A stretch of 64,000 bases of DNA, taken from the IMG/VR virus record IMGVR_UViG_3300047476_001246, one strand, 5' to 3'. The DNA comes from a virus. This document shows positions 1 to 64,000 of the stretch, piece by piece (positions within the stretch are counted from its first letter, which is position 1; every line of letters begins with the position of its first letter). A program made the position numbers and the translations under genes. A model generated the notes under the pieces. The model was given only the letters and a program-made list of their open reading frames with translations, had not been told where the DNA came from and did no database searches.

Positions 1-1719
1 AGTGATATTGGCACGCAGTTTGTTAATTTCTATGTTGGCAGCAGCCACGTTTGCATTGGTTGCAATAATATTGGCAGAGTATAATCCAATATTACTTTCT
101 AATGTAGAAATACTGATGTTTGCTAGTGTTAGTCCGTTTTGTACACTAATAATATTGGCATTGGCAGCAGACACATTTGCATTGATCAAATTGATTTGAA
201 TACTTTGTGCGGCAGCATTGGCAGTCAATGATGCTAAACTTGCATTTTGAGTAGATGCATTTGCATACAGATCCGACAGTGTTGATGCCTGGGTAGCTGC
301 ATTTGCTACCAAAGTGTTTAGTGTTGCAGCCTGCAGTCCGGCATTGGAATACAAGCTGTTGATATCAATATTGATACTGGTAATATTACCTTGAAGTATC
401 AACACATTGGCATTTGATGCAATTACGTTTGCTCTTAATGCATTTATTTCTGTTGACTGTGCAGCAGCATTTGCATTTGCCAATGTCAGTGCAGCGTTAA
501 TTGCTGCTAACGATACGCTCTGGGTAGCAGCATTGGCTGTTAATGTATTGATACTTGCTGCCAGTGTGCCTGTGTTGGATTGCAAGGCCACAATATTAAG
601 ATTGCTTAATGTTGTTGCAGTTTGTATACTTGCAATTCTTAGGTTCGCAGCAGCTACGTTCGCGTTAATTGACGCAACGTTGGCATTGCCACCAAACGCT
701 GTTGATTGCACTGTACCGTCAGAAAAACGAATAGTAAGTCCGTTGTTGAGTTGAAGAACATTGCTTGTTAATAATTGCAATTGCGGAACAGACAGATTGC
801 CAGCCATGAATTCCACATTGTGTGTTTCGCTTTGTAGTTGTAAATTTCCACCTGTAATAAACACATAACCGTCGTGTGCTCGTCCCCACGGAAAAGCAGG
901 ATCACTATACGTACTGCCACTCATGCCAAGAGTGATGAAATTGCTTAGGTCGCTGCCGTCGTCGGCGGTGACTACCAAATCGCCGCTGCCTGCTGGATCA
1001 AAATTTTGTAGATTTATTTGAAGGTAGGTGTTTGCATCACCTGCGCTGTTTCCATAAAACAAAGCCGCTGCATTGTTGTAAATTTGACCAATGCCTTCGC
1101 TGATCGCAGGTCCCACAACAAGATAGGAATCTGAGCGGATATAATTAACTGTGCTAATAGAATTGGCTGTGATATTGCCAGTAAAATTGGCACCAGACAA
1201 ACTGGCCTTGGTTAGAATAGCAGCATTGGCAGCAGCTACGTTTGCATTGACCGAAGCTACATTAGCTAAAATAGCGTTTCCGCTCAAAGCATTATCAATG
1301 CTTGCATTTACATAAGCAATAGATGCTTTGGTACTGTTTAGATTAGATATAGATACTGCTTGTGTTGCTGCATTACTTTCTAGGGTATTGATGCGTGAGG
1401 AATGATTTGAAATTGCTAAATTGGCAGCAGCTACATTTGCATTAACCGAAGCAAATGATGTGTTTAGAACGGCAATATTGCCAGCAACCGCATTGTCGAC
1501 ATATCCTTTACTTGCGGTATTTGGAATATCTGCCGCAGTCAACGACACATTGCCAACTTGACCATTAACCGAATAAACCAAAACATTGGCAGCAGTAATT
1601 TGTACATTACCACTGTAAAGTTCAGAGAAATTCTCGTTAATTTTTGTAAATGCTGTTCTTAACGGATCCCCACTACCGTCGCTGGCCGTGTTTCCGGTAA
1701 TAATTAACTGTTGTGCCAT
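1..1719 (-). CDS. Tail/baseplate or tail-fibre structural protein, 5' part (runs off the window edge)
   Basis: Not in the ORF track (no stop in window). ATG at 1719 gives MAQQLIITGNTASDGSGDPLRTAFTKINENFSELY, the DGxGDxLRxAFxKINxNF N-terminal motif of T4-like baseplate/tail proteins; Ala/Asn-rich repeats follow; TAAATA late-type promoter near 1740-1745. Confidence 0.8.
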   Translation of the reverse strand, partial: MAQQLIITGNTASDGSGDPLRTAFTKINENFSELYSGNVQITAANVLVYSVNGQVGNVSLTAADIPNTASKGYVDNAVAGNIAVLNTSFASVNANVAAANLAISNHSSRINTLESNAATQAVSISNLNSTKASIAYVNASIDNALSGNAILANVASVNANVAAANAAILTKASLSGANFTGNITANSISTVNYIRSDSYLVVGPAISEGIGQIYNNAAALFYGNSAGDANTYLQINLQNFDPAGSGDLVVTADDGSDLSNFITLGMSGSTYSDPAFPWGRAHDGYVFITGGNLQLQSETHNVEFMAGNLSVPQLQLLTSNVLQLNNGLTIRFSDGTVQSTAFGGNANVASINANVAAANLRIASIQTATTLSNLNIVALQSNTGTLAASINTLTANAATQSVSLAAINAALTLANANAAAQSTEINALRANVIASNANVLILQGNITSINIDINSLYSNAGLQAATLNTLVANAATQASTLSDLYANASTQNASLASLTANAAAQSIQINLINANVSAANANIISVQNGLTLANISISTLESNIGLYSANIIATNANVAAANIEINKLRANIT

Positions 1720-1777
1720 AAATCTTCCTATATACTAGGTATTTATGGCGTTTGGCGGGAATAGAGTTTTGGGAGAA

Positions 1778-2104
1778 CTAGTAAGGACTAAAGCTGCTAC
1801 CACATCCACACGTGGTCTGTGCTTGTGGATTTTCAATGGCAAAACTGGAGCCCATTGCGTCTTCGGTATATTTGATTTTGGCGCCTTGTAGATATTGGGC
1901 ACTCATGGAGTCAACCAACAAGCCAACTCCATCGAATTCTAAATCAAAATCATCTTCGTTTTTGGCATCGTCGAAGGTAAATCCGTACTGAAATCCCGAA
2001 CATCCGCCACCTTGTACAAATATACGTAGTTTAAGATCCGGGTTCCCTTCTTCAGCTATTAGTTCTTTGAGTTTTAGTACTGCACTTTCTTGCAAATCAA
2101 TCAT
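1778..2104 (-). CDS. erpA: Fe-S cluster insertion protein ErpA/IscA (HesB family)
   Basis: [17 protein letters not shown] and C-terminal TCGCGSSF. Confidence 0.95.
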
Positions 2105-2652
2105 GCACGATCTCCTGCGTAAATTCTTCTGTTAACATATTCCCAGTTAATAATTCGCCAAATGTTTTTTAAGTATCGTTTCTTGTCGGCGCCGTAATCG
2201 GTGGCCCAAGCATGCTCCCACCAGTCCACGAGTAATGCAATATCTGTGCGTTTGGCATGATTTTTGATAGTTTTAATTTGCCCTTGACGACTGAGATAGA
2301 TCCAATTTGACCCTTGCAGTTTCATTGCTTGTTCTTCAAACTCTCGTTTGAAATCCGTAAAATTACCAAAGTGTCTGTTGATCAGGGCAAGACTTGCGCC
2401 AGTGGGACTGTTTGCATTTTTGGGTGGGCGAAGTTGTGGGAAGAAAATGTTGTGCAAGTATGCACCTGCTTCGTTGAAGCTGGCATCACCTTCGCCCTTG
2501 TTGTATCTGTCTACATAGCCCCGAGCCAGTTTACCATAATGATTATCTATGGTAGTTTTGCTCATTACTGGAGACAGCGAGCTGGCACCGTAAGGTAATT
2601 TTTTTAACTCCAGTTTCTTTTTTTCTTCAGTTAAGGCAATAAGTTCGCGCAT
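2101..2652 (-). CDS. Fe/Mn superoxide dismutase
   Basis: LPY..L.P..S..T...HY, AYLHN.F and DWWEHAW metal-ligand motifs. Confidence 0.9.
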
Positions 2653-2656
2653 ATTT

Positions 2657-2875
2657 CTATTTAGTGCGATATACTATGCGTCCTCGATTGAGATCGTACG
2701 GGCTCATTTCCACTTCTACACTGTCCCCGGCTAATATACGTATATTATTTTGTCTCAATTTTCCTGCTATAGTGGCAATGATTTGATGGTTATTTTCTAA
2801 TGTGACCCGAAACATTGCACTAGGCAACAGTTCGTCTACTACACCAGACAATTTAATTAGATCTTCTTTACTCAC
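2657..2875 (-). CDS. infA: Translation initiation factor IF-1
   Basis: [12 protein letters not shown]...[33 protein letters not shown]. Confidence 0.97.
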
Positions 2876-2896
2876 ACATTTCCCTAAAAATCATAT

Positions 2897-3292
2897 TTAG
2901 TATCGCCAACCTTTGACATCACCAGCTACTCGTCCTTTGATTGTGTGACAAGTCTTACATAATTCTTCAACATTGTTTGGAACATTATTCCAGCCGTTGC
3001 CGTCTTTATGATCCAAATCAGTTGGTAGTTTAATATGTTTTGGCAATTTTCCTGTAGGACATTTCCAACCTAAATGCCCAGCTGTATTAGTACATTTAAA
3101 TTGATGAAATGCAACTGGTTGCTTTCTTTTAGGATTTTCCAACAATTCTTTTTTTGTTAACAGTCTAGCACCACCGGTCTTCCATCGCGCCTTCTGGCAT
3201 GCATTACAATGTGGACGCGGCTTACCTGATAAATGATTGAACATAACTGGGCGACCGCAATGTTTATTGATGCAAGTAGGAATAGGCTTCAT
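2897..3292 (-). CDS. HNH endonuclease-family protein
   Basis: DLDHKDGNGWNNVPNNVEELCKTCH. Confidence 0.8.
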   Translation of the reverse strand: MKPIPTCINKHCGRPVMFNHLSGKPRPHCNACQKARWKTGGARLLTKKELLENPKRKQPVAFHQFKCTNTAGHLGWKCPTGKLPKHIKLPTDLDHKDGNGWNNVPNNVEELCKTCHTIKGRVAGDVKGWRY

Positions 3293-3294
3293 TG

Positions 3295-3672
3295 TTATCT
3301 CCTCATTGATGAAATGTCTTTGGCTTCTTGGTCGCTAAAGATCGGGACTGCATTAGATTTATGCATGGTACCAATACCTACAATTTTATCGCCTGTGTAT
3401 TGCATGGGTTGCTTGACAGTGACAGCACCTTTGTGTCCGGTGTCGAGGCTGGGGATACGAGTCTGACCTTCGTCACGGCGCATGGGCTTGGGCGCAACAA
3501 AAGAACTGCGTCCTGCTTGCAGTTTGGTCTTGGGTGCGTATCGGTCCTTGAGTTGCTGCCATTCAGCATCCAATAATTCAGCTTGACGTTTTTGTTCAGC
3601 ACTGGCCCATTTTTTCTTGCCTTTACGACGGCCAGTCATTGACAGCCACGGACCTTCCATATGCATACTCAT
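3295..3672 (-). CDS. Phage hypothetical protein
   Basis: ORF with RBS; C-terminal YTGDKIVGIGTMHKSNAVPIF resembles a T4-like phage hypothetical family (recollection, unverified). Confidence 0.65.
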   Translation of the reverse strand: MSMHMEGPWLSMTGRRKGKKKWASAEQKRQAELLDAEWQQLKDRYAPKTKLQAGRSSFVAPKPMRRDEGQTRIPSLDTGHKGAVTVKQPMQYTGDKIVGIGTMHKSNAVPIFSDQEAKDISSMRR

Positions 3673-3729
3673 AGTTGCGCTCCTAAACAAGTCAATAGAA
3701 TTATAGTATAACATTATGAGGATTTATCG

Positions 3730-4890
3730 TCAAGCTCTTTCTGGAAAGAAGTCCTTTTGGGTGCCTTCTCTGTGCAAATCGGACGTTAAACAGTGCCATC
3801 CACCGTCCCAAAAATAACGATGTCTGAAGTTGATAACATGAGCAGTAATTCCCCTTTTGGCAAAGGCGTCAAATACTTTTTGATTGTAATTGTTGCACAA
3901 AACATTCTTTTCGTCAATGACCAACATGTTTACATCAAACACAGTTTCTTCAACATAGCCAACCCATTTGGTCATCCATTTTTCAACAAAATCAGTAAAG
4001 TCGTCGTTGAGTTCTTCGCCGGGCACCCACCATTTACCTCGAGTTTTTTCCCTCAGTTCCGTGAACTCTGTTAATGCATGATAACTTTGATCTGGCAAGT
4101 AGATCACTTCCCAGCCCGGGAAGGTTTCCTCATAATTTTTAACATCGTAAAGAGAAACAATTAGACCAGGAGCCACAGGACAAAAAACAGAATCATAATG
4201 TCCCCGAGTATCCACAATGTGACATCTGTAATCTGGGAAAAGTGACGCTGCTCGAGCATGGAATTCATCGTGGTCATGTTCCTTGTAATGAGTTTCTGTG
4301 CCAAAATACAAATCTTTACCTATACGAGATATCATTGCTGTGTTAACAGGTGTGGCATTGTCATGATCAAACAGCCCGAACACATGTTCTATAGTATTGC
4401 CTTGTTTTTCAACAAGATTCAATATTGGTTCTAGTTCTTCGTAAAAAGTGGCGTGATTTACTTTATTGGTCAATATGTCCGTGATCCAACTGGGTAAATT
4501 TTTTGTATCTTTAAAATCCAGCGGAATATTTTTATACTGTTTGCCTTCTTTTAAAATTTTTAAAAGAGCTTCTTTGTTGTGTGGAGTGGGCATGTAAAAC
4601 TTATCGCCAATCATGGCAGTATAGTCTCTTGGACACATCAAAGGTGGTTTGTATTTTCCGTTATAAAGCAAACATTTGTCCCGCTCAAAGTTATGCACCC
4701 GCACAACTTCAACATCAAACGATTTTAAAAAAGTAATCAGCGCCTGATAATCTTCTTCGGTTTCTTCAGCGATACGATAGAATACGTTTCGAACTTTTTT
4801 ATTTTTAATAAAATCGTAAAACTCAGGTGGGTAAGATCTTCCTACTGCACAAACTTTGAGTGGATCCCAATGTTGATGAACCGAATACAT
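3730..4890 (-). CDS. Amidinotransferase (glycine/inosamine-phosphate amidinotransferase-like)
   Basis: WDPLK...VG, CPRD, GHYDS and C-terminal DGGWHCLTSDLHR with catalytic Cys. Confidence 0.9.
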   Translation of the reverse strand: MYSVHQHWDPLKVCAVGRSYPPEFYDFIKNKKVRNVFYRIAEETEEDYQALITFLKSFDVEVVRVHNFERDKCLLYNGKYKPPLMCPRDYTAMIGDKFYMPTPHNKEALLKILKEGKQYKNIPLDFKDTKNLPSWITDILTNKVNHATFYEELEPILNLVEKQGNTIEHVFGLFDHDNATPVNTAMISRIGKDLYFGTETHYKEHDHDEFHARAASLFPDYRCHIVDTRGHYDSVFCPVAPGLIVSLYDVKNYEETFPGWEVIYLPDQSYHALTEFTELREKTRGKWWVPGEELNDDFTDFVEKWMTKWVGYVEETVFDVNMLVIDEKNVLCNNYNQKVFDAFAKRGITAHVINFRHRYFWDGGWHCLTSDLHREGTQKDFFPERA

Positions 4891-5319
4891 TTATATTGCT
4901 CCTAAAATTTCAAATCCGTCTATTTTGCTTTTATACTCGTCTGCACCGCCCAGGTACAGATACGTGTACCCTAGTTTTTTATACAAGGCGCATTCGTGTT
5001 TTAAGCTTTCAATTCCTAGACTTGTCTTTGGATTGTGATAAGTCCATGCAAATTGAACAGCTTCTACATTATCATGGTCGTATTTTCTAATGATGCTAAA
5101 AGCTACTAACACACCCTGATCAAAGTATCCAATAACGTCACTATGAGGATCTTGGTACTCGCTATCAAAAATTGGTTTTACACTGGGAAATTTTTTATAT
5201 CTACAATATTGTATATAGATATCGTTTAGTGTGTCAATATCAGGATTGCGTATAAATTCCCAATCAGATGGAAATAAACTGTAATTAGTTTTTTCTAGAT
5301 TAATTCTTGCATAAATCAT
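4891..5319 (-). CDS. GNAT-fold protein resembling the C-terminal domain of aminoacyl-tRNA-protein transferase (ATE/Bpt)
   Basis: G.LVAFS...SLGIESLKHE...K.LGY.YLYLG...YK matches the ATE_C pattern. Confidence 0.6.
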   Translation of the reverse strand: MIYARINLEKTNYSLFPSDWEFIRNPDIDTLNDIYIQYCRYKKFPSVKPIFDSEYQDPHSDVIGYFDQGVLVAFSIIRKYDHDNVEAVQFAWTYHNPKTSLGIESLKHECALYKKLGYTYLYLGGADEYKSKIDGFEILGAI

Positions 5320-5794
5320 AACGCCAATTGACCACTTGATCCAAGTTTTCTTGGGACCAAGTTGTGTAGTATCCTTTTTCTTTTAGTTGATCTGCTGCGG
5401 TGTTTAATTTACTTAGCCGTTGCAATATCATAAGACCACATTCTCCAAAGTTCATCTGCACACCGTTGATCAGCTCAACCGAATCTGGATGATCTTCCAG
5501 TACCACACAATCGCGCCAGATCAGAATACTGTTAATGTGTTTTGTAAATAGTTCAATTTGACTGGCAGAAAATTTGGTATGATCAAAACACAGCACCACA
5601 GCATCATGTGTATCTAATTTAGATATGTACTGAGCTATTGCCAATGGCGAATCAAATACAATGTGTATTTTGTTGTTAAGACGGGCTCTCCTTGCGTACG
5701 GACAAGGAGGCCAGTTGTTTAGGAGAGGATTAGGTTTTTCAACAAAATCAACAAGCCATTGATTGAGTTTTAGTCTAACAGATTGTTCATCCAT
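5300..5794 (-). CDS. Hypothetical protein, DUF1415-like (W...FV......PCPYA; DHP)
   Basis: Motif resemblance; overlaps the downstream gene. Confidence 0.5.
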   Translation of the reverse strand: MDEQSVRLKLNQWLVDFVEKPNPLLNNWPPCPYARRARLNNKIHIVFDSPLAIAQYISKLDTHDAVVLCFDHTKFSASQIELFTKHINSILIWRDCVVLEDHPDSVELINGVQMNFGECGLMILQRLSKLNTAADQLKEKGYYTTWSQENLDQVVNWRYDLCKN

Positions 5795-6146
5795 TTGTGG
5801 TTTGAACGGGATCTAAAATTTTGGTAATAGTTGATTTGTCATCAACAACTACAATTTTGTGACGTGGGTAATAAATCTGAATATTTTTAGCGGCGTCGTC
5901 CTCGGTAAGACCTTGGCCCAGGAACCGGTTATTTTTTCCGTAAGCTAGAACAACTTTATGCCCATTTTCTTCTACATGTTCGAATCTCAGAGCAAGCACT
6001 GACTTTTCAGCTTCTCGTACAGCTACTTCTTCGTCAACAGCTTCGGCTATGCGGTGCTTGAGATCTTGAACAAAGATCCAAGACTTTAGCAGTTGCCAAC
6101 CAAGATAGAAAAAACATGCCCAACCAATGATTTCAACTATATCCAT
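5787..6146 (-). CDS. Hypothetical protein with N-terminal membrane anchor
   Basis: ORF track; hydrophobic N-terminus. Confidence 0.65.
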   Translation of the reverse strand: MDIVEIIGWACFFYLGWQLLKSWIFVQDLKHRIAEAVDEEVAVREAEKSVLALRFEHVEENGHKVVLAYGKNNRFLGQGLTEDDAAKNIQIYYPRHKIVVVDDKSTITKILDPVQTTNG

Positions 6147-6147
6147 T

Positions 6148-6978
6148 TTAGGTCCAAAGTGCTTGACGAATTTTAATTAGACGAATCATCATCTCTTCGT
6201 CCTCTTTTGTATACTTATCTTCGATTGCTTGAGTGGCGTCTAGTGCTTGGCGGCTCGCCTCAAGCTCTTCCTCCGTGCGATCTTCGAAGTCCAACAAGTC
6301 TGCCCCATTCTTTCTACGCTGTTCACAGTAGGCGCTCCAACCTCCGGCATCGTGTGGATCCGGGCGATTGGGGTAAACTTCTGTCCACCACTTATAAAGT
6401 TCAAGAATTTCCTGTGCAGCCCGGGCCTGATAAGTGGGCTCGGCTAGATGCTTTTTGTCTTCATCCAAGAATTCTTCGTTGGTAAGCTCCATTTGCCACG
6501 CCAAGCAATCAAGTCCGGCTTGAGGGCAGCGCCAGGTGCGCCAACGGAACCAACCGGTGGCCCAGAATGGTGCGTCATACTTTGCTTTGGCGTCTTTGTC
6601 GGCCCAGGCAATGTGCCACCAAGCCAACTCTACTTCAACAAAATCTCTAAGTTCGTTAAAAAGACATGGGAGAAAACGATTGCCAACGTCACACCAAGTA
6701 CCAGGGGCAATATCACGAGGGTGAGCAGTGAGTGCGTGGGTTCGAGTAACGAATCGATTGTTGATATAATATTTGAGATCATACAGTTTATCCGGAATAT
6801 AGAATACAACGGTTTGTAGGTAGTCCAGCCCTGTGTCGGCCAACCAGTAGCGGATGGGATGTCGTGATTCGGCAGCTTCACGCCACTCGCGCCAGCCACG
6901 TGAAGTAAGAGCACCTGGGCTTGGTGTGCCGCGGAGCCAGTCTGCAAATTTGCTGCAAGTCCAATAATGATTAGGCAT
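6148..6978 (-). CDS. Hypothetical phage protein (Trp-rich)
   Basis: 276-aa ORF packed among co-oriented genes. Confidence 0.75.
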   Translation of the reverse strand: MPNHYWTCSKFADWLRGTPSPGALTSRGWREWREAAESRHPIRYWLADTGLDYLQTVVFYIPDKLYDLKYYINNRFVTRTHALTAHPRDIAPGTWCDVGNRFLPCLFNELRDFVEVELAWWHIAWADKDAKAKYDAPFWATGWFRWRTWRCPQAGLDCLAWQMELTNEEFLDEDKKHLAEPTYQARAAQEILELYKWWTEVYPNRPDPHDAGGWSAYCEQRRKNGADLLDFEDRTEEELEASRQALDATQAIEDKYTKEDEEMMIRLIKIRQALWT

Positions 6979-7315
6979 TGGTTTTCTTTCGGTTGTTGCT
7001 AAAAGTTTCTACATCAATTATAGCACTTTCGAGAGTTTTTGCATAGTTCAAAGCTTGCTGTTTGGACATATGAATATCATTGTAAGTTTCGATATATCCA
7101 CGAGTTAACAGAGTCCAAATGTTTTGCCAACGATTACGGCTCCACCAATTGGTTTTGGTTTTAACGTACACTCGTGCCCAGATTCCGGTTTCCTCAGCCT
7201 CAATGTTTAATTCGTGATCTGATCCACACCCACAACTGCAAGGAACAACGTAAAACTTACTGTCGCCCCAATCGTGTGTTTTTAAGATACCTTCGGCTGG
7301 CTTTTCTACTTCCAT
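6971..7315 (-). CDS. Hypothetical protein
   Basis: Start re-assigned to MEVEKP, downstream of GAGG. Confidence 0.6.
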   Translation of the reverse strand: MEVEKPAEGILKTHDWGDSKFYVVPCSCGCGSDHELNIEAEETGIWARVYVKTKTNWWSRNRWQNIWTLLTRGYIETYNDIHMSKQQALNYAKTLESAIIDVETFSNNRKKTNA

Positions 7316-7572
7316 TTTAGCGATTCCTCTAATTTGTCTTCGGCATCTAGAACGTCTTGACCGTATTCCATCATTTCCCACAGATTATCTGAATTGTCAT
7401 CAAATGGGCGTCGTCCCACAAACTCTACGTAATAGCCTTCTTGATCTTGTTTGTACCAAAGTAATGTATAGCAGTACTCAGTACCATCGCCGTTCTGCGC
7501 CCAACGAACAATTTCAGCAGGACGTCCTTCCTTATTCCGGCGAAATTCTAAATTGTCTTTTCTAAGATTCAT
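7306..7572 (-). CDS. Hypothetical protein
   Basis: ORF track; operon packing. Confidence 0.6.
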   Translation of the reverse strand: MNLRKDNLEFRRNKEGRPAEIVRWAQNGDGTEYCYTLLWYKQDQEGYYVEFVGRRPFDDNSDNLWEMMEYGQDVLDAEDKLEESLKWK

Positions 7573-7687
7573 TACTTACTCCCAAATCTTTTCAAACATG
7601 CCATGTATCCTGCTAGATAACTATCCCAATCAAGAGTAGACTTTTCTGCAACATAGTCTTGCTTAACTCGTTCAATAAATTCTGGTG

Positions 7688-7891
7688 TCATTTTGGGAAA
7701 TGTTTGTTTAATACTTCCAGTTTATCTTCATACTCGGCAATGATAGCCATTTCTTTTTCTACTGCTTCCATCCAATCTGTGTGGTCATGAATGGCCATGG
7801 GATTTTTCAGCATGATTTCGATGTTCATTTTGTGTTTTACTACATGTGCCGAAAAATGCACTCGTAGTGTGTCTAACAGTTGCTCTCTCAT
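7688..7891 (-). CDS. Hypothetical protein
   Basis: ORF track; RBS AAGGA. Confidence 0.6.
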   Translation of the reverse strand: MREQLLDTLRVHFSAHVVKHKMNIEIMLKNPMAIHDHTDWMEAVEKEMAIIAEYEDKLEVLNKHFPK

Positions 7892-7909
7892 TGTCGTTCC
7901 TTTAAAAAG

Positions 7910-8320
7910 TTAGTTAATTTTAGTTTGCCGCTCTGCTTCGTGTGTATCACACAATGTGCGTATCCATCCGCCATTTCTTTGACTGCCGGGGACACCACAT
8001 TCTTCACAGCTACAATCTGCCCACACTTCTGCCATACGTACCATTCCGCGAACAGTATCGTCACCGCCGTCGTAATAGAATCGAAGGCCACCAAATTTTT
8101 CTTTGATCTGTGCAGCTACCACCTGCGGCACTGCTGCGCCGCGACCGTACTTTTCAAATTGTTCATTTTTCCAATCTATGTGGCTTTGGATATTAGCACA
8201 TAGTTTTTCCAAGATTGGGTACCACCCCGGCCCACAGGCAAATCCGCCATATCGCCCCTCAAAGATTTTTGGATACTGCTCTTCCATGCGCTTAACAAAT
8301 ACATCATATTCGTCAATCAT
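7910..8320 (-). CDS. Phage hypothetical protein (QIKEKFGGLRFY, CEECG)
   Basis: Recognisable phage hypothetical motif with zinc-knuckle C-terminus. Confidence 0.75.
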   Translation of the reverse strand: MIDEYDVFVKRMEEQYPKIFEGRYGGFACGPGWYPILEKLCANIQSHIDWKNEQFEKYGRGAAVPQVVAAQIKEKFGGLRFYYDGGDDTVRGMVRMAEVWADCSCEECGVPGSQRNGGWIRTLCDTHEAERQTKIN

Positions 8321-8556
8321 TCTTCAACTCCAAAATGTTTTTGTGTATTAACCACCGCTGCGGATAGACCATCGTTGAATCCAAGATTGTTTCTTTCTGC
8401 AACCTCGTCTGTAAGTACTGCTCCACGAATACAAGCGATACATTCCTGGATAATCAACTCAGCAAAGAATTCTATTTCTTTGTCTGTGGCTTCCTGATTG
8501 TCTAGGGCAATATATAAGCCAGATCGTTCAACCAGTTCTCGAATTCGTTCGTTCAT
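8317..8556 (-). CDS. MNERI...HFGVE small paralog family protein
   Basis: Shares N- and C-terminal motifs with 9087..9305 and 11492..11773. Confidence 0.7.
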   Translation of the reverse strand: MNERIRELVERSGLYIALDNQEATDKEIEFFAELIIQECIACIRGAVLTDEVAERNNLGFNDGLSAAVVNTQKHFGVEE

Positions 8557-9086
8557 GTTTTGCTGACCTCACAGAAATATACCTTATTGCCCACATAGAA
8601 TGAATTTAATTTTTCGCATTCAGTTGCCACAGTGCTATGGGCAAATATCCATCCAAATAACATACCAACTAAAAAAATTAAGATAGCTCCGAGTATATTG
8701 TTCATTCTTCAACTCCATATTCTGTATAAAGTCGACCCAACTCTGCTCGTACTCGTTCTGCCATGGGACGATACTTTGCAGGATGAATAGGATGATACAC
8801 CCATCCCTGACCGCCCCATATCTTGCTACTATCTAACAGTCTATCCAAATCTGCTAGCAGTTGGAATCTAGGATCTGCCCACATAGCTTCCGCTTGTTTG
8901 TTCATTGCGTTTCCTTGAACAGTGGTATTCCGTCGGTCAAGTGTCTAATATATTCTAAATTAGTTGGGAAAGTATCGAGTGTGCCTCGATGGCGCTGAAT
9001 ACTTAGTTCAAATGGTTCCGGTCGTTCCAGACCATAGAAAAACATTTCTGTGGCACCTTCTTCTAACTGTTTTTTAAAATATTCGT

Positions 9087-9305
9087 TCACGATTCAACTC
9101 CGAAATGTTCGGCGACACGACAGATGCGGTCAATCACTTCAGTAATTCTACCATCACCTGGTTCGGGAAGTTCTCGTCCAAACACATCCATACACTCCAA
9201 GACTACCAGTCCTGCTAATTTATTAGCAAAGTCAGCATCAATGTGTTTGTTGCCTGGAATAGTTTTTCCAGCCTCTATCATTAGTTCGGTAATTCGTTCG
9301 TTCAT
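9087..9305 (-). CDS. MNERI...HFGVE small paralog family protein
   Basis: Paralog of 8317..8556. Confidence 0.7.
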   Translation of the reverse strand: MNERITELMIEAGKTIPGNKHIDADFANKLAGLVVLECMDVFGRELPEPGDGRITEVIDRICRVAEHFGVES

Positions 9306-10176
9306 TTAAATCTCCACATATTTAAGTTTAAAGTTGTCGGCTCTGGCTTCGTAGTCAATATAACCACGCGGATTACACACGATACGAGTAGTACCAATCA
9401 TGTAGTCAAAGTCCTCGTGAGTATGACCGTGCGTCCACAGTTTAATTTGTCGTCGATCTAAAATCCAGTTGTCCATGTCTGAGCTGTATGCGCCATTCAT
9501 AATATACTCAGTCTTGTAGCGCGGGTGAGTGCTAGCTTTGCTCGGCGCGTGATGCCCGCAAACCACAGTAGGTAGTCCCGGATGCATGGCCAGTGCTTCG
9601 TCCAAGTTACGACGGAAACGATAATGATCCTGTACTGAATCCTGCGGCAGAAATCGGCCACCGGCAGTAGGGCCAGTATTTTTAATTTGTCTATAATCGT
9701 TCATTACTCCAAGGATATGACTCATTGTGACAGGGTCTTCTCCATTCATGTCAGTCCATAATGTACCACCAAAGAACAGCACACCATTGATAATGCGCCA
9801 CTCGTTGTCTAGAATGTGGAGGTTGTGAATATCACCGAATGTGCCTTTGATAATTCGGTATGTTTCGGCAAAGTCGCCGTGGTAGGATTCATGATTGCCG
9901 GTGATATAAATTACTTGCGGGAATCGGTCGCAGCAACGGTTAATGAAATCTACATATCGTTTTGCACGAGTACGAACGGAACTTGTAGCCATAACAATCT
10001 CTGCATTTTCATCGTATGCAAAGTCTTTAAGTTCGCTGGCAATAAGAATATCCCCACCGAGGATCAAAACATCCGCGTTTTCGTCATTGGCAAAATCTAG
10101 ATCGCCAAACTCAAGGTGAAGTCATCTAAAGATCCGAGCAAATAGCTGCTCGGACCTTGTTTCCTTTCTGGCTCAT
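9306..10176 (-). CDS. Calcineurin-like metallophosphoesterase interrupted by a 10-nt gap (bypass candidate or pseudogene)
   Basis: RBS AAAGGA and ATG at 10176 give MSQKGNKVRAAICSDL*; removing 10 nt restores SDLHLEFGD...GGDI, GNHE, HHAP and HGHTH motifs. Confidence 0.8.
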
Positions 10177-10310
10177 ATTATGATCCTTTAAATGTTAGTT
10201 GATAGTGCTATTGTACAACAAATTGAAATTAATGTCAAGAAAACTAAATAAGAGTGTAGTTCGCGGAATTGGCGTTCCCAACTACTCTAACATTATAGGG
10301 CAATGTCAGC

Positions 10311-10997
10311 ATGAATATTTATTGTAAATCCAATAACCCTTCTGGGTATTATGTCTACGCATACTTACGAAGTAAAACATCTAAAACTGCAAAAGCAGGA
10401 ACTCCGTACTATATCGGAAAAGGTAAAGGCAAGAGAGCTTGGGCACCTCACACAAATGTTCGGGTGCCAAAAGAAAGTGCTAACATAGTAATTTTGGAAC
10501 AAAATTTAACAGAACTTGGTGCATGGGCAATTGAGCGTAGAATGATCCGTTGGTATGGTCGCAAGTATTTGGGCGAAGGTATATTACAGAATCGACTCGA
10601 AGGTGGCGATGGTGGTGGTATGCCTGGCAAGCATAATGGTATGTTTGGTAAAACTCACACAGATGCCGTTAGAAAAATTTTATCAATAAATGCTAAAAAG
10701 CGGTTAACTGGCAAATCTTACGAAGAAATTCACGGCGTCGCCAAAGCAGAAACACTTAAACAGGATCGCTCATTGAAACTTAAAGAATACTTAAAACTGA
10801 ATCCTGAACTACGAAAAGGATCAAACAACAGTAATGCAAAATCATACGAATTCGTTTCGCCGGACAATACGGTGTATCAAGTACACGGAGAATTACGAAA
10901 ATTTTGTAAAGAACATCAACTCGAACTTACTGCAACTATTAATTTGTTAAAAGAAAGAAGAACTGAATACAAAGGCTGGCGTGCAAGATATTTGTAG
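10311..10997 (+). CDS. GIY-YIG (Seg-like) homing endonuclease with NUMOD3-type motif
   Basis: YYVYAYLR...PYYIGKG; GKHNGMFGKTHT; oriented against its neighbours. Confidence 0.8.
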   Translation: MNIYCKSNNPSGYYVYAYLRSKTSKTAKAGTPYYIGKGKGKRAWAPHTNVRVPKESANIVILEQNLTELGAWAIERRMIRWYGRKYLGEGILQNRLEGGDGGGMPGKHNGMFGKTHTDAVRKILSINAKKRLTGKSYEEIHGVAKAETLKQDRSLKLKEYLKLNPELRKGSNNSNAKSYEFVSPDNTVYQVHGELRKFCKEHQLELTATINLLKERRTEYKGWRARYL

Positions 10998-11010
10998 TCC
11001 TTCTTTGAGA

Positions 11011-11454
11011 TTATTTCCGTGCAAGTTGCTCTACTTTTTTGATTGCTTCTGGAGTAGTTTCTTCCAATTGTTCTTCCGCCACATCTTGCTCACCATGACG
11101 AATACTTCCGTCCTTCATCAACTTCAAATTGAGATTGTATTGTTTATTGTCGTGCTTGATTTTATTCATGCGACCTGCTTTGAAACCTTTGGCAAAGTAT
11201 TGTTTATAGATACCACCATGCTGACTATGCCAGTGGTTAATAGTCATTGCTCGTTCTAATGTAGCACCATCGGCAAGACTTACCCCTTTTGTGAAACCAT
11301 CTTCTTGTGCCATCTTGGCAATTTCTGGACTGAATCCTTCATCGTCATCGCCGCCGTTGAAACCATCTGGTGCAAATTCATTCAAGCCTTCTGCTACGCT
11401 TTTTTGGGCGTTTTCAATCAAATTGATATAATCACGAATAGATTTGTTGTTCAT
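11011..11454 (-). CDS. Hypothetical acidic protein, probably late
   Basis: ATAAATA promoter near 11473-11479 plus AGGAG RBS. Confidence 0.7.
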   Translation of the reverse strand: MNNKSIRDYINLIENAQKSVAEGLNEFAPDGFNGGDDDEGFSPEIAKMAQEDGFTKGVSLADGATLERAMTINHWHSQHGGIYKQYFAKGFKAGRMNKIKHDNKQYNLNLKLMKDGSIRHGEQDVAEEQLEETTPEAIKKVEQLARK

Positions 11455-11491
11455 TTTGGACTCCTATAGCAGTATTTATCTCAAAAATACA

Positions 11492-11773
11492 CTATTCAAC
11501 TCCGAAATGTTCTTTAATCTGATTAGATTTAGTTTCTACTGCCACTTGCCAACCTGTGTCAAAATATTCATCCTTGTCTAAACTGTACATTATTGTAGTG
11601 CCCGGTGGACGAGGATTATTATTTTCTACAATACTTAAACATTCACGAACAATCAACTCGGCGAATTTGTCTAAAAAGTTGACCTGAGTTTCCCAAGAGT
11701 TATTTTGTCCACTGGGATATGCGGCTGTAGATTCCGCTGCCTTGGACCAAAGTTCTCGAATTCGTTCGTTCAT
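11492..11773 (-). CDS. MNERI...HFGVE small paralog family protein
   Basis: Paralog of 8317..8556. Confidence 0.7.
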   Translation of the reverse strand: MNERIRELWSKAAESTAAYPSGQNNSWETQVNFLDKFAELIVRECLSIVENNNPRPPGTTIMYSLDKDEYFDTGWQVAVETKSNQIKEHFGVE

Positions 11774-12168
11774 ATCACATCCATTTCAAAATAAAAAGTT
11801 CCGCCGATACAGGATCGCGAAAGTAAAAGTCCATCCAGTTTTCTGTAGCATTGTAACACCATTCTTCTTGATTGCTGCCTGGTAATCCAAAGTGCTTAAA
11901 ACACCAAGAGGTTATGTCTTCCCAGATGGAAAAACTTTCGTCAAAACGAATGTATCTGCGAACTCTAGTCATTGCATCCATCGTAGTGCAAAGAATGTAG
12001 CATCTTCAGGATTGTCAAATTCAAATTCATAACGATCAGCCGGAAACTGATGCTGGACACCAAAGTATGTAATATGCCCTTTGGCCCAACAAATAGCATC
12101 GTATGCTCGGTTAGTAGGTATAGAGATTTTGTACATAGTGCTATTGTAGCAGAAACAGGATTTATGGT

Positions 12169-12537
12169 CTACTGCTTTCGAAGGATATCAAAAGTCTGTT
12201 GTTTTTCTAGCAACTTTCTTTCCAGCTCAACATACTGCATACGCAATTGGTGCAGTTCTTCCCAATCCTGCTCGAGCTTTTCGTTTGGTACCAAGATGGC
12301 CAAGCGTTCTTCAATCCGTGTAAGCGTTTCATCAATGCTGCGCCCTCGAACTCGCACATCACCCGCGAATTCAGCATCACCATTGACTTTGAGCTTGCTT
12401 TGTATGTCGGTCCACGCCGTATTAATAGATCGATTGTTGGCAATAGCGTATCCAGTGCCGGCGGTACCCGGCCCAGTACTTTGTACATAAAGATTTCCCG
12501 ACGCTGCTGTTGGTTTAAGTGGAATCGTTGTGGTCAT
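12169..12537 (-). CDS. Hypothetical protein with C-terminal coiled coil
   Basis: ORF track. Confidence 0.65.
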   Translation of the reverse strand: MTTTIPLKPTAASGNLYVQSTGPGTAGTGYAIANNRSINTAWTDIQSKLKVNGDAEFAGDVRVRGRSIDETLTRIEERLAILVPNEKLEQDWEELHQLRMQYVELERKLLEKQQTFDILRKQ

Positions 12538-12783
12538 TTAATTTTCACCGTACTGTCTCTTCTAATCCAATTTATTCTACGATGCGGATCAGATTCACGC
12601 CATACTCCAATAAATGGTTCACCGTCAATGTCCTTTTCGTACACTGTACTAGTGGTAAAAATTTCGTTGGTGCGAAGATTTTTTACTCGATAAATTTTTT
12701 CAGGTTTTCGCATGATATCACCTCGTGTTGTATTTTAGCAAATAAAGATTGTGCGGTCAATAAAAAACGGACCTGAGTCCGTT

Positions 12784-12945
12784 TTATTTGTTCTTTTGTT
12801 GGTACCGGTATTCTCTACGCAACCACCACCGGTATCTTACCCAATATTCTTTTAATGTGTAAGGCAGTTCTTGATGGTCCTCGTGTTCTCTACAATTTTC
12901 TAACCAGATAAGTCTCAACCAATTTTTAAAATTTGAATTAGGCAT
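12784..12945 (-). CDS. Small hypothetical protein (MPNSNFKNWLRLIWLENC...), 53 aa
   Basis: Read manually; GGGAG RBS; followed by terminator hairpin 12761-12785. Confidence 0.55.
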   Translation of the reverse strand: MPNSNFKNWLRLIWLENCREHEDHQELPYTLKEYWVRYRWWLRREYRYQQKNK

Positions 12946-12949
12946 CGCT

Positions 12950-13160
12950 GGCTCCCAGAATTGGTGTCGGGCTACTGATCCTCATCAGCCCCCAACTGAG
13001 TTGTTGCCCTGTCCCCTGACGGTCCTTATGGATTGTGCCAGCTAAACCTACGATTTTTCTTGCACTCCTATATGGAGCTCTGAGGCTATCATCGTATGAG
13101 CCCTGGCATTCTGGTGAAGCCAACATACCCCCTATTATTAACGAGTAGGGATCCCGAGGT
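12950..13160 (-). ncRNA. Putative structured ncRNA, copy 1 of the GGACAGGGCAACAACUC family
   Basis: GC-rich intergenic segment sharing a 17-nt exact core and a following helix with 24005..24200. Confidence 0.5.
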
Positions 13161-13401
13161 TCTATGCTAGGCGACCTAGGCCTTGGTATATTAGTTTGTC
13201 TAGTTCTGTTTGATAGTCTTGACCTGTTCTACGTTTTTCATATAGAGCAGTTAGTAAATCTTTGATGTCAAACTCATCTTCGATGGTGTGTCCACGTGAT
13301 TCAAGTTCAACGATCAAATCATCTGTGTCAAAGTCTTCAAGATCGACTTCAACTTCAACTTCTTGATATACAGTTCTAGATACCATTATACTCTCTTTAA
13401 T

Positions 13402-13477
13402 TGGTTGCGGGAGGAGGAATCGAACCTACCATCTGAGAGCTTATGAGACTCCCGTGCGACCACTACACTTTCCCGCG
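13402..13477 (-). tRNA. tRNA-Met(CAU), initiator-like
   Basis: Cloverleaf, loop CUCAUAA, C1:A72 mismatch, encoded CCA. Confidence 0.9.
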
Positions 13478-13873
13478 ATTGATCTGTTGGGGCTTATCGT
13501 CCCCGGATGTCCGTACCTTAGAGCGTCCTCTAAGTTCACTAGTAAATTCTAGCCATATCAACAACTACAGACCGGACTATTCTTTATTTAAATCGTTTTA
13601 GGATTTGTTTAATCTTCCATTTGATGTAATAAGGTATTTCACGCAATGGAATAGCAAACATTACACACTCCTATTTTCTCTACGGAAAGTCAAGTATTCA
13701 TCAAACGCCACTGCCACCCAGCCGCAGAAAGCCATGAAATAACCACTAATGGCCATACTGTTATTGGCACCATACGCTGCTACTATATTTAGAATACACA
13801 TCAGTACAATCACAAATGGCAGACCTACTCGAACATATTTCAACATTTCAAACTCCTTGAAAATAAAAAGTTT

Positions 13874-13947
13874 TGGCTCCGGTGGAGGGAATCGAACCCC
13901 CACTAACGGTTTTGGAGACCGTCGCACTGCCATTATACTACACCGGA
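13874..13947 (-). tRNA. tRNA-Trp(CCA)
   Basis: Loop CUCCAAA; CCA end. Confidence 0.93.
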
Positions 13948-14305
13948 ACGGATCATTTGTTATCGTTATTAACGATATTGCTCAACATTGTTTCGCGTCG
14001 TTCTTGCATTTCGCGAACTGTTTCTTCGTTTTCTAACTGACTCAAATTGATAGAATATATAACCCAGACGCCACCAGCAAAAAACGATAACACAAACAGA
14101 TTAAAAAGTGTATCTGCATCCAACTGAAATAATGCTACTAACACAATCGGGATCATGGTAGCAATAGCTAGCATCCCGGCGGTACGACCTGCTGCACGAA
14201 CTTTGATATTCATCGACAACTCCTACTTAGTTAATATACTTCATATTATACTTGAAGTGCTATTTTCTGTCAACCACTGATTTTTTGTTGCTATTTTGTT
14301 AACTT

Positions 14306-14395
14306 TGGCGGAAGCGGTGAGATTCGAACTCACGGTACCTTTCGGTACGTCTGTTTTCAAGACAGGTGCAATCAGCCAGGCTCTGCCACACTTCC
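14306..14395 (-). tRNA. tRNA-Ser(UGA)
   Basis: Loop CUUGAAA; long variable arm; G73. Confidence 0.93.
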
Positions 14396-14752
14396 GTATA
14401 ACTTACCGTGTTCTTCTCTATGACAATTTGAGCATAAAAGAACACATTTATCTAGTTCAGCAAAAAGTTTTTCTCGCTTGAACTTTCTTAAACCTTTAGG
14501 ATCTTTTTGCTTAGGATCCTTATGATGAAACTCTAATGCGCCGCGATACTTGTTATATCCGCAATGCTCGCATTTTCCGCCTTTATAGGCTAATGCCTCA
14601 TCTCTTACTTGTAATCTATATTGTTCTTGCTGTATTCCAAAACAAGAATAACATTGACTTTTCATTTTGCCATAAAACTTTTTGGGATCTTGTTCTCCAC
14701 AAGTTTCGCAATGATGTAATTTTTTAACAATACCTTTTAATGGCGAGCCCAT
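14372..14752 (-). CDS. HNH homing endonuclease inserted at tRNA-Ser
   Basis: CEHCG...LEFHH.DP...CVLLCSNCHREEH; own AGGAG RBS and ATAAATA; flanked by a 15-bp repeat of the tRNA-Ser 5' end. Confidence 0.85.
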   Translation of the reverse strand: MGSPLKGIVKKLHHCETCGEQDPKKFYGKMKSQCYSCFGIQQEQYRLQVRDEALAYKGGKCEHCGYNKYRGALEFHHKDPKQKDPKGLRKFKREKLFAELDKCVLLCSNCHREEHGKLYGSVAEPG

Positions 14753-14796
14753 AAGTTTAATCTCCTTAAACTTATTTATCATTTTATTGTAAATTA

Positions 14797-14823
14797 TAAT
14801 AAACCGGACTCTGCCACACTTCC
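14797..14823 (-). pseudogene. Orphan 5' fragment of tRNA-Ser (acceptor 5' strand plus part of D-arm)
   Basis: GGAAGTGTGGCAGAG at 14809-14823 is identical to 14381-14395. Confidence 0.75.
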
Positions 14824-15074
14824 AAATTACTTGGACCAGGTCATAACAAACAATGTTCGATCCTGATCCCACTTAAATGCTACGCCGATATTATAGAGAA
14901 TGCTACAGTCATCGTAGGCCCAAGTTGCATATCTTGCTCCTACGCACTGTTTTAACCAATCCTCTACAGTAATTAAACTTTTGACCCAATCAATTTGACA
15001 AGAATCAAAATTGGGCCACGGGATAGTTGCATGATATTGGAATTTGTGCCAATCCACTAACATGCAAATATTTA

Positions 15075-15152
15075 TGGAGCATCGAGCTGGATTCGAACCA
15101 GCGGCTTTAGAGTTTTGCAGACTCTTGCATTGGGCCACTCTGCCATCGATGC
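15075..15152 (-). tRNA. tRNA-Cys(GCA)
   Basis: Loop CUGCAAA; U73. Confidence 0.93.
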
Positions 15153-15159
15153 ATAATAC

Positions 15160-15234
15160 TGGTCCGGCGTGAGGGAATCGAACCCCCATTAAGAGTTTAG
15201 AAGACTCCTGTCCTATCCGTTGAACGAACGCCAG
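15160..15234 (-). tRNA. tRNA-Arg(UCU)
   Basis: Loop CUUCUAA. Confidence 0.92.
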
Positions 15235-15241
15235 TATTACT

Positions 15242-15319
15242 TGGTGGGCCTTGTTGGAGTCGAACCAACTACCACCCGATTATGAGTCGGATGCTCTAAC
15301 CACCGTGAGCTAAAGGCCC
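15242..15319 (-). tRNA. tRNA-CAU, probably Ile2 (lysidine type)
   Basis: Loop CUCAUAA; GGGCCUU acceptor resembles Ile2 bodies. Confidence 0.85.
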
Positions 15320-15327
15320 TACAAACT

Positions 15328-15410
15328 TGGTACCCGAGGCCGGACTCGAACCGGCACGCCATAAGCGGGAGATTTTAAGTCTCCTGTGTCTACCATTCCA
15401 CCACTCGGGC
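15328..15410 (-). tRNA. tRNA-Leu(UAA)
   Basis: Loop CUUAAAA; variable arm. Confidence 0.93.
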
Positions 15411-15419
15411 ATTCTAAAC

Positions 15420-15496
15420 TGGTCGGAGATGCAGGGATCGAACCTGCGACCTCTCGCTCCCAAAGCGAGCGCACTACCAGGCTGTGCTAATCTCCG
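15420..15496 (-). tRNA. tRNA-Pro(UGG)
   Basis: Loop UUUGGGA; C1-G72. Confidence 0.93.
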
Positions 15497-15738
15497 TTTT
15501 AATCTTCTTCATCACTTGCATTAAAATATGCAATTATTTTACTACGAGCTTCATCTTCTGTCAAGGCCGGAATAGTCACAGTAGCCAGTCCGTTCTTGAT
15601 TTTTATATCAAATGGAACTACTCCACGCGGCAACCACCCATCTTCAACGGGTACAGTAATGGTAAACTCCTTCAAGTTCATCATTCTTTCTATGGCTCGT
15701 TGTGCTAAATCACTTGGATGTGGCATAATAAAATCCTT

Positions 15739-15812
15739 TGGTGCCCTTTGACAGAATCGAACTGCCAATAGATGATTACAAATCAACTGTTATACCATTT
15801 AACTAAAAGGGC
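15739..15812 (-). tRNA. tRNA-Thr(UGU)
   Basis: Loop UUUGUAA. Confidence 0.92.
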
Positions 15813-15819
15813 AAAAACT

Positions 15820-15911
15820 TGGCGGAGCGTATTGGATTCGAACCAATGATACCCTTATGAGGTATGCTTTCTTAGCAGGAAAGTGCCTTCGACCAACTCG
15901 GCCAACGCTCC
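15820..15911 (-). tRNA. tRNA-Ser(GCU)
   Basis: Loop CUGCUAA; long variable arm. Confidence 0.93.
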
Positions 15912-15954
15912 AGTAATCTTACTTATTAAGTATATTATACAGCATTGCTTCTTT

Positions 15955-16626
15955 TCAAGCAACTATTTTTTTACGTATTGTAGTCCAAAGTTGATCAATT
16001 TGATTGGCATAATCAGCTTCTTCAGGAACTACATCTACAAATTCTCCATATCTAGCCCCCGTAAAGTTTTTTTCAACTCGAGTAAAGGGCAACTCTTCTT
16101 CTAACATTTTTCCTCGAAAACGGTCATAGGCTTGATTAAAAACCGACGTCCATAATTCTAATCCTCGACCTGCTGCAATGTTTATACCAAGTTCGGGTAT
16201 GGCAAAATGATGATCCCACAATGCAGTCCAATCATCATTGATGTTGTTGATATAATCAACTACTCTTTTGGTCAAAACAAATGCATCAGATTCGATGTTT
16301 ACAATTTTATCAAAATTGTATTTTGCAGCATAATCTGTTGCTGTTTGCATACTTCTAAACAAACCTGGATACTCAAACGGTGCCGGGGATCCGAGGTTAT
16401 CATTGTGATGAAACAGTACAACATTGTGATTGGGCTGCACATCAGGTAAATCGTAAATCACTTCGCAATCAATATCCAGCGGTAGCGTTGGTGAACCATC
16501 GTCGACTATAAGTATTTGATCAAACTCTAATCCTACGGTACTGTGATAGTCCAACCAACGCTTCCATCTGTGGTTCCATAGTCCTTGCGAATCAGCAAAG
16601 CTAGCACAAAATAGCAAGGTCTTCAT
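15955..16626 (-). CDS. Glycosyltransferase-like (GT-A) hypothetical protein
   Basis: ILIVDDGS and IESD (DxD-like) motifs. Confidence 0.6.
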   Translation of the reverse strand: MKTLLFCASFADSQGLWNHRWKRWLDYHSTVGLEFDQILIVDDGSPTLPLDIDCEVIYDLPDVQPNHNVVLFHHNDNLGSPAPFEYPGLFRSMQTATDYAAKYNFDKIVNIESDAFVLTKRVVDYINNINDDWTALWDHHFAIPELGINIAAGRGLELWTSVFNQAYDRFRGKMLEEELPFTRVEKNFTGARYGEFVDVVPEEADYANQIDQLWTTIRKKIVA

Positions 16627-17228
16627 TACATTGCAGGACCATTGCCATTGCGAAAACCTACTGTACCACCTTCGGCTTCGATACGCTTGATAACATCTTC
16701 AAACAAGATAGGTGCAAAGTCTGTCTGTTCAACGCAGACGCAATGATAGCGAGGGTCAATCTTTTCTTTTACTCCCCACTCCACGAACTCTGCGGTAGAA
16801 CTGGCTCGACGCATTACACGGTTAGCATGCAAGTGTCCGTGAATGTTAACACCAAACCTACCAAGGCTGTCCTCATGAATAGGAATATGACTTAAAATCA
16901 TTCCGTTCATGACATGATATGCCCGAAGCTCACGAAAATACTTGCGGTACTCGTCGTCGCGGAAGATGTCGTGGTTGCCTCTAATTAACACTTTGTCGCC
17001 GTTTAAACGACTCAATGTTTCAAGGCTTCGACGATTGATAACAACATCGCCCAGGTGGTAAACTTTATCATTGGGTCTAACACGCTCGTTCCATGCTGCT
17101 ACCATAAACTCATCCATTTCCTCCGGGCTCTCCCAAGGGCGCAGTTTCGTCACTCCATCGTTCCGCATAAAGCGGCAAACACCAGCGTGACCAAAATGCG
17201 TGTCACTGACTAAAAACACTGCTGGCAT
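16626..17228 (-). CDS. Calcineurin-like metallophosphoesterase
   Basis: SDTHFGH, HLGDV, GNHD, SHIP, HGHLH; start at MPAVF with GGAG RBS. Confidence 0.92.
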   Translation of the reverse strand: MPAVFLVSDTHFGHAGVCRFMRNDGVTKLRPWESPEEMDEFMVAAWNERVRPNDKVYHLGDVVINRRSLETLSRLNGDKVLIRGNHDIFRDDEYRKYFRELRAYHVMNGMILSHIPIHEDSLGRFGVNIHGHLHANRVMRRASSTAEFVEWGVKEKIDPRYHCVCVEQTDFAPILFEDVIKRIEAEGGTVGFRNGNGPAM

Positions 17229-17241
17229 TTGGTTCTCCTTA

Positions 17242-17670
17242 TTAAAAATCTTCGCGAACTTCGCGAAACGAAGTAGGGTCTGCATCCGGGTTAGTATCGA
17301 CTTCAAAAGATCCACCGTAATAGCCGTTGTGGCTATTACGCACTTCAAAGTCAATATATCCGCGATCAGTTTTCAAAGTAAAGAAACCATCTTGGATAAC
17401 GTCCCATTCGTCCTCATCAGTTCGATTTTCGCCCCAACCTTTATCTTCTGCTCCGGTCACTAGTGCTCCACGCAGGATGTCAAAAGTATTACCTTCTCCT
17501 AGCACATTCACACCAGTCATGTGATTGATCCACACAGTATTGCAACAGTCTCCAGAAGTGTAGTAATGAAATTCCTGACCGTTGATTGTACGCACAATCA
17601 ACCGGTTATTGTCGTCATTCAGGAGAATGCTGTTAATACGCTCCCCTACTAAATTTTTAAACACGCTCAC
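17242..17670 (-). CDS. Phage hypothetical protein (DCC...NGYYGG)
   Basis: ORF with GGAGG RBS. Confidence 0.7.
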   Translation of the reverse strand: MSVFKNLVGERINSILLNDDNNRLIVRTINGQEFHYYTSGDCCNTVWINHMTGVNVLGEGNTFDILRGALVTGAEDKGWGENRTDEDEWDVIQDGFFTLKTDRGYIDFEVRNSHNGYYGGSFEVDTNPDADPTSFREVREDF

Positions 17671-17684
17671 AGCACCCTCCTTTC

Positions 17685-17972
17685 TTATATATCAGCTATT
17701 TGCACTTTTAATATTGCAGCGGTTAAGTCTGCTTCATTTTTTACACCGATCCAATAGGTCGGACGATCACGCCGTGGTTGTTTGTAATAGCCCCATGGGG
17801 CGTCTTGATAGACTCTTTTCCACCATATGTTCCATGGTTGAACTCCGCTGTACATCTCCGACAATGCTCGCTTTACGGCATCGGACTCTCGGCCTTCTTT
17901 GTTGAATCTAAGGGCATGAGTAAAGCCGTATTGTGCTAATACATACCTACGATTCAATTTAATTACTTTCAT
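17685..17972 (-). CDS. Hypothetical protein, close paralog of 20092..20379
   Basis: Shared RRYVLAQYGFTHALRFN...PWGYYKQPRRDRPTYWIGVKNEADLTAAIL. Confidence 0.75.
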   Translation of the reverse strand: MKVIKLNRRYVLAQYGFTHALRFNKEGRESDAVKRALSEMYSGVQPWNIWWKRVYQDAPWGYYKQPRRDRPTYWIGVKNEADLTAAILKVQIADI

Positions 17973-17974
17973 TA

Positions 17975-18289
17975 TTATGATACTACCAACTCTTTAGCCG
18001 GGTATTCAATCTTGCCTTCATACTCGAGCTGGCTGCGCTCAAACTCGGTCAGGTAATCGTCTTCAACAACTTCCCAAGCCAGAATATGTTCGCGATAGTA
18101 GCCACCATTTCTTTCGATCTGCGGAGCCACTTGATCAACTAATTCTGCTGCAACACCGACATTGATGTTTTTAACCACATATTCGCAACCGCCCTTGGCT
18201 TTCCAATACTCAGGAACTTGGCCTTCACCGTCCCAATCATGGGCACCGTAGTTTTCGTAGACTTGGGTAATAATAAGCAGTTTAGACAT
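17975..18289 (-). CDS. Phage hypothetical protein (TQVYENYGAHDWDG...YWKAKGG)
   Basis: ORF with AGGAG RBS. Confidence 0.75.
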   Translation of the reverse strand: MSKLLIITQVYENYGAHDWDGEGQVPEYWKAKGGCEYVVKNINVGVAAELVDQVAPQIERNGGYYREHILAWEVVEDDYLTEFERSQLEYEGKIEYPAKELVVS

Positions 18290-18477
18290 TTCGGCGCTCC
18301 TGATTAGATATTAAACCAATTCAACAAGTCATCTTCAACTTGCAAAAAACCAGCAGTATAACCAGCACCTACCCAATATTTGATTGAACGATATCGACGA
18401 CCGTCTTGTCCAATCCAGGAATCGCTAATAATTGGTGCTCGTTTCATTCGCTGCTCCTTGTCGTTCACTATACATAC

Positions 18478-18506
18478 ATTATAGCAAAATGGGTCTTTTT
18501 GGTCTA
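18478..18506 (-). promoter_or_regulatory. Sigma70-type early promoter, representative of a repeated family
   Basis: TAGACC-17-TATAAT with extended TG; related copies at 46267-46295, 47823-47851, about 18761, 41098, 51876, 52254, 61790. Confidence 0.75.
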
Positions 18507-18829
18507 CCAAAATACGTGTTGCTATTCAAGCAACAAAATCGTACACATAATTGGCGCCAACTTTACTAGGCTTTACCTTAAAGTCAAACTCGCGGCACAG
18601 AGTAGAAAACACACGACGGGCGGTGTTTTCGGTCACATCTTCAAGAAACAAGGAGCCGTTGTAAAATTCAGCACGGCCTTCGTTAAGCACTGGGGAGATT
18701 AGGTCAAGTACTCGGGATTCGAATGCCATTTTGCTACTCCTTGTTAATTACTATACTTGTATTATAGCAAAATGGCAATTTATGAGCAACCAAAATGTTT
18801 TGTTGCTAAAAAGCAACAAATGTTGCATT

Positions 18830-19429
18830 TTATGTAATACTTGCTCTATTAGCAACAACTTGGTCTGCTAGGCCGTATGCAACCGCTTGTTCGGCGCTCA
18901 TAAAGTAATCACGCTCCATGTCTTCGCGCAGTTCATCATAGGTCTTGCCTACGCTGTTGTGCTTGACATAGATACCAGTAAGGTTGCGCTTCATCTCCAG
19001 GATCTCACGCACTTGGATTTCCATGTCTGTGGCTTGACCTCGAGCACCACCACTTGGTTGGTGAATCATGTGTCTAGCATTGGGCAGAATAAAACGCTTG
19101 CCTGCTGCACCTGCTTGTGCCAACAGCGAACCCATTGAGCAGGCTTGTCCCATCACAATAGTATTCACATCTGGTCGAATGAACTGCATAGCATCATAAA
19201 TTGCCATGCCAGCTGTCACTGATCCACCTGGGCTATTGATCCATAGGTTAATATCCCGATCCGGATCTTCACTTTCAAGATACAGCAATTGTGCAACAAT
19301 CAAATTGGCCATTTGATCATGTACTTCTCCCTCTAGTAGGACCACACGCTCTTTTAGCAATCTGCTATAGATATCATAGCTACGTTCGCCTTTACTAGTT
19401 TGTTCTACAACCATGGGCACTAATGGCAA
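18830..19429 (-). CDS. clpP: ATP-dependent Clp protease proteolytic subunit
   Basis: [36 protein letters not shown]. Confidence 0.98.
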
Positions 19430-19446
19430 TTTATTCTCCTTGATAA

Positions 19447-19899
19447 TTATGGATTTACTACAAATTCAGTTAACTCTAATACACCTAGATCTTCAAAATA
19501 ACCCGATGCTGGGCTTGATACTTTTACTAACTTGCCTGTGTCTGAGTAAAACTCTACAGTGTATGCGTCGCAGGCATTCTCTTCCCAAATTTTTCTAGCA
19601 GCTTCGGCAGCACCACGATCTCGAAATACCCACAGTATTTCACCTCGTCCGGTTTCGTGTCCAAATGTGTCGCCGGTACGATAAGTCATCCAAAGAACAT
19701 ACACACGGTCGCCTGGGCCCACGTCAAAGTCTGTGGTAAATTCTTCAATATCGTATCCGAGACCCTGCCAACCAGCTAAAGTTGATAGCCCGACTGAGCG
19801 AACATCGTATTCCCATTCACGGTGCCAATCACCGTATTCTTCGCCATCCCAGTAATCTTCCAAACATCGCTCATGATAGTTTACATACAGCTTCATCAC
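19447..19899 (-). CDS. Hypothetical protein
   Basis: ORF track. Confidence 0.65.
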
Positions 19900-20091
19900 A
19901 ATCTCCGTTTTTTCCAGTTATAATCTGGACCTACATCAGCTACACCCATTTTAGTTGCATTGTCTGGCAATTCGCTACACATAGTCACAAACTGTCTACC
20001 GCTATTACGCAAGTCTTGGCAGTAATCGAGTGCTTCTGTCATGATAGGAAATTCTTTGCCATACGATTGTTCACCGTAGGTCCAGTACACT

Positions 20092-20379
20092 TTAAACATC
20101 GTTCATCTGCGCCATTAATATTGCAGCAGTTAAGTCTGCTTCGTTTTTTACACCGATCCAATAAGTAGGACGATCCCGGCGCGGCTGTTTGTAATAGCCC
20201 CATGGTGCCGTTTGATTGGCCCATTTCCACCAGATGTTCCATGGCGAAACACCACTGTACATTTGAGTTAATGCTTTTTTTACGGAATCAGACTCTCGAC
20301 ATTCGTTGTTAAATCGAAGGGCATGTGTAAAGCCGTATTGCGCTAACACGTATCTGCGAGTTAATTTTACAACTTTCAT
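20092..20379 (-). CDS. Hypothetical protein, paralog of 17685..17972
   Basis: Start re-assigned to MKVVKL with GGAGG RBS. Confidence 0.75.
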   Translation of the reverse strand: MKVVKLTRRYVLAQYGFTHALRFNNECRESDSVKKALTQMYSGVSPWNIWWKWANQTAPWGYYKQPRRDRPTYWIGVKNEADLTAAILMAQMNDV

Positions 20380-20458
20380 CACACCCTCCTTTCTAGTATA
20401 ATAACAAAATGGTTCTTTACGGGCAAGAAAAATGCCCATAATGGGCATTTTAAAAACA

Positions 20459-20533
20459 TGGAGCGGGTGACAGGGATCGAACCTGCGACGAACAGCTTGG
20501 AAGGCTGACACTCTACCACTGAGTTACACCCGC
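20459..20533 (-). tRNA. tRNA-Gly(UCC)
   Basis: Loop CUUCCAA. Confidence 0.94.
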
Positions 20534-20543
20534 ATTTGAAACT

Positions 20544-20618
20544 TGGCGGTCCCAAGGGGGATCGAACCCCTGTGTCCGGATAGACAGTCCAGCATAATGA
20601 CCATTATATGATGGGACC
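20544..20618 (-). tRNA. tRNA-Asp(GUC)
   Basis: Loop CUGUCUA; G73. Confidence 0.9.
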
Positions 20619-20623
20619 TTGTT

Positions 20624-20700
20624 TGGCTGACCAGGTAGGGCTCGAACCTACGACATTCTGATTAACAGTCAGACGCAACTACCAACTGTGCTACTGGTCA
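20624..20700 (-). tRNA. tRNA-Asn(GUU)
   Basis: Loop CUGUUAA. Confidence 0.93.
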
Positions 20701-20716
20701 ATAAAACTTATAAATC

Positions 20717-20790
20717 TGGTAGCCCGTGACAGAATCGAACTGCCGTAACCGCCGTGTAAAGACGGAGTTCTACCATTAAACTAACGGGCC
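20717..20790 (-). tRNA. tRNA-Val(UAC)
   Basis: Loop UUUACAC. Confidence 0.92.
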
Positions 20791-21221
20791 TTATATTCTT
20801 GCAAATATCTATTGCGTTTTGTATCTTTTTTATATCTATTGCCTTGTCCTTTACTACCAAAGTTTTCTGTTTGCGTATGGCAGTTAGGACAAAGTAGCCT
20901 TAAATTACTAGGGAAATTATTATCACTATCACCATCAATATGGTCTAATTGTAACATAAGAGGCTTTTTATTCCAAATAGAACTTTGCCCACATTCCTCG
21001 CATATTTCCCCGCGTGTCTCAATTAAGTACTTTTTAAGAGCACGAGATCCATCACTTACTTTACCTTCTAAAATTCTAGGAATTGTTTCATTGTACCACT
21101 TAAACAAGCCTTGACAATTATTATCACAAAACTTGTTTATTTTACTATGCCCCCACAGATTTTCTTTTCTGCAGTGCAAACAGTTATATTTCCTATTGCT
21201 ACCTTTAATTCCGCTCGGCAT
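20781..21221 (-). CDS. HNH endonuclease
   Basis: CEECG...LQLDHIDGDSDNN...NLRLLCPNCH. Confidence 0.88.
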   Translation of the reverse strand: MPSGIKGSNRKYNCLHCRKENLWGHSKINKFCDNNCQGLFKWYNETIPRILEGKVSDGSRALKKYLIETRGEICEECGQSSIWNKKPLMLQLDHIDGDSDNNFPSNLRLLCPNCHTQTENFGSKGQGNRYKKDTKRNRYLQEYKAR

Positions 21222-21271
21222 AACATAGACCTCCTATTATATTTAGCAAAGGTCTATGTTTTTGATTTATT

Positions 21272-21358
21272 TGGTGGGTGCTGATGGTAATGCTCCACGT
21301 GCCTTGACTTCCCTACCTTTAGGAATGGTTTTACAGACCACCGTAGGGGGCAACACCC
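21272..21358 (-). tRNA. Atypical tRNA-Tyr(GUA)-like RNA lacking a normal D-arm
   Basis: Acceptor GGGUGUU/AGCACCC-ACCA, anticodon loop CUGUAAA, no D-arm, T-loop AGCAUUA. Confidence 0.65.
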
Positions 21359-21367
21359 ATTTAACTT

Positions 21368-21443
21368 TGGTGGAGGTTATCGGACTCGAACCGATCACCC
21401 TTAGCTTGCAAAGCTAATGCTCTCCCAGATGAGCTAAACCCCC
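21368..21443 (-). tRNA. tRNA-Ala(UGC)
   Basis: Loop UUUGCAA; G3:U70. Confidence 0.94.
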
Positions 21444-21446
21444 AAA

Positions 21447-21698
21447 TTAATTTTCTCTAACATGTTTGGCGTCAACACAAGTTTCGCCTTTGAACACATA
21501 CACATCTGAATCTACTCGTAGCTGTTCAAACACTTGATTGTTCACGCAAATATATGGATCTCGATGATTTTGCATGTAGTAAAAGACTGCATAACCAATA
21601 CCAGCTAATATCATTAGTATAGGAATATACTTAAGATATTTCACAATTTCGGGCATTGCACCCAAAATTTGCGGTAAGTTTTTTAACAGGTCTTTCAT
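21447..21698 (-). CDS. Small membrane protein
   Basis: One TM helix; TAAATA 6 nt upstream of the ATG. Confidence 0.65.
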   Translation of the reverse strand: MKDLLKNLPQILGAMPEIVKYLKYIPILMILAGIGYAVFYYMQNHRDPYICVNNQVFEQLRVDSDVYVFKGETCVDAKHVREN

Positions 21699-21771
21699 AC
21701 TCGTATTTAACCATTCTGAAGCACACTATGCCACGCTTTGAACCTGGACTCTTAGTAATGTGCTTTAGAAT

Positions 21772-22664
21772 GTGCTAACGCTGAGATTACACGTTAGCCA
21801 CAAGCACCTCTAGCATTATAGTACGCCTTGCGAGCATACCTTCTCTAGACATCCACTAAATCCTGTTATCACACAGTAATCTAGTCTGCTTGCAGCATCG
21901 CCGTTTTTATGGTCAGGCAGTAGACCAGTCGTTACGTGCTACTCTGTACCTTATTTTCCGTTGAACTTGCGGTCCATTAAGCCTTGCGAGCTACGAAACT
22001 TCTAGTACAAATTAGTGTCACCTTGCGAGCTTCACTAAACTCAATTGGCTCACGCCTTGAGTGTTAGATGCTTTTCGCACATAACCGGAGCAGTCTTTGC
22101 ATTTTTGTAATGATAGTTGGATTCGAACCAACTGCCGTCAGATTAAAAAGTCTGTCGCTCTACCGATGAGCTATATCAACCTACTACGATGTGCTGCTCC
22201 AGTTGCTGAATAAAGTTTTGCTCTACCCAATACAACACACCATGTACCTTTTGCCTGCCGGCTACTCAGTAGTCCTTCGCGATTAGTGTGACCCCGCCGT
22301 TGCCGACAGCCCCACCGACCACTTGTACTGCACACAAGCCCTTGGCTGCGAAACCTCGGACAAATGCACTACCCTTTCTCATACCAGTTAACTGATTGGT
22401 TTTGCAGTGAAGTCAGCACCACCTGTTACTTTCCTTGCACCCTGGTTCCCTTGCGGGCCAGTCGATACAAGTTCTTTCCACTACATCAGCTTCGCTGTTA
22501 AATCCACCCGTCTTATAAGTGAACGCTACCTCACGGTAGTGAGCAGGCTTGTTTAAGCGGACCATTGCTGGCGCAGGCGTGTAGGACGCTGCTGCTTTGG
22601 GTCACTCACGTGACTTATCCTTAGTTAGACGGCGAACCGTCTAGCAAGAGATTAAACTCCCTAA
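21772..22664 (-). ncRNA. GOLLD RNA (giant ornate RNA) with embedded tRNA-like domain
   Basis: About 890 nt non-coding, many GNRA/UUCG hairpins (CUCGCAAGG, ACCGUGAGGU, GACGGUUCGCCGUC), 3' end ...GUAAUCUCAGCG, inside a phage tRNA cluster, own TTGACA-17-TATTAT promoter at 22671-22699. Confidence 0.8.
22109..22180 (-). tRNA. tRNA-Lys-like domain inside GOLLD (8-nt loop CUUUUUAA, no CCA)
   Basis: D-arm, T-arm GUUGG-UUCGAAU-CCAAC, only 5-bp acceptor. Confidence 0.7.
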
Positions 22665-23745
22665 GTATCTATAATAAAACAAATTCAAATTCTTGTCAAC
22701 TACTTTTTTATCATATTGAAACACACTGACTACATTGGCAAACCCGTTTGGGATTTACAACCGTTGTCTGGGCGGTGATCCGCTTACAATGCATTTCAAT
22801 ATGGCCGGTCTGTCCTGTTGTTACAGTCCATCTAGGCTGAACAGCATTTGCAACTGACTGAACGGATACTCTTAATACCCATCTTTAGAACTGACCGTCT
22901 ACCATATTGAAGCACACTATCACAAACTACAGGCACGACTAAGAGCCCGGGAAAAAGACAATGTGCTTCAATATGGCAACAATGTTGACTACCCTTCTAG
23001 CCCACGGTCAAGTTCTGCTAGTCGCTCTAGGGTCATTGGCGGTACTGTTTGCACAGGCAGACCCAATCATTGTTTACCATATTGAAGCATACTCCGGCAA
23101 GGACTCGCACCTCGCTCCACCCTGTCCCAAACTACTTACGGATACGAGATTCAGTCTTCCGGACGACTTCATCTTATCTTACCGCTTTCACCCAAGGTGC
23201 ATGCGAACGTCATACACTACAGAATGTGCTTCAATATAGATCCCACCGTTAACGACAGCATTTGTCCTAGCTTTATTTTGAGTCGGTTAATGCACGGTGG
23301 GAACACATGCCGACCTGTCGTATTTTCGTGTACTGTTGCTTGCCCCAAGGGTTAGGTACCTACCTCAGCGACTCATACTGGTCGACGACAACGACCGCTG
23401 CTCTTAAATTACATCTAGTACAAACAAATGCTTGGGGAATCGAACCCCGCCTGCTCCCCTTTCGGCAACTCATTCACCCCTGCAAGGGTTTCAACTCTGC
23501 GTACTCGGTTCACCGTGCTAGCCAATACACTTAGCAGCCTGTCATAGTTCATTGCAGTGCCCTATGAGCAGTTTTGTACTATATAGAAACACACTGCCGA
23601 TTAGTTATCAAGAAACGACCTGATGATCAAGTCAGGCTCAGTATGTTTTTATATGCAGTCTCGTTTAGCGTCCGAGACTGCCAAGACGGGGTCTGTAGAC
23701 TGCTGACAATTTATCACATTATACGCCGTCAGCAAAGGCGAGCTT

Positions 23746-23841
23746 TGGGTGCAGGATCAAGGGGTCGAACCTCGACGCGACATATCTAGAATAACCACGT
23801 TGAGCCTGCTCAACATGGCGTCGCCCAGTCCACTTCCTGCA
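23746..23841 (-). ncRNA. tRNA-like RNA with acceptor stem, T-arm and CCA but no anticodon loop
   Basis: UGCAGGA/UCCUGCA-C-CCA; GAGG-UUCGACC-CCUU; central long hairpin CCAUGUUGAGC-AG-GCUCAACGUGG. Confidence 0.65.
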
Positions 23842-23845
23842 TAAC

Positions 23846-23920
23846 TGGTACACCGTAGGAGAATCGAACTCCTCTTACCTGCGTGAAAGGCGGGTGTCCT
23901 AACCGATAGACGAACGGTGC
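23846..23920 (-). tRNA. tRNA-Glu(UUC)
   Basis: Loop CUUUCAC. Confidence 0.93.
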
Positions 23921-23928
23921 ATAACTTT

Positions 23929-24003
23929 TGGCGTCTCTGGATGGAATCGAACCACCATCACAAGTTTCGTAGACTCGTATCCTATCCGTTGAACGACAGA
24001 GAC
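23929..24003 (-). tRNA. tRNA-Arg(ACG)
   Basis: Loop CUACGAA. Confidence 0.92.
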
Positions 24004-24004
24004 T

Positions 24005-24200
24005 GTGTATTCTTGCTTAGGCCACGTGGTTCCACCCATCGCCCCTATGCTGGAGTTGTTGCCCTGTCCGAACACTAATGCGGTTTGCTACGTAGTGTCC
24101 ACGCTGCTATGTTGTCTGCTTACGTCTGCGCTGTCGGTGCCATAGCCACCGGACTGTCTCATAGTCAACGCCAACTTTATGGATAGTTGGAATCCGGAAT
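24005..24200 (-). ncRNA. Putative structured ncRNA, copy 2 of the GGACAGGGCAACAACUC family
   Basis: Shares core with 12950..13160; promoter-like sequence at about 24204-24234. Confidence 0.5.
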
Positions 24201-24351
24201 CTGTATAATAGCAAAAATTATCTTTTTAGTCTACCATAATTTAGTACACTGTGATTAACAAGTTTATCGGCAGCATCCTCTTGTTGTGGATGTCAGATCT
24301 CCTGGACAATCTAATGTCTCGGGCACTGCCTTATATCAACGTACTAAATTA

Positions 24352-24435
24352 TGGTGCCCCAGGCGAGACTCGAACTCGCACGCCTTGCAGCACTGGCTTC
24401 TAAGACCAGCGTGTCTACCATTCCACCACCAGGGC
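24352..24435 (-). tRNA. tRNA-Leu(UAG)
   Basis: Loop CUUAGAA; variable arm. Confidence 0.93.
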
Positions 24436-24579
24436 AATGTTTACAAATTGTTAATGAACCTGTTTCTTACTGCTTGTCTGTGTTGTCTTACACAGTTTCA
24501 TTATTATATGGAATATTGCTATTCCTGTCAACTACTTTTTTGTGTTGTATTTTTGCAACACAGTTGCTACTTTGTTAAC

Positions 24580-24655
24580 TGGTAGTAGAGGTCGGACTCG
24601 AACCGACGATAAACACCGTATGAAGGTGGTGCATTGGCCGCTATGCTACTCTACC
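24580..24655 (-). tRNA. tRNA-Met(CAU), elongator-like
   Basis: Loop UUCAUAC. Confidence 0.88.
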
Positions 24656-24656
24656 G

Positions 24657-24733
24657 TGGTACCCACTCTTGGAATTGAACCAAGGACCCTCGCCTTATCA
24701 AGACGATGCTCTGACCAACTGAGCTAAGTGGGC
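24657..24733 (-). tRNA. tRNA-Ile(GAU)
   Basis: Loop UUGAUAA. Confidence 0.92.
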
Positions 24734-24771
24734 ATTTTTAAATTGTACTAAAAACTACCTTTATTGTCAAC

Positions 24772-24846
24772 TGGCCGGTCCGGACAGATTCGAACTGCCG
24801 ACAGCTGGTTTCGAAGACCAGAACTCTTCCGCTGAGCTACGGACCG
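24772..24846 (-). tRNA. tRNA-Arg(UCG)
   Basis: Loop CUUCGAA. Confidence 0.9.
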
Positions 24847-24853
24847 TAATACG

Positions 24854-24929
24854 TGGTGCTGCCTCTAGGAATCGAACCTAGTTCAACGGCTCTTCAGACC
24901 GCCGCTATGACCACATCAGCTAAAGCAGC
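24854..24929 (-). tRNA. tRNA-Phe(GAA)
   Basis: Loop CUGAAGA. Confidence 0.92.
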
Positions 24930-24930
24930 A

Positions 24931-25004
24931 TGGTGCTCCCAACTGGTAATGATCCAGTGTTTCTACATTACCAATGTAGTGTAATACCTTTATACTATAG
25001 GAGC
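24931..25004 (-). tRNA. tRNA-Thr(GGU) with non-canonical T-loop AUCAUUA
   Basis: Loop UUGGUAA; CCA end. Confidence 0.85.
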
Positions 25005-26573
25005 TTTATCTACTAGAATTGAAAATAATTTTTGCTTGTATTGATCAATAAAATTTTTACGTACATTTGCTTCAATATCGTGAAAGTTAAAATCCTTGAA
25101 CAATGTGTTTCTAACAGTGTTAAACGAGTAATCGGGATGATTCATCGAGCTCACTGCTATAGCAAATTGCCCACTAATATGTAGTTTGTCGGATTGAAAA
25201 CTTTCTTTCATAATGAAGTTAGATAGTTTACTGACACGTTCATAACTGGTATTTTTATTTTTCCAGTTCATAATTTTATCAAATTTTTTAATAGCATACT
25301 GTACGTGGGGTACAACAGTATCTACATCGTCGTCCTCATAATATCCGTAAGATTTATAATTTTTTACAATATCACTTGAATATGTTGTTAAATCTTGTCG
25401 GTATATCCTTAATGCATTAAAAATCCAACTGTGAAGAGGAACGTCCTGTTTCATTATTGCTTCAAATGTCTTTAAATTTGATTCCTCGGTATCTTCGGGC
25501 AAACCTGCTATAAAACTGCCATGCAATGATAAATCTTTATCATACTTTTTTCTAAGATATTCCAAAGTTTGAATTTGTTTACTGATATTAAAACCTTTAC
25601 CGATTAATTTTGCACTCACCGGATTAAGTGTTTCTATTCCAAAGAACATAGATCTTACACCAATATCATACAGCAAGTCTATTGTGTGTGGTCGTGTGGC
25701 CAAAAGGTCCAGACGATGATATCCCCAAAACTCTGGTTGGAAAGGCAATTTTTTAATTATGCTGTGCAATCGGTGCAATTTTGCTTCGTGATCATTGAAT
25801 GTATCATCTACCAGCAAATATGTTTTAATGCCATGCTCTTGGTAATTTTTTTCTAACTCATACGCCAGGTGCTTTTCGGATCTTACAAAATCAAGATTTT
25901 GTTTACCATTCATTGGATACGAACAAAACTTGCACTGAAAAATACAACCTCTGGCAACTTCTAGTGGTAATGAAGTATGATTTACTATGTCCTCTGGCAA
26001 CCACACAAAGTCAGAATTTACAAAATCATATTCCTTGGCCAATCTATCATCAATGATGATGCAGCCCCACAAATTTTTTGTACTGTTATTAAGTTTTTCT
26101 CCACGACTTACGTGATTCATTAGGTTAACAATGCTTACTTCACTATATCCAATACAAGCATAATTAATATTTTTATTATTCATGTTAGGATGAGCTTTTG
26201 TGCCACCTACAAGAATTTTTACATCGGAATTCAGACTCTTGAAATACCCAATTAGTTTATTTTCAATTTCTTTGCCATGAGGGAAAATTTGATTAACCGG
26301 CAACTCTGTGTATCGCGGAGTTGGTTTTCCTTCTACCTGATCAACTTCGATACTTTTAAAAAAGGTGGTACTAAATGCAATTAGTTTGGTTTGATTGGTA
26401 ATAACCAGATCTGCTAATTTTTTTAATTCAGCTTCATCGAATGACGAAAAATGATTTACTACCAAACAACGATATCCATTTTTTCTCAGCACGTGGGCAC
26501 ACTTGTATGCACCAATTGGCGGAATACTGGCTATGTTATCTGTTTCGTCAGTGAAAAAAATTGCATCGTACAT
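24990..26573 (-). CDS. Radical SAM protein (class B, B12-binding-like N-terminus)
   Basis: RGCIFQCKFC (CxxxCxxC), DDTFN, FFGIET, FIAGLP. Confidence 0.9.
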   Translation of the reverse strand: MYDAIFFTDETDNIASIPPIGAYKCAHVLRKNGYRCLVVNHFSSFDEAELKKLADLVITNQTKLIAFSTTFFKSIEVDQVEGKPTPRYTELPVNQIFPHGKEIENKLIGYFKSLNSDVKILVGGTKAHPNMNNKNINYACIGYSEVSIVNLMNHVSRGEKLNNSTKNLWGCIIIDDRLAKEYDFVNSDFVWLPEDIVNHTSLPLEVARGCIFQCKFCSYPMNGKQNLDFVRSEKHLAYELEKNYQEHGIKTYLLVDDTFNDHEAKLHRLHSIIKKLPFQPEFWGYHRLDLLATRPHTIDLLYDIGVRSMFFGIETLNPVSAKLIGKGFNISKQIQTLEYLRKKYDKDLSLHGSFIAGLPEDTEESNLKTFEAIMKQDVPLHSWIFNALRIYRQDLTTYSSDIVKNYKSYGYYEDDDVDTVVPHVQYAIKKFDKIMNWKNKNTSYERVSKLSNFIMKESFQSDKLHISGQFAIAVSSMNHPDYSFNTVRNTLFKDFNFHDIEANVRKNFIDQYKQKLFSILVDKAPIV

Positions 26574-26612
26574 GTTTATAGTTATTGATCTCTCTAGAGT
26601 TCTTTATATTCT

Positions 26613-26688
26613 TGGGGTATCCGACCGGTATCGATCCGGTACTACCGCTTTCACAGAGCAGGGTGCAGGCCACTACACTACGGACACC
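26613..26688 (-). tRNA. tRNA-His(GUG)
   Basis: Loop CUGUGAA; G-1 and C73. Confidence 0.92.
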
Positions 26689-26690
26689 AT

Positions 26691-26766
26691 TGGCAAGGGG
26701 TACAGGATTCGAACCTGTGACACGCGGGATCAAAACCCGCTGCTCTACCAACTGAGCTAACCCCCA
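26691..26766 (-). tRNA. tRNA-Gln(UUG)
   Basis: Loop UUUUGAU. Confidence 0.92.
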
Positions 26767-26845
26767 ACTGAACCATATAGAAACACACTACTTGCGTCTC
26801 CGTGTAGAACCAAGTCACACGGTACTTGGCCAGTATGTTTTTATA

Positions 26846-26921
26846 TGGTGGAGCCACTGGGATTCGAACCCAGACCTGACGGATTAAAAGTCCGCTGTCT
26901 TAACCGTTTGACTATAGCTCC
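26846..26921 (-). tRNA. tRNA-Lys(UUU)
   Basis: Loop CUUUUAA. Confidence 0.92.
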
Positions 26922-27208
26922 ATTCTAATACCATACAGCTGAAACATCAATGCTGCTAGTTTATGCTTGTTTTGATATGTCCAACCATATCTAAGTAAGC
27001 CTATCTTGTCACTCTTGTCACTGTCCATACGGACTCTCCTTAAAAAGAAAATACTACTAAAATTTCTACCACACGATTTGCTGCATTTATTAAAATTTCG
27101 TAAGCCCCATTTTACTATCCTTTCATATTTTTGTCAACCCAGTACAACAAAAGAACCACAAATACAAGTACAATCACAGCCCCATGTCATGGTTCTCCTT
27201 TAAGTTAG

Positions 27209-27283
27209 TGGAGCAGGATATCGGATTCGAACCGATGACATTCTCGTCGGCAACGAGACATTCTACCACTGAATTAATCCTGC
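27209..27283 (-). tRNA. tRNA-Gly(GCC)
   Basis: Loop UUGCCGA. Confidence 0.9.
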
Positions 27284-28134
27284 ATAAAAATTTGTTTACA
27301 GTACTCTAAGTCACTATAATCCAAATGCGGCATATTGTCATACAGTCTAATAGATACTGCATTTGTTATTGTCGGATGATACTCTAAAAAATTAAAGTTT
27401 CTATCCTTGATCATGTAAGACTGTCTTGACTCAAGATAGAAAGGTCTCTGCACCACAGTTTTTAAACTGGGATTCTGAACCAACATCCAGTTTCCTAAAA
27501 TTTCATATTCACTAAACCAAATATGTCCTTGTTTCTGTTTCAATTCGTATTTGACTGCTTCGAGCCACGGCCTACTATACGAATTTTCAATATGCTTCTT
27601 TAACGATTCCCAATGGCATTTCTTTAACGGAAAAATGTCTGTTATAAAACTGTTATTTGTTTGCCTTGGGCGACCAGTAAATTTGTTAACAAATTCATAA
27701 TATTCTTCGTCGTGATTGACTCCTTCCAATACAGCAGGCACTGGCTCATTGTTATCAAAATAATGATATGGTCGTGTTAGCAGTATATCACTGTCCTGTA
27801 TCAAAATATTTTCATTGTCACAGGAGTCAATGGCCATGAACTTTATGAGTTGCTGCCTGATCCAAAAATTCATAGTGCCGTACAAATTCAATTCTTTGTA
27901 CTGCTCCAGTATATCCAAATCGTGTACAACACGGAATGTACTGGTGTCTATTCCGTGTTGCTGATATATTTCTAATAGATTGATTGGGTTTCGCCAACGC
28001 CGTCCGGGCTCAACAACAGATCCTAGGTAAACAATCGTTTGATCAGGTTTAGGATGTAAAAATTTATCAAACTGTAGTGTTAGTACAGACTCGATCACTT
28101 TGGTTGAAGCGACGAACATTAATCTACATATCAT
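27274..28134 (-). CDS. Glycosyltransferase-like hypothetical protein
   Basis: WIRQQLIK...DSD...FSEYEILG motif; start re-assigned outside tRNA-Ile. Confidence 0.65.
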   Translation of the reverse strand: MICRLMFVASTKVIESVLTLQFDKFLHPKPDQTIVYLGSVVEPGRRWRNPINLLEIYQQHGIDTSTFRVVHDLDILEQYKELNLYGTMNFWIRQQLIKFMAIDSCDNENILIQDSDILLTRPYHYFDNNEPVPAVLEGVNHDEEYYEFVNKFTGRPRQTNNSFITDIFPLKKCHWESLKKHIENSYSRPWLEAVKYELKQKQGHIWFSEYEILGNWMLVQNPSLKTVVQRPFYLESRQSYMIKDRNFNFLEYHPTITNAVSIRLYDNMPHLDYSDLEYCKQIFMQD

Positions 28135-28150
28135 ATAACTTCCTTTTATT

Positions 28151-28242
28151 TGGTCCCCCAGGCGGGAGTCGAACCCACATTGGCCAATTATCTGTTGCAC
28201 ACGGGATATAAATCCGCTGTTTTACCATTAAACTACCGGGGG
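28151..28242 (-). tRNA. tRNA-Ile(UAU) with unusually long variable region
   Basis: Acceptor CCCCCGG/CUGGGGG-ACCA; loop UUUAUAU; about 22-nt variable region. Confidence 0.8.
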
Positions 28243-28495
28243 ATTGACACTCTGGTTGCTTAGAAAGCTGCCTTCCGGTCCGTCAAAGGGATAGGAACAC
28301 TGTTCATCCAAAGTGTATGATAAAACACATTCCTGGGCTCTCGTACCAGTAGCCCATAGCGCCGGCCGCCATTATGTGTTTGAATGTGCTTTATCATCCG
28401 GATTTTACCACTGCGTTATCGCCACAGCTTCATCCTCGGCTCCGCCCGTTTGGCAAGTTATAGTGTTGCCGCAGCCTCGTTCCGCTACACACTTA

Positions 28496-28663
28496 TTACT
28501 TTTGTCGTTTTGTTAGACGACGCAATTTTTCTGCTTCCTCTGATTGCTTACGCAATCGTTCTAATTTACTTTTAACTAACTCTTCAAGCAACTTATCGTT
28601 AAAAACAAAATTACGTTCTTCTAACTTTTTTTGAAACGACATAATTTCTTGATCGTTTGTCAT
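28496..28663 (-). CDS. Small basic coiled-coil protein (55 aa), first ORF after the attenuator
   Basis: Read manually: MTNDQEIMSFQKKLEERNFVFNDKLLEELVKSKLERLRKQ...; AAAGGAAGAG RBS. Confidence 0.55.
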   Translation of the reverse strand: MTNDQEIMSFQKKLEERNFVFNDKLLEELVKSKLERLRKQSEEAEKLRRLTKRQK

Positions 28664-28675
28664 CTCTTCCTTTAT

Positions 28676-28712
28676 AAAACAAAAACCCCAGGGTGTTTAG
28701 TCCTGGGGTTTT
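28676..28712 (-). terminator. Intrinsic terminator of a putative attenuator
   Basis: AAAACCCCAGG-ACTAAACAC-CCTGGGGTTTT followed by TGTTTT; 5' arm can alternatively pair with 28740-28758. Confidence 0.85.
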
Positions 28713-28734
28713 ATAGAATTTGGTTATTTAAAAC

Positions 28735-28857
28735 TTAGGTTCTATAATCCCCCAGGACACGATTACTAATATCGCGTGTAATCATACCCCAGTAGGCTAC
28801 TAGCCCACATTCGGGTTGTGATATAAACGATTTATGTAATAGTGCGGAGTTCATCAT
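28735..28857 (-). CDS. Putative attenuator leader peptide (40 aa) containing all 20 amino acids
   Basis: MMNSALLHKSFISQPECGLVAYWGMITRDISNRVLGDYRT*; ATG 7 nt after the -10 box; 3' end overlaps the antiterminator arm. Confidence 0.7.
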   Translation of the reverse strand: MMNSALLHKSFISQPECGLVAYWGMITRDISNRVLGDYRT

Positions 28858-28864
28858 AGTCTCT

Positions 28865-28893
28865 ATTGTATATTTATTTATCTCTGTTGTCAA
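28865..28893 (-). promoter_or_regulatory. Sigma70 promoter heading the tRNA array
   Basis: TTGACA-17 nt-TACAAT, with ATAAATA embedded in the spacer. Confidence 0.85.
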
Positions 28894-28933
28894 CCTGCAT
28901 TTTATTTATGATTTCCAATTGTTTTTTTAGCAA

Positions 28934-29794
28934 CTAATTTATATCAAGCAGATTTCTTGTTTCTTGCGGATTCGCTAACTGTCCGCCAACATCCTCAATG
29001 ATACGTTTTGCTTTAGTGACCAGTTCGGCATTGCTGCGAGCAAGTACTCTTGGACTAACAAAAATATTATCCTCTAGTCCCACTCTAGCATGGCCGCCGT
29101 TGATAGTACTTAATGCTACATAAGGCATTTGCCACCGCCCCACACCAAATGCATACCAAACAGCACGGTCGGGTAAAATGCTTCGAGCATATTGTAAGGT
29201 CTCGGGACAACTAGGCCAACCCCATTTGACACCAGTTGCTATTTGTACCATGGGTGTTCCTTTGATCTCACCTCGGTCAATCAGGTCCTTGGCTATCATC
29301 ATGTCGCCACTGTCGAATATTTCCAATTCAGGCTTGACTCCGGCTTGTTGTATGAGCTTGGCCATTTCTCGTATTACTGGAACGCTGTTTACAGTAATAT
29401 GATCCTGACCTCTGTTCATGGTATTGAAATCTAGACTGCAGATCTCTGGCCGAAGTAGAACAATGTGACGCACTCGTTCTTCTGGACTAAGGAACGAATC
29501 ACTTCCGGTACGAACTGCTGCGGCTGGACCGGCAGCACCTGGCCCAGTTGTCAGGTTAATAAGTACATCTGAATTTTGCGATCTTATACGTTCTACTACT
29601 TCTTGATAGTATTCTAACTTCATGCTAGGCCCTGCTGTTTCAGGATCTCTCACATGCAGATGCACAATACTGGCGCCAGCTTCGGCAGATTCCAAAGCAG
29701 AGTCTGCAATTTCTCTGGGAGTGACAGGCAAATTGGGATTGCTTTTCTTGGTAGTGTGTGCCCCAGTTATAGCACATGTTAGAATGGTTTTCAT
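28934..29794 (-). CDS. 3-keto-5-aminohexanoate cleavage enzyme family (BKACE/DUF849)
   Basis: ITGA...P.TP.EIA...AGASIVHLHVRD; KPELEIFD; GGHARVGLEDN. Confidence 0.93.
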   Translation of the reverse strand: MKTILTCAITGAHTTKKSNPNLPVTPREIADSALESAEAGASIVHLHVRDPETAGPSMKLEYYQEVVERIRSQNSDVLINLTTGPGAAGPAAAVRTGSDSFLSPEERVRHIVLLRPEICSLDFNTMNRGQDHITVNSVPVIREMAKLIQQAGVKPELEIFDSGDMMIAKDLIDRGEIKGTPMVQIATGVKWGWPSCPETLQYARSILPDRAVWYAFGVGRWQMPYVALSTINGGHARVGLEDNIFVSPRVLARSNAELVTKAKRIIEDVGGQLANPQETRNLLDIN

Positions 29795-30552
29795 AAAGTA
29801 CGTCCGCCGTCGATCACAAAGGTATTACCGGTAGTAAAACGTAAACGAGTAGCAATTGCTTCCACTGCTGCTCCTATATCTTCGGGTGTTCCTACTCGCT
29901 GCAAAGGAGTTAGCGATGCCATACGATCATAGAATTCCTCGCCGTGTGATAAAAACCCAGTATTGATTGAGCTAGGGCATATGGATACCACACGAATGTT
30001 GGGTGCAAATGCCAGTGCTAGATTTTTAGTCAGTGCTTCAACACCGGCCTTGGACGATACATAAGCCACATTGCTACCATGTCCTGGGCGTTGAGTACTG
30101 GCAGAACTGATATTGACTATCAGTGCGTTGGCACTTTTATCTAACAGTGGCTTAAACGTTCGTATAGTTGAAAACACTGATCTTAAATTAGACGTTAAAA
30201 TTTCTTCAAAGAATTCGTCAGTCACTGCTTCTATGTTCTTGTGCGGGATCGGACGTGAATGACCTGCTGATGTCACCAAGATGTCGCAATTTGCGATTAA
30301 ACTTCTAGCACGTAGCAATTGCTCGGTATCGCACACATCAGTGTACAAAGCCAAGTGATTGCTGCCTGGCAAGTCGGATAAAAAATTTTCAAATTCATCT
30401 AGATTGCTTCTGACCAAGCCTATAATACGTGCGCCACTAGCAGCCAAACTTTGGCACACTGCTCGACCAATTCCGCCGTTGGCTCCTGTAATTACCGCAG
30501 TCTGTCCTGATAGATCTTTCAATGGTGTAAAATTCATAATAAATACTCGCAT
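29791..30552 (-). CDS. Short-chain dehydrogenase/reductase
   Basis: TGANGGIG, NISS, YVSSK. Confidence 0.93.
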   Translation of the reverse strand: MRVFIMNFTPLKDLSGQTAVITGANGGIGRAVCQSLAASGARIIGLVRSNLDEFENFLSDLPGSNHLALYTDVCDTEQLLRARSLIANCDILVTSAGHSRPIPHKNIEAVTDEFFEEILTSNLRSVFSTIRTFKPLLDKSANALIVNISSASTQRPGHGSNVAYVSSKAGVEALTKNLALAFAPNIRVVSICPSSINTGFLSHGEEFYDRMASLTPLQRVGTPEDIGAAVEAIATRLRFTTGNTFVIDGGRTL

Positions 30553-30599
30553 CTTCCTGTGTTATAAACTATACTACATACTTCAACTATTGTCAATAT

Positions 30600-31754
30600 A
30601 TGTCATCACCTGTGTTAGCATACTCCGGTGATCAATTTGGTTTCTATACCGTTGGTCCCAATTTTAAAACATACAGCAAGCTTCTGGCTATCGAAGAAAT
30701 GCAACGGACCGGGCAACATCTGGAATGGCATTTTAACGAGCATGTGTTTAAAAATTACAATTGGAAAGCAGAACCCACAGAATCGTTAGAAGAACTGTAT
30801 CGTCAACGAGCACAACGCATACGTGATTCATATGATTACGTTGTGTTATGGTATAGTGGTGGTGCAGACAGTCGCTGTATGCTAGATGCCTTTGTTTCCA
30901 ACGATATCAAAATTGATGAAATAGCCAACTTTGTCAGTTATGAAGCTGATCGGGACCGACATAGTGTACTAAACGAAGAAATTTTTTATAATGCACTACC
31001 GCACATTGACCAAATACTCGAACGTTATCCTGACATCAAACATCGTGTAGTTGATATAAGTCCAATTATTTCTGATATTTACCTACGTCCTGATGTTAAA
31101 TTTGAATACATTTACAACATCAAAGGTATCATGTCGGCCAACAGTTTAGCCAGATCTTATATTCGTGAATATGTCAATGAATACAAATCAATTATTGACA
31201 GCGGAAAACGCATGTGTTTTCTTTGGGGTGCTGAAAAACCAAGACTACTAAAAATTAATGGTGCATGGAACACTTGTTTTATTGATGTGTTTAGTGAAAC
31301 CAATCTTAGACTACAGAGCATGGACAAAGTTGGATACTTTGATGAATGGTTTTTTTGGGCTCCCGATGCTGCACCTATTGTGGCCAAACAAAGTCATATA
31401 CTAATGAAAGCAATGCGAGCAGCCAATGTTGTTCCTGACATGCTGTCTGACGTATCGGGTGCTCATCTGCCGCGAGCCGACAATGGCCGCTATCTAAAAA
31501 ATGATATCTATCACAGTTTGATTTATCCGGGTTGGAGATCAGACCTTATTGTTGCTCCAAAACCTCAAAATCTCTTGCTGTCTGAAAGAGACAATTGGTT
31601 CTGGTCTCAAAACCCTGATACCAATACAGCAGTTAAAAATGCAGCCAACGGAATTAAAGAAATGATACGCCGCGTTGGCGATTATTGGCTAAACGATGTA
31701 AATGATTACACTCGTGGAATTAAAGGTTGCCGTACCTGTTATCCTTTGGAATAA
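30600..31754 (+). CDS. PP-loop (adenine nucleotide alpha-hydrolase-like) protein
   Basis: VVLWYSGGADS. Confidence 0.65.
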   Translation: MSSPVLAYSGDQFGFYTVGPNFKTYSKLLAIEEMQRTGQHLEWHFNEHVFKNYNWKAEPTESLEELYRQRAQRIRDSYDYVVLWYSGGADSRCMLDAFVSNDIKIDEIANFVSYEADRDRHSVLNEEIFYNALPHIDQILERYPDIKHRVVDISPIISDIYLRPDVKFEYIYNIKGIMSANSLARSYIREYVNEYKSIIDSGKRMCFLWGAEKPRLLKINGAWNTCFIDVFSETNLRLQSMDKVGYFDEWFFWAPDAAPIVAKQSHILMKAMRAANVVPDMLSDVSGAHLPRADNGRYLKNDIYHSLIYPGWRSDLIVAPKPQNLLLSERDNWFWSQNPDTNTAVKNAANGIKEMIRRVGDYWLNDVNDYTRGIKGCRTCYPLE

Positions 31755-32836
31755 TGATTTAAAAGCCAACGCCTCGACACTTTGCCCGACGGGGCTAACG
31801 GAATAGCATCCACCTGTTTTACAAAATCCGGTCTGCAATGACTGCCAAGGGATGTTAAAAATTCCGCAACAGTTTTTGTATCGCATTCACCTGTGTAAAT
31901 TACTCGAACACGACTTTCTCCGAATACAACACATTGTCCTATGTTTGTGATTGCAGTGGTCAATTGTTTTTCCAGACTTAATGGATTGACTTTGATTCCA
32001 CGCACGTTAATTTGTTCGCGGGATCTACCTAGAATACGATAGTAGCCGTCTTGGTCAACTTCGGCCAGGTCCCCGGTATCATACCAATCAGTTGCACACA
32101 CTGTATAACCGCGAATTAGCAGTCGTCCATCGTCGATTGTTGCTTCAATACCATCTGGACGTCCGACTGTTCCTAATTTTTGAATTCCATTTAATGGATT
32201 GGTAAAACAGTGACTCAATGCTTCAGTCATTCCAAACGCTTCAATGACAGGTACATTGAATTTATTTTTGAGTCTATGATACAAATCGTCGGGCATGGCA
32301 GAACTGGCAGATCGTATGAATCGCAGCGAAGGCAAGTTCATGTTTTCGATCAATTTTAAAACATCAGGTATGGCAGTTATAAAGGTTGGATTGTATGATT
32401 CTAATTCTCTTATTTTTTTGATATTTAGAAACGATACTGTACATCCAGCCAACTTGGTAGCCCAATAAAAGCCTTGCCCATGAGCATGCCACAGTGGCAT
32501 TATGCTAACGTATCGATCAGCAGCGGTGATGTTGTAGCTTTGCACAATTCTTTTGGCCATGTTGTCAACTTGTGCAGCAGTAAAACTACAGAACTTGCTG
32601 TCTCCAGTTGTTCCGCTAGTGTACCAAAATACTTTTTCGTTGGGGTATGAACCACCATCCTTGTCATGACGACCGTGACGATCAATTAGTACACTCCAGT
32701 CAGCATGATCCAGCAGATATTTGATTCGTTCTGGTGTACTGTCTGGATTGACAATCATCAGACTGTAGTCATCAAGAGTGGGAATTATGTCCCAGGGGTT
32801 ATCAACGCAGATAACCGCACGTTTTCGAATAGTCAT
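31739..32836 (-). CDS. AMP-binding enzyme (acyl-CoA synthetase-like)
   Basis: YTSGTTG, FGMTE, YDTGDL, GR...INVRG, SGKV. Confidence 0.92.
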   Translation of the reverse strand: MTIRKRAVICVDNPWDIIPTLDDYSLMIVNPDSTPERIKYLLDHADWSVLIDRHGRHDKDGGSYPNEKVFWYTSGTTGDSKFCSFTAAQVDNMAKRIVQSYNITAADRYVSIMPLWHAHGQGFYWATKLAGCTVSFLNIKKIRELESYNPTFITAIPDVLKLIENMNLPSLRFIRSASSAMPDDLYHRLKNKFNVPVIEAFGMTEALSHCFTNPLNGIQKLGTVGRPDGIEATIDDGRLLIRGYTVCATDWYDTGDLAEVDQDGYYRILGRSREQINVRGIKVNPLSLEKQLTTAITNIGQCVVFGESRVRVIYTGECDTKTVAEFLTSLGSHCRPDFVKQVDAIPLAPSGKVSRRWLLNHYSKG

Positions 32837-32893
32837 AGTAATTTAATTATATAGGACACATAAAAAAACAGCAACCTCAGTTGCTGTTTTTGT

Positions 32894-33868
32894 TTAATGC
32901 AAAGTTCTAATTCTTTGTATTAATCCGTCACTGAAATGATATTTGAATTTGGTATATGCAATTTGAGACTTGTGCTTTAAGATTTTACGATCTTCTTCAC
33001 TGATATCAACAATGCTTACTCCATTTTGTTTTGCATTGGCTTCAAATTTTTCTGCGTCTTCAATGGACCATTGACGTTCTTTACGAGCTGCTTCAAACGC
33101 TGCACGACGGAATATTTCCTGCTCGGTTTCAGTCAAGGTAGCCCAGAACTTGTTGCCAATCAAGATAGTGGTCATGAACATGGAATGATTTGTTTTTAAA
33201 ATGTGCTTGCCTTCAAATCTTAGATAAGTTGTTTCTACTGCATCTCCAAGATTGCTATCGAGTACATCGTATTTTTTCCACAGGTACGGAGGAATAGCAA
33301 CAGCTTCGCCGCCCATGCTTTCGATGGTTGTTCCTAATGTTAATGGTTTATCAACAACAATTTTTAACCCTTGCAAATCTTCAATACCGTTAATAGGGTC
33401 ATTGGATCCAATTACTCGATAACCTCCCGAGTAAGTAAATGCCAAGCCAGTGACTGGTGTACGACGTCCTAGTTCTGCACAAAGTTCTTGTCCAATTTCA
33501 CCTTCAAGAACACGGCTAACATGCTCGTGGTTGTCAAAAATAAATGGCAAATCAATTGCATCAAAATCGCTGTAGCGATCGCCAATGCGAGTGACTTGAG
33601 TTTGACTCATTTCAATAGCACCGTCTTCTAGTGCTTTCCAAAAAGATTCAAATCCTTTACCAAAATTTTCGCCGTTGTAATCATTCATTAACTCTAGGCC
33701 GTCGATGGGCGCATATTTTTCGCAATATTCTGGGTAGGTTAGAATTTCTAATTCGATAGAGTCAAGTCCTTGTTTAACAAGTTCTTCTTTAAAAGCATTG
33801 GCTGTACGCACGAATAGATCTTGCGGTTGATGTGCAATAAGCCAGCGTACTTTGCGGGGGTTGTTCAT
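32894..33868 (-). CDS. dctP: TRAP transporter substrate-binding DctP-family protein, no evident signal peptide
   Basis: DLPFIF, YSGGYR, DLQGLKI, TNHS; start MNNPRK with AGGAG RBS. Confidence 0.85.
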   Translation of the reverse strand: MNNPRKVRWLIAHQPQDLFVRTANAFKEELVKQGLDSIELEILTYPEYCEKYAPIDGLELMNDYNGENFGKGFESFWKALEDGAIEMSQTQVTRIGDRYSDFDAIDLPFIFDNHEHVSRVLEGEIGQELCAELGRRTPVTGLAFTYSGGYRVIGSNDPINGIEDLQGLKIVVDKPLTLGTTIESMGGEAVAIPPYLWKKYDVLDSNLGDAVETTYLRFEGKHILKTNHSMFMTTILIGNKFWATLTETEQEIFRRAAFEAARKERQWSIEDAEKFEANAKQNGVSIVDISEEDRKILKHKSQIAYTKFKYHFSDGLIQRIRTLH

Positions 33869-33990
33869 GTGTTCTCCTGGGGATTGATGTATAAATGTAT
33901 TTATACTTCGGGACAAAAGCAAAATTTCTAGTAATATTTAGCCCAATAAAAAAGCCCTTTTACGGGCTTTTTGATTTGTTAATTTTACAA

Positions 33991-34065
33991 TTAACGATTA
34001 GCGATGTACATAGTGATTTCAAAACCAAAACGCATATCTTGTGCTGCTGGTGTAGTCCATGCCAT
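33991..34065 (-). CDS. pqqA: Pyrroloquinoline quinone precursor peptide PqqA
   Basis: Read manually: MAWTTPAAQDMRFGFEITMYIANR with the E-x-x-x-Y motif; AAGGAG RBS; terminator at 33949-33972. Confidence 0.93.
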   Translation of the reverse strand: MAWTTPAAQDMRFGFEITMYIANR

Positions 34066-34178
34066 GTTATTTCTCCTTGATTAAAATTAACATACTGCAA
34101 CAGTATGTATCATTATTTTACGCTATGTTGCAGTGCAATCATATCCATACAGTCATGATTTTAGGCTACGTAAATTCA

Positions 34179-34352
34179 CTAGCGACCCCAGGAGATTTTG
34201 AGCCATGCTCGCTCGTGTACATAATGCAATACAGTTAAAACAATGTTGGCCATGATTGCGCCTGACCAGCCGGCCCAAATTGCTGTGACTAGTGTTGCAA
34301 TTATTCTCCAACATACTGCTCGTGCTATCGTTCTTTTGTGTGATTCTGTCAA
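34179..34352 (-). CDS. DUF2061-like small membrane protein
   Basis: Read manually from TTG: TESHKRTIARAVCWRIIAT...HYVHERAWLKISWG. Confidence 0.75.
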   Translation of the reverse strand: MTESHKRTIARAVCWRIIATLVTAIWAGWSGAIMANIVLTVLHYVHERAWLKISWGR

Positions 34353-34390
34353 AATACGTCTCCAATAAAAAAGCCCCTTTCGGGGCTGAA

Positions 34391-34903
34391 TTAACTATTG
34401 AGTACTTTGGCCACTGACGTTATTACGGCAGCGATTCGACCAATGTCCCTTAGTTGTTCTACAGTGTATCCCATCTTCTTTAAGTTGTCATAATGCGATT
34501 TAACACAAAAATGACATTTACCCACAATACTGGCAGCAAGGCTATAAGCTTCGAAACGTTCCTTTGTTGTGCCACCATGTGTACTTATGGCGTTCATGCG
34601 TAGCTGTGCAGGGAGTCCTTTGAGATTGGCGTCATCGGCCATTTCTACATATGGATACCACACATTGTTCATGCCCATAAGACTGCTTGCTGTGAGTGCT
34701 GCATCACGTTCTACTGCATCTGCAATGTTGGCCTGGATAAAACTTACTAGCTTACCATTGCCAGTGGCCATTGCTGCTGCTAGAGCACAAGCATTAGCTT
34801 CAACAGGATCAAGTGTACTCCTATTGATAACGCTATCAAGGTTAAGTTTTGTGTCTTTGGCATATTCTGGCAGACCTTCTTTAATTTGTTCAACCCAACT
34901 CAT
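34391..34903 (-). CDS. ahpD: Alkyl hydroperoxide reductase AhpD
   Basis: LPEYAKDTKLNL, MGMNNVWY, GKCHFCVKSH. Confidence 0.93.
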   Translation of the reverse strand: MSWVEQIKEGLPEYAKDTKLNLDSVINRSTLDPVEANACALAAAMATGNGKLVSFIQANIADAVERDAALTASSLMGMNNVWYPYVEMADDANLKGLPAQLRMNAISTHGGTTKERFEAYSLAASIVGKCHFCVKSHYDNLKKMGYTVEQLRDIGRIAAVITSVAKVLNS

Positions 34904-35148
34904 TTTGTTTGTTCCTTTTCTTTTTGTGCTGCTTCCCAGGTTGTTAGTGCAACCCGATAAGCTTCTTCTGTTAAACTGTGCCAACCAATGCAATCGCCGG
35001 TTGGACTGCGGCCGCAGCCACAGGTTCCCTTTTTCATTTGTTCTACTGCTGGTGTCATTTCTTTATCCTTTTTAAAAATTGCGTCCCAGTTGCTGGCAAA
35101 CCGGTCTAAGCTAACACTGTATGGACGAGGACCAGATCCTTTACTCAT
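34900..35148 (-). CDS. CDGSH-type iron-sulfur domain protein
   Basis: CGCGRSPTGDCIGWH. Confidence 0.7.
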   Translation of the reverse strand: MSKGSGPRPYSVSLDRFASNWDAIFKKDKEMTPAVEQMKKGTCGCGRSPTGDCIGWHSLTEEAYRVALTTWEAAQKEKEQTK

Positions 35149-35212
35149 TTGTTCTCACCTCGGCAACTGGGACAGTGATTGTTCTTTAAATAATCAAATA
35201 ATTCTCTAAAGT

Positions 35213-35617
35213 TCATCGCGTTTGATCTCCTAAAATTTTATAACCCTTGTAAGTAGGATGCACTCCGTCTTGACTAATATTGCTTTCGGGTCTGGGAATT
35301 ACAGTATCTCCAAACTCGGCAGCAACTTGACGAACCGCTTCCACTTGACGAGGCTTTAGTCTCTGACTAGGCAGCAACCAAAACACTCTATCAGCTTGTG
35401 CATTGGTTCTTAACGACCTGATATTTCCTTCGGTGTTGATACCTAGATCATTTGCGCCAAGACTGATAACAAGTGTTCGGGTAGGCTTTAGTTTATGCAA
35501 ATGCCGTTTGTTCCAATCGCTGGAATTGATGCCGCTTTTTGCAATAGTCTGACACTCAGGACGAACTTGACTTACACCAACAGCAATACTATCTCCAACA
35601 ATCAAACATTCAAGCAT
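35213..35617 (-). CDS. SGNH/GDSL hydrolase-like protein
   Basis: GDSIA, LGAND, DGVHP. Confidence 0.85.
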   Translation of the reverse strand: MLECLIVGDSIAVGVSQVRPECQTIAKSGINSSDWNKRHLHKLKPTRTLVISLGANDLGINTEGNIRSLRTNAQADRVFWLLPSQRLKPRQVEAVRQVAAEFGDTVIPRPESNISQDGVHPTYKGYKILGDQTR

Positions 35618-35799
35618 GTGCTATCTCCTTAAATTAAAAACATTGCAACAACAGCCAGTACCAATAAAACTAACACAAACTGCCCCGAACGATCTCGCTT
35701 TGTGGGAATTTCGTTGGTACTAGGCGCAGGAAGATGAATACGCTTACGCATACTACGCATTAAGTTTTGTATTAGCACTGGTTTCATGACGTTGTCCTA

Positions 35800-36345
35800 T
35801 TAGAGTGTTTCGCCACCAATTGGACGACTGCATGGGCATAGTTCGCCGGTTTGTAGTGCGTCAAGGATGCGTAGTGTTTCGTCTGGATTACGACCAACAT
35901 CTAGATTGTTGACAGTGACATGCTGAATAACGTTGTCTGGGTCCACAATGAATGTGGCACGTAGAGCAGCGCCAGCTGGTGCATAGAAAATGCCCAGTTG
36001 TTCTGCTAGGCTGTTCTCGTCGCGAGCAACATCAGCAAACGACCATGATGTGGTTTTCTTTAGATCTTCGTGAGCATTGCGCCAAGCCAGTTTACAAAAT
36101 TCGTTATCTGTGGAACCGACAAGCAATACTGCGTCACGATCTGCAAAATCTTTATTGAGTTTATCGTATGCAACGATTTCAGTTGGGCAAACAAATGTGA
36201 AGTCTTTTGGATAGTAAACAATAACTTTCCACTTGCCTTCGAAGCTTTTGTCTGTGATAGTTTCAAAAGCATTGTCGGGTGTGAGCGCACCAGGCTTGAC
36301 ACCAGTGACTGCAAAGTGAGTGATTTTATCTCCGATGGTTTTCAT
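35800..36345 (-). CDS. ahpC: Peroxiredoxin AhpC
   Basis: YPKDFTFVCPTEI, RATFIVDP, GRN.DE.LR. Confidence 0.96.
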   Translation of the reverse strand: MKTIGDKITHFAVTGVKPGALTPDNAFETITDKSFEGKWKVIVYYPKDFTFVCPTEIVAYDKLNKDFADRDAVLLVGSTDNEFCKLAWRNAHEDLKKTTSWSFADVARDENSLAEQLGIFYAPAGAALRATFIVDPDNVIQHVTVNNLDVGRNPDETLRILDALQTGELCPCSRPIGGETL

Positions 36346-36373
36346 TTGATTTCTCCTATAAGTTAAAATGAAA

Positions 36374-36718
36374 TTATTTTTGTGATCTGCAATTTGGGCA
36401 GATCAATTCTAAATTACTTTCCGCATTATTATGCGTGTTGTTATCTTTGTGATGAACAACTAATGGTATTGGATTTCCTGCATGTTGATCGTTCCGACAA
36501 ATTTCGCAATACGCACCACGCTGTTCGATCAAGTAGCGTCGAACATAATCTGGTACCTGCCGCCAAGCCGTAGTAGATTGATTTTGTTTCCAATCATCGA
36601 CCAACAATCTACTTTTGTGCTGTTGCTGGCAACTGTTGTTGCAATATTTGTTGGTATAACTGTGTCCCTTGACAGGATTGACACGACCACAATTTAAACA
36701 AGTAAAACAAGAGTTCAT
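36374..36718 (-). CDS. HNH endonuclease-like protein
   Basis: CEIC...HHKDNNTHNN...NLELICPNC. Confidence 0.8.
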   Translation of the reverse strand: MNSCFTCLNCGRVNPVKGHSYTNKYCNNSCQQQHKSRLLVDDWKQNQSTTAWRQVPDYVRRYLIEQRGAYCEICRNDQHAGNPIPLVVHHKDNNTHNNAESNLELICPNCRSQK

Positions 36719-36817
36719 AATCGAATAGAGTAAGTTGCAAAGCACTTTATAATATTTACTGCTCTATTACAGTCATTATATACGCTGTTATGCGGTTATG
36801 CAACATTTCTGGTAAAA

Positions 36818-37378
36818 TTAATCGTCGTCCTCGTCGTCCCTATACTCATCTTCATCAATATAAGTACCCGGTGCATCGTAAGCTCGATAATACGCTTCGT
36901 TTGGACTCATGATACGGAAATCATATTGTAGTGCTGCAAATGTTGCTTCTTCTTTCTTAAGCAAATCGCACACAACAAAACTTGTACCGCAACCGCCTGA
37001 CACATTTTTAAATGGGCTGTGTTTGAACTCGTTATTTTTAAGAGCTTGATGCATTTTCCCACCGTAATAGAAAATGATACGAGTAATACCCAGACGCTGA
37101 TTACGCAGCCTAATTTGATCAATTACGGATAGTTTGGATAGGGTTGCTTCGTTATTCTCATCAATAACTAACAAACATTCCTTGAACTTGATACTGCCTT
37201 TGGTATGGGAATTGTCTGGAGTTTCTTTGGTACTCCATGGCATGTCTGCGGTGACATGATTGACATAAAACGTTTCACCATGTGTTTTAACGACCCACAT
37301 TGGTATGGTCTCGTCTTCTAAATGCTTTTTGTTAAAATGGAAGACTACATCTCGGCATGCATATTCAATCTACGACAT
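36818..37378 (-). CDS. Hypothetical protein with in-frame UAG at codon 3
   Basis: AAGGAG RBS then ATG TCG TAG ATT GAA TAT GCA TGC..., in frame with the track ORF 36818..37300. Confidence 0.7.
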
Positions 37379-37402
37379 TTTTACTTCTCCTTAAAATAGT
37401 AT

Positions 37403-37639
37403 TTAATTCTCGTCAAAGTTGGTGACAACAAATTCTTTGCTGGGTGTGAACTTGGTTGGTGTTTTTATTTTTGGGTCAAATGTTATGTGATATCCGCTGA
37501 ACTTATCACCATCATATTTGACTCTAATATCCGAAACTTGGCGGCCAGTTTGTCGCTCAACTGCGGCAACAATTATTCTGTTAACAGTTTCAGATCCAAT
37601 TGTAGCTGTCATTTCAATGTCAATATCAAAATTATTCAT
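37403..37639 (-). CDS. Hypothetical protein
   Basis: ORF track; AAGGA RBS right after the suppressor tRNA CCA. Confidence 0.65.
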   Translation of the reverse strand: MNNFDIDIEMTATIGSETVNRIIVAAVERQTGRQVSDIRVKYDGDKFSGYHITFDPKIKTPTKFTPSKEFVVTNFDEN

Positions 37640-37648
37640 AGTATCCTT

Positions 37649-37724
37649 TGGTGCGCTGGGTGGGAATCGAACCCACGCATCTGGAGTTTTAGAGGCTCCG
37701 GCTTTTCCATTTAGCTACCAGCGC
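37649..37724 (-). tRNA. Amber suppressor tRNA (CUA)
   Basis: GCGCUGG/CCAGCGC-ACCA; anticodon arm GGAGC-CUCUAAA-ACUCC; canonical T-arm. Confidence 0.85.
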
Positions 37725-37775
37725 ATTTAAAAAAAGGCAGCATTGCGCTGCCTTTACTACCGAGTTGAACTAGAA

Positions 37776-38045
37776 TTAGTCAACTAGACCCATTGCAATG
37801 GCTTTGTAGCCGGCTGCAACAATTTTACGGCTGGCACGACCATGGCGGTACTCGGTTACACGAACGCCATTACCTGCTTTACGGGTATTAGCATACACAG
37901 GGAAACCTGCATAACGAATTTCGCTGATGGTAGCCGTTGGGTTTTTGATGCTAAAGCGTTTAGCGATCTGGCTAGCAGTCAGGGTCTCACCGTCAAGGAC
38001 GAGAGCACGGAATAACTTACCTTGTTTTGTATTTAAATCAAACAT
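37776..38045 (-). CDS. HTH DNA-binding protein
   Basis: LTASQIAKRFSIKNPTATISEIR; terminator at 37729-37755. Confidence 0.7.
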   Translation of the reverse strand: MFDLNTKQGKLFRALVLDGETLTASQIAKRFSIKNPTATISEIRYAGFPVYANTRKAGNGVRVTEYRHGRASRKIVAAGYKAIAMGLVD

Positions 38046-38124
38046 CTTTAATATCTCCTAGTTAAGATATGCTGTACGACAGCATTCAAGTATTATAGCT
38101 AAGTGTTTTGGAAAATGCAACTGT

Positions 38125-38547
38125 TTATTTTGCCGTTTCGTTTGCTTGTTTTACCAAACCCCATGAACCGTCTTTGTTATCAATCCATTCTAACACATCA
38201 CCTTCCCGCCAACCTACTTGGTTGAGCATTTCGTCTGTGAAAGGCAATATGAGATCGCCGGTGGCTGGATCTTCTTCAAGAGTCACGGTGTATGTTTTGC
38301 AAAAAGGTTTTACTTCAACTACGTTGGCAATTTTGAAACTGCGCCATTCGTTTTTATCTGTACACCAGACACTCAAGTTATCCAGATTGATTTTTTTCTG
38401 TTTGGTGTCATTGGATTCTGCTACCAACTTGGGCAACAAGTCGGCCTTGAGTGTGCAAGGCATATGTCGCAGTTCGCCGTTTACTTTGGTAAAAGTGACC
38501 GTACAAATGCCTTGCTCCAGCATTGAGACTATTTCATCTCGGGTCAT
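38125..38547 (-). CDS. WYL-like/SH3-fold protein fused to an AbrB-like domain
   Basis: VTFTKVNGELRHMPCTL...WRSF; LILPFTDEML..VGWREGDVLEW. Confidence 0.65.
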   Translation of the reverse strand: MTRDEIVSMLEQGICTVTFTKVNGELRHMPCTLKADLLPKLVAESNDTKQKKINLDNLSVWCTDKNEWRSFKIANVVEVKPFCKTYTVTLEEDPATGDLILPFTDEMLNQVGWREGDVLEWIDNKDGSWGLVKQANETAK

Positions 38548-38712
38548 TCTTCTTTGTCTCCGCGATTCTTTGCAGATTTAGATCTACTGTTTTTAGCTTC
38601 TGCTTGTGCCATTTCGCGGATATAATGACGTTCACGATCTTTGTTGAACATCAAAATTGCTGTTGCTTTTTCTGCTTTCTTTACTCGTACCGCTCGCGGA
38701 TCGTATCCCATT

Positions 38713-39129
38713 TTAGTTCTCCTTAGTAATTTCTAATGGCCCAAATAGCCATGCTTCTGTTTCGGTATTAGACCAACCATTTGATTCTAATCCTGAATAA
38801 GAATCTTCTTCCCATAGTGCTTCAACCTGGGCTTGATCTTCCTCGCTCATTTCTGGATCCCATTCCCAGTCCATGTAGCAACCATCATCCATACTGTCTA
38901 GTTCGGCACCATTCTCAGCATTGTCGCTGAAATAGTCGTACATGTTAATACCATCAGGATTGTCAGGATCAATGTCCTCGGGCGGTTCATCGTCGTTGGT
39001 TTCTACAGTAAATGTGCCCCAACGATAACCATTAATACGAACAATGCTCCAACCATTTTCCTCGTGATACCACTGTTCACGCTCTTCACACATTTTCTTT
39101 TGTGTAGTACTGACTTTCCAAACAGCCAT
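38713..39129 (-). CDS. Acidic hypothetical protein
   Basis: ORF track. Confidence 0.65.
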   Translation of the reverse strand: MAVWKVSTTQKKMCEEREQWYHEENGWSIVRINGYRWGTFTVETNDDEPPEDIDPDNPDGINMYDYFSDNAENGAELDSMDDGCYMDWEWDPEMSEEDQAQVEALWEEDSYSGLESNGWSNTETEAWLFGPLEITKEN

Positions 39130-39377
39130 TTTAGTTTCCTTTCAGTTCCTTGAGTACCATTTCTTTAGCACGATTGTCGAGTTCTTTATTTTCTGCGTCA
39201 ATGATATATGTGGTTATATCTGAAACAAACTCGTATATGGCCAGTTTACCTTCCTCGGTCCAATGACTGTATTGTCGCCCCATGCCGCTATTATAATAGT
39301 ATTTGCGGTCATTCATCAACTCTTTTATACCGCCATACATCAATTGTTTGATTGCTTGTTTTTCCATTCTAAATCCT

Positions 39378-40691
39378 TTAGATTTTTTCGCCTGGTACAA
39401 ATCCCCTAAACCTAAGGAAACGCGGAAACCTAAGCGAATAAGTACCGTCTTGATTCTGAGTAATAGCATCGGCCCTCACCTCAACAATTTGATCAATGAC
39501 ACTATCACGATCGCGCCAAAACTGATCTCGATCAGCATCGCTAAAGCCACTACCAACATTGACGGTAATGTTTTTCCCGTCGTCTGATCCGGAGCAAACA
39601 AGAGCTCCAAGTCGTCCCACGTTTCTTCCAGTACCCTCTTCAAGTGTTTGAACATTTAAGCTCACCTCAATGAAAGGTTTAAGTTTAAGCCAGCTGACAG
39701 TACGCTTGCATTCGTAAGGAGCGTCCGGATCCTTAATCATAATGCCTTCATAACCACCGGCAATAGCTTGTGCATTAATTTCTTTAAATCGTTGCTGTCC
39801 TTTATCCGTATCAAGATCGACAAGTTCTTGTCCAACAACTCGCACATTAGGCAGTGCTGCTTGATTTTGCAGATACCAAATGTTCAATGTAGTGCTACGA
39901 TCCTTCTGTGACATTGTACAACGACCTAGATTAAATTCATCTAGTGTAATCATATCAAACAAATTAAGTACAGCATCGTCGGTGACTACATTTTCTTTCC
40001 TATGCACCTGTTTCATTAAGTCCTGGAAAGAACTTGACATTACTTCACCGTCAAGAACCATTGGCTCATGAAATCCATGCGACACTCGCGCAAGTTGGGC
40101 TCGGATAGTATCGAAGTTGAGCAACTCCTTGCCGTTTCGGCTAAATTGAAGAACACGACCATCTGGATACACAATAGTGATAACACGCACACCGTCGAGC
40201 TTGACTTCCACCAATTTTTTACCGGTAAGCTTTCCTTCGTGATTAGTACTATCGTGAGCAAGCTGACAACCGAAAGTAGGTATAACGTAATGATCATTGA
40301 TTTTCTCCACTACTTTGTTAACGGTTTTTTCACTGACACCACAGCGAAGATCTTTAATTAGGATGCGACGGTACCACAGGTTCCATTGTTCACCTGTGGC
40401 TTCGGACATCATCTCTGCAACGGTATCCCTAGCTGCATTGCCGGTGAGTGTACGATCAACCAAACGCTCAACAATATCACTAAAAGTATCCCAAGATAAG
40501 CCAGGGCCATCCGCATCCGTTTTCTCCGGTATTTGTTTAAGGCCAAAAGTGACCATGCTGTCTAATGCAAGGCGACATCCAGCAAAGAATATATCATTGC
40601 CTTGTACAGCAGCGACTTTGACAACGGCTTCTTTAACAAGGCGGCTGTCGTTGCTTTCTAGTTCTTGAACGACTTCCCATGGATTACGCAT
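39378..40691 (-). CDS. ATP-dependent DNA ligase
   Basis: EVKLDGVR, LDGEV, EGIMIK, WLKLKP, SLRFPRF; start MRNPW. Confidence 0.95.
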   Translation of the reverse strand: MRNPWEVVQELESNDSRLVKEAVVKVAAVQGNDIFFAGCRLALDSMVTFGLKQIPEKTDADGPGLSWDTFSDIVERLVDRTLTGNAARDTVAEMMSEATGEQWNLWYRRILIKDLRCGVSEKTVNKVVEKINDHYVIPTFGCQLAHDSTNHEGKLTGKKLVEVKLDGVRVITIVYPDGRVLQFSRNGKELLNFDTIRAQLARVSHGFHEPMVLDGEVMSSSFQDLMKQVHRKENVVTDDAVLNLFDMITLDEFNLGRCTMSQKDRSTTLNIWYLQNQAALPNVRVVGQELVDLDTDKGQQRFKEINAQAIAGGYEGIMIKDPDAPYECKRTVSWLKLKPFIEVSLNVQTLEEGTGRNVGRLGALVCSGSDDGKNITVNVGSGFSDADRDQFWRDRDSVIDQIVEVRADAITQNQDGTYSLRFPRFLRFRGFVPGEKI

Positions 40692-41091
40692 TTTGCAGCT
40701 CCTGAATATGACGGCAAGATTTACGGAATTGGAAACCTGCACAAGTGCAAGCCCAATTATTTCGTGTACGAATAACAGTGTACTTGGATCCTCGTGATCC
40801 GTCAACCAACCAAGTTTCCGTATCTTCTTTTACCGCTTCGCGAACAGCACTACGTCCATCCGCATATTCCAAATTGGTAATACGGTGCAACGGGATTTCT
40901 CTAATACGGACCGGACTGTCAAAGTCTGTTATGATTCTAACAAAATCAGGAGGAGTGAATCGTGTTGCTTTTTCAACAACACCAGTGATTGTTGTTTTGT
41001 TAACAGGTGGGCTTCCTATAACATAGCTAGGAAACTCAAAAGTAATAGCAATTTTGCAACCTGGATCTGGTATAGAGAATTGTGTATTCAT
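40684..41091 (-). CDS. SWIM zinc-finger protein
   Basis: CTCAGFQFRKSCRH. Confidence 0.8.
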   Translation of the reverse strand: MNTQFSIPDPGCKIAITFEFPSYVIGSPPVNKTTITGVVEKATRFTPPDFVRIITDFDSPVRIREIPLHRITNLEYADGRSAVREAVKEDTETWLVDGSRGSKYTVIRTRNNWACTCAGFQFRKSCRHIQELQNA

Positions 41092-41153
41092 GCCATTATT
41101 ATAGCAAAATGGATGATTATTGTCAATGGTTGTTAGTTTAGCAACTAAAACTT

Positions 41154-42248
41154 TTATACTATATCAGAATAAAAATCTTTGCTAACATCAGCAAAGCACC
41201 CGATTACAAATCGTGGCTCTGAACTTTGATTTACTACAGCATGAGTAAAATGTTGATTATTCACTACCACAATCTGATCAATCAATGGAACCAACCCAAC
41301 TGAGTTAATCTTAAAGAAATGATCCGGTGACGGATTTAGTGAAAAATACAATTGGGCGCACCCTTGGGGAAGTGATTCTTTACGTGCATCAATATGCGGA
41401 GCAATGAAACTGTGCGGCGGCATTATTGATACAAAACTGTGATATATAGTGTCTGTGGGCAGTTGTTGGTAAAGATCAAACAACAACGGTAATCTATCTT
41501 TATCAAGGGAAAAATCATCCAAACTATTAGTTTGATCTTTTTTTGGTATGTAAGGATAAATGGTTCGCCAATTTAATTTTGAATCAAAATTTGTACCTAG
41601 ATCGTCTTGATTGTATCCAAATTGAAAAGGTTTAATAAATTCTTCGTTTATTAGGTATTCGTAATTGTTTTTTAATTCTTGGTGCAAGGCTTGAGCATCA
41701 AATTTAAAATTTAATACATAGTACGGAACACTGTTATTTGCATATAGACTATCTTTATCTATTTTGTTATGAACATAAAAGTCAAAGTTGTACTTGTAAA
41801 AATCTTGAACTAGTTTGGGATACTGAGGGTCAACGTCTATAGATTCTGGATATCGAATATCATATTTTTCAAAGAGATTGGTACCCAATTCTCCTTTTTT
41901 AAATTTTTCTCCGGCGACACTTATTAATAAACTCAACGGATTAGAAATTGGTATGTGCCAAATTAAGTTTTGTTCCCATAACTCTGTACACGGTTGAATT
42001 TTTTGATTGTCTTTTTCTACCCAACTCAAAAACAAAAATTGTCTGATAGATACTTTATCAATGAACAGATTTTCTATAATGATTTTTGATGTGCCCAATG
42101 ATTTTACGGAAAGCATGGCCAAGCCAAAAAAATCCAAATCAGCAGTTATTTTGTTATCAATGATATCAAATCTAATAGGAGTGCGATTTAGTAAAACTTC
42201 AACGTCAAGCTCATTGGTTGGCGATACCAATATTTCTAGTTTAGCCAT
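41154..42248 (-). CDS. 2OG-Fe(II) oxygenase (Asp/Asn beta-hydroxylase-like C-terminal domain)
   Basis: IAPHID...HAVVN.S..PR. Confidence 0.7.
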   Translation of the reverse strand: MAKLEILVSPTNELDVEVLLNRTPIRFDIIDNKITADLDFFGLAMLSVKSLGTSKIIIENLFIDKVSIRQFLFLSWVEKDNQKIQPCTELWEQNLIWHIPISNPLSLLISVAGEKFKKGELGTNLFEKYDIRYPESIDVDPQYPKLVQDFYKYNFDFYVHNKIDKDSLYANNSVPYYVLNFKFDAQALHQELKNNYEYLINEEFIKPFQFGYNQDDLGTNFDSKLNWRTIYPYIPKKDQTNSLDDFSLDKDRLPLLFDLYQQLPTDTIYHSFVSIMPPHSFIAPHIDARKESLPQGCAQLYFSLNPSPDHFFKINSVGLVPLIDQIVVVNNQHFTHAVVNQSSEPRFVIGCFADVSKDFYSDIV

Positions 42249-42282
42249 ATGTAGAGGTGTGATTTTAAAAATTTAGAATTTA

Positions 42283-42687
42283 TTAGTCAACCCAATATGC
42301 ATCACGGAATGTGTGCAATTTTGGATCAATTTTCATTTTTTCATTCCATTTTCCGTAAAGAGGATGAAGTAAATGATTTGGTCTTTCGTTGCTGTCTGTT
42401 ATAAATTTGATATAATACCCGGTTGGTAATCCGTTGTACGGGCCGTCAGGGAGAGTCATATCTTCGTAGATCTCTTCAATGAACTGGAGTTTACCTTGGG
42501 CAAATAACGGAGCTTCAAATGCATCAATTTCTGCTAGATCTCTTTCCCATTCTTCACGCTGGTCGTCGGGTAGGAGCGATCCATACTCGCGCTCGTTTAG
42601 CATAAGAAAGTTGCCTTCACTAATCTGAAATATATGTTTTAAACAACACCAAGTATGCTCTGTCATAATACGGATTCCTATTTTCAA
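42283..42687 (-). CDS. Hypothetical protein
   Basis: ORF track. Confidence 0.55.
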   Translation of the reverse strand: MKIGIRIMTEHTWCCLKHIFQISEGNFLMLNEREYGSLLPDDQREEWERDLAEIDAFEAPLFAQGKLQFIEEIYEDMTLPDGPYNGLPTGYYIKFITDSNERPNHLLHPLYGKWNEKMKIDPKLHTFRDAYWVD

Positions 42688-42747
42688 GTATTTATTATTT
42701 AAAATAAAATATCTAAAAAAAAGTGGGCCATAATATGCCCACTTTAG

Positions 42748-43110
42748 CTATTGGTTAACAAGGCGCTACCCCCGTGGTCTAGTGCTGTTTAGGCTACTAG
42801 TGCAACTGCTGAGTCATTTGCAGCAACACGGCCCAAGAAGGCTGCTTTGCTCATTTTGACTTTTACAGTACCATTTTTTGTATTTGCGTTTGCATTTACG
42901 ATTTTGCTTGATTTACGGTCATCGCCTACCGTGTTGTCCATATCCTTACTTGTTGCCCAATCGAAACCTGGTCGAGCCCATCATAAAGAATATTACTGAA
43001 TTGTGTTGGATGGCGCCATCCGCAAAAACCTGTGCAATATTCTTTATGGTGGACCCGGGCGGAATCGAACCGCCGTCTTGAACACTTTTCATTCTACTTC
43101 ATACAACAAT
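42748..43110 (-). ncRNA. ssrA: Circularly permuted (two-piece) tmRNA
   Basis: Acceptor piece ...GGCGG-UUCGAUU-CCGCC-CGGGUCC-ACCA (ends 43047) precedes the coding piece GGGCUCGACCAGGUUUCGA (starts 42979); G3:U70; tag ORF 42893-42789 ending ANDSAVALVA. Confidence 0.92.
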
Positions 43111-43247
43111 TCTTTTAATCTTTATCTTGCTCTCGTATCCACTCGTAATAAACCAATCCCAGTGCTACAGCAATACTACCTACTAATAAAACACCTAGTA
43201 AAAATCCGATAATAAAGTATAGATAGTTTATCTCATCCACTAGATAT

Positions 43248-44255
43248 TTATTCAAACATGAACAGACCATTTGGATCTTTGTTTACCTTTGAAGACAACT
43301 CAATTCGCTTTTTAGCAAATTGCAAATAGTTGTCGTCTAGGTCGGTACCAATGCCCTGCATGTTGTTTTTGAGTGCAGCAACGATGGTGGTTCCTGTGCC
43401 AACAAACGGATCATACACACAACTGCCTTCGGGTATACCACTAAACTTGATGCACATGTCCGGCAGTTGCTCGGGGAAAGTTGCAGGATGTCCCCCACGA
43501 CTGCCTTCTCTGGTACCAGTGTCACTAACAGTCCCAACTTCTTTGGCCAGTTTTGATGTTGGGGTATAAGGAATATACCATGCATTACCTATACATTTTT
43601 TCTTGTCAGGATCATACGGATTCTTTTCTAGCAGGCCAGACAGTAAAACTTCGAATTTGTCTTTTTGTGCATCAGTGCCGTGCTCTTTAAGATCAAGCCA
43701 GTTTGTAAATCCCAACTTTCTAGATACCTTGCGTCTTTGAGTGGCAACATGTCTAGACTCAGAGTACAGCTCCGGATACTTGTATCCTTCAGATTTATTG
43801 CGTTGTCCTATTGCAAGACGATCAACTTTGACTTCGCCAGTCTTGGTAAAGTGAAAAATTGATTCTGTAGTAGCACTGGCAAATCTATCGCTGGCAATTG
43901 GCTTGTATTGTCCATAGCCTTGATCATTGACAGCAATATGTTTGACCCAGGTAAAGTTATTTTGCAAAACAAATACTTGACGGAATACTTGTGCAACATC
44001 CATTGCGATCCACGGATCGGTATTTGAATATCCCACATTAAGGAACAATTGGCCATCATCAGTCAACACTCGTTTCATGGCCACAGCAACATCATGCAAC
44101 CATTTTAGATAACTTTCTCTGGGCTGATCATCTTGATATGTTCCATATTTGATATCAAGATTGTATGGAGGACTTGTGATAATGCAGGGTATGGATTTTT
44201 CTGATTGTTCGTTCATCCATTGAACACAGTCAGAGTTGATCAGTTGGTAATTCAT
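43248..44255 (-). CDS. N4/N6 DNA methyltransferase (beta class)
   Basis: ITSPPY; HPATFP; DPFVGTGTT. Confidence 0.92.
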   Translation of the reverse strand: MNYQLINSDCVQWMNEQSEKSIPCIITSPPYNLDIKYGTYQDDQPRESYLKWLHDVAVAMKRVLTDDGQLFLNVGYSNTDPWIAMDVAQVFRQVFVLQNNFTWVKHIAVNDQGYGQYKPIASDRFASATTESIFHFTKTGEVKVDRLAIGQRNKSEGYKYPELYSESRHVATQRRKVSRKLGFTNWLDLKEHGTDAQKDKFEVLLSGLLEKNPYDPDKKKCIGNAWYIPYTPTSKLAKEVGTVSDTGTREGSRGGHPATFPEQLPDMCIKFSGIPEGSCVYDPFVGTGTTIVAALKNNMQGIGTDLDDNYLQFAKKRIELSSKVNKDPNGLFMFE

Positions 44256-44313
44256 CTTCTATCCTTTTTTCAGTTGAGCATTATTATGGCATTTACAGCG
44301 GTGTTAATAATGC

Positions 44314-45048
44314 TTATTGCAATGTATTTAACCATTCAATTATTTGTTCGCTATTTCCAACAAAAATATTGTCCTGTTGTGAAAAAACTCTACGAAGTTC
44401 GGGTATGTGGCTTTCAGCTTCCTGCCCGTCTAGTTGTGCTACAAAGATAATTGTTTTGTCATCAATTTTGGCACATTCTTCTAGCCAGTTTTGTGTCTCA
44501 AGAGTTTGATGCGACTGCCCACTTCCAGACACCTTTGAATATTTTTGAAAAAGTTTCACAGATCGACTGTTAACTACACCTACAGCATCAACACTGCGAG
44601 CCTTGATTTGTTTTCCGTTAAGACCCACGGCTTCTTTCTTTGAAACAATCTTGCCATTGAATGGAACTTCTTTTCCGTTGGCGATGTTCTCAAATGAGTT
44701 GTTGATGTATTTCTTTAAGGTTGCGGTTTGTACGCTTTCGTCGATACTTTGTCTAGTACTATCACGACAGTAATTGATCTGTAGCCACGGATCGGCTTTG
44801 AGGTACGCATCGGCTAATTTTTGAACAGCAGCAAAGTCAATATCGTGTTTGTTTTTAAATCCGTAATATTCGTAATTTTTTTCTAAACGACTACGAATCG
44901 TTGGGATTATTTTGTGCTTTTGATCTCCGTTGACAATTTTTTGCCAACCTTTACGATCTTCTTCAAGATTAGAAATGTTGGTTGCTTGCCGACTTTTATC
45001 AATATTGTCCGCACCGTTTTTTGATTCAACTATAATAACTTTGGACAT
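44314..45048 (-). CDS. Hypothetical protein, possible restriction endonuclease partner
   Basis: Directly upstream of the MTase; possible D...QK nuclease-like pattern (weak). Confidence 0.45.
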   Translation of the reverse strand: MSKVIIVESKNGADNIDKSRQATNISNLEEDRKGWQKIVNGDQKHKIIPTIRSRLEKNYEYYGFKNKHDIDFAAVQKLADAYLKADPWLQINYCRDSTRQSIDESVQTATLKKYINNSFENIANGKEVPFNGKIVSKKEAVGLNGKQIKARSVDAVGVVNSRSVKLFQKYSKVSGSGQSHQTLETQNWLEECAKIDDKTIIFVAQLDGQEAESHIPELRRVFSQQDNIFVGNSEQIIEWLNTLQ

Positions 45049-45106
45049 TTGCTATCCTTTATTAAAAAAGCCCGCCGAAGCGGGCTTGTGTGTTGCAGTC
45101 AAACAA

Positions 45107-45430
45107 TTAAGCAGGTTGTGCTGTCTTTGCACGAGCCTTGATGTCTTCCATGCTAGGCTTGGTGCTTTTGACTTTGACAGTGCCAGCAGCATTGTACTTG
45201 GCATCCGCTGCATCGATTGCCGCAGCATACTCAGGATTCTTATAAAGATCCGTAGTCTTGAGATGAGTGACCAGCTCGCCTTTGGTCATTGCGCGAGGCA
45301 GTTCGACCAAGTTGATATCAGTGTCAGTCTTAGCAAGAATCTTGACACGGGTCATGTCACCAGCAAAGCGAACCTTGTACTGGCCTTTAGTTTTAGAAAC
45401 ACCACCTACGTTAAAAGTTTTGTCAGTCAT
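45107..45430 (-). CDS. Hypothetical basic protein
   Basis: GGAG RBS; terminator at 45064-45087. Confidence 0.7.
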   Translation of the reverse strand: MTDKTFNVGGVSKTKGQYKVRFAGDMTRVKILAKTDTDINLVELPRAMTKGELVTHLKTTDLYKNPEYAAAIDAADAKYNAAGTVKVKSTKPSMEDIKARAKTAQPA

Positions 45431-45667
45431 TTTATACTCTCCACAAGTAAAGTTGAAATTAGGTTATTAACTAACCATACCACTATTATATTGCCTTTCG
45501 AATTACAGGTCAACCTGTTTTTGGTCGGCAATTTAACCAAAATCATTTACTCAGTTCGGACGCGGTTTCTTTGGTTTTAACCACGGCCTTGTCCAGCATA
45601 CGGGCAATGCCCGTAAATCCAACAGTTGCTACAATAATACCAAAAATGGTTCCGTAAACAAAGGTTC

Positions 45668-46087
45668 TCATTCGGCTCTCTCCGCTTCTATAGATTCAAT
45701 CGCTTGACCGAGATCCTGCCATGAACGACCTTGACTGTAAATCCAGTGTTTATCAGTCCACAGGTAGAAGTATTCCGAATCGCTGTACCAGTTTACAAAC
45801 TCGTCGCGGGTATCAAACACCCGCATTTCAACACCATCCTCGCCGCGGTCGCGTCCGTAATACTTGCACCAGTCACCGGTCACTTTGTCGTTGAAATTGT
45901 GCTTTTCGCCAATCTCCACACCCAGCGAGCTAAGGTCACCGTGCGACAACAGTTGGAAAATCTTGTCAGTGTTTTGATAATGCCTATACAGGATCTCACC
46001 ATTGTTCTCAATGTAGCCATCCCAATGACAGTAAATTGCCAGGATCTTGCCATCTTTTTCCATGCCAATTGCTGAGCGAGTTGCCAT
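45668..46087 (-). CDS. Phage hypothetical protein (MATRS.IG...YCHWDGY)
   Basis: Recognisable phage family motif; AGGAG RBS. Confidence 0.8.
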   Translation of the reverse strand: MATRSAIGMEKDGKILAIYCHWDGYIENNGEILYRHYQNTDKIFQLLSHGDLSSLGVEIGEKHNFNDKVTGDWCKYYGRDRGEDGVEMRVFDTRDEFVNWYSDSEYFYLWTDKHWIYSQGRSWQDLGQAIESIEAERAE

Positions 46088-47891
46088 TATTGCTCCTTAA
46101 GTTTATAAGGTTGGGTTAACACATGTAAACGGTCTGCACAGTCGCGAATGTCTTCACTGAGTTTGCCCTGTCCAATTTCTGTTTCTACGAGCCGGGCAAT
46201 GTCATGAAGTTGAATCACTGCTGCTGTCAAGTTATTGTCGTGATGTATATCGTTTACCATACCAATATTATAGCAAAATTAGGATTTTGGGTCAACCGTT
46301 TCTTTTGTTGCTTTTTTAGCAACTTTTCCGTACTTTTCGCACCACATGCAACGAGTGCTCACAGTACCGTAGAAATAATGCTTTACGTCAAACCAGCGAT
46401 TGTTGCAAACTTCGCAACAGAATTGTTGCATAGGAGGACCGTCTGGTCCATCGATGGCCTCCTGCTGTTGTGGCCCAAGTTCACCAGTGACCGGGCGGGC
46501 ATCCATTAGTTATAGCCCACTTCGTACTCTTCGGGCTCGAGCATGTCTGCTTCAAGTACAGCATCATGATAGGTAGTAGCACCTAGCAAGATATTCTGTC
46601 CATGAAAAAAGCAGGCCATATATGCACCACTGAGTGGATCGTATTCTACATCAATTAGAAAGTTAGACATGTGTGAACTCCTTATTGTAAACAAGATCAG
46701 ATTCTTGAAATGCTGCCACAATTTGTGTTTCAACAACATCGGCTCTGGTTGGATAGTCCCGAACCAGAATAGCCGCAAGTTCTGCAACACTGTGATTAGA
46801 CAGCATTGCTAATTCGTTAGCAAGAAGTTCTATTCGATTCATAGTTCATCCACATTGATGTCAGTAATATCTTTGGGTTTGGCTTGAGGGCGACCCCATG
46901 CACTTGCGCCTGCATCTGGTGAGCTCTTGCCGGTTGGTATTTGTTGAATTTCTCCACCGTTGGCTAGAAACTCTGCGATGGCCTTTTCGTATTCTGCTTT
47001 ATCCATTTACTGCCTCCCGTAATGTTCTGCATCCAAATCTGCTGCCACTTCAGCATAATTATATGGATCATCATCTATTTGGTCAAGTACATCTGTGACT
47101 TGTTTTACACTCAAACCTACACGATCTGCAATCGCTTGCAACGGCATACCGTTGAATTCCATTTCGCGAATTTCAATTTCTAGATTCTTAAAATATCCCA
47201 TGTTTAACCCCAATCTTTCTTGTCACCATACTGTTCATTGTATTCGTAGCCGGCTACATATTCGGCACGTTCTTGATCAGTTAAATCAGTAATAATGGGT
47301 TTGACTCCGGTACCGTTTGGGTACCAATGCGGCTGCTGCGGTCTGTTGTAATAACTGTCAGCACTGCCCCTATCCCACAAGCTACCATGACGCTCGCGTT
47401 CAAACTGCGGACCACGCAGCAATCGAATTACTCGTTCTTTTTCTGCTTGCATTGTATCCTCCGTAATCTTTATCATATCAATATTATAACAAACGGGGTC
47501 TTTATGGTCAATCACCAGAATCAATTTGGTAGCGATCGCCACATTCGGTGCATTTATATTCAGTGAGACAGCGTCCTGCTTTTTGACTGATATAATTGTG
47601 TTTGCAAGGATCACCTAACAGGTTGAGTGCCACTTGTCCGGTTGGACGACCAAACATGTATTGACCGCCACAATTAGTGCATTGCAGAGTATCGGTCTCG
47701 CGATCATATCCGGCAAGAACATTTTTATATTTGTAGTCACCAGCGGGACAACGACCCGAACCATTGCAAACAGGACAAGTTCCTTTACTCAACTAAAACT
47801 CCTTATTAATTACTATACCAATATTATAGCAAAATGGGGAATTTTGGTCAACCAAAACAAAATGTTGCAAAAAAGCAACACAAGTTGCAAT

Positions 47892-48290
47892 TTAAACAAC
47901 TACACCAAGTTTACGCAACTCTACAGCAAAGGTAGGTCTAATATGGGGTTCTACTTCAAGTATTTCACTTCCACCATTGTCCAATCGATCTGCGATGTCT
48001 TTGGCTTCTTTAAGACCCAGACGTCTACGGTCATAGGTGCGAATACACTTGATCAGTGCCACTTTGTTTTGTACCGAACTCATAAACGGATTCTTGACAT
48101 TAAGCTTGTCCAAGCGATAGTTGCCAGTCAGCATGGCCATGAACACTTCGCCTTTGAGGTCAGGATCAATAGTGTCTGCAATAGCAGCCCAAAGTTCCTG
48201 ACCTTTTTCGGCACCGTAGATTTCGGCCACAGTCTGCATGAAACCGATGCTGGCATCTACAAGAACTTGTTTGTGTTTCTCTGGTATCAT
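47892..48290 (-). CDS. Protein with ribosomal protein L7/L12 C-terminal-like domain
   Basis: NKVALIKCIR...LGLKEAKDIAD resembles KVxVIKxVR..GLGLKEAKDLVE. Confidence 0.6.
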   Translation of the reverse strand: MIPEKHKQVLVDASIGFMQTVAEIYGAEKGQELWAAIADTIDPDLKGEVFMAMLTGNYRLDKLNVKNPFMSSVQNKVALIKCIRTYDRRRLGLKEAKDIADRLDNGGSEILEVEPHIRPTFAVELRKLGVVV

Positions 48291-48721
48291 TAGAAATTCA
48301 GTTGTAGTCGACCGTTGGCAATATCCAGCAGAACGGCATATCGTTGACGAATACGCCAGTCAGTTTTGGGAAGGTCGTAATCGTAGATATCCACATGATG
48401 CGTTTTTTTAGCTTTGGTTTTGAGACTGGTGATTTCCCAACGACTCCAGCCATCGTCCTCGAAGTTATAAGCACCCGTGGTAGTTTTTAGTTTGAAACGC
48501 CGATCAAGATCATGCTGGGTATCTGCACCGATAGCAAGGCATTCGAATCCCTTAACGATTTCCATGTTGGCCAGTTTGCGCTGCTTGGCTTGCTCGCGAT
48601 CAATCTTGCCACCAATGGCCACAAGGTCGCGACCGCTTAGTCCCATAAGTTGAGCATAGGCAACAAACTGAGCCAGTTGCTCTTGTTTGTCCTTGCTGAA
48701 TCTTTTTAGATCAAAACTCAT
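48290..48721 (-). CDS. Hypothetical protein
   Basis: ORF track. Confidence 0.65.
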   Translation of the reverse strand: MSFDLKRFSKDKQEQLAQFVAYAQLMGLSGRDLVAIGGKIDREQAKQRKLANMEIVKGFECLAIGADTQHDLDRRFKLKTTTGAYNFEDDGWSRWEITSLKTKAKKTHHVDIYDYDLPKTDWRIRQRYAVLLDIANGRLQLNF

Positions 48722-48939
48722 GATAATTCCTATAATCTTTTCGCTTGCTTTTTACAGCAATCTGTTCAAAGTTGGTCCAATCGCAATATGCATATATATG
48801 CCCGCGAGATTGTCCACGCTGCAAGGTTTCAAAAACATACTGTTTGTTGTTTCGTGTGACGCGAGCCTTGGCACTGGACTCTAGTTTGTACCAGCCCACT
48901 GCTTGATTGTTTTCCACACTGTAAACAACAAAACCCATA

Positions 48940-49347
48940 TTATACGCTCACTTCAAATTTAAAATCATCCGGATCATCAACCAGCTGGCTTTCTTTAACC
49001 TCAGTCCACCGACCATCTATTCTAATTTCTAGCTTGATCTTGGTCAACTCTTCGGCTACCTTGCGATCAATTTGATCCATCATACCAGTGCGCCTTAGCG
49101 TTTCGAGTCGGTGCCATTTTTTAAATGTTTCCGTTTCGCACATTTTGACAAAGGCTTCCCGTTTGTTGTCGAGTTGACTACGACTAGCTTCACTGTAAGC
49201 CTTGGCACCTGATTCTCTATGCCGACAATGAACTGCGGAACTAGTCTTATTGCGCTTTTGACCACCTGCTCCGGTTCCTTTTGTGTATGACCAGTCACAA
49301 TCATCCTTTGTTACACTGAATAGTAATTGTCGTTCTTTCTTTTCCAT
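48940..49347 (-). CDS. Class I release factor-like GGQ-domain peptidyl-tRNA hydrolase (ArfB/RF-like)
   Basis: GTGAGGQKRNKTSSAVHCRH...RSQLDNKREA. Confidence 0.88.
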   Translation of the reverse strand: MEKKERQLLFSVTKDDCDWSYTKGTGAGGQKRNKTSSAVHCRHRESGAKAYSEASRSQLDNKREAFVKMCETETFKKWHRLETLRRTGMMDQIDRKVAEELTKIKLEIRIDGRWTEVKESQLVDDPDDFKFEVSV

Positions 49348-50531
49348 TATGCCCACCTTAGTGCGAATTCTGTCGCATCACGTTCGTTTACGAATTGCCA
49401 TATCACTTGATAGTTTACCGAATCATCTAAATAGCTGCTTCGATCTCTCCAGCCACAATCACGGGCTCGCGCACCGTGTCGTGCTTTTAACCAATTCCAC
49501 ATCTCTGCATAATGGTCAAAATTTCTAGCCACGGTTGTAATACTGTACCGCCATTCTCTGCGGTCCTGTCTACGCTGCCTGCTGTTCATGATTTTTTAGC
49601 AGCCAAAAAGTCTTCAAAGCTGGATCTAAAATTTCAATCCAATATTTTCCTCTACTTGGCCAATGATGATAGTTCCATTTTTTATTGTATCCATAATGAC
49701 CGTGATCGTTATAAAATCGTGTATAGATCTCGTTTTGCTCTCTTATAGACATACAACTCAAATCAATTTTAATCATGTCCACCTCAATGCAAATATTGTA
49801 GCATCTTCGTTATTTTTGAACAACCAGCTTGATTTACCGAACGCAATCACTAGAGCCCACCGATCGGTGTTGTTGGCGCTATATACGTATCCGCCTTCGC
49901 CAAATTGAGTTTCACACCAACCCAACATCTCCTCAACTTGGTGGTAGCGATTTTTTTCAAAATGAACTTGATATGGATGTGTTTGGTCTACGCCCATTTT
50001 AGCAAAAAGGCCGTTAAATCTTGTTCTGTATTGTACACAATACCAGTGTAATAAACTACATATACTTCGTTTTGTTTACACCAATCTTCTATTTCATGAA
50101 TCTGTTTCCATGACAGTGAGTCATCAAAGCTAATATGTTTATAGCGATTGTCAACGGTAAATTTATTCATGCCCACTTTAGTTGGAATAGTACAGCATCC
50201 TGTTCACTTTTAAAATACCATTCGGTTTGATATTTTGGTCCATCTAAATAACCCAAAATATCAATACCTAACTTGTACCATCGTTCACCAAACGGTCCTA
50301 TGTTTTCTTCGCACCAGTCCTGTGCTAGCGGCCACTCGGGATTGTTGATTATGATATGGTACTGCCATTCTGGATCCATCATGCCCACCTCAGCAGAAAA
50401 AAGTTGTAGGCTCGTTCGGTCGTAAAATGAATGGTTTCCCAATTGTTTGTGTAAAATTCGTCATTGATGTTTCGATAGCACCAACGCCATATTTCGTCCC
50501 AGGTTGCAACACCATTATATTGCCAAGTCAT
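49347..50531 (-). CDS. Tandem run of six small paralogous ORFs, most ending F-x-L-[KR]-W
   Basis: 49347..49589, 49570..49782, 49773..49997, 49988..50176, 50167..50382, 50379..50531. Confidence 0.65.
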
Positions 50532-52303
50532 GATAATTTACTGTTAGGTATGATGTTGTCTTTTTAATAAGTCCCAGGCCAATCCGTCCCAGGGTTCAAA
50601 CTCAACATCTACCCACCCAGGGTAATGACGAGGTGTTATTTCCCACCATTCATTTTCAGTATCACGATACACTGTGCGGAACTTGGAGCCATAATGTGAT
50701 TGAACATATCGTAGCACTGATTGGGCATTGTTGGTAATGCTCATAAACGGGCCGCCAAGATCTTCCAAGAACACTATACCGTGTTCTCGGTCTATGGACA
50801 ACACATGCAGTTGGGTTCTCATATCCATTAACACGACAGCATCCTAGCCAACTCTGCGTGAAGTAAGGCCACTTCGTCGGCAGGTACATAAAAATCAGTT
50901 AAAGGATCCCAGTACTCGCCTTCTTTTGTATCGTAGTACAGCACACGGCCTGTGGCAAAGAAGAACGGACCTTCAAGTCCTTCTCGTGGTTGCCACCGTG
51001 CATCACGCTCACCAAGTACAGCATATCCCATTGCAGTCTCCTGTTATTTCTGTGCCGGTATCATTTGCATAAAGCTCTTCATCATGTTCTGAGCTTGTGC
51101 CATGGATTCTTCCTGTGACTCTTGGCGAACACAACCGGCCTTGATTTCCTGTCGTTGAAACTCCCTAGCGGCTGATTGACACTCAGTCAAATTTGTATAA
51201 TGTCCAAAAGGCTGAGCACCAGTGGCAGTGATTAGCAGCAAGGCGTAAATCATTTTGTCTCCACGATTTGAGTTTCACGCATCCATAGCACAAAAGCGTA
51301 GAACGCAGACCCAACAGGGTCAAGTCCATTATAACGCAGGGCTTGATAGCATTCACTAAAGGTTGCAATACGAGTCATCATTCCACCTCAAATTCACTAT
51401 ACTTACGCCACTCGTCAGGATCTTCAGATATAAAATCTTTGCTCCACACCAGGGCCTTTGCTTCGTCATCAAATACCTTTACAACCGATTCAAAAGTATC
51501 ACATCCGTTGTAATGGCATTCGTAGCCAAGATACACTTTCATTACATTGACCAATATGATTCAGAACTGGGCGAACAATAGTACGGAGTATCATAACGCT
51601 CTTGAAACTCTGCACCACCCATCATATTGGTACGAGTGACATAAGTTTCATGCACCTCAGCAACAAAACCAACCATTTCAAAATCACATTTTACAGTAAG
51701 AATGTGCGACTTAGTAGTCGGTGCAAAGTCAATAACTTCTACGAAACGCAGACCCACCTTGTCCTTACCAAAACGGCTAGGCTTTTTAATACGACGGTCT
51801 GACTTGTACAGTTCAACAGTGTATGCGGTAAGCTTTGACATTTGATACGCTCCTTATTAATTACTATACCGTTAGTATAGCAAAATGGGCCTTTATGGTC
51901 TACCGTTTTATTTTTGTTGTTAAAATTGCAACTGTTGCTTATTCTGCAACAGTTAGCAAATTTGCAGGTACATTCCAGGTGGTTAGACCTTCGCGCACCT
52001 GTACATTTTTAATTTTAATTTTAACAACAGAACCCTGGTGTACACGACCCGTCTTGGGGTGAGTAAATTTGACTGTATCCCCGGGCGCGATACTGCGGCG
52101 GGTTTCGCGGGCTAGTTGGGCACGACGAAATTTTATTGCTTCAACAATGGTATTAAGTTGTTGATTTGTAAACGAACCAAAACTGATTTGGGAAGCCAGC
52201 TGTTCGGCGGTCAGTTGCGACATTGTTAACTCCTAGTTGTTTACTGTTCTAAGAGTATAGCAAATTGGGGAATTTAGGTCGACTGTTGTTTTTATGCAAC
52301 ATT

Positions 52304-52843
52304 TTACTTTTTATTACGACCGCTTTTCATGTTAGCACACCAGTGGTACATTTTGGCACGTTCGCCTGATGCATTTTTCGCACGTTGGCGTAAGTCGGTG
52401 ACTGACCCGTTGCAGCTGGCGCCTGCACGTTTGACTCTGCCTGGGCGACTTTTACCTTTGACCTTGCCGTCAGCAAAGTTTTCGTCCACATTGAACGTCG
52501 GATCTGTTTTCTGACGCGGCATACCCCGTGGTTGATTGGGATCACGGGGATCAATGTCAGTTGTGGTCAGTCCTGTTTTTGCTAAATTTTTTATATACTC
52601 GTGTTCTTGCTCTTCGCTACCAAATGAGAAAATAGTGCTCGGAGGTCCTTTGCCAAAATCATGCTTGCCCAGTCCTTTGAGATCGCTAATATGCATGCCC
52701 AGCTTGTACCAATCATACACATCGCTTACGTCTACTCTGACTGTACCAGCAGGCATGGTAGGTTTGGTTTCTGGGCCATAAGGTGGGTCATTGGGATGGC
52801 GGTCTTCGTTTTGTTTACTGACAATAAATTCGTGTGCTCTCAT
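52304..52843 (-). CDS. Hypothetical protein, putative virion-associated
   Basis: MRAHEF start; C-terminal ENFADGK.KGKSRPGR...HWCANMKSG. Confidence 0.75.
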   Translation of the reverse strand: MRAHEFIVSKQNEDRHPNDPPYGPETKPTMPAGTVRVDVSDVYDWYKLGMHISDLKGLGKHDFGKGPPSTIFSFGSEEQEHEYIKNLAKTGLTTTDIDPRDPNQPRGMPRQKTDPTFNVDENFADGKVKGKSRPGRVKRAGASCNGSVTDLRQRAKNASGERAKMYHWCANMKSGRNKK

Positions 52844-52845
52844 TA

Positions 52846-53505
52846 TTAACTATTTAACCATAATACAAAAGGATCGTTTACTACGATAGTTCTGTCTGCT
52901 CTTTGCATGTAATTGCCGCCGTGTAGATCTATATGATATCCGTGATCTTCACCAAAGTCTCTAACTTCACGAACAGTGTTTAATAAACTTTCTACATTTG
53001 CTTGACCACCTAAATATTTTACCACTTGCTTTACAGTGTATGTGTTAAATTTATTATCGTCTGGATTGTAATATCCTCGCTTGGCTAATATTTCCAAAGC
53101 TTTATCTATACCTTGTGCGCTGGTCCAATACAGCATTCCGTCCATAAATGTAACAAGATGTCGCATTTGATCTGACAGTTCTTTTAATGGTTCCATTCTA
53201 GCCTGTATATAGTTCTTGCCTTGAAACTGAAAACTTTCAAATCCCGAGAATCTTGGTAAGTGTGGATTGTTCTTGTTTGTATTACAGTAGTTGATCCAAT
53301 CAATAAACATTCTTTGATCGGGACTAAAATCCTTATGCCCTTTGCGATAGCCAAACACAATTAATACCTGTCCGGTTCCGGGCTCTAGGTATGCTTGTTT
53401 GTCAATACCGCTGCCCAGATACTTATAGCCTTTGTCCATCAGAGCTTTTCTAACACCGCCGTGTATTTCGCCGGCCATCTCTGCGGTAAAATCGTGGGCT
53501 CTCAT
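52846..53505 (-). CDS. Protein kinase-like fold protein
   Basis: YLGSG...; DLHGGNYM...NDPF. Confidence 0.7.
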   Translation of the reverse strand: MRAHDFTAEMAGEIHGGVRKALMDKGYKYLGSGIDKQAYLEPGTGQVLIVFGYRKGHKDFSPDQRMFIDWINYCNTNKNNPHLPRFSGFESFQFQGKNYIQARMEPLKELSDQMRHLVTFMDGMLYWTSAQGIDKALEILAKRGYYNPDDNKFNTYTVKQVVKYLGGQANVESLLNTVREVRDFGEDHGYHIDLHGGNYMQRADRTIVVNDPFVLWLNS

Positions 53506-56231
53506 CTTGTTATTGTGGGTACCACTTCAAAAGGTCCACGCTCTCTTGTTTCGGGGCTAGCGATTCTTGTGATGTAATTCAATGCACTAGCATTGGCATC
53601 ACTTTGTGAAGTTGTTTGCATGAACGAATATATTTCTTGATTGTCGCGATCCAGTATGCGCCAACGCTGATTTCTTGGTGCTTGACTAGCAGCCGCAGGC
53701 TGTTCACCAGCCGCTGGTTCAGCTTCTATGTTTCTAATATCATAACCATTGGCATCTAATTGTCTACGTACCCTATCCATTGCGGCATCGGCATTAGCTG
53801 CTTGAATTGTCACGCTGTTGGATCTACCATCTGTGCCGGTATAATTTACTCTGTATCTCCCCGGTTCTGATGCAGTCTGTTCAGCACCACTAGACCCCAT
53901 TGGTCGAACTGCTCTTAAATTAAATCCTTCTCTTGGCAGTCCAGGTGCCCTAACGGCATCCTGCCATATATGGAATGCTCTTACTGCTTCTTCCTCGGTG
54001 TTAGCTATAAAACGATATACAGTGTTGTTGCTAGCTATGCTGTAAACTTCCCAGTTGCCATCTTCAGGTTCATGTCTTGGCATCTGTGCTGCCAGTCTCT
54101 GTCTAGCTAAATCTTGTGTGCTTCCTGCAACTGCGCCAGCTGGTACCGGTTCACCTGATCTAGCCTGTATGGGTCGCATGTGTGGACGAACATATATGTC
54201 ATCGTCAAAGCTGGCTCCCGCACGCCATCTGTCAGCAATATCTTCTGCCTGTGAGACTGATCTTGGATCTGACATGCCTGCTTCGGCAGCGTTGAATCTA
54301 TACACAACATCGTCAGTGGTACGACTTACAACTTCCCACGTACCACTAAACTCTTGGTCGCGGCTAGATGTTTGTTGTGCTTGTCGAACCTCGACACGAA
54401 TGTCAGCAAACGGCACTGACGAGAATATACCCGGGCGCTCCATAGTGGCTATCTGTCTAGCAGCATATTCGCCAGTGGCTTGCACAGTGACACCACGTTC
54501 TCTATCACCTTCAACATATACCCAGTACGACCTTACTGGCAATTGGCTAGTAGGTTGGTTCCCAGATGCACTGGCTGCGATTTCTTCGTCGCTAGCTGGT
54601 CGCTGTGGTACTGCCCGCCATGCCTGTGTAAATTCCTCCACAGACCTTCCGCTGAGATTTAGATTCCATTTAGCAACAGCTCGTGCTTTGGCTTGTTCGG
54701 CACTAGTAGCAACAACTTCAGTACCTTGACTTTGGTACGGCGAAGTTGGTGATCCATAAACCTTCCAAACAAATGGCATATCTGTGTCTGATGTACCTGT
54801 CTGCTTGGCCGATGACCGTTTTTGTTGAATTTGTCTTACAAAACTCTTTAAGGCCTGCTTAGGTAATTCACCAGCTGCATACTTAGCAAAGTACTGAATA
54901 CTATCGTCCTCACTGCCTTGTGCTAGTGTCTTGTATAATTTCTTAAAATATTCTTGTTTGAATTCCTCGGGCTTGGTAGCAACATCAAGTGCTACTACAG
55001 CTCGCAATAGTGTGTCTTTGACTCGCTTAATATCAGCAGGACCATCTAACCAATTGCCACCTGGACCACGGAACTCAATCCAACCACCTCTGTTGTTGAT
55101 ACTGGTATATTTGTCTGTGCTGCCGGTATGTAGTACTTTACTTGCTAACTGATTAAGACCGCTTTGGAACTGCTGCATCATTTCTGCTACACGACTGGGA
55201 TCGTTCTTGGCACTTTGTTTAATTCTTTTCAAAGCCGATTTACAATAGGTATTACCCTCTCGACCAAATTGATCAAGAATATATTCGTCGCCTAGGAACA
55301 TGGCCAGTTTAACATAGTCTAGATTTTGTTGATTGGGTACACTCACATTCATGTGCAAACCGGTACTGTCGTTGGTGTATGCGCCCACTCTGCTGGCCCA
55401 CTTGGTGATCTTGTCAATGTCAGCTAACATTTCAGGTATCGATTGTGGTGGACTAACAAACTCTAGGCCTGCTTCACCGTCGTCGCCATGCAAACTTGAA
55501 TCTGGTTCTACCACATAGTGTCCAGGCTTACGACTGGCGCCATGATAACTGGAACTGGCAATGACCGGCTTGCCGATAGCATCTTCAAAATCTTGGGCCA
55601 CTGTGTTTACATCTGCGCCGTCGCGGTCGTTGTAAGTCCAATATGGCCAATCTAGACCATATTCGTTGCCAAAGTCGCTCATGGAATTTATATTTTCTTC
55701 GTCAATATATCTTTCAAAATGACTGTCGGCGTCGTCTCGATATTCGTCTGCTAATTCATCGCGTATGCGCTCTTCGTTGTGTTCGAGAAATTCGCGAAGA
55801 GCAGCTTCATATTCTTCGGTGGTTTCGTAATCATCTTCGCTAACATTATCTGCGGCAATTTCTAATGCTCGTTCATTACCTGCGTCGGAGCTAATATAAT
55901 TTTCAACTTCGTCCTCTAACCAACCCCAGAAGTTTTCATTCAGCTCATCAATTTTTCTTTGAACATAGCTGCGACTGTTGCCCATATCACCGCCAGTGAA
56001 GAATGCAACAACATCTCTATCCCATCCCGGACCAACCGGGAATCTTTCGTCGTAGTCGTAGTCGGGTTCTGATTCTATTTCGTCGTCACTGTCGTAGTAG
56101 TTGGGAATAATTAATTCAAATTCCATACCCACTTGTGCATCAATGTTTGCGGCCATTTTTTGCAAATTGCCCGGGCTCATTTTGAGCTCAAGCAGTTCGT
56201 CTTCGCTTAAATTAAATTCTTGGTATCTCAT
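53502..56231 (-). CDS. Putative amidoligase-domain protein with acidic insert and repetitive C-terminus
   Basis: GMEFE, EPDSSL, GLEFVSPP, STGLHMNVS, KYTSIN, IEFRGPG. Confidence 0.8.
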   Translation of the reverse strand: MRYQEFNLSEDELLELKMSPGNLQKMAANIDAQVGMEFELIIPNYYDSDDEIESEPDYDYDERFPVGPGWDRDVVAFFTGGDMGNSRSYVQRKIDELNENFWGWLEDEVENYISSDAGNERALEIAADNVSEDDYETTEEYEAALREFLEHNEERIRDELADEYRDDADSHFERYIDEENINSMSDFGNEYGLDWPYWTYNDRDGADVNTVAQDFEDAIGKPVIASSSYHGASRKPGHYVVEPDSSLHGDDGEAGLEFVSPPQSIPEMLADIDKITKWASRVGAYTNDSTGLHMNVSVPNQQNLDYVKLAMFLGDEYILDQFGREGNTYCKSALKRIKQSAKNDPSRVAEMMQQFQSGLNQLASKVLHTGSTDKYTSINNRGGWIEFRGPGGNWLDGPADIKRVKDTLLRAVVALDVATKPEEFKQEYFKKLYKTLAQGSEDDSIQYFAKYAAGELPKQALKSFVRQIQQKRSSAKQTGTSDTDMPFVWKVYGSPTSPYQSQGTEVVATSAEQAKARAVAKWNLNLSGRSVEEFTQAWRAVPQRPASDEEIAASASGNQPTSQLPVRSYWVYVEGDRERGVTVQATGEYAARQIATMERPGIFSSVPFADIRVEVRQAQQTSSRDQEFSGTWEVVSRTTDDVVYRFNAAEAGMSDPRSVSQAEDIADRWRAGASFDDDIYVRPHMRPIQARSGEPVPAGAVAGSTQDLARQRLAAQMPRHEPEDGNWEVYSIASNNTVYRFIANTEEEAVRAFHIWQDAVRAPGLPREGFNLRAVRPMGSSGAEQTASEPGRYRVNYTGTDGRSNSVTIQAANADAAMDRVRRQLDANGYDIRNIEAEPAAGEQPAAASQAPRNQRWRILDRDNQEIYSFMQTTSQSDANASALNYITRIASPETRERGPFEVVPTITR

Positions 56232-57268
56232 TCTATAATCTCTGGGTGTATTTTTCCGTACAGCTTCATTAAGTATCCAGCCACAGCGTCGGCTTCTTGC
56301 TCAATAGGTGAACCCGGGTAGCTTTGATCGCCGTGAACCATATTGTCTTCGTGCTGCTTGCGATGTGTCAATTCATGTGCCACAGTACGCATGATATCAA
56401 TCATGTTTCTATTGCCGGTGTAAATCCACATGACGTCTTGGGCATCGTCGTAGTACCCGGTACGATGTTGGTCCGGACCTTCCTTGGCATCCTGGAATCT
56501 AATTTGGGGAAGTTCTTGTTTGATTTTTAATTTTTTTACACACCACTGAATAAAGTCACGAAGTTGTTCTTCGTGCTCACGGAATGTGCTTTCTGTTAAA
56601 TTGTCTGTTCTAGTAAATGAGTCAACAATCTTGTAATGCTTGGGTGCTACCATTTCAAAATCGTACTTGTCGTCGTCATCAATTAAGAATGGGCGTATAA
56701 AGGCTCTTGTCTTACGCTTAAATGCTAATGCACCGTTAGGAGCAAATCCCACTTGATCAAAGTCGGCTCTAAAAACTCTGCCCATTGCACCTACAATGTG
56801 TAAGTCAACTTTGTATCCTTGCTTTAATAAACGATCAGTAGTAGAAACAATCTTGCTGATTTCATCATCGTCATCACGCTTACGGTCGTCTAAAAATTCG
56901 TTTAATTGTGCATTGAAAATTAACTCTGCAAGTTTAAGTGCATTATCTCTAGTTTTTGGAATCGCAACTCCGGCCTTGCGACTTCTACCAAATCCTTGTT
57001 CGTAGTCAAGCAAATGAACGTTAACAGTAGGGTATTCGCCTCGCTTGCCAACTACGCTGTAAAGTATTGCACCATTGCGAGTTTTGTCTTTTGGCTCAAA
57101 CTTTACACTAACTTGTTCTGGTCGTTCGCCGTCTTTTCTAGTATATCCGCGACCTAAATATTGCTCTATAATATCAGCAAATTCAGTTAGTGGGAAAGAC
57201 TCGGGATCTTCTCTTCCACTATCACCATTGGTGTCTAAAAATTCCGTTAAAAAATCACTTGCTCGCAT
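56228..57268 (-). CDS. Protein with C-terminal zincin-like metallopeptidase domain
   Basis: RTVAHELTHRKQ...EQEADAVAG. Confidence 0.75.
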   Translation of the reverse strand: MRASDFLTEFLDTNGDSGREDPESFPLTEFADIIEQYLGRGYTRKDGERPEQVSVKFEPKDKTRNGAILYSVVGKRGEYPTVNVHLLDYEQGFGRSRKAGVAIPKTRDNALKLAELIFNAQLNEFLDDRKRDDDDEISKIVSTTDRLLKQGYKVDLHIVGAMGRVFRADFDQVGFAPNGALAFKRKTRAFIRPFLIDDDDKYDFEMVAPKHYKIVDSFTRTDNLTESTFREHEEQLRDFIQWCVKKLKIKQELPQIRFQDAKEGPDQHRTGYYDDAQDVMWIYTGNRNMIDIMRTVAHELTHRKQHEDNMVHGDQSYPGSPIEQEADAVAGYLMKLYGKIHPEIIE

Positions 57269-57911
57269 TGTCTTGGTCCTGTGGTCCGGCGATCATCTTG
57301 CCATAGTCCTTGCTCTGTATATTCTGTGGTTCGTGCTCACGTTGGCCTTTTAATATTTCAAATGCTCGACGTAATCCACGGGCCACTGTATCTAGGTTAT
57401 CTTCATCTGCTTGATACTTGATACCAATACCGCCCGATTGTTCCCATTCGGTTAGCACAGTATTACGATCATCGACCAAGATATTTGGCGTGCCGTCGGG
57501 CTGCTTGGCGTACTTGCCTTTACGACCAGTGATACGAATAACTCGAGGTTGTGGATTTAAGTTTTTTGCAATCCAAGCACGTTTCATTGCTTCGGAATTT
57601 GCATGATCGCCACGCAAGGGACTACTGCAAATGTTGTAATGTCCAAACACTTGCACTGCCATTGCTACCAGTCTATCCGCACTAGCGAATTTAGGCAGTC
57701 TATAAAAGAAATCTGTACCCACCATTTGCTGTATAACAGGCTCACGCAACTGCTGCGGAATATTGCGATAATCCGCTCTACCGCTTTTTACATCTGCGGG
57801 TACTCCGGCTAATTTAGCATATTCTGAGAAGAAATCTGCTAATACGCCGTCCATGTCTAGGAAGATTTCCGGACGGCCGTTGGGTTTTTGTTCAAGTTCA
57901 AATAAGCGCAT
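57255..57911 (-). CDS. HAD-family 5'(3')-deoxyribonucleotidase-like protein
   Basis: FLDMDGVLADF; NILVDDR. Confidence 0.85.
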   Translation of the reverse strand: MRLFELEQKPNGRPEIFLDMDGVLADFFSEYAKLAGVPADVKSGRADYRNIPQQLREPVIQQMVGTDFFYRLPKFASADRLVAMAVQVFGHYNICSSPLRGDHANSEAMKRAWIAKNLNPQPRVIRITGRKGKYAKQPDGTPNILVDDRNTVLTEWEQSGGIGIKYQADEDNLDTVARGLRRAFEILKGQREHEPQNIQSKDYGKMIAGPQDQDNASK

Positions 57912-57925
57912 TTTGTATTTATGGG

Positions 57926-58783
57926 TTAAGAAAAATCAACTGCTTTTACAAATTTTCTTGTTTCAAGTGCTTGTAAGATATCACCCGAATAATCTAGGTC
58001 GGCAACCGGGATGCTGCCTATACTTCGAGCCAGATCAGACCAAGTGTATCCCTGGGATTCAAAAAAGTCTTGATGTTTATTGTAATAAGTTTCTAACTCT
58101 GCTGTCAAGTTGGCATTAGGATTGTTCCAAAACTTTACAACAAAATCTGCTGAGTAATGACGGAAAGGTTGGAAAGCTTCTGGTTGTATATAGGAATCAT
58201 TGTCCATCATGAGATCATATAATGTTTTCCCAATCTCTGCGTAGTTAATATACACAGTTCCAAACTTTACAGTTGATTCAAAGTACATGTAATCACTGCT
58301 ATCTAACACTTCAGTTTTGGGAAGTGCAAAATATGTGACCACATGTCTTGGATGTGCTCCTCGAGCTACACTTTCACAGCGGTGAACTGCCAAATTCAAA
58401 TCACACAAATACTGTTTAAACTCTGGATCGGAATCTTTTTTGTCTAGTAGCCCGTGTTCTGTTTCAAATATATGATGTAGTCGATTCAGTGTGTTTTGAT
58501 CGCCCACAGACTTTAAATCGTAATCAATATTGATCCAACGATTCAGCTGTTGAATCAAATCGTTTATTGTTGTTAGTGCAGAATCAATTTGTTCTTGCAA
58601 GCTGCCAAATCCATAGAAACGTTGGGGATCATCAATGGAGTAGCCTGACTGTTGTGCTAGACGAACTCTGTCAATCCATTTTTCAACAACAGGAGTATCA
58701 CGCAACAAATAATCTACTGTTATTTGATCTGCCGGGTCGTGAGGATTGGCATAGGTAATATGCAGTTTTTGATATTTTAACAT
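57926..58783 (-). CDS. Hypothetical protein
   Basis: 285-aa ORF. Confidence 0.7.
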   Translation of the reverse strand: MLKYQKLHITYANPHDPADQITVDYLLRDTPVVEKWIDRVRLAQQSGYSIDDPQRFYGFGSLQEQIDSALTTINDLIQQLNRWINIDYDLKSVGDQNTLNRLHHIFETEHGLLDKKDSDPEFKQYLCDLNLAVHRCESVARGAHPRHVVTYFALPKTEVLDSSDYMYFESTVKFGTVYINYAEIGKTLYDLMMDNDSYIQPEAFQPFRHYSADFVVKFWNNPNANLTAELETYYNKHQDFFESQGYTWSDLARSIGSIPVADLDYSGDILQALETRKFVKAVDFS

Positions 58784-59256
58784 TTACTAAAATTTTGATG
58801 TCTAAACCAACGTCGTTGTCCGAACGCAGTTTTTAATGTAAGTCCATAATAAGCAAATTCGTCACGCCAAGCAAAAAAACTAGGACCGTGTCCACCTGAG
58901 TTTTCCGGTAGTCCGTATTCCCAACGATATACGTCCCACTGCCATTGATGCACCATTTCATGTGCAATAGTGTTCATGAACCACTGCGGGCAGAACCATT
59001 TATTACTTAATTTAATTCGAACCCAGCTTCCATTCCATACCGGTTGTTTTTCCCACTCGCAATAGCCCCAACATCTTTGTGTTTGCCCTAGCTCAATTAT
59101 TGGTCGTCTTAGTTGGTTTTCAAACACGTATCGATTGATTATTCTGTATGCATATAACGCATCATCAACGCTGGGTCTAAATAATTTACGTCTTTGATAA
59201 GTTAGACTAGGAAGCGGCGCTTCCATGATTGATCTAATCGGATTGGGTCTTGCCAT
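58777..59256 (-). CDS. SprT-like metalloprotease
   Basis: TIAHEMVHQWQ...HGPSF. Confidence 0.85.
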   Translation of the reverse strand: MARPNPIRSIMEAPLPSLTYQRRKLFRPSVDDALYAYRIINRYVFENQLRRPIIELGQTQRCWGYCEWEKQPVWNGSWVRIKLSNKWFCPQWFMNTIAHEMVHQWQWDVYRWEYGLPENSGGHGPSFFAWRDEFAYYGLTLKTAFGQRRWFRHQNFSKC

Positions 59257-59317
59257 GAAAAAGCCCCCGTACACAGTATTTAAACTAGTACAGGGGCTGA
59301 TATAACAGAAGTTTTAA

Positions 59318-59881
59318 TTACTGTTTACTGTCTAGTTCTTTGAGTAGACGTTCGCCTTCAACAGCATTCTCGCGGCTCAGTGTCATTTTGTCCTTGCGGT
59401 CTTTCAGTGGGTTCTCACTGATTGGCAAGACTACTTTAACGTAAGCCTGGAACGTGCCATCGTTGAGTGCAATAACTTCGCGCTCGGCCAGGTAAGCACC
59501 AGTGATGTCTACACTAGGACATTTGCTGCGAATTGCAGTTTTTGTATTAGTACTGGAATTCTTACCTTCCTGAGTACGGAAGGTTTTGCTGACTTTGTCA
59601 ACTTGTCCACCTGCGGTGTCACAAATTTGACCTTTAGCAAACTCGACGGCTGTGTCCAGTGCAGCCTGCATATTGTCCGAAGTTTCTGTGGACATGGCAC
59701 AGGCGATCTCGGTAGTGGCAGGACAACCTTCCTTGTACCACTTGGGCTGACTTTTAATCACTGTCTTGGCAGCATCCACTCGACGTTCACGAGCTTCTTC
59801 GGCCATTTTGACACTGGGGTCTCGAGTGCTGCTACACGCAGACAGCATTACTGCTAGAATTACAGGAATTACCTTATACAT
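59318..59881 (-). CDS. Lipoprotein
   Basis: Lipobox LSAC. Confidence 0.75.
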   Translation of the reverse strand: MYKVIPVILAVMLSACSSTRDPSVKMAEEARERRVDAAKTVIKSQPKWYKEGCPATTEIACAMSTETSDNMQAALDTAVEFAKGQICDTAGGQVDKVSKTFRTQEGKNSSTNTKTAIRSKCPSVDITGAYLAEREVIALNDGTFQAYVKVVLPISENPLKDRKDKMTLSRENAVEGERLLKELDSKQ

Positions 59882-59892
59882 AATATACCTCT

Positions 59893-60009
59893 TTATTTAG
59901 AAATCGTATTACCCAAACTGGTCAAGTCTTTGCCAGCGCCACTTACAAGTCCACCGATGGTGCCACAACCGGTTAAACTGACTACTACTGCAAAAATTAA
60001 AGCTTTCAT
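59893..60009 (-). CDS. Entericidin-like small lipoprotein
   Basis: Read manually: MKALIFAVVVSLTGCGTIGGLVSGAGKDLTSLGNTISK. Confidence 0.65.
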   Translation of the reverse strand: MKALIFAVVVSLTGCGTIGGLVSGAGKDLTSLGNTISK

Positions 60010-60036
60010 AATGTACATAGTTTACTACCCTTTCCA

Positions 60037-60630
60037 TTATTTGTCAATACGGCTTTGCTCCCATTTCTTCCAAACAGTCCATGATTGCCCGGTTTGGCAA
60101 ACATATCCTTTGTACTGTACTGCCGTACCGTTTGGTCGAATTTCATTTTCAAGAAAAATACTGCAAGTCAAATTTTGGTTATCTACAGGATACACAAAAC
60201 GGATTGATCCATCTGCGTTTACAAATTTTGGATCTATGGTTAGATCGCTTAGATTGACCTGTTGTCCCACCCGTACTGCACTCACTGATTTTTTAGCAGT
60301 GTCGCATACTGTTTCAACGCTTTGTTGAACACTCACGTTGTGTTCTGGTATTTTGTCTAGCATCCAGGTGCTAGCAGAGTCTCTAGCAGCCATACAGGCC
60401 CTGACTGCGGTATTGGCTTCACCGTATTTTTCGGCCCAGGTCCAAGTACGATCAACTAGAACTCTAAAAGAGTATGTGCATTTGTAATGATTCTTGCCCA
60501 ATTGCACATGCGATTCCCTTTGACTGTCGACGGGCAAGCCACCAACACTTAGAATTTCTTTTCGTTGAAAGCATTCAGCATTGGCCGCCGTTGCAGTTGC
60601 TAGTAGCAAACCAACAATTAATTTCTGCAT
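60037..60630 (-). CDS. Secreted hypothetical protein
   Basis: Signal peptide ending ANA. Confidence 0.7.
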   Translation of the reverse strand: MQKLIVGLLLATATAANAECFQRKEILSVGGLPVDSQRESHVQLGKNHYKCTYSFRVLVDRTWTWAEKYGEANTAVRACMAARDSASTWMLDKIPEHNVSVQQSVETVCDTAKKSVSAVRVGQQVNLSDLTIDPKFVNADGSIRFVYPVDNQNLTCSIFLENEIRPNGTAVQYKGYVCQTGQSWTVWKKWEQSRIDK

Positions 60631-60938
60631 GTTTTTCTCCGGTCATACTCGGCCATGCGTTGAACTGCACTGCGCCGGCCTTCGTCAATATTGCGACGCT
60701 CTTGATATGTTCCATCATTAACAGATGCAAAGAATCCAAACCAACTGCGAATCAACAATGCGTTTACAATTTCATCTCGTTCACTTACTCGTTGACTTTC
60801 AAGGAAATCTTTTTGACCCTTGTCTGAACAGTCAATTTGATAGTGATTGAGGTCTTTTGTAGTTATCCTTGTTTCTGTAGTCATAGCAGAACATCCAGAC
60901 AACACAAAAGCCATTAGCGCGATGGTTTGGAGCCGCAT
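60618..60938 (-). CDS. Lipoprotein
   Basis: Lipobox LSGC. Confidence 0.7.
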   Translation of the reverse strand: MRLQTIALMAFVLSGCSAMTTETRITTKDLNHYQIDCSDKGQKDFLESQRVSERDEIVNALLIRSWFGFFASVNDGTYQERRNIDEGRRSAVQRMAEYDRRKTCRN

Positions 60939-61183
60939 AGTTCGTCCGAATCAAGTAGTTTCTGATTAATAATGCCATTCTTTTGTCTGGCCACCGGATC
61001 CCATTCAAAGCTGGATTCGTCGATCAGTTTCAGGCTTCTTTGAAGCAAATTCCGTTCCATGCTCTTGTTGGTGCAACTGACCTGCCACTTGTTCAAGGTA
61101 GCATTGGGCGGTGCATGCTCAGTGGGCGGCAATAGCGCACAGCCACTGAGCACTGCTGGAATTATAAAACAAAAACGTTTCAT
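60914..61183 (-). CDS. Lipoprotein
   Basis: Lipobox LSGC. Confidence 0.65.
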   Translation of the reverse strand: MKRFCFIIPAVLSGCALLPPTEHAPPNATLNKWQVSCTNKSMERNLLQRSLKLIDESSFEWDPVARQKNGIINQKLLDSDELCGSKPSR

Positions 61184-61346
61184 TATTTTCTACTAGGGAC
61201 CGCAGCAGACTTAAATGCTGCCATGGCTTCCACGTCCGTACAGCCGGCATTGCGCTGAATGTACTTGACAGCGTCGCGGCTGTTGAGTTGAAGAACAAAA
61301 ATTGCTTCGTCTGCGTATCGTTGTGCTCGGGTCATGCCTATTTCCT

Positions 61347-61760
61347 TTACCATGATGAATTGTAAAAAACTTTAAGTCCAGTGAACAGCTCTGCTCTTGC
61401 TTCTCGAATAAATCGCAGATCCTGTTCTCGATAATAATCGTCACTGGCTTCGCCAAAAAAGAATCCTCTAGTGTCCAGTTTGGACACAGTGCCGTGGGTT
61501 ATATCATGTTCCAGCTGATCAAGATCCTCCCAAGTTAGTTCAAGTTCAACACCATTAAACATCGGATCCGCAGCGGGATCGGTATTTCGACTGCGCCATA
61601 GTTGTTCCATCCAGCCCTGCAGATTGGGATGTTTACGCCAATAGGCAATTTCGCGCGGCTTGGCCACAGTTCGTTGATCTTCGGGAACGTCGTATTGATC
61701 CCACCATTCTTCGCTTTGGCCGGCTTTGGCGGCTGCATAAGCATATTGATCTAGTCCCAC
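61347..61760 (-). CDS. Phage hypothetical protein (MGLDQY...YWRKH...GFFFG...YNSSW)
   Basis: Recognisable phage family motif; GGAGG RBS. Confidence 0.8.
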   Translation of the reverse strand: MGLDQYAYAAAKAGQSEEWWDQYDVPEDQRTVAKPREIAYWRKHPNLQGWMEQLWRSRNTDPAADPMFNGVELELTWEDLDQLEHDITHGTVSKLDTRGFFFGEASDDYYREQDLRFIREARAELFTGLKVFYNSSW

Positions 61761-62196
61761 ACTACCTCCCGCAATTAAACTATAACTCTATTATACAAAA
61801 TGGGTGAATTATGGTCAATCTTTTTTTGGACCAAGTTTGACAACTGTGAGCTTGTTGCTGTTTGGTTTGTTGAATTTCAGCGTGGGTTTGACCGCTGCGA
61901 ATTCTTTGCTCACATAGTACTCGCAAAGACGATGGCGGCAAAGGGTAGGGATATCTTCGAAGCCGGGTTCAAGAATGAACTGGTAAGGGCTCCGACCCCA
62001 AGTAGAAAATTTTAAAAAATGGTAATAGGCTTTACGGTGCTCTTTGGTATTGGCATCAAAAACTGTATGCGGGCGGCAATTCAGTAGTAAGTTATTCACT
62101 GTTGATTCCTCTAAGAGATTTAACAAGCCTACATATTAACACAAAGAAAAAGCCCTGTCAAGCAGGGCTTTGAGTGTTGCGTTTTAACAACAATGT

Positions 62197-62415
62197 TTAC
62201 TTTTTAGCAACAGTTTGTTTGGGAAAACTAGCAATTGCTGAATCAGCAACAGTTTTAGCTAGTTCAAAACTGGTGTTGTAAAAGGTCTTGGCAAAGGCAG
62301 CATTGGCATCAACCAAGGTTTCTAGGCTGGAACGTACATCTTCGTTTGGAACATGGATTAATACCGATTTGGTGGTCTTGACTGCATTGTCAACTAGGGT
62401 ATCTACTGTAAACAT
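62197..62415 (-). CDS. Small Ala-rich protein, phasin-like (weak)
   Basis: AGGAG RBS; terminator at 62147-62171. Confidence 0.55.
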   Translation of the reverse strand: MFTVDTLVDNAVKTTKSVLIHVPNEDVRSSLETLVDANAAFAKTFYNTSFELAKTVADSAIASFPKQTVAKK

Positions 62416-62557
62416 TTGAATCTCCTTAAAGTGTAATGTTCAATTATTATACTATTATATATGCTGCATTGCAACATAGAATATGCTCATATAATGATTT
62501 TATTCGCTCATTTTAAATCGCTAAATATTTTACATATTTTATCAAGGAGATGTTTAA

Positions 62558-62869
62558 ATGGAAATCGTAATTATTGTTCTAGTAGCTATTGCTTTAGCCG
62601 GTTGGTGGATTTGGAAAGAAGGCAAGCACGAATCCAGCGGTTCGCATCCATTGGATGGAGCTACCAAAAATTCCGTTTTAGATGTTAATCAAGATGGCAA
62701 GGTTGATTTAAAAGACGCTGTAGCCGCAGCCGAAGTGGTTGTTGAAAAAACAAAGAAAACCGCGACCAAGGCAAAAACAGTGGCCAAAGCGACTGCTTCC
62801 AAAGTAAAAACTGCTGCCAAGAAAACTGCCGCTAACAAAACTGCTGCAAAAAAATCTAAAGCTAAATGA
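62558..62869 (+). CDS. Membrane-anchored protein with EF-hand-like loop and Lys/Ala-rich tail
   Basis: TM helix, DVNQDGKVDLKD, KTAAKK repeats; CTAAATA promoter and AGGAG RBS. Confidence 0.75.
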   Translation: MEIVIIVLVAIALAGWWIWKEGKHESSGSHPLDGATKNSVLDVNQDGKVDLKDAVAAAEVVVEKTKKTATKAKTVAKATASKVKTAAKKTAANKTAAKKSKAK

Positions 62870-63993
62870 TAGAAATAATGCCACTGACTAATGTCAGTGT
62901 TTATGTCGATACCGGTGTTAGTTCGTGGCATTTCTTTCAACTCAATGACTACAAGTATAGATTTTTTCCAAAGGATCTATACAACAATATCGAAGAATTT
63001 TTATCTTCCACAGCTGATTTAAAATTAGCCAGCTTTCATGTGCCGTTTCCGGCAAACCATGATTGGATAGATCGATTCCATCAGTTATACAAAACTGTTT
63101 CACACACTTTTATATTTTGTTCCGAGCTTCACGAAGCCACAGTAAAACAAATAATTGCACTTGATCTTCCTAATGTATCGTTGTACATTTGCGGACGTAT
63201 CAAACACCAATTCAAACACGCCCGTGTTTACCAATGGATGGATTGGTTCATTACTACCAGTCACTTTTACAAAAATATCCGCCCAGAACTATTAGAACAA
63301 AAACTACAAAAAACCACTAACAAAGAAAAACGTTTTGATGTGTTATTGGGTTGCGCTCGCACTCATAGGGATTTTGTTTATTCATCTATAGTCGAACGTC
63401 AACTACATGATCAGGTCGTTATGAGCTATCACAAGTCGGCCAACCAAGATTTAAAAAATACTTCTTTTGTGTTTGAAACCGAAGGGCTTGAATTTGAAAC
63501 TGCAAGAACATACCAACATACCATTGATCCTGTTGTTTATTACGGAAAAGGAATGTCTCTAAGTCAGGTGATTCCGATCTCAGTGTACAACAAAACTTGT
63601 TATTCTGTTGTTGCAGAAACCAATTTTGCCAATGATTATAATTTTTACACTGAAAAAATTGTTAAACCAATACTGGCGGGAAGGTTGTTTGTTGCCATTG
63701 CAGGACAAGGTTATTTGGAATTTTTAAGATCTCTTGGTTTCCGAACATTCGGTAGTGTGATAGACGAGTCATACGACCAAGAACCCAATGATAGCACGAG
63801 ATGGACAATGGCCATGGATCAAATTGAAATACTTTGTTCAAAAGATCCTGCAGATGTAATTGGTCAAATTCAAGAAATTGTTGACCATAACCAGCAGCTT
63901 ATGTTAACTACAGACTGGTACGGTCAACTTGCACATGACTTTATTAAAGAATTAGATTTGCTTATAGGGCCTGCTCAAATAGCTGCTGGCTAG
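62866..63993 (+). CDS. Hypothetical protein, possibly glycosyltransferase-related
   Basis: VVAET...TEKIVKPI...LGFRTF...IDESYD motif. Confidence 0.6.
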   Translation: MIEIMPLTNVSVYVDTGVSSWHFFQLNDYKYRFFPKDLYNNIEEFLSSTADLKLASFHVPFPANHDWIDRFHQLYKTVSHTFIFCSELHEATVKQIIALDLPNVSLYICGRIKHQFKHARVYQWMDWFITTSHFYKNIRPELLEQKLQKTTNKEKRFDVLLGCARTHRDFVYSSIVERQLHDQVVMSYHKSANQDLKNTSFVFETEGLEFETARTYQHTIDPVVYYGKGMSLSQVIPISVYNKTCYSVVAETNFANDYNFYTEKIVKPILAGRLFVAIAGQGYLEFLRSLGFRTFGSVIDESYDQEPNDSTRWTMAMDQIEILCSKDPADVIGQIQEIVDHNQQLMLTTDWYGQLAHDFIKELDLLIGPAQIAAG

Positions 63994-64000
63994 CTAGATT

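Follow-up and report, generated by a model that had tools for sequence, protein, structure and literature searches.

A short gap between matched leucine codons at the edge of a homing-endonuclease cassette: a candidate translational hop in a phage phosphoesterase gene

The interrupted gene and its neighbours

Positions refer to the window, i.e., the whole stretch of 64,000 nt of viral DNA that was analysed. A metallophosphoesterase gene on its minus strand is interrupted within its D-L-H metal-binding motif, after the Leu codon and before the His codon, and a predicted homing-endonuclease gene lies upstream in divergent orientation. The features of the locus are as follows.

9306-10118, minus strand: second coding segment, from HLEFGD to the stop, 270 codons (translation and motifs)
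10119-10121, minus strand: putative landing codon CTT, the first CTN triplet after take-off in any frame
10122-10128, minus strand: gap TAGATGA, presumed untranslated, whose UAG (10128-10126) would occupy the A site at take-off
10129-10131, minus strand: putative take-off codon CTT, the Leu of the D-L-H motif
10129-10158, minus strand: conserved RNA helix, the 3′ arm of which (codons C-S-D-L) ends with the take-off codon (fold and covariation)
10129-10176, minus strand: first coding segment, 16 codons, MSQKGNKVRAAICSDL (frame-0 translation)
10210-10238, minus strand: predicted sigma-70-type promoter, TTGACA-17 nt-TACAAT (11 of 12 consensus matches)
10311-10997, plus strand: free-standing gene, facing away from the phosphoesterase gene, for a predicted GIY-YIG homing endonuclease of 228 aa (open reading frame and AlphaFold model)
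10119-11110, no strand assigned: mobile block, 97-100% identical to L081 and L101 (sliding identity; left edge placed within ~30 nt)

The start codon ATG is at 10176-10174, with a Shine-Dalgarno sequence, AAGGA, ahead of it at 10188-10184, and frame 0 ends at the TAG at 10128-10126. The frame of the landing codon, which is followed directly by CAC at 10118-10116, is open for 271 codons and ends with TAA at 9308-9306. Thus the two segments together encode 16 + 270 = 286 aa, and a skip of 10 nt from one CTT to the other restores SDLHLEFGD and a complete metallophosphoesterase. A sequence-only reading of this DNA had described the gap, the matched CTT codons, the SDLHLE motif and the 286-aa product, and all of these elements were confirmed. 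It had also stated that neither readthrough nor a +1 shift rescues the gene, and this holds. Amber readthrough is rejected for the window, as frame 0 continues with MTSP and meets a TGA four codons on, in the wrong frame. The +1 frame reads AGA TGA, and +1 or -2 frameshifting is rejected because of this TGA (10124-10122), which lies in the landing frame directly 5′ of the landing codon. A hop from GAU to GAU within the gap was likewise rejected for the window, since it lands in the wrong frame.

The post-gap protein (P0001) matches Pfam Metallophos (PF00149, E = 2.2e-7), and the phosphoesterase matches PHROG 1649 (E = 4e-47). The motifs DxH, GD, GNHE, HHAP and GHTH (GHxH) occur in this order, with DxH present only when the two segments are joined. 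The first 7 residues of the leader form an N-terminal extension that is missing in intact alleles of relatives, all 81 of which have MKIA..SD.H as their N-terminus. The ancestral start position reads GTC in the window and CTG in the gapped allele L095, and thus the leader ATG must be the start. The predicted promoter would drive the phosphoesterase gene and belongs to the cassette described below; in other cassette classes equivalent hexamers precede the leader.

Gene callers annotate a shorter product of 253 aa (P0003, P0008), which would begin at TTG 10067, past the gap. The 16 upstream codons would then be a separate leader peptide or a regulatory uORF, with the helix possibly serving as a translational control element. 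We consider this highly improbable. From one lineage to another, the candidate internal starts lie at different positions and use different codons (TTG, GTG), and no Shine-Dalgarno sequence was seen at them. The 253-aa product is devoid of the first beta-strand and of the motif I Asp and His, and a calcineurin-like fold lacking these should be inactive. In addition, the stretch between the gap and these starts displays constraint at the protein level and is free of indels, with the exception of one codon in L098.

Gapped alleles and the RNA helix in relatives

Searches in related sequences yielded 20 distinct gapped alleles, all interrupted at the identical position and all with the order CTN, stop, CTN; L096 and L097 are duplicates of L084 and L092. 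Skips of 6, 9 or 10 nt would be needed in these alleles. The 10-nt form is found in the window, L081, L082 and L101, with an identical gap, TAGATGA. The same design is present in 16 further, more diverged alleles: the 9-nt form (TAG TGA) in L084, L098, L085, L090, L092 and L095, and the 6-nt form, with one stop, in L109, L110, L113/L123, L114, L117, L119, L120, L122, L137 and L138. A search of IMG/VR with a CTT take-off codon did not reveal gap lengths besides 6, 9 and 10 nt. Other pattern matches (L088, L093, L094, L099, L100, L102-L108, L115, L116, L118 and L124-L136) were dismissed as chance. The 6- and 9-nt hops would be in frame and the 10-nt hop out of frame, and L138, which has the leader and short-loop hairpin of the window, is a 6-nt sister of the window form. 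Judged from this collection of alleles, the 10-nt gap is the derived form and a presumptive 6-nt in-frame stop-hop is the commonest among relatives.

A stop directly follows the take-off codon in 20 of 20 alleles; the gaps contain TAG, TGA, TAA or TAGTGA, and the stop next to take-off is UAG, or UGA in L109 and UAA in L120. The take-off/landing pairs (n = 20) are CTT/CTT in eight alleles, CTT/CTA in eight, CTT/CTC in two, CTA/CTA in one (L113/L123) and CTG/CTG in one (L117/L121). All should be compatible with Leu tRNA decoding of the E. coli type. In intact alleles the take-off position mostly has Val codons. In each of the 19 loci tested, no other CTN triplet comes between take-off and landing codon in any frame, a test of modest power with gaps this short. 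Few of the changes are independent: the wobble positions of a pair switched together twice and the stop is of three types, and common descent or constraints at the DNA level could account for some of the conservation.

A suppressor tRNA that reads through the stop, or a phage that uses TAG as a sense codon, could also be considered. A well-formed phage-encoded tRNA with anticodon CUA is located at 37649-37724, and readthrough in the 6-nt TAG class would yield the full-length protein plus two residues. This explanation has an extremely low probability. It is impossible in the window, given the out-of-frame TGA, and fails for the TAG-TGA class and for alleles with TGA or TAA; where readthrough does give a long product, 2-3 residues would enter the DxH motif. 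Furthermore, TAG closes 22 of the 106 long stop-to-stop frames of the window, and its reassignment does not improve strand coherence. By the sequences of all classes, D-L-H would be obtained in every one by a hop alone. The CUA-anticodon tRNA could compete with such a hop by decoding UAG.

The 12-bp hairpin with one G-U pair that had been noted at 10158-10129, ending in the take-off codon, was confirmed: 10158-10147 pairs with 10140-10129 around a 6-nt loop, and the 5′ arm lies within the leader extension. The centroid fold has an energy of -19.3 kcal/mol (z = -2.3), which is equalled by 5 of 200 shuffled sequences. From the window alone the hairpin is only modestly unusual, and it is the relatives that make the case beyond chance. 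Pairing across loci was scored with a register-anchored script that included the short-loop sequences. A 9-bp core is fully paired in 18 loci and has 8 of 9 pairs in one. Overall 99.1% of core pairs form, three of the nine display compensatory changes, and none of 500 shuffles equals it. Registers that were slid as a control pair at only 29-47%, and in the arm-swap control the values are 0.989 versus 0.834. Folding of the intact allele L083 showed no such helix. A stem loop of the take-off type was sought downstream, and none is conserved. As to the helix being an intrinsic terminator, a terminator-like call was obtained for the opposite strand only.

The leaders loosely share M-x-x-K-G-x-x-V, and as leader residues encode a helix arm, the RNA may be the level at which this conservation acts. 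At take-off the nascent chain would have 9-21 residues across the alleles; L084 has only 9 codons before take-off. Thus no counterpart of the peptide signal of T4 gene 60 is expected.

A stable hairpin abutting the gap might also suggest removal of the 6-10 nt from the RNA by hairpin cleavage and religation, and a sequencing or assembly artefact would be another alternative. Either is scarcely credible. We know of no system that removes 6-10 nt from bacterial mRNA, and a search of Rfam over the leader matched no family. An artefact is excluded, since assemblies made independently from JGI, Logan and ENA samples have identical gaps; JGI 3300051214 and SRR33648770 are among the source samples. 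These assemblies, together with the deeply diverged lineages of the cassette, also refute the alternative of the earlier reading as it was worded, a recent inactivating insertion private to this genome. The comparison with homologues that it had proposed thus gave 20 gapped alleles, and the gap is not unique to the window.

Mobility of the cassette and integrity of the gene

The product of the divergent gene has no Pfam, NCBIfam or PDB-sequence match, and Foldseek by itself is weak for it; its assignment as a GIY-YIG nuclease is a model-based one that combines VIA-align with conserved residues. In the AlphaFold model (pLDDT 85), residues 3-95 align with UvrC 1ycz (Z 7.0, rmsd 2.5, 75 aligned residues) and with the GIY-YIG nucleases PD-T4-3 (Z 7.4), I-TevI 1ln0 (Z 5.5) and T4 EndoII (Z 4.6), and residues 169-228 align with the DNA-binding domain of I-HmuI (Z 8.1, rmsd 1.5). 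Residues Y14, Y16, Y18, Y33-Y34-I35-G36, R42, E75 and N94 are invariant. Thousands of relatives of this nuclease exist. The homologue from L085 scores above the TIGR01453 cut-off (59.5 versus 56.05 bits). The window nuclease is homologous to open reading frames adjoining other gapped alleles, and GIY-YIG proteins are predicted in all classes. The sequence-only reading had made no mention of a homing-endonuclease cassette beside the gap.

Identity to L081 and L101 falls gradually downstream of the gap and collapses past ~11110. On this profile a mobile GIY-YIG cassette has its right-hand edge at the gap. It consists of the divergent nuclease gene, the promoter, a short leader with its new start codon, the hairpin and the insert. 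The nuclease gene adjoins 16 gapped alleles and is missing from 81 intact alleles (p = 7e-16), and L095 and L097 have common flanks, one with the nuclease and the other without. Both this presence or absence at a single locus and the co-conversion gradient fit a free-standing GIY-YIG cassette of the Seg/I-TevI type. Two endonuclease relatives adjoin intact alleles (L112 and L139); thus the gap does not obligatorily accompany the nuclease. The nuclease gene is gone in L092/L097 and L114, and only a 44-aa stub persists in L120, yet all of these keep the leader, the helix, the gap and the whole phosphoesterase gene.

A different account of these data is that a selfish cassette inactivates a dispensable gene. 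The stops would be real terminators, the downstream frame would appear whole through repeated homing into intact alleles, and the CTN-stop-CTN arrangement and helix would be kept for reasons at the DNA level, e.g., to block self-cleavage. Several observations are in accord with it. The cassette clearly moves, its acquisition is recent compared with the divergence of the gene bodies, and dN/dS within classes is mostly older than the invasion. The phosphoesterase is an accessory phage gene. The DNA searches are partly biased to intact motifs, as the patterns demanded HLEFG downstream and so disfavour detection of decayed copies.

The downstream genes, however, are whole, with all motifs and no second lesion, in 19 of 19 gapped alleles that could be judged. 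Scans with the helix arm and gap alone did not find decayed copies. Sampling through endonuclease relatives is free of this bias but covers few loci (7 with DNA); 5 of the alleles were gapped, 2 were intact and none was decayed. The value of dN/dS between the window and its nearest intact allele, L083, is 0.05, and the median is 0.17 for pairs of gapped alleles versus 0.16 for pairs of intact ones. Thus the check for downstream decay that had been called for gave none, with dN/dS as in intact alleles. It should be noted that, with a mobile cassette, both the wholeness of the gene bodies and the low dN/dS may for the most part be older than the invasions, and most pairs therefore have little power to detect selection after the gap arose. 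For the same reason within-class gene-body dN/dS (0.08-0.15) was dropped as proof of selection, as the identity profile shows recent cassette transfer. The marks of a pseudogene, further lesions and relaxed constraint, are absent within the power that this mobility allows.

Where promoter and leader have diverged at least about as far as the gene itself, the pairs with measurable dS (L114/L119 and L119/L122) still have a dN/dS of ~0.2. Alleles L092/L097, L114 and L120 (the stub) are beyond refresh by homing, yet gene and signals are whole. The family is also preserved intact in thousands of phage sequences. Immunity to self-cleavage alone would leave unexplained the in-frame start, the promoter and the stop in the A site, as well as the matched Leu wobble changes, the lack of premature CTN triplets and the compensatory changes in the helix. 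Gene killing is regarded as unlikely, though it is the main alternative.

Searches for a cultured phage with the cassette found none. In curated phage genomes, the DNA search gave no match to the window locus, near or distant, and for other cassette classes it gave short 3′-end matches only.

The proposed hop and known bypass systems

The analysis shows the anatomy of the gap, the conservation and covariation, the cassette mobility, the nuclease fold and the integrity of the gene; the hop, its efficiency, the role of the helix and the immunity function are inferred. The interpretation that appears probable from the sequences is that a short translational hop keeps the gene working, while the insert plausibly shields the genome that carries it from the nuclease. 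A ribosome would initiate at ATG 10176, translate 16 codons and pause there, with its P site occupied by CUU and peptidyl-tRNA-Leu and its A site by UAG, which is decoded slowly. As the take-off codon closes the 3′ arm, the helix would lie behind the ribosome. The 3′ arm would be inside the ribosome at this point, with the free 5′ arm already out of the mRNA exit, and re-zipping of the helix behind the ribosome would draw the mRNA forward over a distance close to the length of the helix. After leaving CUU, the peptidyl-tRNA would re-pair with the first cognate CUN, 10 nt downstream, and decoding would restart at CAC to give a single 286-aa enzyme with an intact SDLHLEFGD. The UGA just ahead of the landing codon would terminate +1-shifted ribosomes. 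The insert and the recoded codons of the helix arm probably destroy the endonuclease target in the element's own genome, which would allow the element to occupy a catalytic-motif codon without killing the gene. T4 mobA and gene 60 follow the same principle.

The core of the earlier proposal, a bypass from CUU to a matched CUU over the adjacent stop with the help of the hairpin, is the explanation with the best support now that 20 gapped alleles have been compared; nothing supports regulation. From its sequence context the gap looks rather like the tolerated edge of a selfish cassette.

Very few systems are known to have efficient programmed bypassing. T4 gene 60 is one, along with its topoisomerase homologues; a yeast mitochondrion is another, and phage Hau3 offers a candidate. 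By analogy, the window gap suggests a rare, miniature form of bypass of the gene 60 type. Gene 60 is described as having a 50-nt bypass inside a MobA homing-endonuclease element, and its insert was proposed, and shown for MobA, to guard against self-cleavage (bioRxiv 10.1101/2022.08.31.505936; Bonocora et al. 2011 cited there). In both cases the insert interrupts the gene of a conserved phage enzyme where the codons are invariant, and it is linked to, and travels with, a free-standing homing endonuclease; some lineages have lost the endonuclease, or have it in degraded form, but retain the gap. UAG (sometimes UGA) follows take-off, and premature landing triplets are absent. The likeness to gene 60 stem loops that had been claimed stands for the 5′ stem loop, as the conserved helix here is also behind the ribosome. 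It does not extend to the take-off stem loop, for no stem loop with the take-off codon in its 5′ side is present, nor is a Shine-Dalgarno-like gap element; a long nascent-peptide signal is not expected either. The enzyme is a metallophosphoesterase and not a topoisomerase, the nuclease is a predicted GIY-YIG and not the HNH MobA, the codons are Leu CUN and not Gly GGA, and the gap has 6-10 nt and not ~50. The defining features of the gene 60/MobA cassette (a topoisomerase II insert of ~50 nt, the take-off stem loop, Gly/Asp) are not found here, and as there is no sequence homology the locus is not a member of the gene 60 family; the two would be analogous, not homologous.

Closer in size is the terminase g6/7/8 of Streptomyces phage Hau3, in which bypass of 10-nt (and 7-nt) inserts was proposed and a junction peptide was detected by mass spectrometry in E. 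coli (PMC10732093). Both have a very short 10-nt coding gap, a slow A-site codon and a proposed 5′ stem loop stimulator. An added +1-frame UGA lifted recoding about twofold in Hau3, and the window gap naturally has a UGA in its +1 frame. However, Hau3 relies on a sense codon as trigger, the rare UUA, which is linked to host development and for which a regulatory role was proposed, whereas the trigger here would be a stop. Hau3 is without a homing endonuclease and only three genes are known, in contrast to the mobile cassette, 20 alleles and helix covariation described here.

Unstimulated synthetic stop-hops have an efficiency of roughly the percent level. The 6-nt class resembles them in that matched codons flank a single stop and 9 nt correspond to one amino acid, e.g., CTT TGA CTT, CTA TAG CTA and CTG TAG CTG. 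The original construct of Weiss and colleagues reportedly hopped from CUU over UAG to CUA, and CUU-UAG-CUA is the commonest natural form here. The synthetic hops, described for E. coli in PMC5009743 (Weiss et al. 1987), are artificial, of low efficiency and unstimulated; here the arrangement is natural, conserved and accompanied by a covarying helix, which would stimulate hopping. According to the same review, no occurrences of natural in-frame stop-hops are known, and shorter counterparts of bypassing with matched codons have long been presumed (PMC5009743). The mitochondrial byp elements of Magnusiomyces capitatus are 27-55 nt long and resemble GC clusters (PMC5009743, 10.1101/2022.08.31.505936); unlike the gaps described here, they are in a eukaryotic organelle, use a slow unassigned sense codon and have no endonuclease gene attached.

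Taken across the alleles, the sequences tip the balance slightly toward a natural and widespread family of 6-, 9- and 10-nt hops that would include the first natural in-frame stop-hops, be driven mainly by the helix and serve GIY-YIG self-immunity. The driving helix in this reading has 9-12 bp and is re-formed at the mRNA exit. If true, the alleles are a natural series at one site, with three hop lengths, three stops, varied codon pairs and helix variants, i.e., a ready-made mutational analysis. With its small size of only ~45 nt, the element is suited to reporters, single-molecule studies and cryo-EM. The idea that forward movement is driven by pairing of the mRNA at the exit of the ribosome could be tested on it directly (bioRxiv 10.1101/2024.12.09.627546). 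The locus would also show that homing endonucleases have a second and independent way into a catalytic-motif codon, with neither intron nor intein. Gene callers now truncate such genes, as with the 253-aa calls, or would flag them as pseudogenes; if hop-over immunity inserts are general among phage homing elements, many "interrupted" phage genes would be expressed. For the window, the tryptic peptide predicted to span the hop junction begins AAICSDLHLEFGDLDF.

The gap and its reading frames

On the minus strand of the window, the interrupted metallophosphoesterase gene has the following features.

10238-10210, minus strand: predicted sigma-70-type promoter of the phosphoesterase gene (TTGACA, 17 nt, TACAAT; 11/12 matches)
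10188-10184, minus strand: Shine-Dalgarno AAGGA, upstream of ATG 10176
From ATG 10176, minus strand: first coding segment, 16 codons, MSQKGNKVRAAICSDL; last codon CTT 10131-10129, then TAG
10121-10119, minus strand: second CTT (landing codon), which opens a 271-codon frame, P0001

The sequence-only reading had proposed a regulated programmed ribosomal bypass of these 10 nt. Its coordinates, frames, matched CTT codons and adjacent stop are all correct on re-reading the strand, and folding displays its 12-bp hairpin at 10158-10129. Its statement that readthrough and a +1 shift both fail also holds: frame 0 past the TAG encodes MTSP and then meets TGA, and the +1 frame after the take-off codon reads AGA TGA. 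The frame that follows the landing CTT, P0001, is a calcineurin-like metallophosphoesterase (Pfam PF00149; PHROG 1649, E = 4e-47). When the segments are joined at both CTT codons, the aa sequence ...AAICSDL-HLEFGDLDF... restores the SDLHLE motif, as had been claimed, and the canonical N-terminus of intact relatives (for comparison P0004, MKIAVCSDLHLEFGDLDL).

Gapped and intact alleles among relatives

Most phosphoesterase relatives are uninterrupted and approximately 279 aa in length. The start MKIA..SD.HLEFG is found in 80/80 IMG/VR loci fetched by protein similarity, and intact alleles mostly have Val codons at the Leu site. The identical 10-nt gap is present in three other assemblies, L081 and L101 (JGI) and L082 (a Logan run). 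Five leader positions distinguish L081 and L101 from the window, and the change at one of them preserves the stem via a G-U pair. The gap is neither an assembly error nor private to the window, and the recent private insertion offered earlier as the alternative is not upheld.

Pattern scans and the neighbours of nuclease relatives yielded 20 distinct gapped alleles, with hops of 6, 9 or 10 nt; in all of them the gap separates the Leu codon of motif I from its His codon.

Gap classes, with take-off, stop and landing codons
10 nt: CTT TAG ATGA CTT; window, L081, L082, L101
9 nt: CTT TAG TGA CTN; landing CTT in L084, L098, L085; CTC in L090, L092; CTA in L095
6 nt: CTT TGA CTT; L109
6 nt: CTT TAG CTA; L110, L114, L119, L122, L137, L138
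6 nt: CTT TAA CTA; L120
6 nt: CTA TAG CTA; L113/L123
6 nt: CTG TAG CTG; L117/L121

Gaps of 6 and 9 nt are in frame and the 10-nt gap of the window is out of frame. L138 has a leader of the window type (MDQKGKGVRVAICSDL) and a short-loop hairpin, yet a 6-nt gap; thus the 10-nt form is derived, an expanded stop-hop. In 19/19 loci the earliest CTN triplet in any frame serves as the landing codon, and a take-off codon ending in A or G is matched by a landing codon with that third base. Judged from these sequences, D-L-H would arise in all classes only if the Leu peptidyl-tRNA pairs again at the second CTN. Readthrough was considered and rejected, as it would add 2 or 3 residues to the DxH metal-binding motif, and the frame of the window could not be restored at all.

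The helix, the leader and the mobile nuclease cassette

Every gapped allele has a helix formed by the 9 nt preceding the take-off codon and 9 nt in the leader extension; in the window class, extra helix pairs involve the take-off codon itself. Folding of the intact allele L083 showed no such helix. All 9 pairs form in 18 loci and 8/9 in L120, despite differing arm sequences. Across 13 lineages 99.1% of the helix is paired, with both sides changed in 3 of 9 pairs; the observed values were reached by 0/500 shuffles, and pairing in slid controls was 29-47%. When arms were swapped among lineages, pairing fell from 0.989 to 0.834, and 1/5000 swaps reached the observed value. The 3′ arm codes for Ala or Cys, Ser, Asp. 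The 5′ arm has evolved to match this 3′ arm, itself held by the conserved residues it encodes, which explains the odd N-terminal extension. At the position of the ancestral start the window reads GTC and L095 reads CTG, thus the leader ATG is the working start.

In L084 the leader is out of frame and an internal ATG is kept. In this lineage (L084/L087/L089, contigs from 3 samples) the leader ATG is one base out of frame relative to L098, and the leader ends at a TAG overlapping main-frame codons 3-4. The internal ATG of the main frame is in the helix loop, and take-off comes after only 9 translated codons; translational coupling is possible. On the opposite strand of the window (10133-10154, plus), the helix and, after it, CCTTGTTTCC score as terminator-like and could stop antisense transcription entering the upstream region of the nuclease gene.

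This nuclease gene is a divergent ORF; 16 gapped alleles have it, at 130-210 nt from the gap. These ORFs are homologous to one another, above all in their C-terminal halves, and that of L085 exceeds the curated threshold of TIGR01453 (group I intron endonuclease). Sequence libraries gave no name for the window ORF (10311-10997). In its structure model (pLDDT 85), residues 3-95 form a GIY-YIG domain (UvrC Z 7.0, PD-T4-3 Z 7.4, I-TevI Z 5.5), and residues 169-228 match an I-HmuI-type DNA-binding domain (Z 8.1). The invariant residues to be expected, Tyr, Tyr-Ile-Gly, Arg, Glu and Asn, are all present. Of the intact alleles recovered through phosphoesterase similarity, 81/81 lack the nuclease (Fisher p = 7e-16).

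In comparisons of window/L081/L101 and of L084/L098, identity is 97-100% from just past the nuclease gene to the gap, falls progressively into the phosphoesterase gene, and drops to ~45% on the far side. Such a profile is what homing would be expected to leave when co-conversion proceeds from a putative break near the gap. Two nuclease relatives, 56% (L112) and 43% (L139) identical to that of the window, adjoin intact, recoded alleles without leader extension or helix. L112 has the motif codons AGT GAC CTC CAT ATC (about 2390-2501) and L139 encodes SDCH (about 1879-2001), which suggests substitution, instead of an insert, as another route to immunity. Besides the cassette nuclease (8254-8892), L087 has two more GIY-YIG-like ORFs (6393-7115 and 10363-11049, both minus), one to either side of the gapped gene and within 2.5 kb; the locus has the look of a homing-element hotspot.

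Gene integrity, proposed hop and decoding context

The main rival, which we consider improbable, is that a selfish cassette kills the gene. Gapped and intact alleles have similar low median dN/dS (0.17 and 0.16), and the window against its nearest intact allele gives 0.05; however, because the cassette moves, most of this constraint may predate the invasion, so that it carries limited weight. Against gene killing, downstream frames are whole in 19/19 judgeable alleles (247-306 codons, all motifs). Scans with arm and gap alone found no decayed copies, and sampling by nuclease relatives, which is independent of the state of the neighbouring gene, gave 5 gapped, 2 intact and 0 decayed alleles.

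Three further observations weigh more than dN/dS. Cassette classes with nucleases only 31-45% identical all keep the same translational signals. In L114/L119 and L119/L122 promoter and leader show 59% nt identity versus 68-69% for the gene, with gene dN/dS of ~0.2; in L084/L090 and L098/L090 the two regions are about equally diverged, with dS saturated. Leader, helix, gap and a whole gene are retained where the nuclease gene is absent (L092/L097, L114) and in L120 (CTT TAA CTA), where it is cut down to a 44-aa N-terminal stub with GIY and YIG motifs still visible (8795-8929, minus). These alleles are thus not renewable by homing. Bypass is, with fair confidence, the best explanation of these sequence patterns; no indication was found that it is regulated, as had been proposed.

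At take-off, CUU would be in the P site and the stop in the A site. The helix 3′ arm would occupy the P and E sites and exit channel, with the 5′ arm and loop already outside the ribosome. Re-zipping of the 9-12 bp helix would then draw the mRNA forward by about the hop distance, 6-10 nt, a role that has been suggested for exit-side pairing in gene 60 (bioRxiv 10.1101/2024.12.09.627546; 5′ stem-loop, 10.1101/2022.08.31.505936). Peptidyl-tRNA-Leu would pair anew with the earliest CUN triplet. Directly 5′ of the landing codon, gaps of 9 and 10 nt have a UGA, which may block +1 shifters in the class of the window and, in the 9-nt class, readthrough by a suppressor. Recoding in phage Hau3 doubled when a +1-frame UGA was put into the gap (PMC10732093).

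The system resembles T4 mobA/gene 60 in its homing endonuclease and bypassed insert in an invariant codon region, in matched codons tolerant of wobble with UAG or UGA in the A site, and in a gap kept where the nuclease is lost (10.1101/2022.08.31.505936). It differs in gene, nuclease family, codon, gap length and structures, with no homology. The Hau3 terminase is a precedent for a short 10-nt bypass (PMC10732093). The 6-nt class has the design of the synthetic stop-hop, of which a 2016 review knew no natural case (PMC5009743).

The window also encodes tRNAs:

37649-37724, minus strand: tRNA, anticodon CUA (Rfam tRNA 59 bits, gathering score 29; ARAGORN label Pyl)
13402-28242, minus strand: array of about 29 tRNA genes
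15328-15410, in the array: tRNA-Leu(UAA)
24352-24435, in the array: tRNA-Leu(UAG)

The CUA tRNA, well-formed and apart from the main array, is a candidate phage amber suppressor, and would compete with any event relying on a slow UAG. TAG still closes 22/106 long stop-to-stop frames in the window, thus the phage is apparently not globally recoded. The phage tRNA-Leu(UAG) could read CUN codons. Also seen were an odd tRNA-like call at 22107-22180, whose anticodon has 2 nt, and a tmRNA-like gene at 42698-43139 that carries a permuted flag. Small paralogous ORFs (8317-8556, 9087-9305 and 11492-11773, minus) flank the phosphoesterase gene and share the ends MNERI... and ...HFGVE(E/S) around variable middles; members of this family are also found next to gapped alleles elsewhere, e.g., L097 3582-3815.

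What the first reader, a model, noticed from the sequence alone, without database searches (positions are those of the whole stretch)
21711..28399. Seven copies of a conserved stem scaffold with variable cargo, punctuating CCA-ending non-tRNA RNAs
Seen: stems of consensus CAUAUUGAAGCACAUU...AGUGUGCUUCAAUAUG occur at about 21712-21772, 22712-22803, 22902-22976, 23078-23238, 23580-23656, 26773-26848 and 28317-28397. They enclose unrelated inserts of about 30-130 nt. Many arm differences are G-U pairs on the minus strand, which supports RNA-level pairing. Several stems start exactly at an upstream CCA: tRNA-Lys CCA-UAUAAAAAC, and two roughly 100-nt RNAs with paired ends finishing in ...GACCGGCCA (22801-22903) and ...CAUUGUUGCCA (22974-23078). 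The permuted-tmRNA spacer has the same CCA-then-stem layout. The insert at 26790-26830 can form a pseudoknot (CCAAGU/ACUUGG with CCGUGU/ACACGG). Inference: an RNase III-like or protein-bound processing scaffold releasing a library of small decoy, aptamer or guide RNAs.
Basis: partly seen in the sequence, partly recalled or inferred. Interest (0 to 1): 0.7.

Follow-up and report, generated by a model that had tools for sequence, protein, structure and literature searches.

The report
Constant-stem RNA hairpin cassettes in phage tRNA arrays
A giant phage and over a hundred uncultured relatives scatter through their tRNA gene arrays a so far undescribed RNA hairpin whose 19-base-pair stem is nearly constant while its interior differs from copy to copy; the stem looks like an RNase III cutting site that frees small RNAs of unknown use.

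Summary
A covariance model finds eight copies on the minus (tRNA) strand of the window, all seven listed plus 24230-24358, and a weak ninth in the tmRNA spacer. The same stem, N73-CCA-UAUUGAAGCACAUU[cargo]AGUGUGYUUCAAUAUGGU, occurs in at least 119 IMG/VR contigs. It always lies in tRNA arrays and in tRNA sense, with 96% pairing and 14 of 19 pairs showing compensatory changes. Wobbles are strand-specific, so pairing is at RNA level. In 66 of 170 copies the opening CCA is exactly a tRNA 3' end. Cargos are very diverse (175 cargos, 128 clusters), and cargos and flanks assort independently between phages, which indicates cassette exchange. There are no target-site duplications and no dispersal outside the arrays. 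No true copy turned up in 185,579 prokaryote genomes. I found no Rfam family and no paper. The two best-conserved boxes match published E. coli RNase III determinants (CWUW/WAWG and UU/AG) in register for one cleavage centre. That predicts cuts at CCAUAUU^G and UUCAA^UAUGG. RNase III processing is therefore the best-supported mechanism (inferred, not shown); cargo function is unknown. One cultured phage, Synechococcus phage BUCT-ZZ01, carries divergent copies. First readers of this scan noted the same family on other genomes.

The parts
28314..28400 (-). Hairpin copy h8. It is divergent: base AUGAU/AUCAU, no CCA, and a top of UU/AA.
   Evidence: R1 28.2 bits, E 1.9e-5; inverted repeat I8.
26769..26852 (-). 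Hairpin copy h6 of the AUAUAAAAACA subfamily, with a conserved A.C at stem position 5. Its CCA is the 3' end of tRNA-Lys, and tRNA-Gln follows 4 nt later. The cargo can form an H-type pseudoknot.
   Evidence: R1 48.6 bits; fold -31.2 kcal/mol, z -4.76; tRNAs.
24230..24358 (-). Its CCA is the 3' end of tRNA-Leu(tag). The stem middle has diverged (AAUUUAGUACG), but CAUA/UAUG and UU/AG are kept at the same spacing.
   Evidence: R1 32.4 bits; I7; fold z -4.69; spacing scan.
23575..23660 (-). Hairpin copy h5, same subfamily as h6. It is not preceded by CCA.
   Evidence: R1 39.9 bits.
23073..23243 (-). Hairpin copy h4, with the largest cargo (133 nt between the 13-nt cores).
   Evidence: R1 38.9 bits; I12.
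22898..22980 (-). Hairpin copy h3, the canonical stem. It follows the CCA of a ~100-nt RNA.
   Evidence: R1 63 bits; fold -41.7 kcal/mol, z -9.61.
22707..22808 (-). Hairpin copy h2. It follows the CCA of a ~100-nt RNA and lies just upstream of the GOLLD promoter.
   Evidence: R1 42.9 bits; I11.
21707..21777 (-). Hairpin copy h1, directly 3' of the GOLLD RNA. Its 33-nt cargo (UUACUAAGAGUCC...GGCAUAG) recurs in 6 other viral contigs (7 occurrences counting the window).
   Evidence: R1 50 bits; cargo family.
42977..43053 (-). Spacer of the permuted tmRNA: CCA followed by a 13-bp stem CAUAAAGAAUAUU/AAUAUUCUUUAUG. It is a distant look-alike that keeps CAUA/UAUG but lacks the UU/AG top.
   Evidence: R1 17.9 bits, E 0.015; sequence; tmRNA.
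22801..22903 (-). CCA-ending ~100-nt RNA between h3 and h2. It has a terminal helix CGGUC/GACCG followed by G-CCA.
   Evidence: Fold z -2.43. Not called as a tRNA.
22974..23078 (-). CCA-ending ~100-nt RNA between h4 and h3. It has a 7-bp terminal helix AACAAUG/CAUUGUU followed by G-CCA.
   Evidence: Fold (z -0.34, so only the terminal helix is notable).
21778..22243 (-). GOLLD RNA, conserved 3' domain with an embedded tRNA-like element. Its promoter TTGACA-17-TATTAT lies at 22699-22671.
   Evidence: RF02032, 216.6 bits; promoter scan.
26846..26921 (-). tRNA-Lys(ttt), whose CCA forms the base of h6.
   Evidence: ARAGORN.
24352..24435 (-). tRNA-Leu(tag), whose CCA forms the base of h7.
   Evidence: ARAGORN.

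Best explanation
These are small-RNA cassettes of a phage-specific, so far undescribed RNA family. Each is a hairpin transcribed within the tRNA/ncRNA array. It has a nearly constant 19-bp closing stem and an individually variable cargo of about 30-240 nt. The stem usually begins with the discriminator and CCA of the preceding tRNA or tRNA-like RNA and ends in UGGU just before the next RNA. The most likely mechanism is that the constant stem is a precise substrate for host RNase III. Its base carries the proximal-box consensus (C75-A76-U-A over U-A-U-G). Ten base pairs higher, its top carries the distal box (a U.G and a U-A pair). Together these define one cleavage centre. The predicted cuts are CCAUAUU^GAAG on the 5' arm and UUCAA^UAUGGU on the 3' arm. 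Such cuts would give three products. The first is the upstream RNA with a 4-nt tail, to be trimmed back to CCA by exonucleases. The second is a 6-13-nt leader on the next RNA, to be removed by RNase P. The third is a free cargo hairpin closed by a 10-bp stem with a 2-nt 3' overhang. Shown here: the family, its RNA-level pairing, its register with CCA, its restriction to phage tRNA arrays, its fixed box spacing, and cassette exchange between phages. Inferred: cleavage by RNase III, the exact cut sites, and that the freed cargos are the functional products. What the cargos do is unknown.
For: Family and pairing. Arms are 96.1% paired, 14 of 19 pairs show changes on both sides, and 0 of 500 shuffles reach this. 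Wobbles occur in the tRNA-sense strand only. The minus strand always scores higher. Register. 141 of 170 copies open with CCA, and in 66 that CCA is exactly an ARAGORN tRNA end. Pairing is within each hairpin: variant arms such as CUAG/CUAG in L035 match their own partner, not the neighbour's. Distribution. At least 119 viral contigs carry it. In five large records all hits cluster within about 1-12 kb of one genome region. The two matches in 185,579 prokaryote genomes lack the family's marks. RNase III match. Published rules place the distal box UU/AG at positions 10-11 and the proximal box CWUW/WAWG at positions 2-5 from the cleavage centre (PMC5141509). The distal box is a UA plus a UG pair, and the elements fit an 11-bp half-site (PMC1540722; PMC3867540). 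The hairpin has CAUA/UAUG at stem positions -1 to 2 and U.G plus U-A at positions 13-14, and the distance between them fits one centre. Spacing. CAUA-N10-YU...AG-N10-UAUG occurs 163 times against 0-16 for N6 to N14. Thirteen copies with diverged middles keep N10. The distal box lay outside the search pattern, yet it is U.G in 59 and U-A in 61 of the 70 hairpins that do not themselves match the search word. Cargo. Two families show compensatory pairs inside the cargo. Transcription. The five best promoter matches in 21000-29000 are all on the minus strand.
Against: No RNA ends are known, and the hosts and their RNase III preferences are unknown. The rules used come from E. coli, and the review says distal boxes are not conserved across species. 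The pair next to the predicted 5'-arm cut is G-C in 126 of 161 copies. In E. coli that is a catalytic antideterminant, lowering cleavage 7- to 14-fold. Stem positions 9-12 (CACA) are as conserved as the boxes, which RNase III rules do not explain; another partner or a need for recombination homology may act there. I read the register off text descriptions after seeing the motif, so some post-hoc fitting is possible. Only 64 of 987 tRNAs in the loci are followed by a hairpin, so it is not needed for tRNA maturation in general. The dataset was collected with an exact 15-mer, which inflates apparent conservation at positions -2 to 12. Cargo folding energy is only slightly below shuffles (mean z -0.37).
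Confidence: 0.5

Rival explanations
1. The constant stem is the binding site of a dedicated protein, either phage-encoded or a host factor other than RNase III. That protein could be a sequence-specific double-strand RNA endonuclease or an RNA-binding protein that holds each cargo as an RNP, much as Ro holds Y RNAs. The end products would be protein-bound hairpin RNAs.
For: Sequence, not only pairing, is conserved along most of the stem, including positions 9-12 that RNase III rules do not explain. The motif is phage-restricted. The U.G wobble is kept in 129 of 161 copies.
Against: No candidate protein was found. Two complete jumbo genomes that carry hairpins have no RNase III domain and no TROVE/Ro domain. 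The PF04308 RNase H-like gene embedded in many arrays fails in both directions. The 36 ORFs shared by three hairpin-bearing genomes include many large proteins, consistent with a T4-like core, though I did not annotate them. The Rfam YrlA model gives no hit on the hairpins.
Confidence: 0.2
2. The hairpins are primarily DNA-level elements: palindromic cassettes that spread or are exchanged by recombination at their arms, or as targets of the homing endonucleases common in these arrays. Under this view they are tolerated because the transcript is processed anyway, and the cargo has no function.
For: Cargos and flanks assort independently: 9 of 10 cargo families sit in different contexts, and in all 8 shared-flank groups (7 of them following a called tRNA) the same upstream end is followed by more than one cargo family. 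There is presence/absence and swap polymorphism against the collinear relative L113. 99 of 128 cargo clusters are singletons. HNH genes lie in the arrays.
Against: Wobbles are strand-specific: G.U 76 against A.C 2 at position 8. The register with the tRNA CCA is exact. There are no target-site duplications at any boundary. All copies lie in the tRNA region and in tRNA sense in records of 192-400 kb. Compensatory pairs occur inside cargos.
Confidence: 0.12
3. The hairpin is a cis-regulatory element for its neighbours. By pairing with N73-CCA of the upstream RNA, and sometimes with G1-G2 of the downstream tRNA, it delays or orders their maturation by RNase P, RNase Z or exonucleases, or it insulates folding of adjacent tRNAs. 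The cargo would be only a spacer.
For: The discriminator and CCA are paired in most copies (A-U 95, G.U 28 at position -3). In 18 copies the GG that pairs with CC are the first two bases of the next tRNA. Copies are enriched after tRNA-Glu, Lys, Ile and Gln.
Against: Most copies (78 of 170) have no called tRNA on either side. Only 6.5% of tRNAs have one. Cargo families are conserved with compensatory changes. The model does not explain the conserved stem top 13-14 bp away from the CCA.
Confidence: 0.1
4. The hairpins are transcription-level signals for the long untranslated array: put- or nut-like antitermination sites, or pause sites.
For: The array is many kilobases of untranslated RNA with repeated strong promoters. 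The elements are repeated and sense-specific.
Against: None is followed by a U tract, and no stem is listed as terminator-like. Nothing in this model explains the exact CCA register or the variable cargo. There is no similarity to known families in Rfam.
Confidence: 0.04

Closest known systems
RNase III processing hairpins of phage polycistronic transcripts (T7 R1.1 and its sister sites) and the E. coli RNase III proximal/distal-box model (PMC1540722, PMC3867540, PMC5141509)
   Same: Repeated, mutually similar stem-loops between genes of a phage transcript. The stem is about two helical turns. The proximal box is CWUW/WAWG and the distal box is UA+UG, at the expected spacing. Wobbles are tolerated.
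   Different: Here the stem abuts a tRNA CCA exactly and lies in a tRNA/ncRNA array rather than between mRNAs. The upper part is a long cargo that differs in every copy. The stem sequence is conserved across more than 100 phages. Cleavage has not been shown.
Phage T4 tRNA cluster with species I and II RNAs (one ~1.75-kb precursor of eight tRNAs plus two stable RNAs of unknown function, PMC2330249). From my own memory, not checked here: species I RNA is cut by RNase III in vitro (Paddock, Abelson and co-workers, 1970s).
   Same: Non-tRNA stable RNAs of unknown function are co-transcribed with phage tRNAs and released by processing. Three hairpin-bearing genomes (G001, G002, BUCT-ZZ01) share 36 ORFs, and BUCT-ZZ01 is classed in Kyanoviridae; I took this as a T4-like core but did not annotate the ORFs.
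   Different: Model R1 finds nothing in the T4 genome even at E 10. T4 has two such RNAs, not a family with a common stem.
tRNA-linked small-RNA release: murid herpesvirus 68 tRNA-pre-miRNA units and the mitochondrial tRNA punctuation model (own knowledge, not checked here)
   Same: A tRNA or tRNA-like element directly abuts a hairpin, so tRNA-end processing defines the hairpin's ends.
   Different: Those are eukaryotic systems that use RNase Z and Dicer. They have no constant stem sequence and no pairing of the CCA.
Intervening sequences of 23S rRNA excised by RNase III (own knowledge, not checked here)
   Same: Sporadically present, variable inserts closed by a stem, removed at RNA level, and patchily distributed between relatives.
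   Different: Those sit inside rRNA helices and have no shared stem sequence across taxa.
Integron attC sites and gene cassettes (own knowledge, not checked here)
   Same: Imperfect inverted repeats bound exchangeable cassettes of unrelated content, clustered in one array.
   Different: No integrase was looked for and none turned up in the families I annotated. The R/L box sequences differ. Here the evidence points to RNA-level pairing, and the cassette content is non-coding RNA.
Bacterial Y RNAs (YrlA) bound by Ro/Rsr
   Same: A long closing stem with a conserved protein-binding sequence plus a variable, sometimes tRNA-like module. Some cargos contain T-arm-like hairpins.
   Different: Rfam YrlA does not match. 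There is no TROVE protein in five hairpin-bearing phage records.

Membership tests
E. coli-type RNase III substrate | Double helix of about 20-22 bp (at least 11 bp on one side of the cut) | tested here: met
   19 bp are paired in 96% of cells, and position 15 is paired in about 80%. There are 11 bp from the predicted centre to the distal box.
E. coli-type RNase III substrate | Proximal box CWUW/WAWG at positions 2-5 from the cleavage centre | tested here: met
   C-A-U-A over U-A-U-G at stem positions -1 to 2: C-G 137, A-U 157, U-A 156, A-U 158 of 161. Rule taken. The symmetry-related upper box reads G-A-A-G, three of four.
E. coli-type RNase III substrate | Distal box, a UA plus a UG pair, at positions 10-11 from the centre | tested here: met
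   U.G in 129 and U-A in 141 of 161 at positions 13-14, unbiased by the search word. In register with the proximal box; spacing fixed at N10. Rules.
E. coli-type RNase III substrate | No inhibitory pairs at box positions | tested here: inconclusive
   G-C lies next to the predicted 5'-arm cut in 126 of 161 copies. In E. coli this is a catalytic antideterminant. Host rules are unknown.
E. coli-type RNase III substrate | Cleavage by RNase III with 2-nt 3' overhangs | not testable with these tools
   Needs end mapping or an in vitro assay.
MITE or other transposon-derived palindromic element | Target-site duplications | tested here: not met
   Direct-repeat matches of 2-5 nt at five candidate boundaries stay within the range of shuffled partners.
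MITE or other transposon-derived palindromic element | Dispersed insertion, either orientation | tested here: not met
   All hits lie in one tRNA region per genome in five records of 192-400 kb. All are in tRNA sense, judged by wobble asymmetry.
Rfam families (HDV-like/theta, hammerhead and other self-cleaving ribozymes, YrlA, others) | Match to a curated covariance model | tested here: not met
   cmscan at E up to 5 over 21000-29000 gives only GOLLD, tRNAs and chance hits. Fourteen related loci give only tRNAs and one group I intron.
Y RNA / Ro RNP | Ro/Rsr (TROVE) partner encoded nearby | tested here: not met
   PF05731 is absent from five hairpin-bearing phage records, two of them complete. 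A host-encoded Ro is not excluded.
Intrinsic terminator | G+C-rich stem followed by a U tract | tested here: not met
   None of the stems is listed. The 3' arms end in AUAUGGU followed by mixed sequence.

The most novel reading that the evidence does not exclude
The hairpins form an exchangeable library of small structured RNAs, in effect an RNA-cassette array. The constant arms would serve twice: as the RNA processing handle, and as the DNA homology through which co-infecting phages swap cargos. The fast-turning cargo repertoire would be a set of decoys, aptamers or inhibitors aimed at host defence or translation factors, evolving in an arms race.
Probability: 0.2. Interest if true: 0.85.

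Novelty: new variant of a known kind. Interest (0 to 1): 0.72.

Why it matters
Phage tRNA arrays are usually read as tRNA genes plus junk spacers. This family shows that a large group of aquatic, probably T4-like and jumbo phages place a standard RNA 'socket' there, and that the socket holds more than a hundred different small RNAs. If the RNase III reading is right, it is a natural, compact design for releasing many small RNAs and clean tRNA ends from one transcript, comparable to engineered tRNA-guide RNA arrays. It would also give a sequence-defined, ruler-like RNase III site of practical use. The rapid exchange of cargos between related phages suggests a function under diversifying selection. 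That makes the cargos candidates for RNA-based counter-defence or host take-over, a class with few known examples. The family also supplies a covariance model for annotating unexplained non-coding stretches next to GOLLD and ROOL-type RNAs. Finally, one cultured phage-host pair (BUCT-ZZ01 on Synechococcus elongatus PCC 7942) is available for testing it.

Tried and rejected
1. Close DNA relatives among 50,697 cultured phage records. Only tRNA matches came back. The exact arms are absent.
2. Literature search for the arm sequence, as DNA or RNA, found nothing relevant. Searches on tRNA-cluster hairpins, GOLLD neighbours and theta ribozymes found no description.
3. Phage-encoded RNase III and Ro/TROVE as partners. 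Both are absent.
4. PF04308 (DUF458/YkuK, RNase H-like) as the dedicated nuclease. The gene sits inside tRNA arrays in 19 of 119 loci. But two complete hairpin-bearing genomes lack it, and five cultured phages that have it (DLP_6, X1, MD18, RHph_I1_18, KVP40) show no hairpin. Rejected as an obligate partner.
5. The Metallophos phosphoesterase (16626-17354) recurs in 20 of 119 loci. It also occurs in 2,189 cultured phage records, so it is not specific.
6. Shared-proteome comparison of G001, G002 and BUCT-ZZ01 gave 36 shared ORFs and no evident specific candidate.
7. Leader-trailer pairing across each tRNA, instead of local hairpins. Rejected because variant arms covary within hairpins (L035).
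8. Kissing or antisense pairing between the cargos of h1 and h3, noted earlier in this scan. The complementary cargo is absent from the six other contigs that carry the h1 cargo.
9. Cargos as guides. No complementarity to the window beyond shuffles.
10. A test for acceptor-like helices upstream of non-tRNA CCA ends was not decisive (observed about 6.3 of 7 pairs against 6.07 in controls).
11. The radical SAM gene in the array (24990-26573) has no match in cultured phages.
12. T4 has no R1 match.
13. The two prokaryote-genome hits are perfect palindromes with a different top, no CCA and no tRNAs nearby. They are probably unrelated.

Full report
**Setting.** The window is part of a large phage genome. 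ARAGORN finds 30 tRNAs and a permuted tmRNA, all on the minus strand. Rfam finds a GOLLD RNA at 21778-22243 on the minus strand. The five best sigma-70-type promoter matches in 21000-29000 are all on the minus strand. One of them is TTGACA-17-TATTAT at 22699-22671, in front of the GOLLD unit. The region of the finding is therefore a minus-strand array of tRNAs and other non-coding RNAs. Three protein genes interrupt it: an 83-residue ORF, a radical SAM protein and a DUF6492 protein.

**Check of the observation.** The repeat finder returns five of the seven stems as inverted repeats of 16-20 nt. I then collected relatives (see below), aligned 88 hairpins (A1) and built covariance model R1.
- With filters off, R1 finds all seven reported copies on the minus strand. 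It also finds an eighth at 24230-24358, directly behind tRNA-Leu, and a weak match in the tmRNA spacer at 42977-43053.
- For the eight copies the minus strand scores 12-23 bits above the plus strand; for the weak tmRNA spacer match the gap is only 1.8 bits.
- The hairpins fold as drawn, far better than shuffles: z -9.6, -4.8 and -4.7 for three copies.
- Four window copies start at a CCA. Two of these are tRNA ends (Lys and Leu). Two are the ends of ~100-nt RNAs that have a terminal helix followed by N-CCA. The other four copies do not start at CCA.

- Nearly all of them have the inverted partner 30-130 nt away. These include arms with matched double changes, such as AUAUUCUAGCACA with UGUGCUAGAAUAU.
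- 83 of the 120 sequences (119 loci plus the window) hold tRNA genes, with a median of five. I oriented 170 hairpins by the strand of neighbouring tRNAs.
- The consensus in tRNA sense is N73-CCA-UAUUGAAGCACAUU, cargo, AGUGUG(U/C)UUCAAUAUGGU.
- On A1 the 19-bp stem is 96.1% paired, 14 of 19 pairs have changes on both sides, and no shuffle or slid register comes close.
- Wobbles are one-sided. Position 8 is G.U in 76 copies and A.C in 2. Position 13 is U.G in 129, C-G in 19 and U-A in 9. On the other strand these would be A.C mismatches, so the selected pairing is in the RNA of tRNA sense.
- A subfamily (AUAUAAAAACACA with UGUGUUUCUAUAU) has a conserved A.C at position 5. Window copies h5 and h6 belong to it.

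**Register with neighbours.** 141 of 170 copies open with CCA. In 66 the A of that CCA is exactly the last base of an ARAGORN tRNA, always in the same register.
- The discriminator pairs with the final U of the 3' arm: A-U in 95 and G.U in 28.
- 49 copies have a tRNA 0-20 nt downstream. In 18 of these the GG that pairs with CC are the first two bases of that tRNA.
- Only 64 of 987 tRNAs in the loci are followed by a hairpin, and 78 hairpins have no called tRNA on either side. The element is therefore not a general requirement of tRNA maturation. It is a unit of its own that uses the neighbours' ends.

**Distribution.** In five viral records of 192-400 kb, two of them complete, all R1 hits cluster within about 1-12 kb of one genome region.
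- A gapped two-arm pattern found only two places in one genome each of 185,579 prokaryote species. Both are perfect palindromes with a different top, no CCA and no tRNA nearby. I regard them as unrelated.
- Target-site duplications are absent.
- Rfam has no matching family, either in the window at E up to 5 or at gathering threshold in 14 related loci.
- The arm sequence is in no paper of the library.
- Among cultured phages the exact arms are absent. R1 does find four divergent copies in Synechococcus phage BUCT-ZZ01 (host S. elongatus PCC 7942) among its 26 unannotated tRNA/tmRNA genes. One is behind tRNA-Lys and one just upstream of its permuted tmRNA.
- Nine other cultured phages with tRNA arrays, and T4 itself, gave nothing.

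**Cargo.** The 175 cargos fall into 128 clusters, of which 99 are singletons.
- Their G+C content is 48%. Their folding energy is only slightly below shuffles (mean z -0.37, p about 1e-4).
- Small families exist across contigs. The 33-nt cargo of window copy h1 recurs in six other contigs. Two families show compensatory changes in internal helices.
- Cargo and context assort independently. Nine of ten cargo families lie in as many different flanks as they have members. In each of the eight groups of copies that share an upstream flank (seven of them behind a called tRNA) more than one cargo family follows it.
- The collinear relative L113 shows this at close range. The whole block 21709-23929 (h1, GOLLD, h2-h5) is replaced there by 260 bp. 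L113 has a hairpin plus 175 nt between an ncRNA and tRNA-Arg, where the window has 12 nt. Behind the orthologous tRNA-Leu both phages have a hairpin, but with different stem middles and different cargos.
- Cassettes are thus gained, lost and swapped. The breakpoints lie at the arms.

**Mechanism.** The conservation pattern along the stem is conserved, then variable, then conserved. Positions -1 to 3 and 9 to 14 hardly vary. Compensated changes concentrate at positions 4-8.
- Published work on E. coli RNase III describes a proximal box of 4 bp next to the cut, a middle box, and a distal box of 2 bp about 11 bp away, in an ideal helix of 22 bp (PMC3867540).
- The distal box is a U-A plus a U.G pair. 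The proximal box has G-C at box position 1, A-U or U-A at box position 2, A-U at box position 3, and A-U or U-A at box position 4, which is next to the scissile bond (PMC1540722).
- This is summarised as UU/AG at positions 10-11 and CWUW/WAWG at positions 2-5 from the cleavage centre (PMC5141509).
- The hairpin reads C75-A76-U-A over U-A-U-G at its base, and U.G plus U-A at stem positions 13-14. If the base box is taken as the lower half-site and the top box as the upper half-site, both point to one centre, between stem positions 3 and 4.
- With 2-nt 3' overhangs, the predicted cuts are CCAUAUU^GAAG and UUCAA^UAUGGU.
- The upper proximal box then reads G-A-A-G, three of four. Its pair next to the cut is G-C, which lowers catalysis in E. 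coli.
- An agnostic scan for CAUA-Nx-YU ... AG-Nx-UAUG with a complementary middle finds 163 hairpins at x = 10 and 0-16 at other spacings. Thirteen of the 163, including window copy h7, have diverged middles. The length between the boxes is therefore held fixed, as a ruler-type enzyme would require.
- The distal box was not part of my search pattern, so its conservation is not an artefact of ascertainment.
- I consider RNase III processing the best-supported mechanism, at roughly even odds. It is inferred from sequence rules of one species and read off after the fact. Positions 9-12 are more conserved than those rules explain.

**Predicted products.** The model gives three products: the upstream RNA with a 4-nt tail, for exonucleolytic trimming to CCA; a short leader on the next RNA, for RNase P; and a cargo hairpin with a 10-bp stem. 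After cutting, the A+U-rich lower duplex of about 5-7 bp should fall apart. The CCA-ending, anticodon-less RNAs between the window's hairpins look like RNase P-type handles that define the ends of neighbouring units. This is inference only.

**Search for a partner protein.**
- No RNase III or Ro/TROVE domain is encoded in hairpin-bearing phage records.
- The most recurrent array-embedded gene, a PF04308 RNase H-like protein, fails as an obligate partner in both directions.
- A phosphoesterase that recurs near the arrays is common in phages at large.
- Three full genomes share 36 ORFs, many of them large proteins, which I took as a T4-like core without annotating them.
- A dedicated protein remains possible but has no candidate.

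**Comparison with known systems.** The closest are the RNase III sites of T7-type phages, and the T4 tRNA cluster with its species I and II RNAs (PMC2330249). Beyond these, and from my own knowledge, come tRNA-linked hairpin release in a herpesvirus, rRNA intervening sequences, and integron cassettes. None combines a constant, CCA-abutting stem with a large exchangeable set of non-coding cargos. I therefore file it as a new variant of a known kind (phage RNase III-type processing hairpins). A more novel reading, an exchangeable small-RNA cassette library, is not excluded.

**Earlier notes of this scan.** First readers described the same kind of stems in tRNA arrays of other genomes. Those notes were not followed up and are not independent evidence.

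Noticed in passing
L002:4773-5240 (-); also L128:1880-2356 in BUCT-ZZ01: A ~155-residue PF04308 (DUF458/YkuK, RNase H-like) gene sits inside phage tRNA arrays, 0-68 nt from a tRNA and on the same strand, in 19 of 119 loci. It also occurs in 76 cultured phages, including KVP40. It is a candidate tRNA-array RNA-processing enzyme of unknown role and is not tied to the hairpins.
   Followed up: partly
window 16626-17354 (-): A calcineurin-like phosphoesterase (phrog_547) recurs near hairpin-bearing tRNA arrays in 20 of 119 loci and in G001, G002 and BUCT-ZZ01. It is also present in 2,189 cultured phage records.
   Followed up: partly
loci L001-L119: Hairpins directly follow tRNA-Glu(UUC) 16 times, Lys(UUU) 11, Ile(GAU) 7 and Gln(UUG) 5, out of 64 cases. 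These tRNAs are each 3.5-5.7% of all tRNAs in the loci. The counts are not corrected for relatedness of the contigs.
   Followed up: no
window 21709-23929 versus L113:6051-6311: The whole GOLLD unit, with five hairpins and the tRNA-like RNAs, is missing from an otherwise collinear relative (about 72-95% DNA identity in the flanks). It behaves as one 2.2-kb indel.
   Followed up: partly
L128 (ON615601.1 114000-131000): The GenBank record of Synechococcus phage BUCT-ZZ01 annotates no RNA genes here. ARAGORN finds 25 tRNAs, including an anticodon-CTA suppressor, plus a permuted tmRNA. Several short 'hypothetical protein' CDS overlap them.
   Followed up: partly
L128:3120-3180 (-): The tmRNA spacer of BUCT-ZZ01 contains CAUAUUGAAGAUAGUGUGC. 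This reads like the first 10 nt of a 5' arm joined to the first 7 nt of a 3' arm. It may be the scar of a collapsed hairpin, or chance.
   Followed up: no
window 23746-23842 (-): A tRNA-like RNA with a 7-bp acceptor stem, a T-arm and CCA, but a long hairpin in place of the D and anticodon arms (fold z -2.5). It lies 4 nt behind tRNA-Glu.
   Followed up: partly
L113:6557-6653 (-), and identical cargo in L002, L007, L023: A 71-nt cargo is identical in four contigs despite different flanks. It contains a T-arm-like GGCGGUUCGAAUCCCC. Several other cargos also hold T-loop-like hairpins.
   Followed up: no
L019:13185-13378 (-): A group I intron (RF00028, 53.4 bits) lies within a hairpin-bearing tRNA array.
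   Followed up: no
L129:2172-2229 and L130:3295-3364: Two MAG contigs carry perfect palindromes CAUAUUGAAACACAAAAAG...CUUUUUGUGUUUCAAUAUG. They share 13 nt with the arms but lack the CCA, the wobble and any nearby tRNA. Their origin is unclear.
   Followed up: partly

Follow-up and report, generated by a model that had tools for sequence, protein, structure and literature searches.

A putative ribosome-coupled transcription attenuator with a leader peptide of all 20 amino acids upstream of phage tRNA genes

Attenuators have been described in several forms. Untranslated trp and his leaders terminate transcription, and T-box riboswitches bind one uncharged tRNA directly, with translation not involved. 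The toiL- and bmrB-type leaders are of the type that senses general translation rate or ribosome presence. It has long been asked why phages carry tRNA arrays; codon bias, replacement of degraded host tRNAs and escape from anticodon nucleases have been considered. The whiB7 (wblC) uORF of M. smegmatis has 19 amino acids, and the residues present in it decide which starvation is sensed; loss of its start codon raises expression, and a single Trp codon confers sensing of Trp (PMC10274678). Theory holds that a control region with only a small share of regulatory codons has low sensitivity (PMC1183508). Among phages, the tRNA-Lys of T5 counters PARIS (PMC11464382).

Here we consider a viral sequence of 64,000 nt (IMG/VR record IMGVR_UViG_3300047476_001246), all of which is called the window below, in which a short ORF precedes an array of tRNA genes. 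A sequence-only reading had proposed that this ORF is a pan-residue leader peptide that gates the tRNAs by attenuation. The proposal draws support from conservation of the residue set, covariation of the helices, the geometry of the ribosome footprint and the tracking of tRNA blocks by leaders, and we consider it very likely that the element acts as an attenuator of transcription coupled to the ribosome, and that it senses when decoding fails for any of the tRNA types that it gates. A promoter and a short leader ORF with its translation start lie 5' of the controlled genes, a ribosome at the end of the ORF would reach the antiterminator arm, with the sensor codons upstream (modelled footprint), and the sensor codons correspond at the amino-acid level to the products of the controlled genes.

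Table 1. Positions of the leader, the switch and the downstream genes in the window.
Feature	Position	Strand	Remark
Sigma70-type promoter	28865..28893	-	11/12 match; kept in relatives
Promoter boxes	-35, 28893-28888; -10, 28870-28865	-	
Two overlapping TAAATA motifs within the promoter spacer	28871..28880	-	candidate T4-type late promoter
Leader ORF, 40 codons	28735..28857	-	20/20 amino acids by codon 29 (28773-28771)
Modelled sensing window of the leader	about codons 3-31	-	footprint model
Hairpin within the ORF, just 5' of the antiterminator arm	28755..28788	-	candidate RNA polymerase pause hairpin
Antiterminator 5' arm (codons 34-40)	28740..28758	-	folding; cognate-pairing test
Antiterminator 3' arm; last 9 nt double as terminator 5' arm	28700..28718	-	folding
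Intrinsic terminator hairpin and U tract	28676..28710	-	compensatory stem variants in relatives
55-aa ORF, charged, with ribosome-binding site	28496..28663	-	first gated gene in the subfamily
Structured non-coding RNA, conserved	28311..28494	-	single copy directly downstream in 80/83 loci
tRNA array	13402..28242	-	29 ARAGORN genes, 19 isotypes plus a non-canonical Tyr-like tRNA
tRNA-Ile(UAU), first gated tRNA	28151..28242	-	long variable arm
tRNA-Gly(GCC), last tRNA ahead of the first internal promoter	27209..27283	-	
First internal sigma70 site	27109..27137	-	without TAAATA
Further internal sigma70 sites	24770, 24531, 22699, 15564, 14273	-	without TAAATA

The ORF is as it had been described, with 34 distinct codons among its 40 and all 20 residues within codons 1-29, and the check on composition found this not to be common by chance. 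For 29 codons, the exact probability of containing every residue is 2.2e-4 from the window proteome and 1-2e-4 in random DNA, none of the 9,577 29-aa stretches of real window proteins holds the full set, and among the top-ranked of the 424 short ORFs in the window the leader alone completes the set by codon 29. No single residue is used more than four times per 40 codons, so there is no regulatory run. The hairpin within the ORF (-8.6 kcal/mol) beats synonymous resampling in 50/60 relatives, with a mean z of about -1, and by inference it could pause RNA polymerase and so couple transcription to translation.

The sigma70 promoter that had been placed 7 nt ahead of the ATG (28857) was likewise recovered. 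A leaderless mRNA, which had been suggested from this spacing, fits the subfamily of this locus but is not general in the family: about 40% of family leaders have a 5' UTR of 20-60 nt, often with a Shine-Dalgarno-like motif, which rules out leaderless initiation as a family-defining trait. TAAATA was found in 76/111 leader promoters versus 6/134 array-internal promoters, a contrast in which the leader promoters are homologous to each other and do not count as independent evidence. From this motif we infer that the leader promoter may be a T4-type late promoter; the complete relatives are T4-like phages of 340-364 kb that encode Gp23 and a weak gp55-like match. Auxiliary metabolic genes lie just 5' of the promoter (32836-28934), including a beta-keto acid cleavage enzyme and a short-chain reductase by Pfam and an ORF that, by eye only, resembles an acyl-CoA ligase, and a 24-aa ORF at 34065-33991 (-) resembles the PQQ precursor PqqA.

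Of the 9+8-bp antiterminator that was said to compete with a terminator, the competition held up, but the 5' arm comprises codons 34-40 and not 35-40. The antiterminator (28758-28740 with 28718-28700) has a folding energy of -28 kcal/mol, and the terminator hairpin (28710-28684), followed by a U tract, one of -15.1 kcal/mol; they are mutually exclusive because both use the CCCCAGGAC arm. We modelled the switch by equilibrium folding with an assumed ribosome footprint that extends from 15 nt before the A-site codon to 9 nt past it. In this model, transcription at this locus reads through with codons 3-31 in the A site or with the ribosome absent, and terminates from codon 33. The ribosome-free default is modelled as read-through both here and in 33/52 relatives, while equilibrium folding gives 8/52 relatives no read-through window at all. 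The full set is reached at least two codons ahead of the antiterminator arm in 25/36 leaders, compared with 5 expected. Both helices covary across relatives: a leader tail pairs better with the spacer of its own locus than with that of the nearest relative in 29/38 untied pairs (p=2e-4; 21 vs 18 for a control segment), and terminator stems show compensatory variation across the RNA-anchored sample of relatives.

By analogy with known attenuators, and guided by the folding models, we suggest the following sequence of events. A ribosome that reads the full list would reach codons 33-40 and mask the antiterminator arm, so that the terminator forms and transcription stops. With the ribosome absent, or stalled no later than about codon 31, the antiterminator would stay intact and polymerase would go on to transcribe the tRNA genes along with the 55-aa ORF and the structured RNA; fresh tRNA would then relieve the stall, giving negative feedback. 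Because each amino acid is represented by one or two codons, such a leader should respond to severe loss of a single tRNA (through depletion, cleavage, lost modification or starvation) more than to mild limitation. Host anticodon nucleases such as PrrC and PARIS are a plausible trigger, and general tRNA decay or starvation are other candidates.

Leader diversity in related phages, together with covarying terminator and antiterminator, had been named as the place to look, and both were found there. Relatives were gathered by three anchors independent of the peptide, which proved too short or too variable to serve as a query for loci, namely the 55-aa ORF, the terminator pattern and the downstream RNA, and are only partly independent even after de-duplication. 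All ten loci found through the 55-aa ORF carry a leader, with 19-20 residues each. The terminator pattern found 120 loci; matches with tRNAs downstream carry a leader that ends 22-31 nt 5' of the hairpin, and matches far from tRNAs have no such leader ORF. The full set is present in 68 of 84 unique leaders, whose median identity to the leader of this locus is 24%, compared with 2.5-7.5 expected. When loci were anchored on the downstream RNA, 92/191 had a best upstream ORF with 20 residues and another 42 had one with 19, while on the antisense strand the corresponding numbers are 1 and 7. Cys is spread over 25 alignment columns, and chimeras made column by column from the relatives' leaders retain the full set in only 8-18% of cases; therefore, it is the set that is conserved rather than the positions. 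Between close pairs, residues present in single copy were changed at 8% of sites, compared with 15% for multicopy residues (p=1e-5). A search of GTDB genomes gave no match to the terminator pattern and 13 to the RNA pattern, three of them on short MAG contigs with leaders, which look like binned phage DNA, and the others without; no host chromosomal version was found in those genomes with either pattern.

Leader content follows the tRNA block that lies behind it. A tRNA for a residue missing from the leader occurs in the leader's own downstream block in 8/110 cases (7%), against 53 ± 5 by permutation and against 57% for residues that are present, and after 35% de-duplication the figure is 7/76 against 40 expected; many of the blocks compared are cut off by locus ends. 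Twin complementary leaders, one per tRNA block, were seen at L038 + L190, L234, L164, L144, L227, L031 and L299. L038 lacks C, H, I, K, Q, W and Y, and L190, on the same contig, lists those seven and precedes tRNAs for six of them, with no Tyr gene called in the stretch examined. Among close relatives, the leader of L010 lacks Trp and its tRNA-Trp is about 140 kb distant, and the leaders of L001 and L003 lack Cys and their tRNA-Cys is in a distal sub-block served by separate promoters. The match holds at the level of the amino acid. The leader codons had been thought to match the anticodons of the phage tRNAs, and the codons in question are there, but the matches number 15/34 against 16.5 expected; Watson-Crick matches were below expectation in 19/19 loci, which rules out the leader as a mirror of phage anticodons. 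Matching by isoacceptor is in general weak, with ATA as an exception and Arg CGN as a possible second one. ATA is found in 24/25 leaders whose block has tRNA-Ile(UAU), one exception against 8.2 expected, and at this locus it is codon 12, with tRNA-Ile(UAU) first in the array.

These comparisons bear on the possibility that the leader is a general sensor of translation rate or ribosome presence, its codon diversity serving to average elongation speed and not being read residue by residue. The modelled read-through of the ribosome-free RNA, here and in 33/52 relatives, speaks for such a sensor, as does the weak per-residue sensitivity expected when rare residues occur about once each (PMC1183508). 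However, a sensor that averages has no need to retain Cys, Trp and His while their positions shift, nor does it account for leaders that lose exactly the residues whose tRNAs have left the block or for ATA following tRNA-Ile(UAU), and we regard this explanation as unlikely.

The same relation between leader and block is seen in cultured phages, which were reached only via capsid and ClpP relatedness and published papers; direct DNA or peptide searches of cultured phages for the leader gave no match. The ClpP of the window is closest to that of Sinorhizobium phage Phosso (71%), followed by Agrobacterium phage Atu_ph07 (68%). The Phosso leader, CDS XYS97753.1 of PV764938.1 (419754-419918; L389:2755-2985), has 19 residues, Cys alone being missing, and the array behind its terminator has 19 isotypes and lacks only Cys; the set is complete at codon 41, with the antiterminator arm starting from codon 43. 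In the Atu_ph07 leader (AUZ95228.1; L407) the 13 residues ahead of the arm cover all 11 isotypes of the adjacent block (post hoc p about 5e-4). Two leaders occur in Ralstonia phage RsoM2USA (112124-112047 and 87361-87248; L416 and L417), and each lists its own block; the post hoc p-value is about 3e-4 for the first when the whole leader is counted and about 4e-4 for the second when its last 7 codons are left out. On folding, one of the two has no clear switch. For Phosso and Atu_ph07, the annotation of the leader goes no further than hypothetical protein. Common ancestry of the Phosso leader and the lake leader family is likely, but the Phosso peptide has no detectable homology or profile similarity to that family. 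In the regions fetched from six other cultured jumbo phages, Vibrio 2.275.O, GAP32, Paride, ph0011, XacN1 and XaC1, no leader or terminator was found near the tRNAs.

The genes behind the terminator deserve separate consideration. The 55-aa ORF (28663-28496), directly 3' of the terminator, belongs to a conserved family that is optional among relatives, and it has no Pfam, PHROG or cultured-phage match. The structured RNA (28494-28311) has no Rfam match; it contains a hairpin that covaries strongly and whose 7-nt loop is invariant, probably also forms a pseudoknot, and is closed by a long stem. The cargo of that stem varies and at times resembles a tRNA T-arm. The RNA may act as a processive antiterminator or else as a signal for processing; a boxA and a ribozyme were also considered as identities, and neither was established. 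Could this RNA, together with the 55-aa ORF, be the true target of the attenuator, with the tRNAs supplied mainly from their own promoters? Its presence 3' of the terminator in 80/83 loci would fit, and so would the promoter that many arrays have 5' of the first tRNA. Nevertheless, leader content follows tRNA content, and the leaders of L038, Phosso, Atu_ph07 and RsoM2USA still match their own tRNAs where a detectable structured RNA is absent, which makes this reading very improbable.

The internal sigma70-like promoters that had been expected to limit direct control to the first block do exist, and there are six of them inside the array. Ahead of the first lie the 55-aa ORF, the structured RNA, tRNA-Ile(UAU), a DUF6492 ORF and tRNA-Gly(GCC), and at this locus only these first genes are predicted to be gated exclusively by the attenuator. 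No terminator of comparable strength was found inside the array; therefore, read-through can add to the remaining array genes. In 80 arrays, internal promoters number 130 sense versus 4 antisense, and 63 of the arrays have sense ones. With internal sense promoters so common, read-through may only add to basal tRNA expression, and here the internal sites probably give a basal or early supply. Whether the gated promoter then dominates late in infection by way of TAAATA is, in our estimation, evenly balanced; should the leader promoter be the late one, expression of the array at that stage would hinge on the attenuator. Close relative L001 has 18 tRNAs without an internal sigma70 site, which suggests that the extra sites at this locus came with inserted genes.

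Several other RNA genes of the window are unusual. The tRNA-Ile(UAU) gene (28242-28151) has a 19-nt variable-arm insertion, uncommon for bacteria and phages. A tRNA-like gene with a Tyr anticodon (21358-21272, -) has no normal D-arm and was missed by ARAGORN, and relatives have a called tRNA-Tyr in the same place, after Ala. A GOLLD RNA lies within the array (22243-21778, -; Rfam 217 bits), with its own sigma70 site at 22699. Outside the array there is a suppressor-type tRNA with a CUA anticodon (37724-37649, -) and a permuted tmRNA (43139-42698, -) that matches the betaproteobacterial model, which hints at that host group.

A different function for the peptide would be to work in trans, or to arrest the ribosome by its own sequence, in which case its composition would reflect protein function. 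One Trp column and a short motif close to the C-terminus are fairly conserved in the leaders, and pN/pS is 0.51, both of which are in keeping with that idea. The pN/pS value is at most an indirect sign that the leader is translated. However, the low median identity to the leader of this locus is not, conserved leader codons coincide with RNA helices, and the Phosso leader keeps the set rule without profile similarity to the family, so that we rate a protein function as even less probable than control of the structured RNA. Codon usage in the family leaders is distinctive, with TAT at 94%, TTT at 91%, GAT at 89% and GAG at 89% (GAG, 20% in phage genes); U-ending codons are avoided in four-fold boxes and preferred in the Tyr, Phe and Asp boxes. 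This bias may select wobble- or modification-sensitive codons, with RNA structure as a confounding factor. Finally, a chance ORF before an ordinary constitutive terminator is scarcely credible, since, although 20 residues within 40 codons arise at about 1% per ORF and the window has hundreds of short ORFs, it is refuted by family-wide retention, covariation and block matching, and the same terminator pattern away from tRNAs has no such ORF.

If a sensor does turn the array on when decoding fails, the tRNAs would be an inducible repair kit, and the codon list of the leader would show which failures the phage monitors. More broadly, we suggest that in giant T4-like phages each tRNA block could be self-indexed by a translated checklist and transcribed on demand, and that such a loop could detect and counter host defences that destroy tRNA, or the collapse of tRNA brought by infection itself, with no dedicated protein sensor; taken together, these two proposals seem to us to have an even chance of being right. 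The three cultured phages, with culturable hosts, make a metagenomic pattern testable at the bench, and a compact all-codon leader could report on tRNA-targeting toxins and defence systems.

How, then, does the element stand beside the described systems? No Rfam family covers the element, and no Rfam leader family scored above its cut-off there (His_leader, 21 bits against 49), nor was there an Rfam match to a T-box (stem I specifier loop, T-box bulge). No description of leader-peptide attenuation of tRNA genes was found in the literature outside subscription journals that was searched, and the words attenuator, leader and terminator are absent from the phage papers checked. The T-box shares with this element the sensing of tRNA status by a choice between terminator and antiterminator. 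With the tRNA-Lys of T5 it shares a motive, that of a phage replacing lost tRNAs, but the passages of PMC11464382 consulted describe no demand-driven control of phage tRNA transcription. Like trpL, hisL, pheL, leuL, thrL and ilvGMEDA, the phage element has a short leader, mutually exclusive antiterminator and terminator, and codons that match what the operon supplies. Those leaders differ in having runs of one to three residues and in gating biosynthetic enzymes, whereas the phage leader is not upstream of amino-acid biosynthesis genes, and its untranslated default is modelled as read-through, unlike that of the trp and his leaders. Attenuation would thereby reach beyond enzyme operons that sense one amino acid, to tRNA genes that regulate their own expression. 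The mycobacterial whiB7 system has, as here, a uORF that overlaps an antiterminator/terminator pair, but it controls a transcription factor, is enriched in Ala and has no reported selection for a complete set (PMC10274678). The phage leader keeps the complete set, matches the downstream tRNAs, is phage-borne and is not enriched in Ala (5.9% of leader residues, compared with 6.4% in phage proteins). Among known systems it is whiB7 that the leader most resembles in its working, without being a member of that family.
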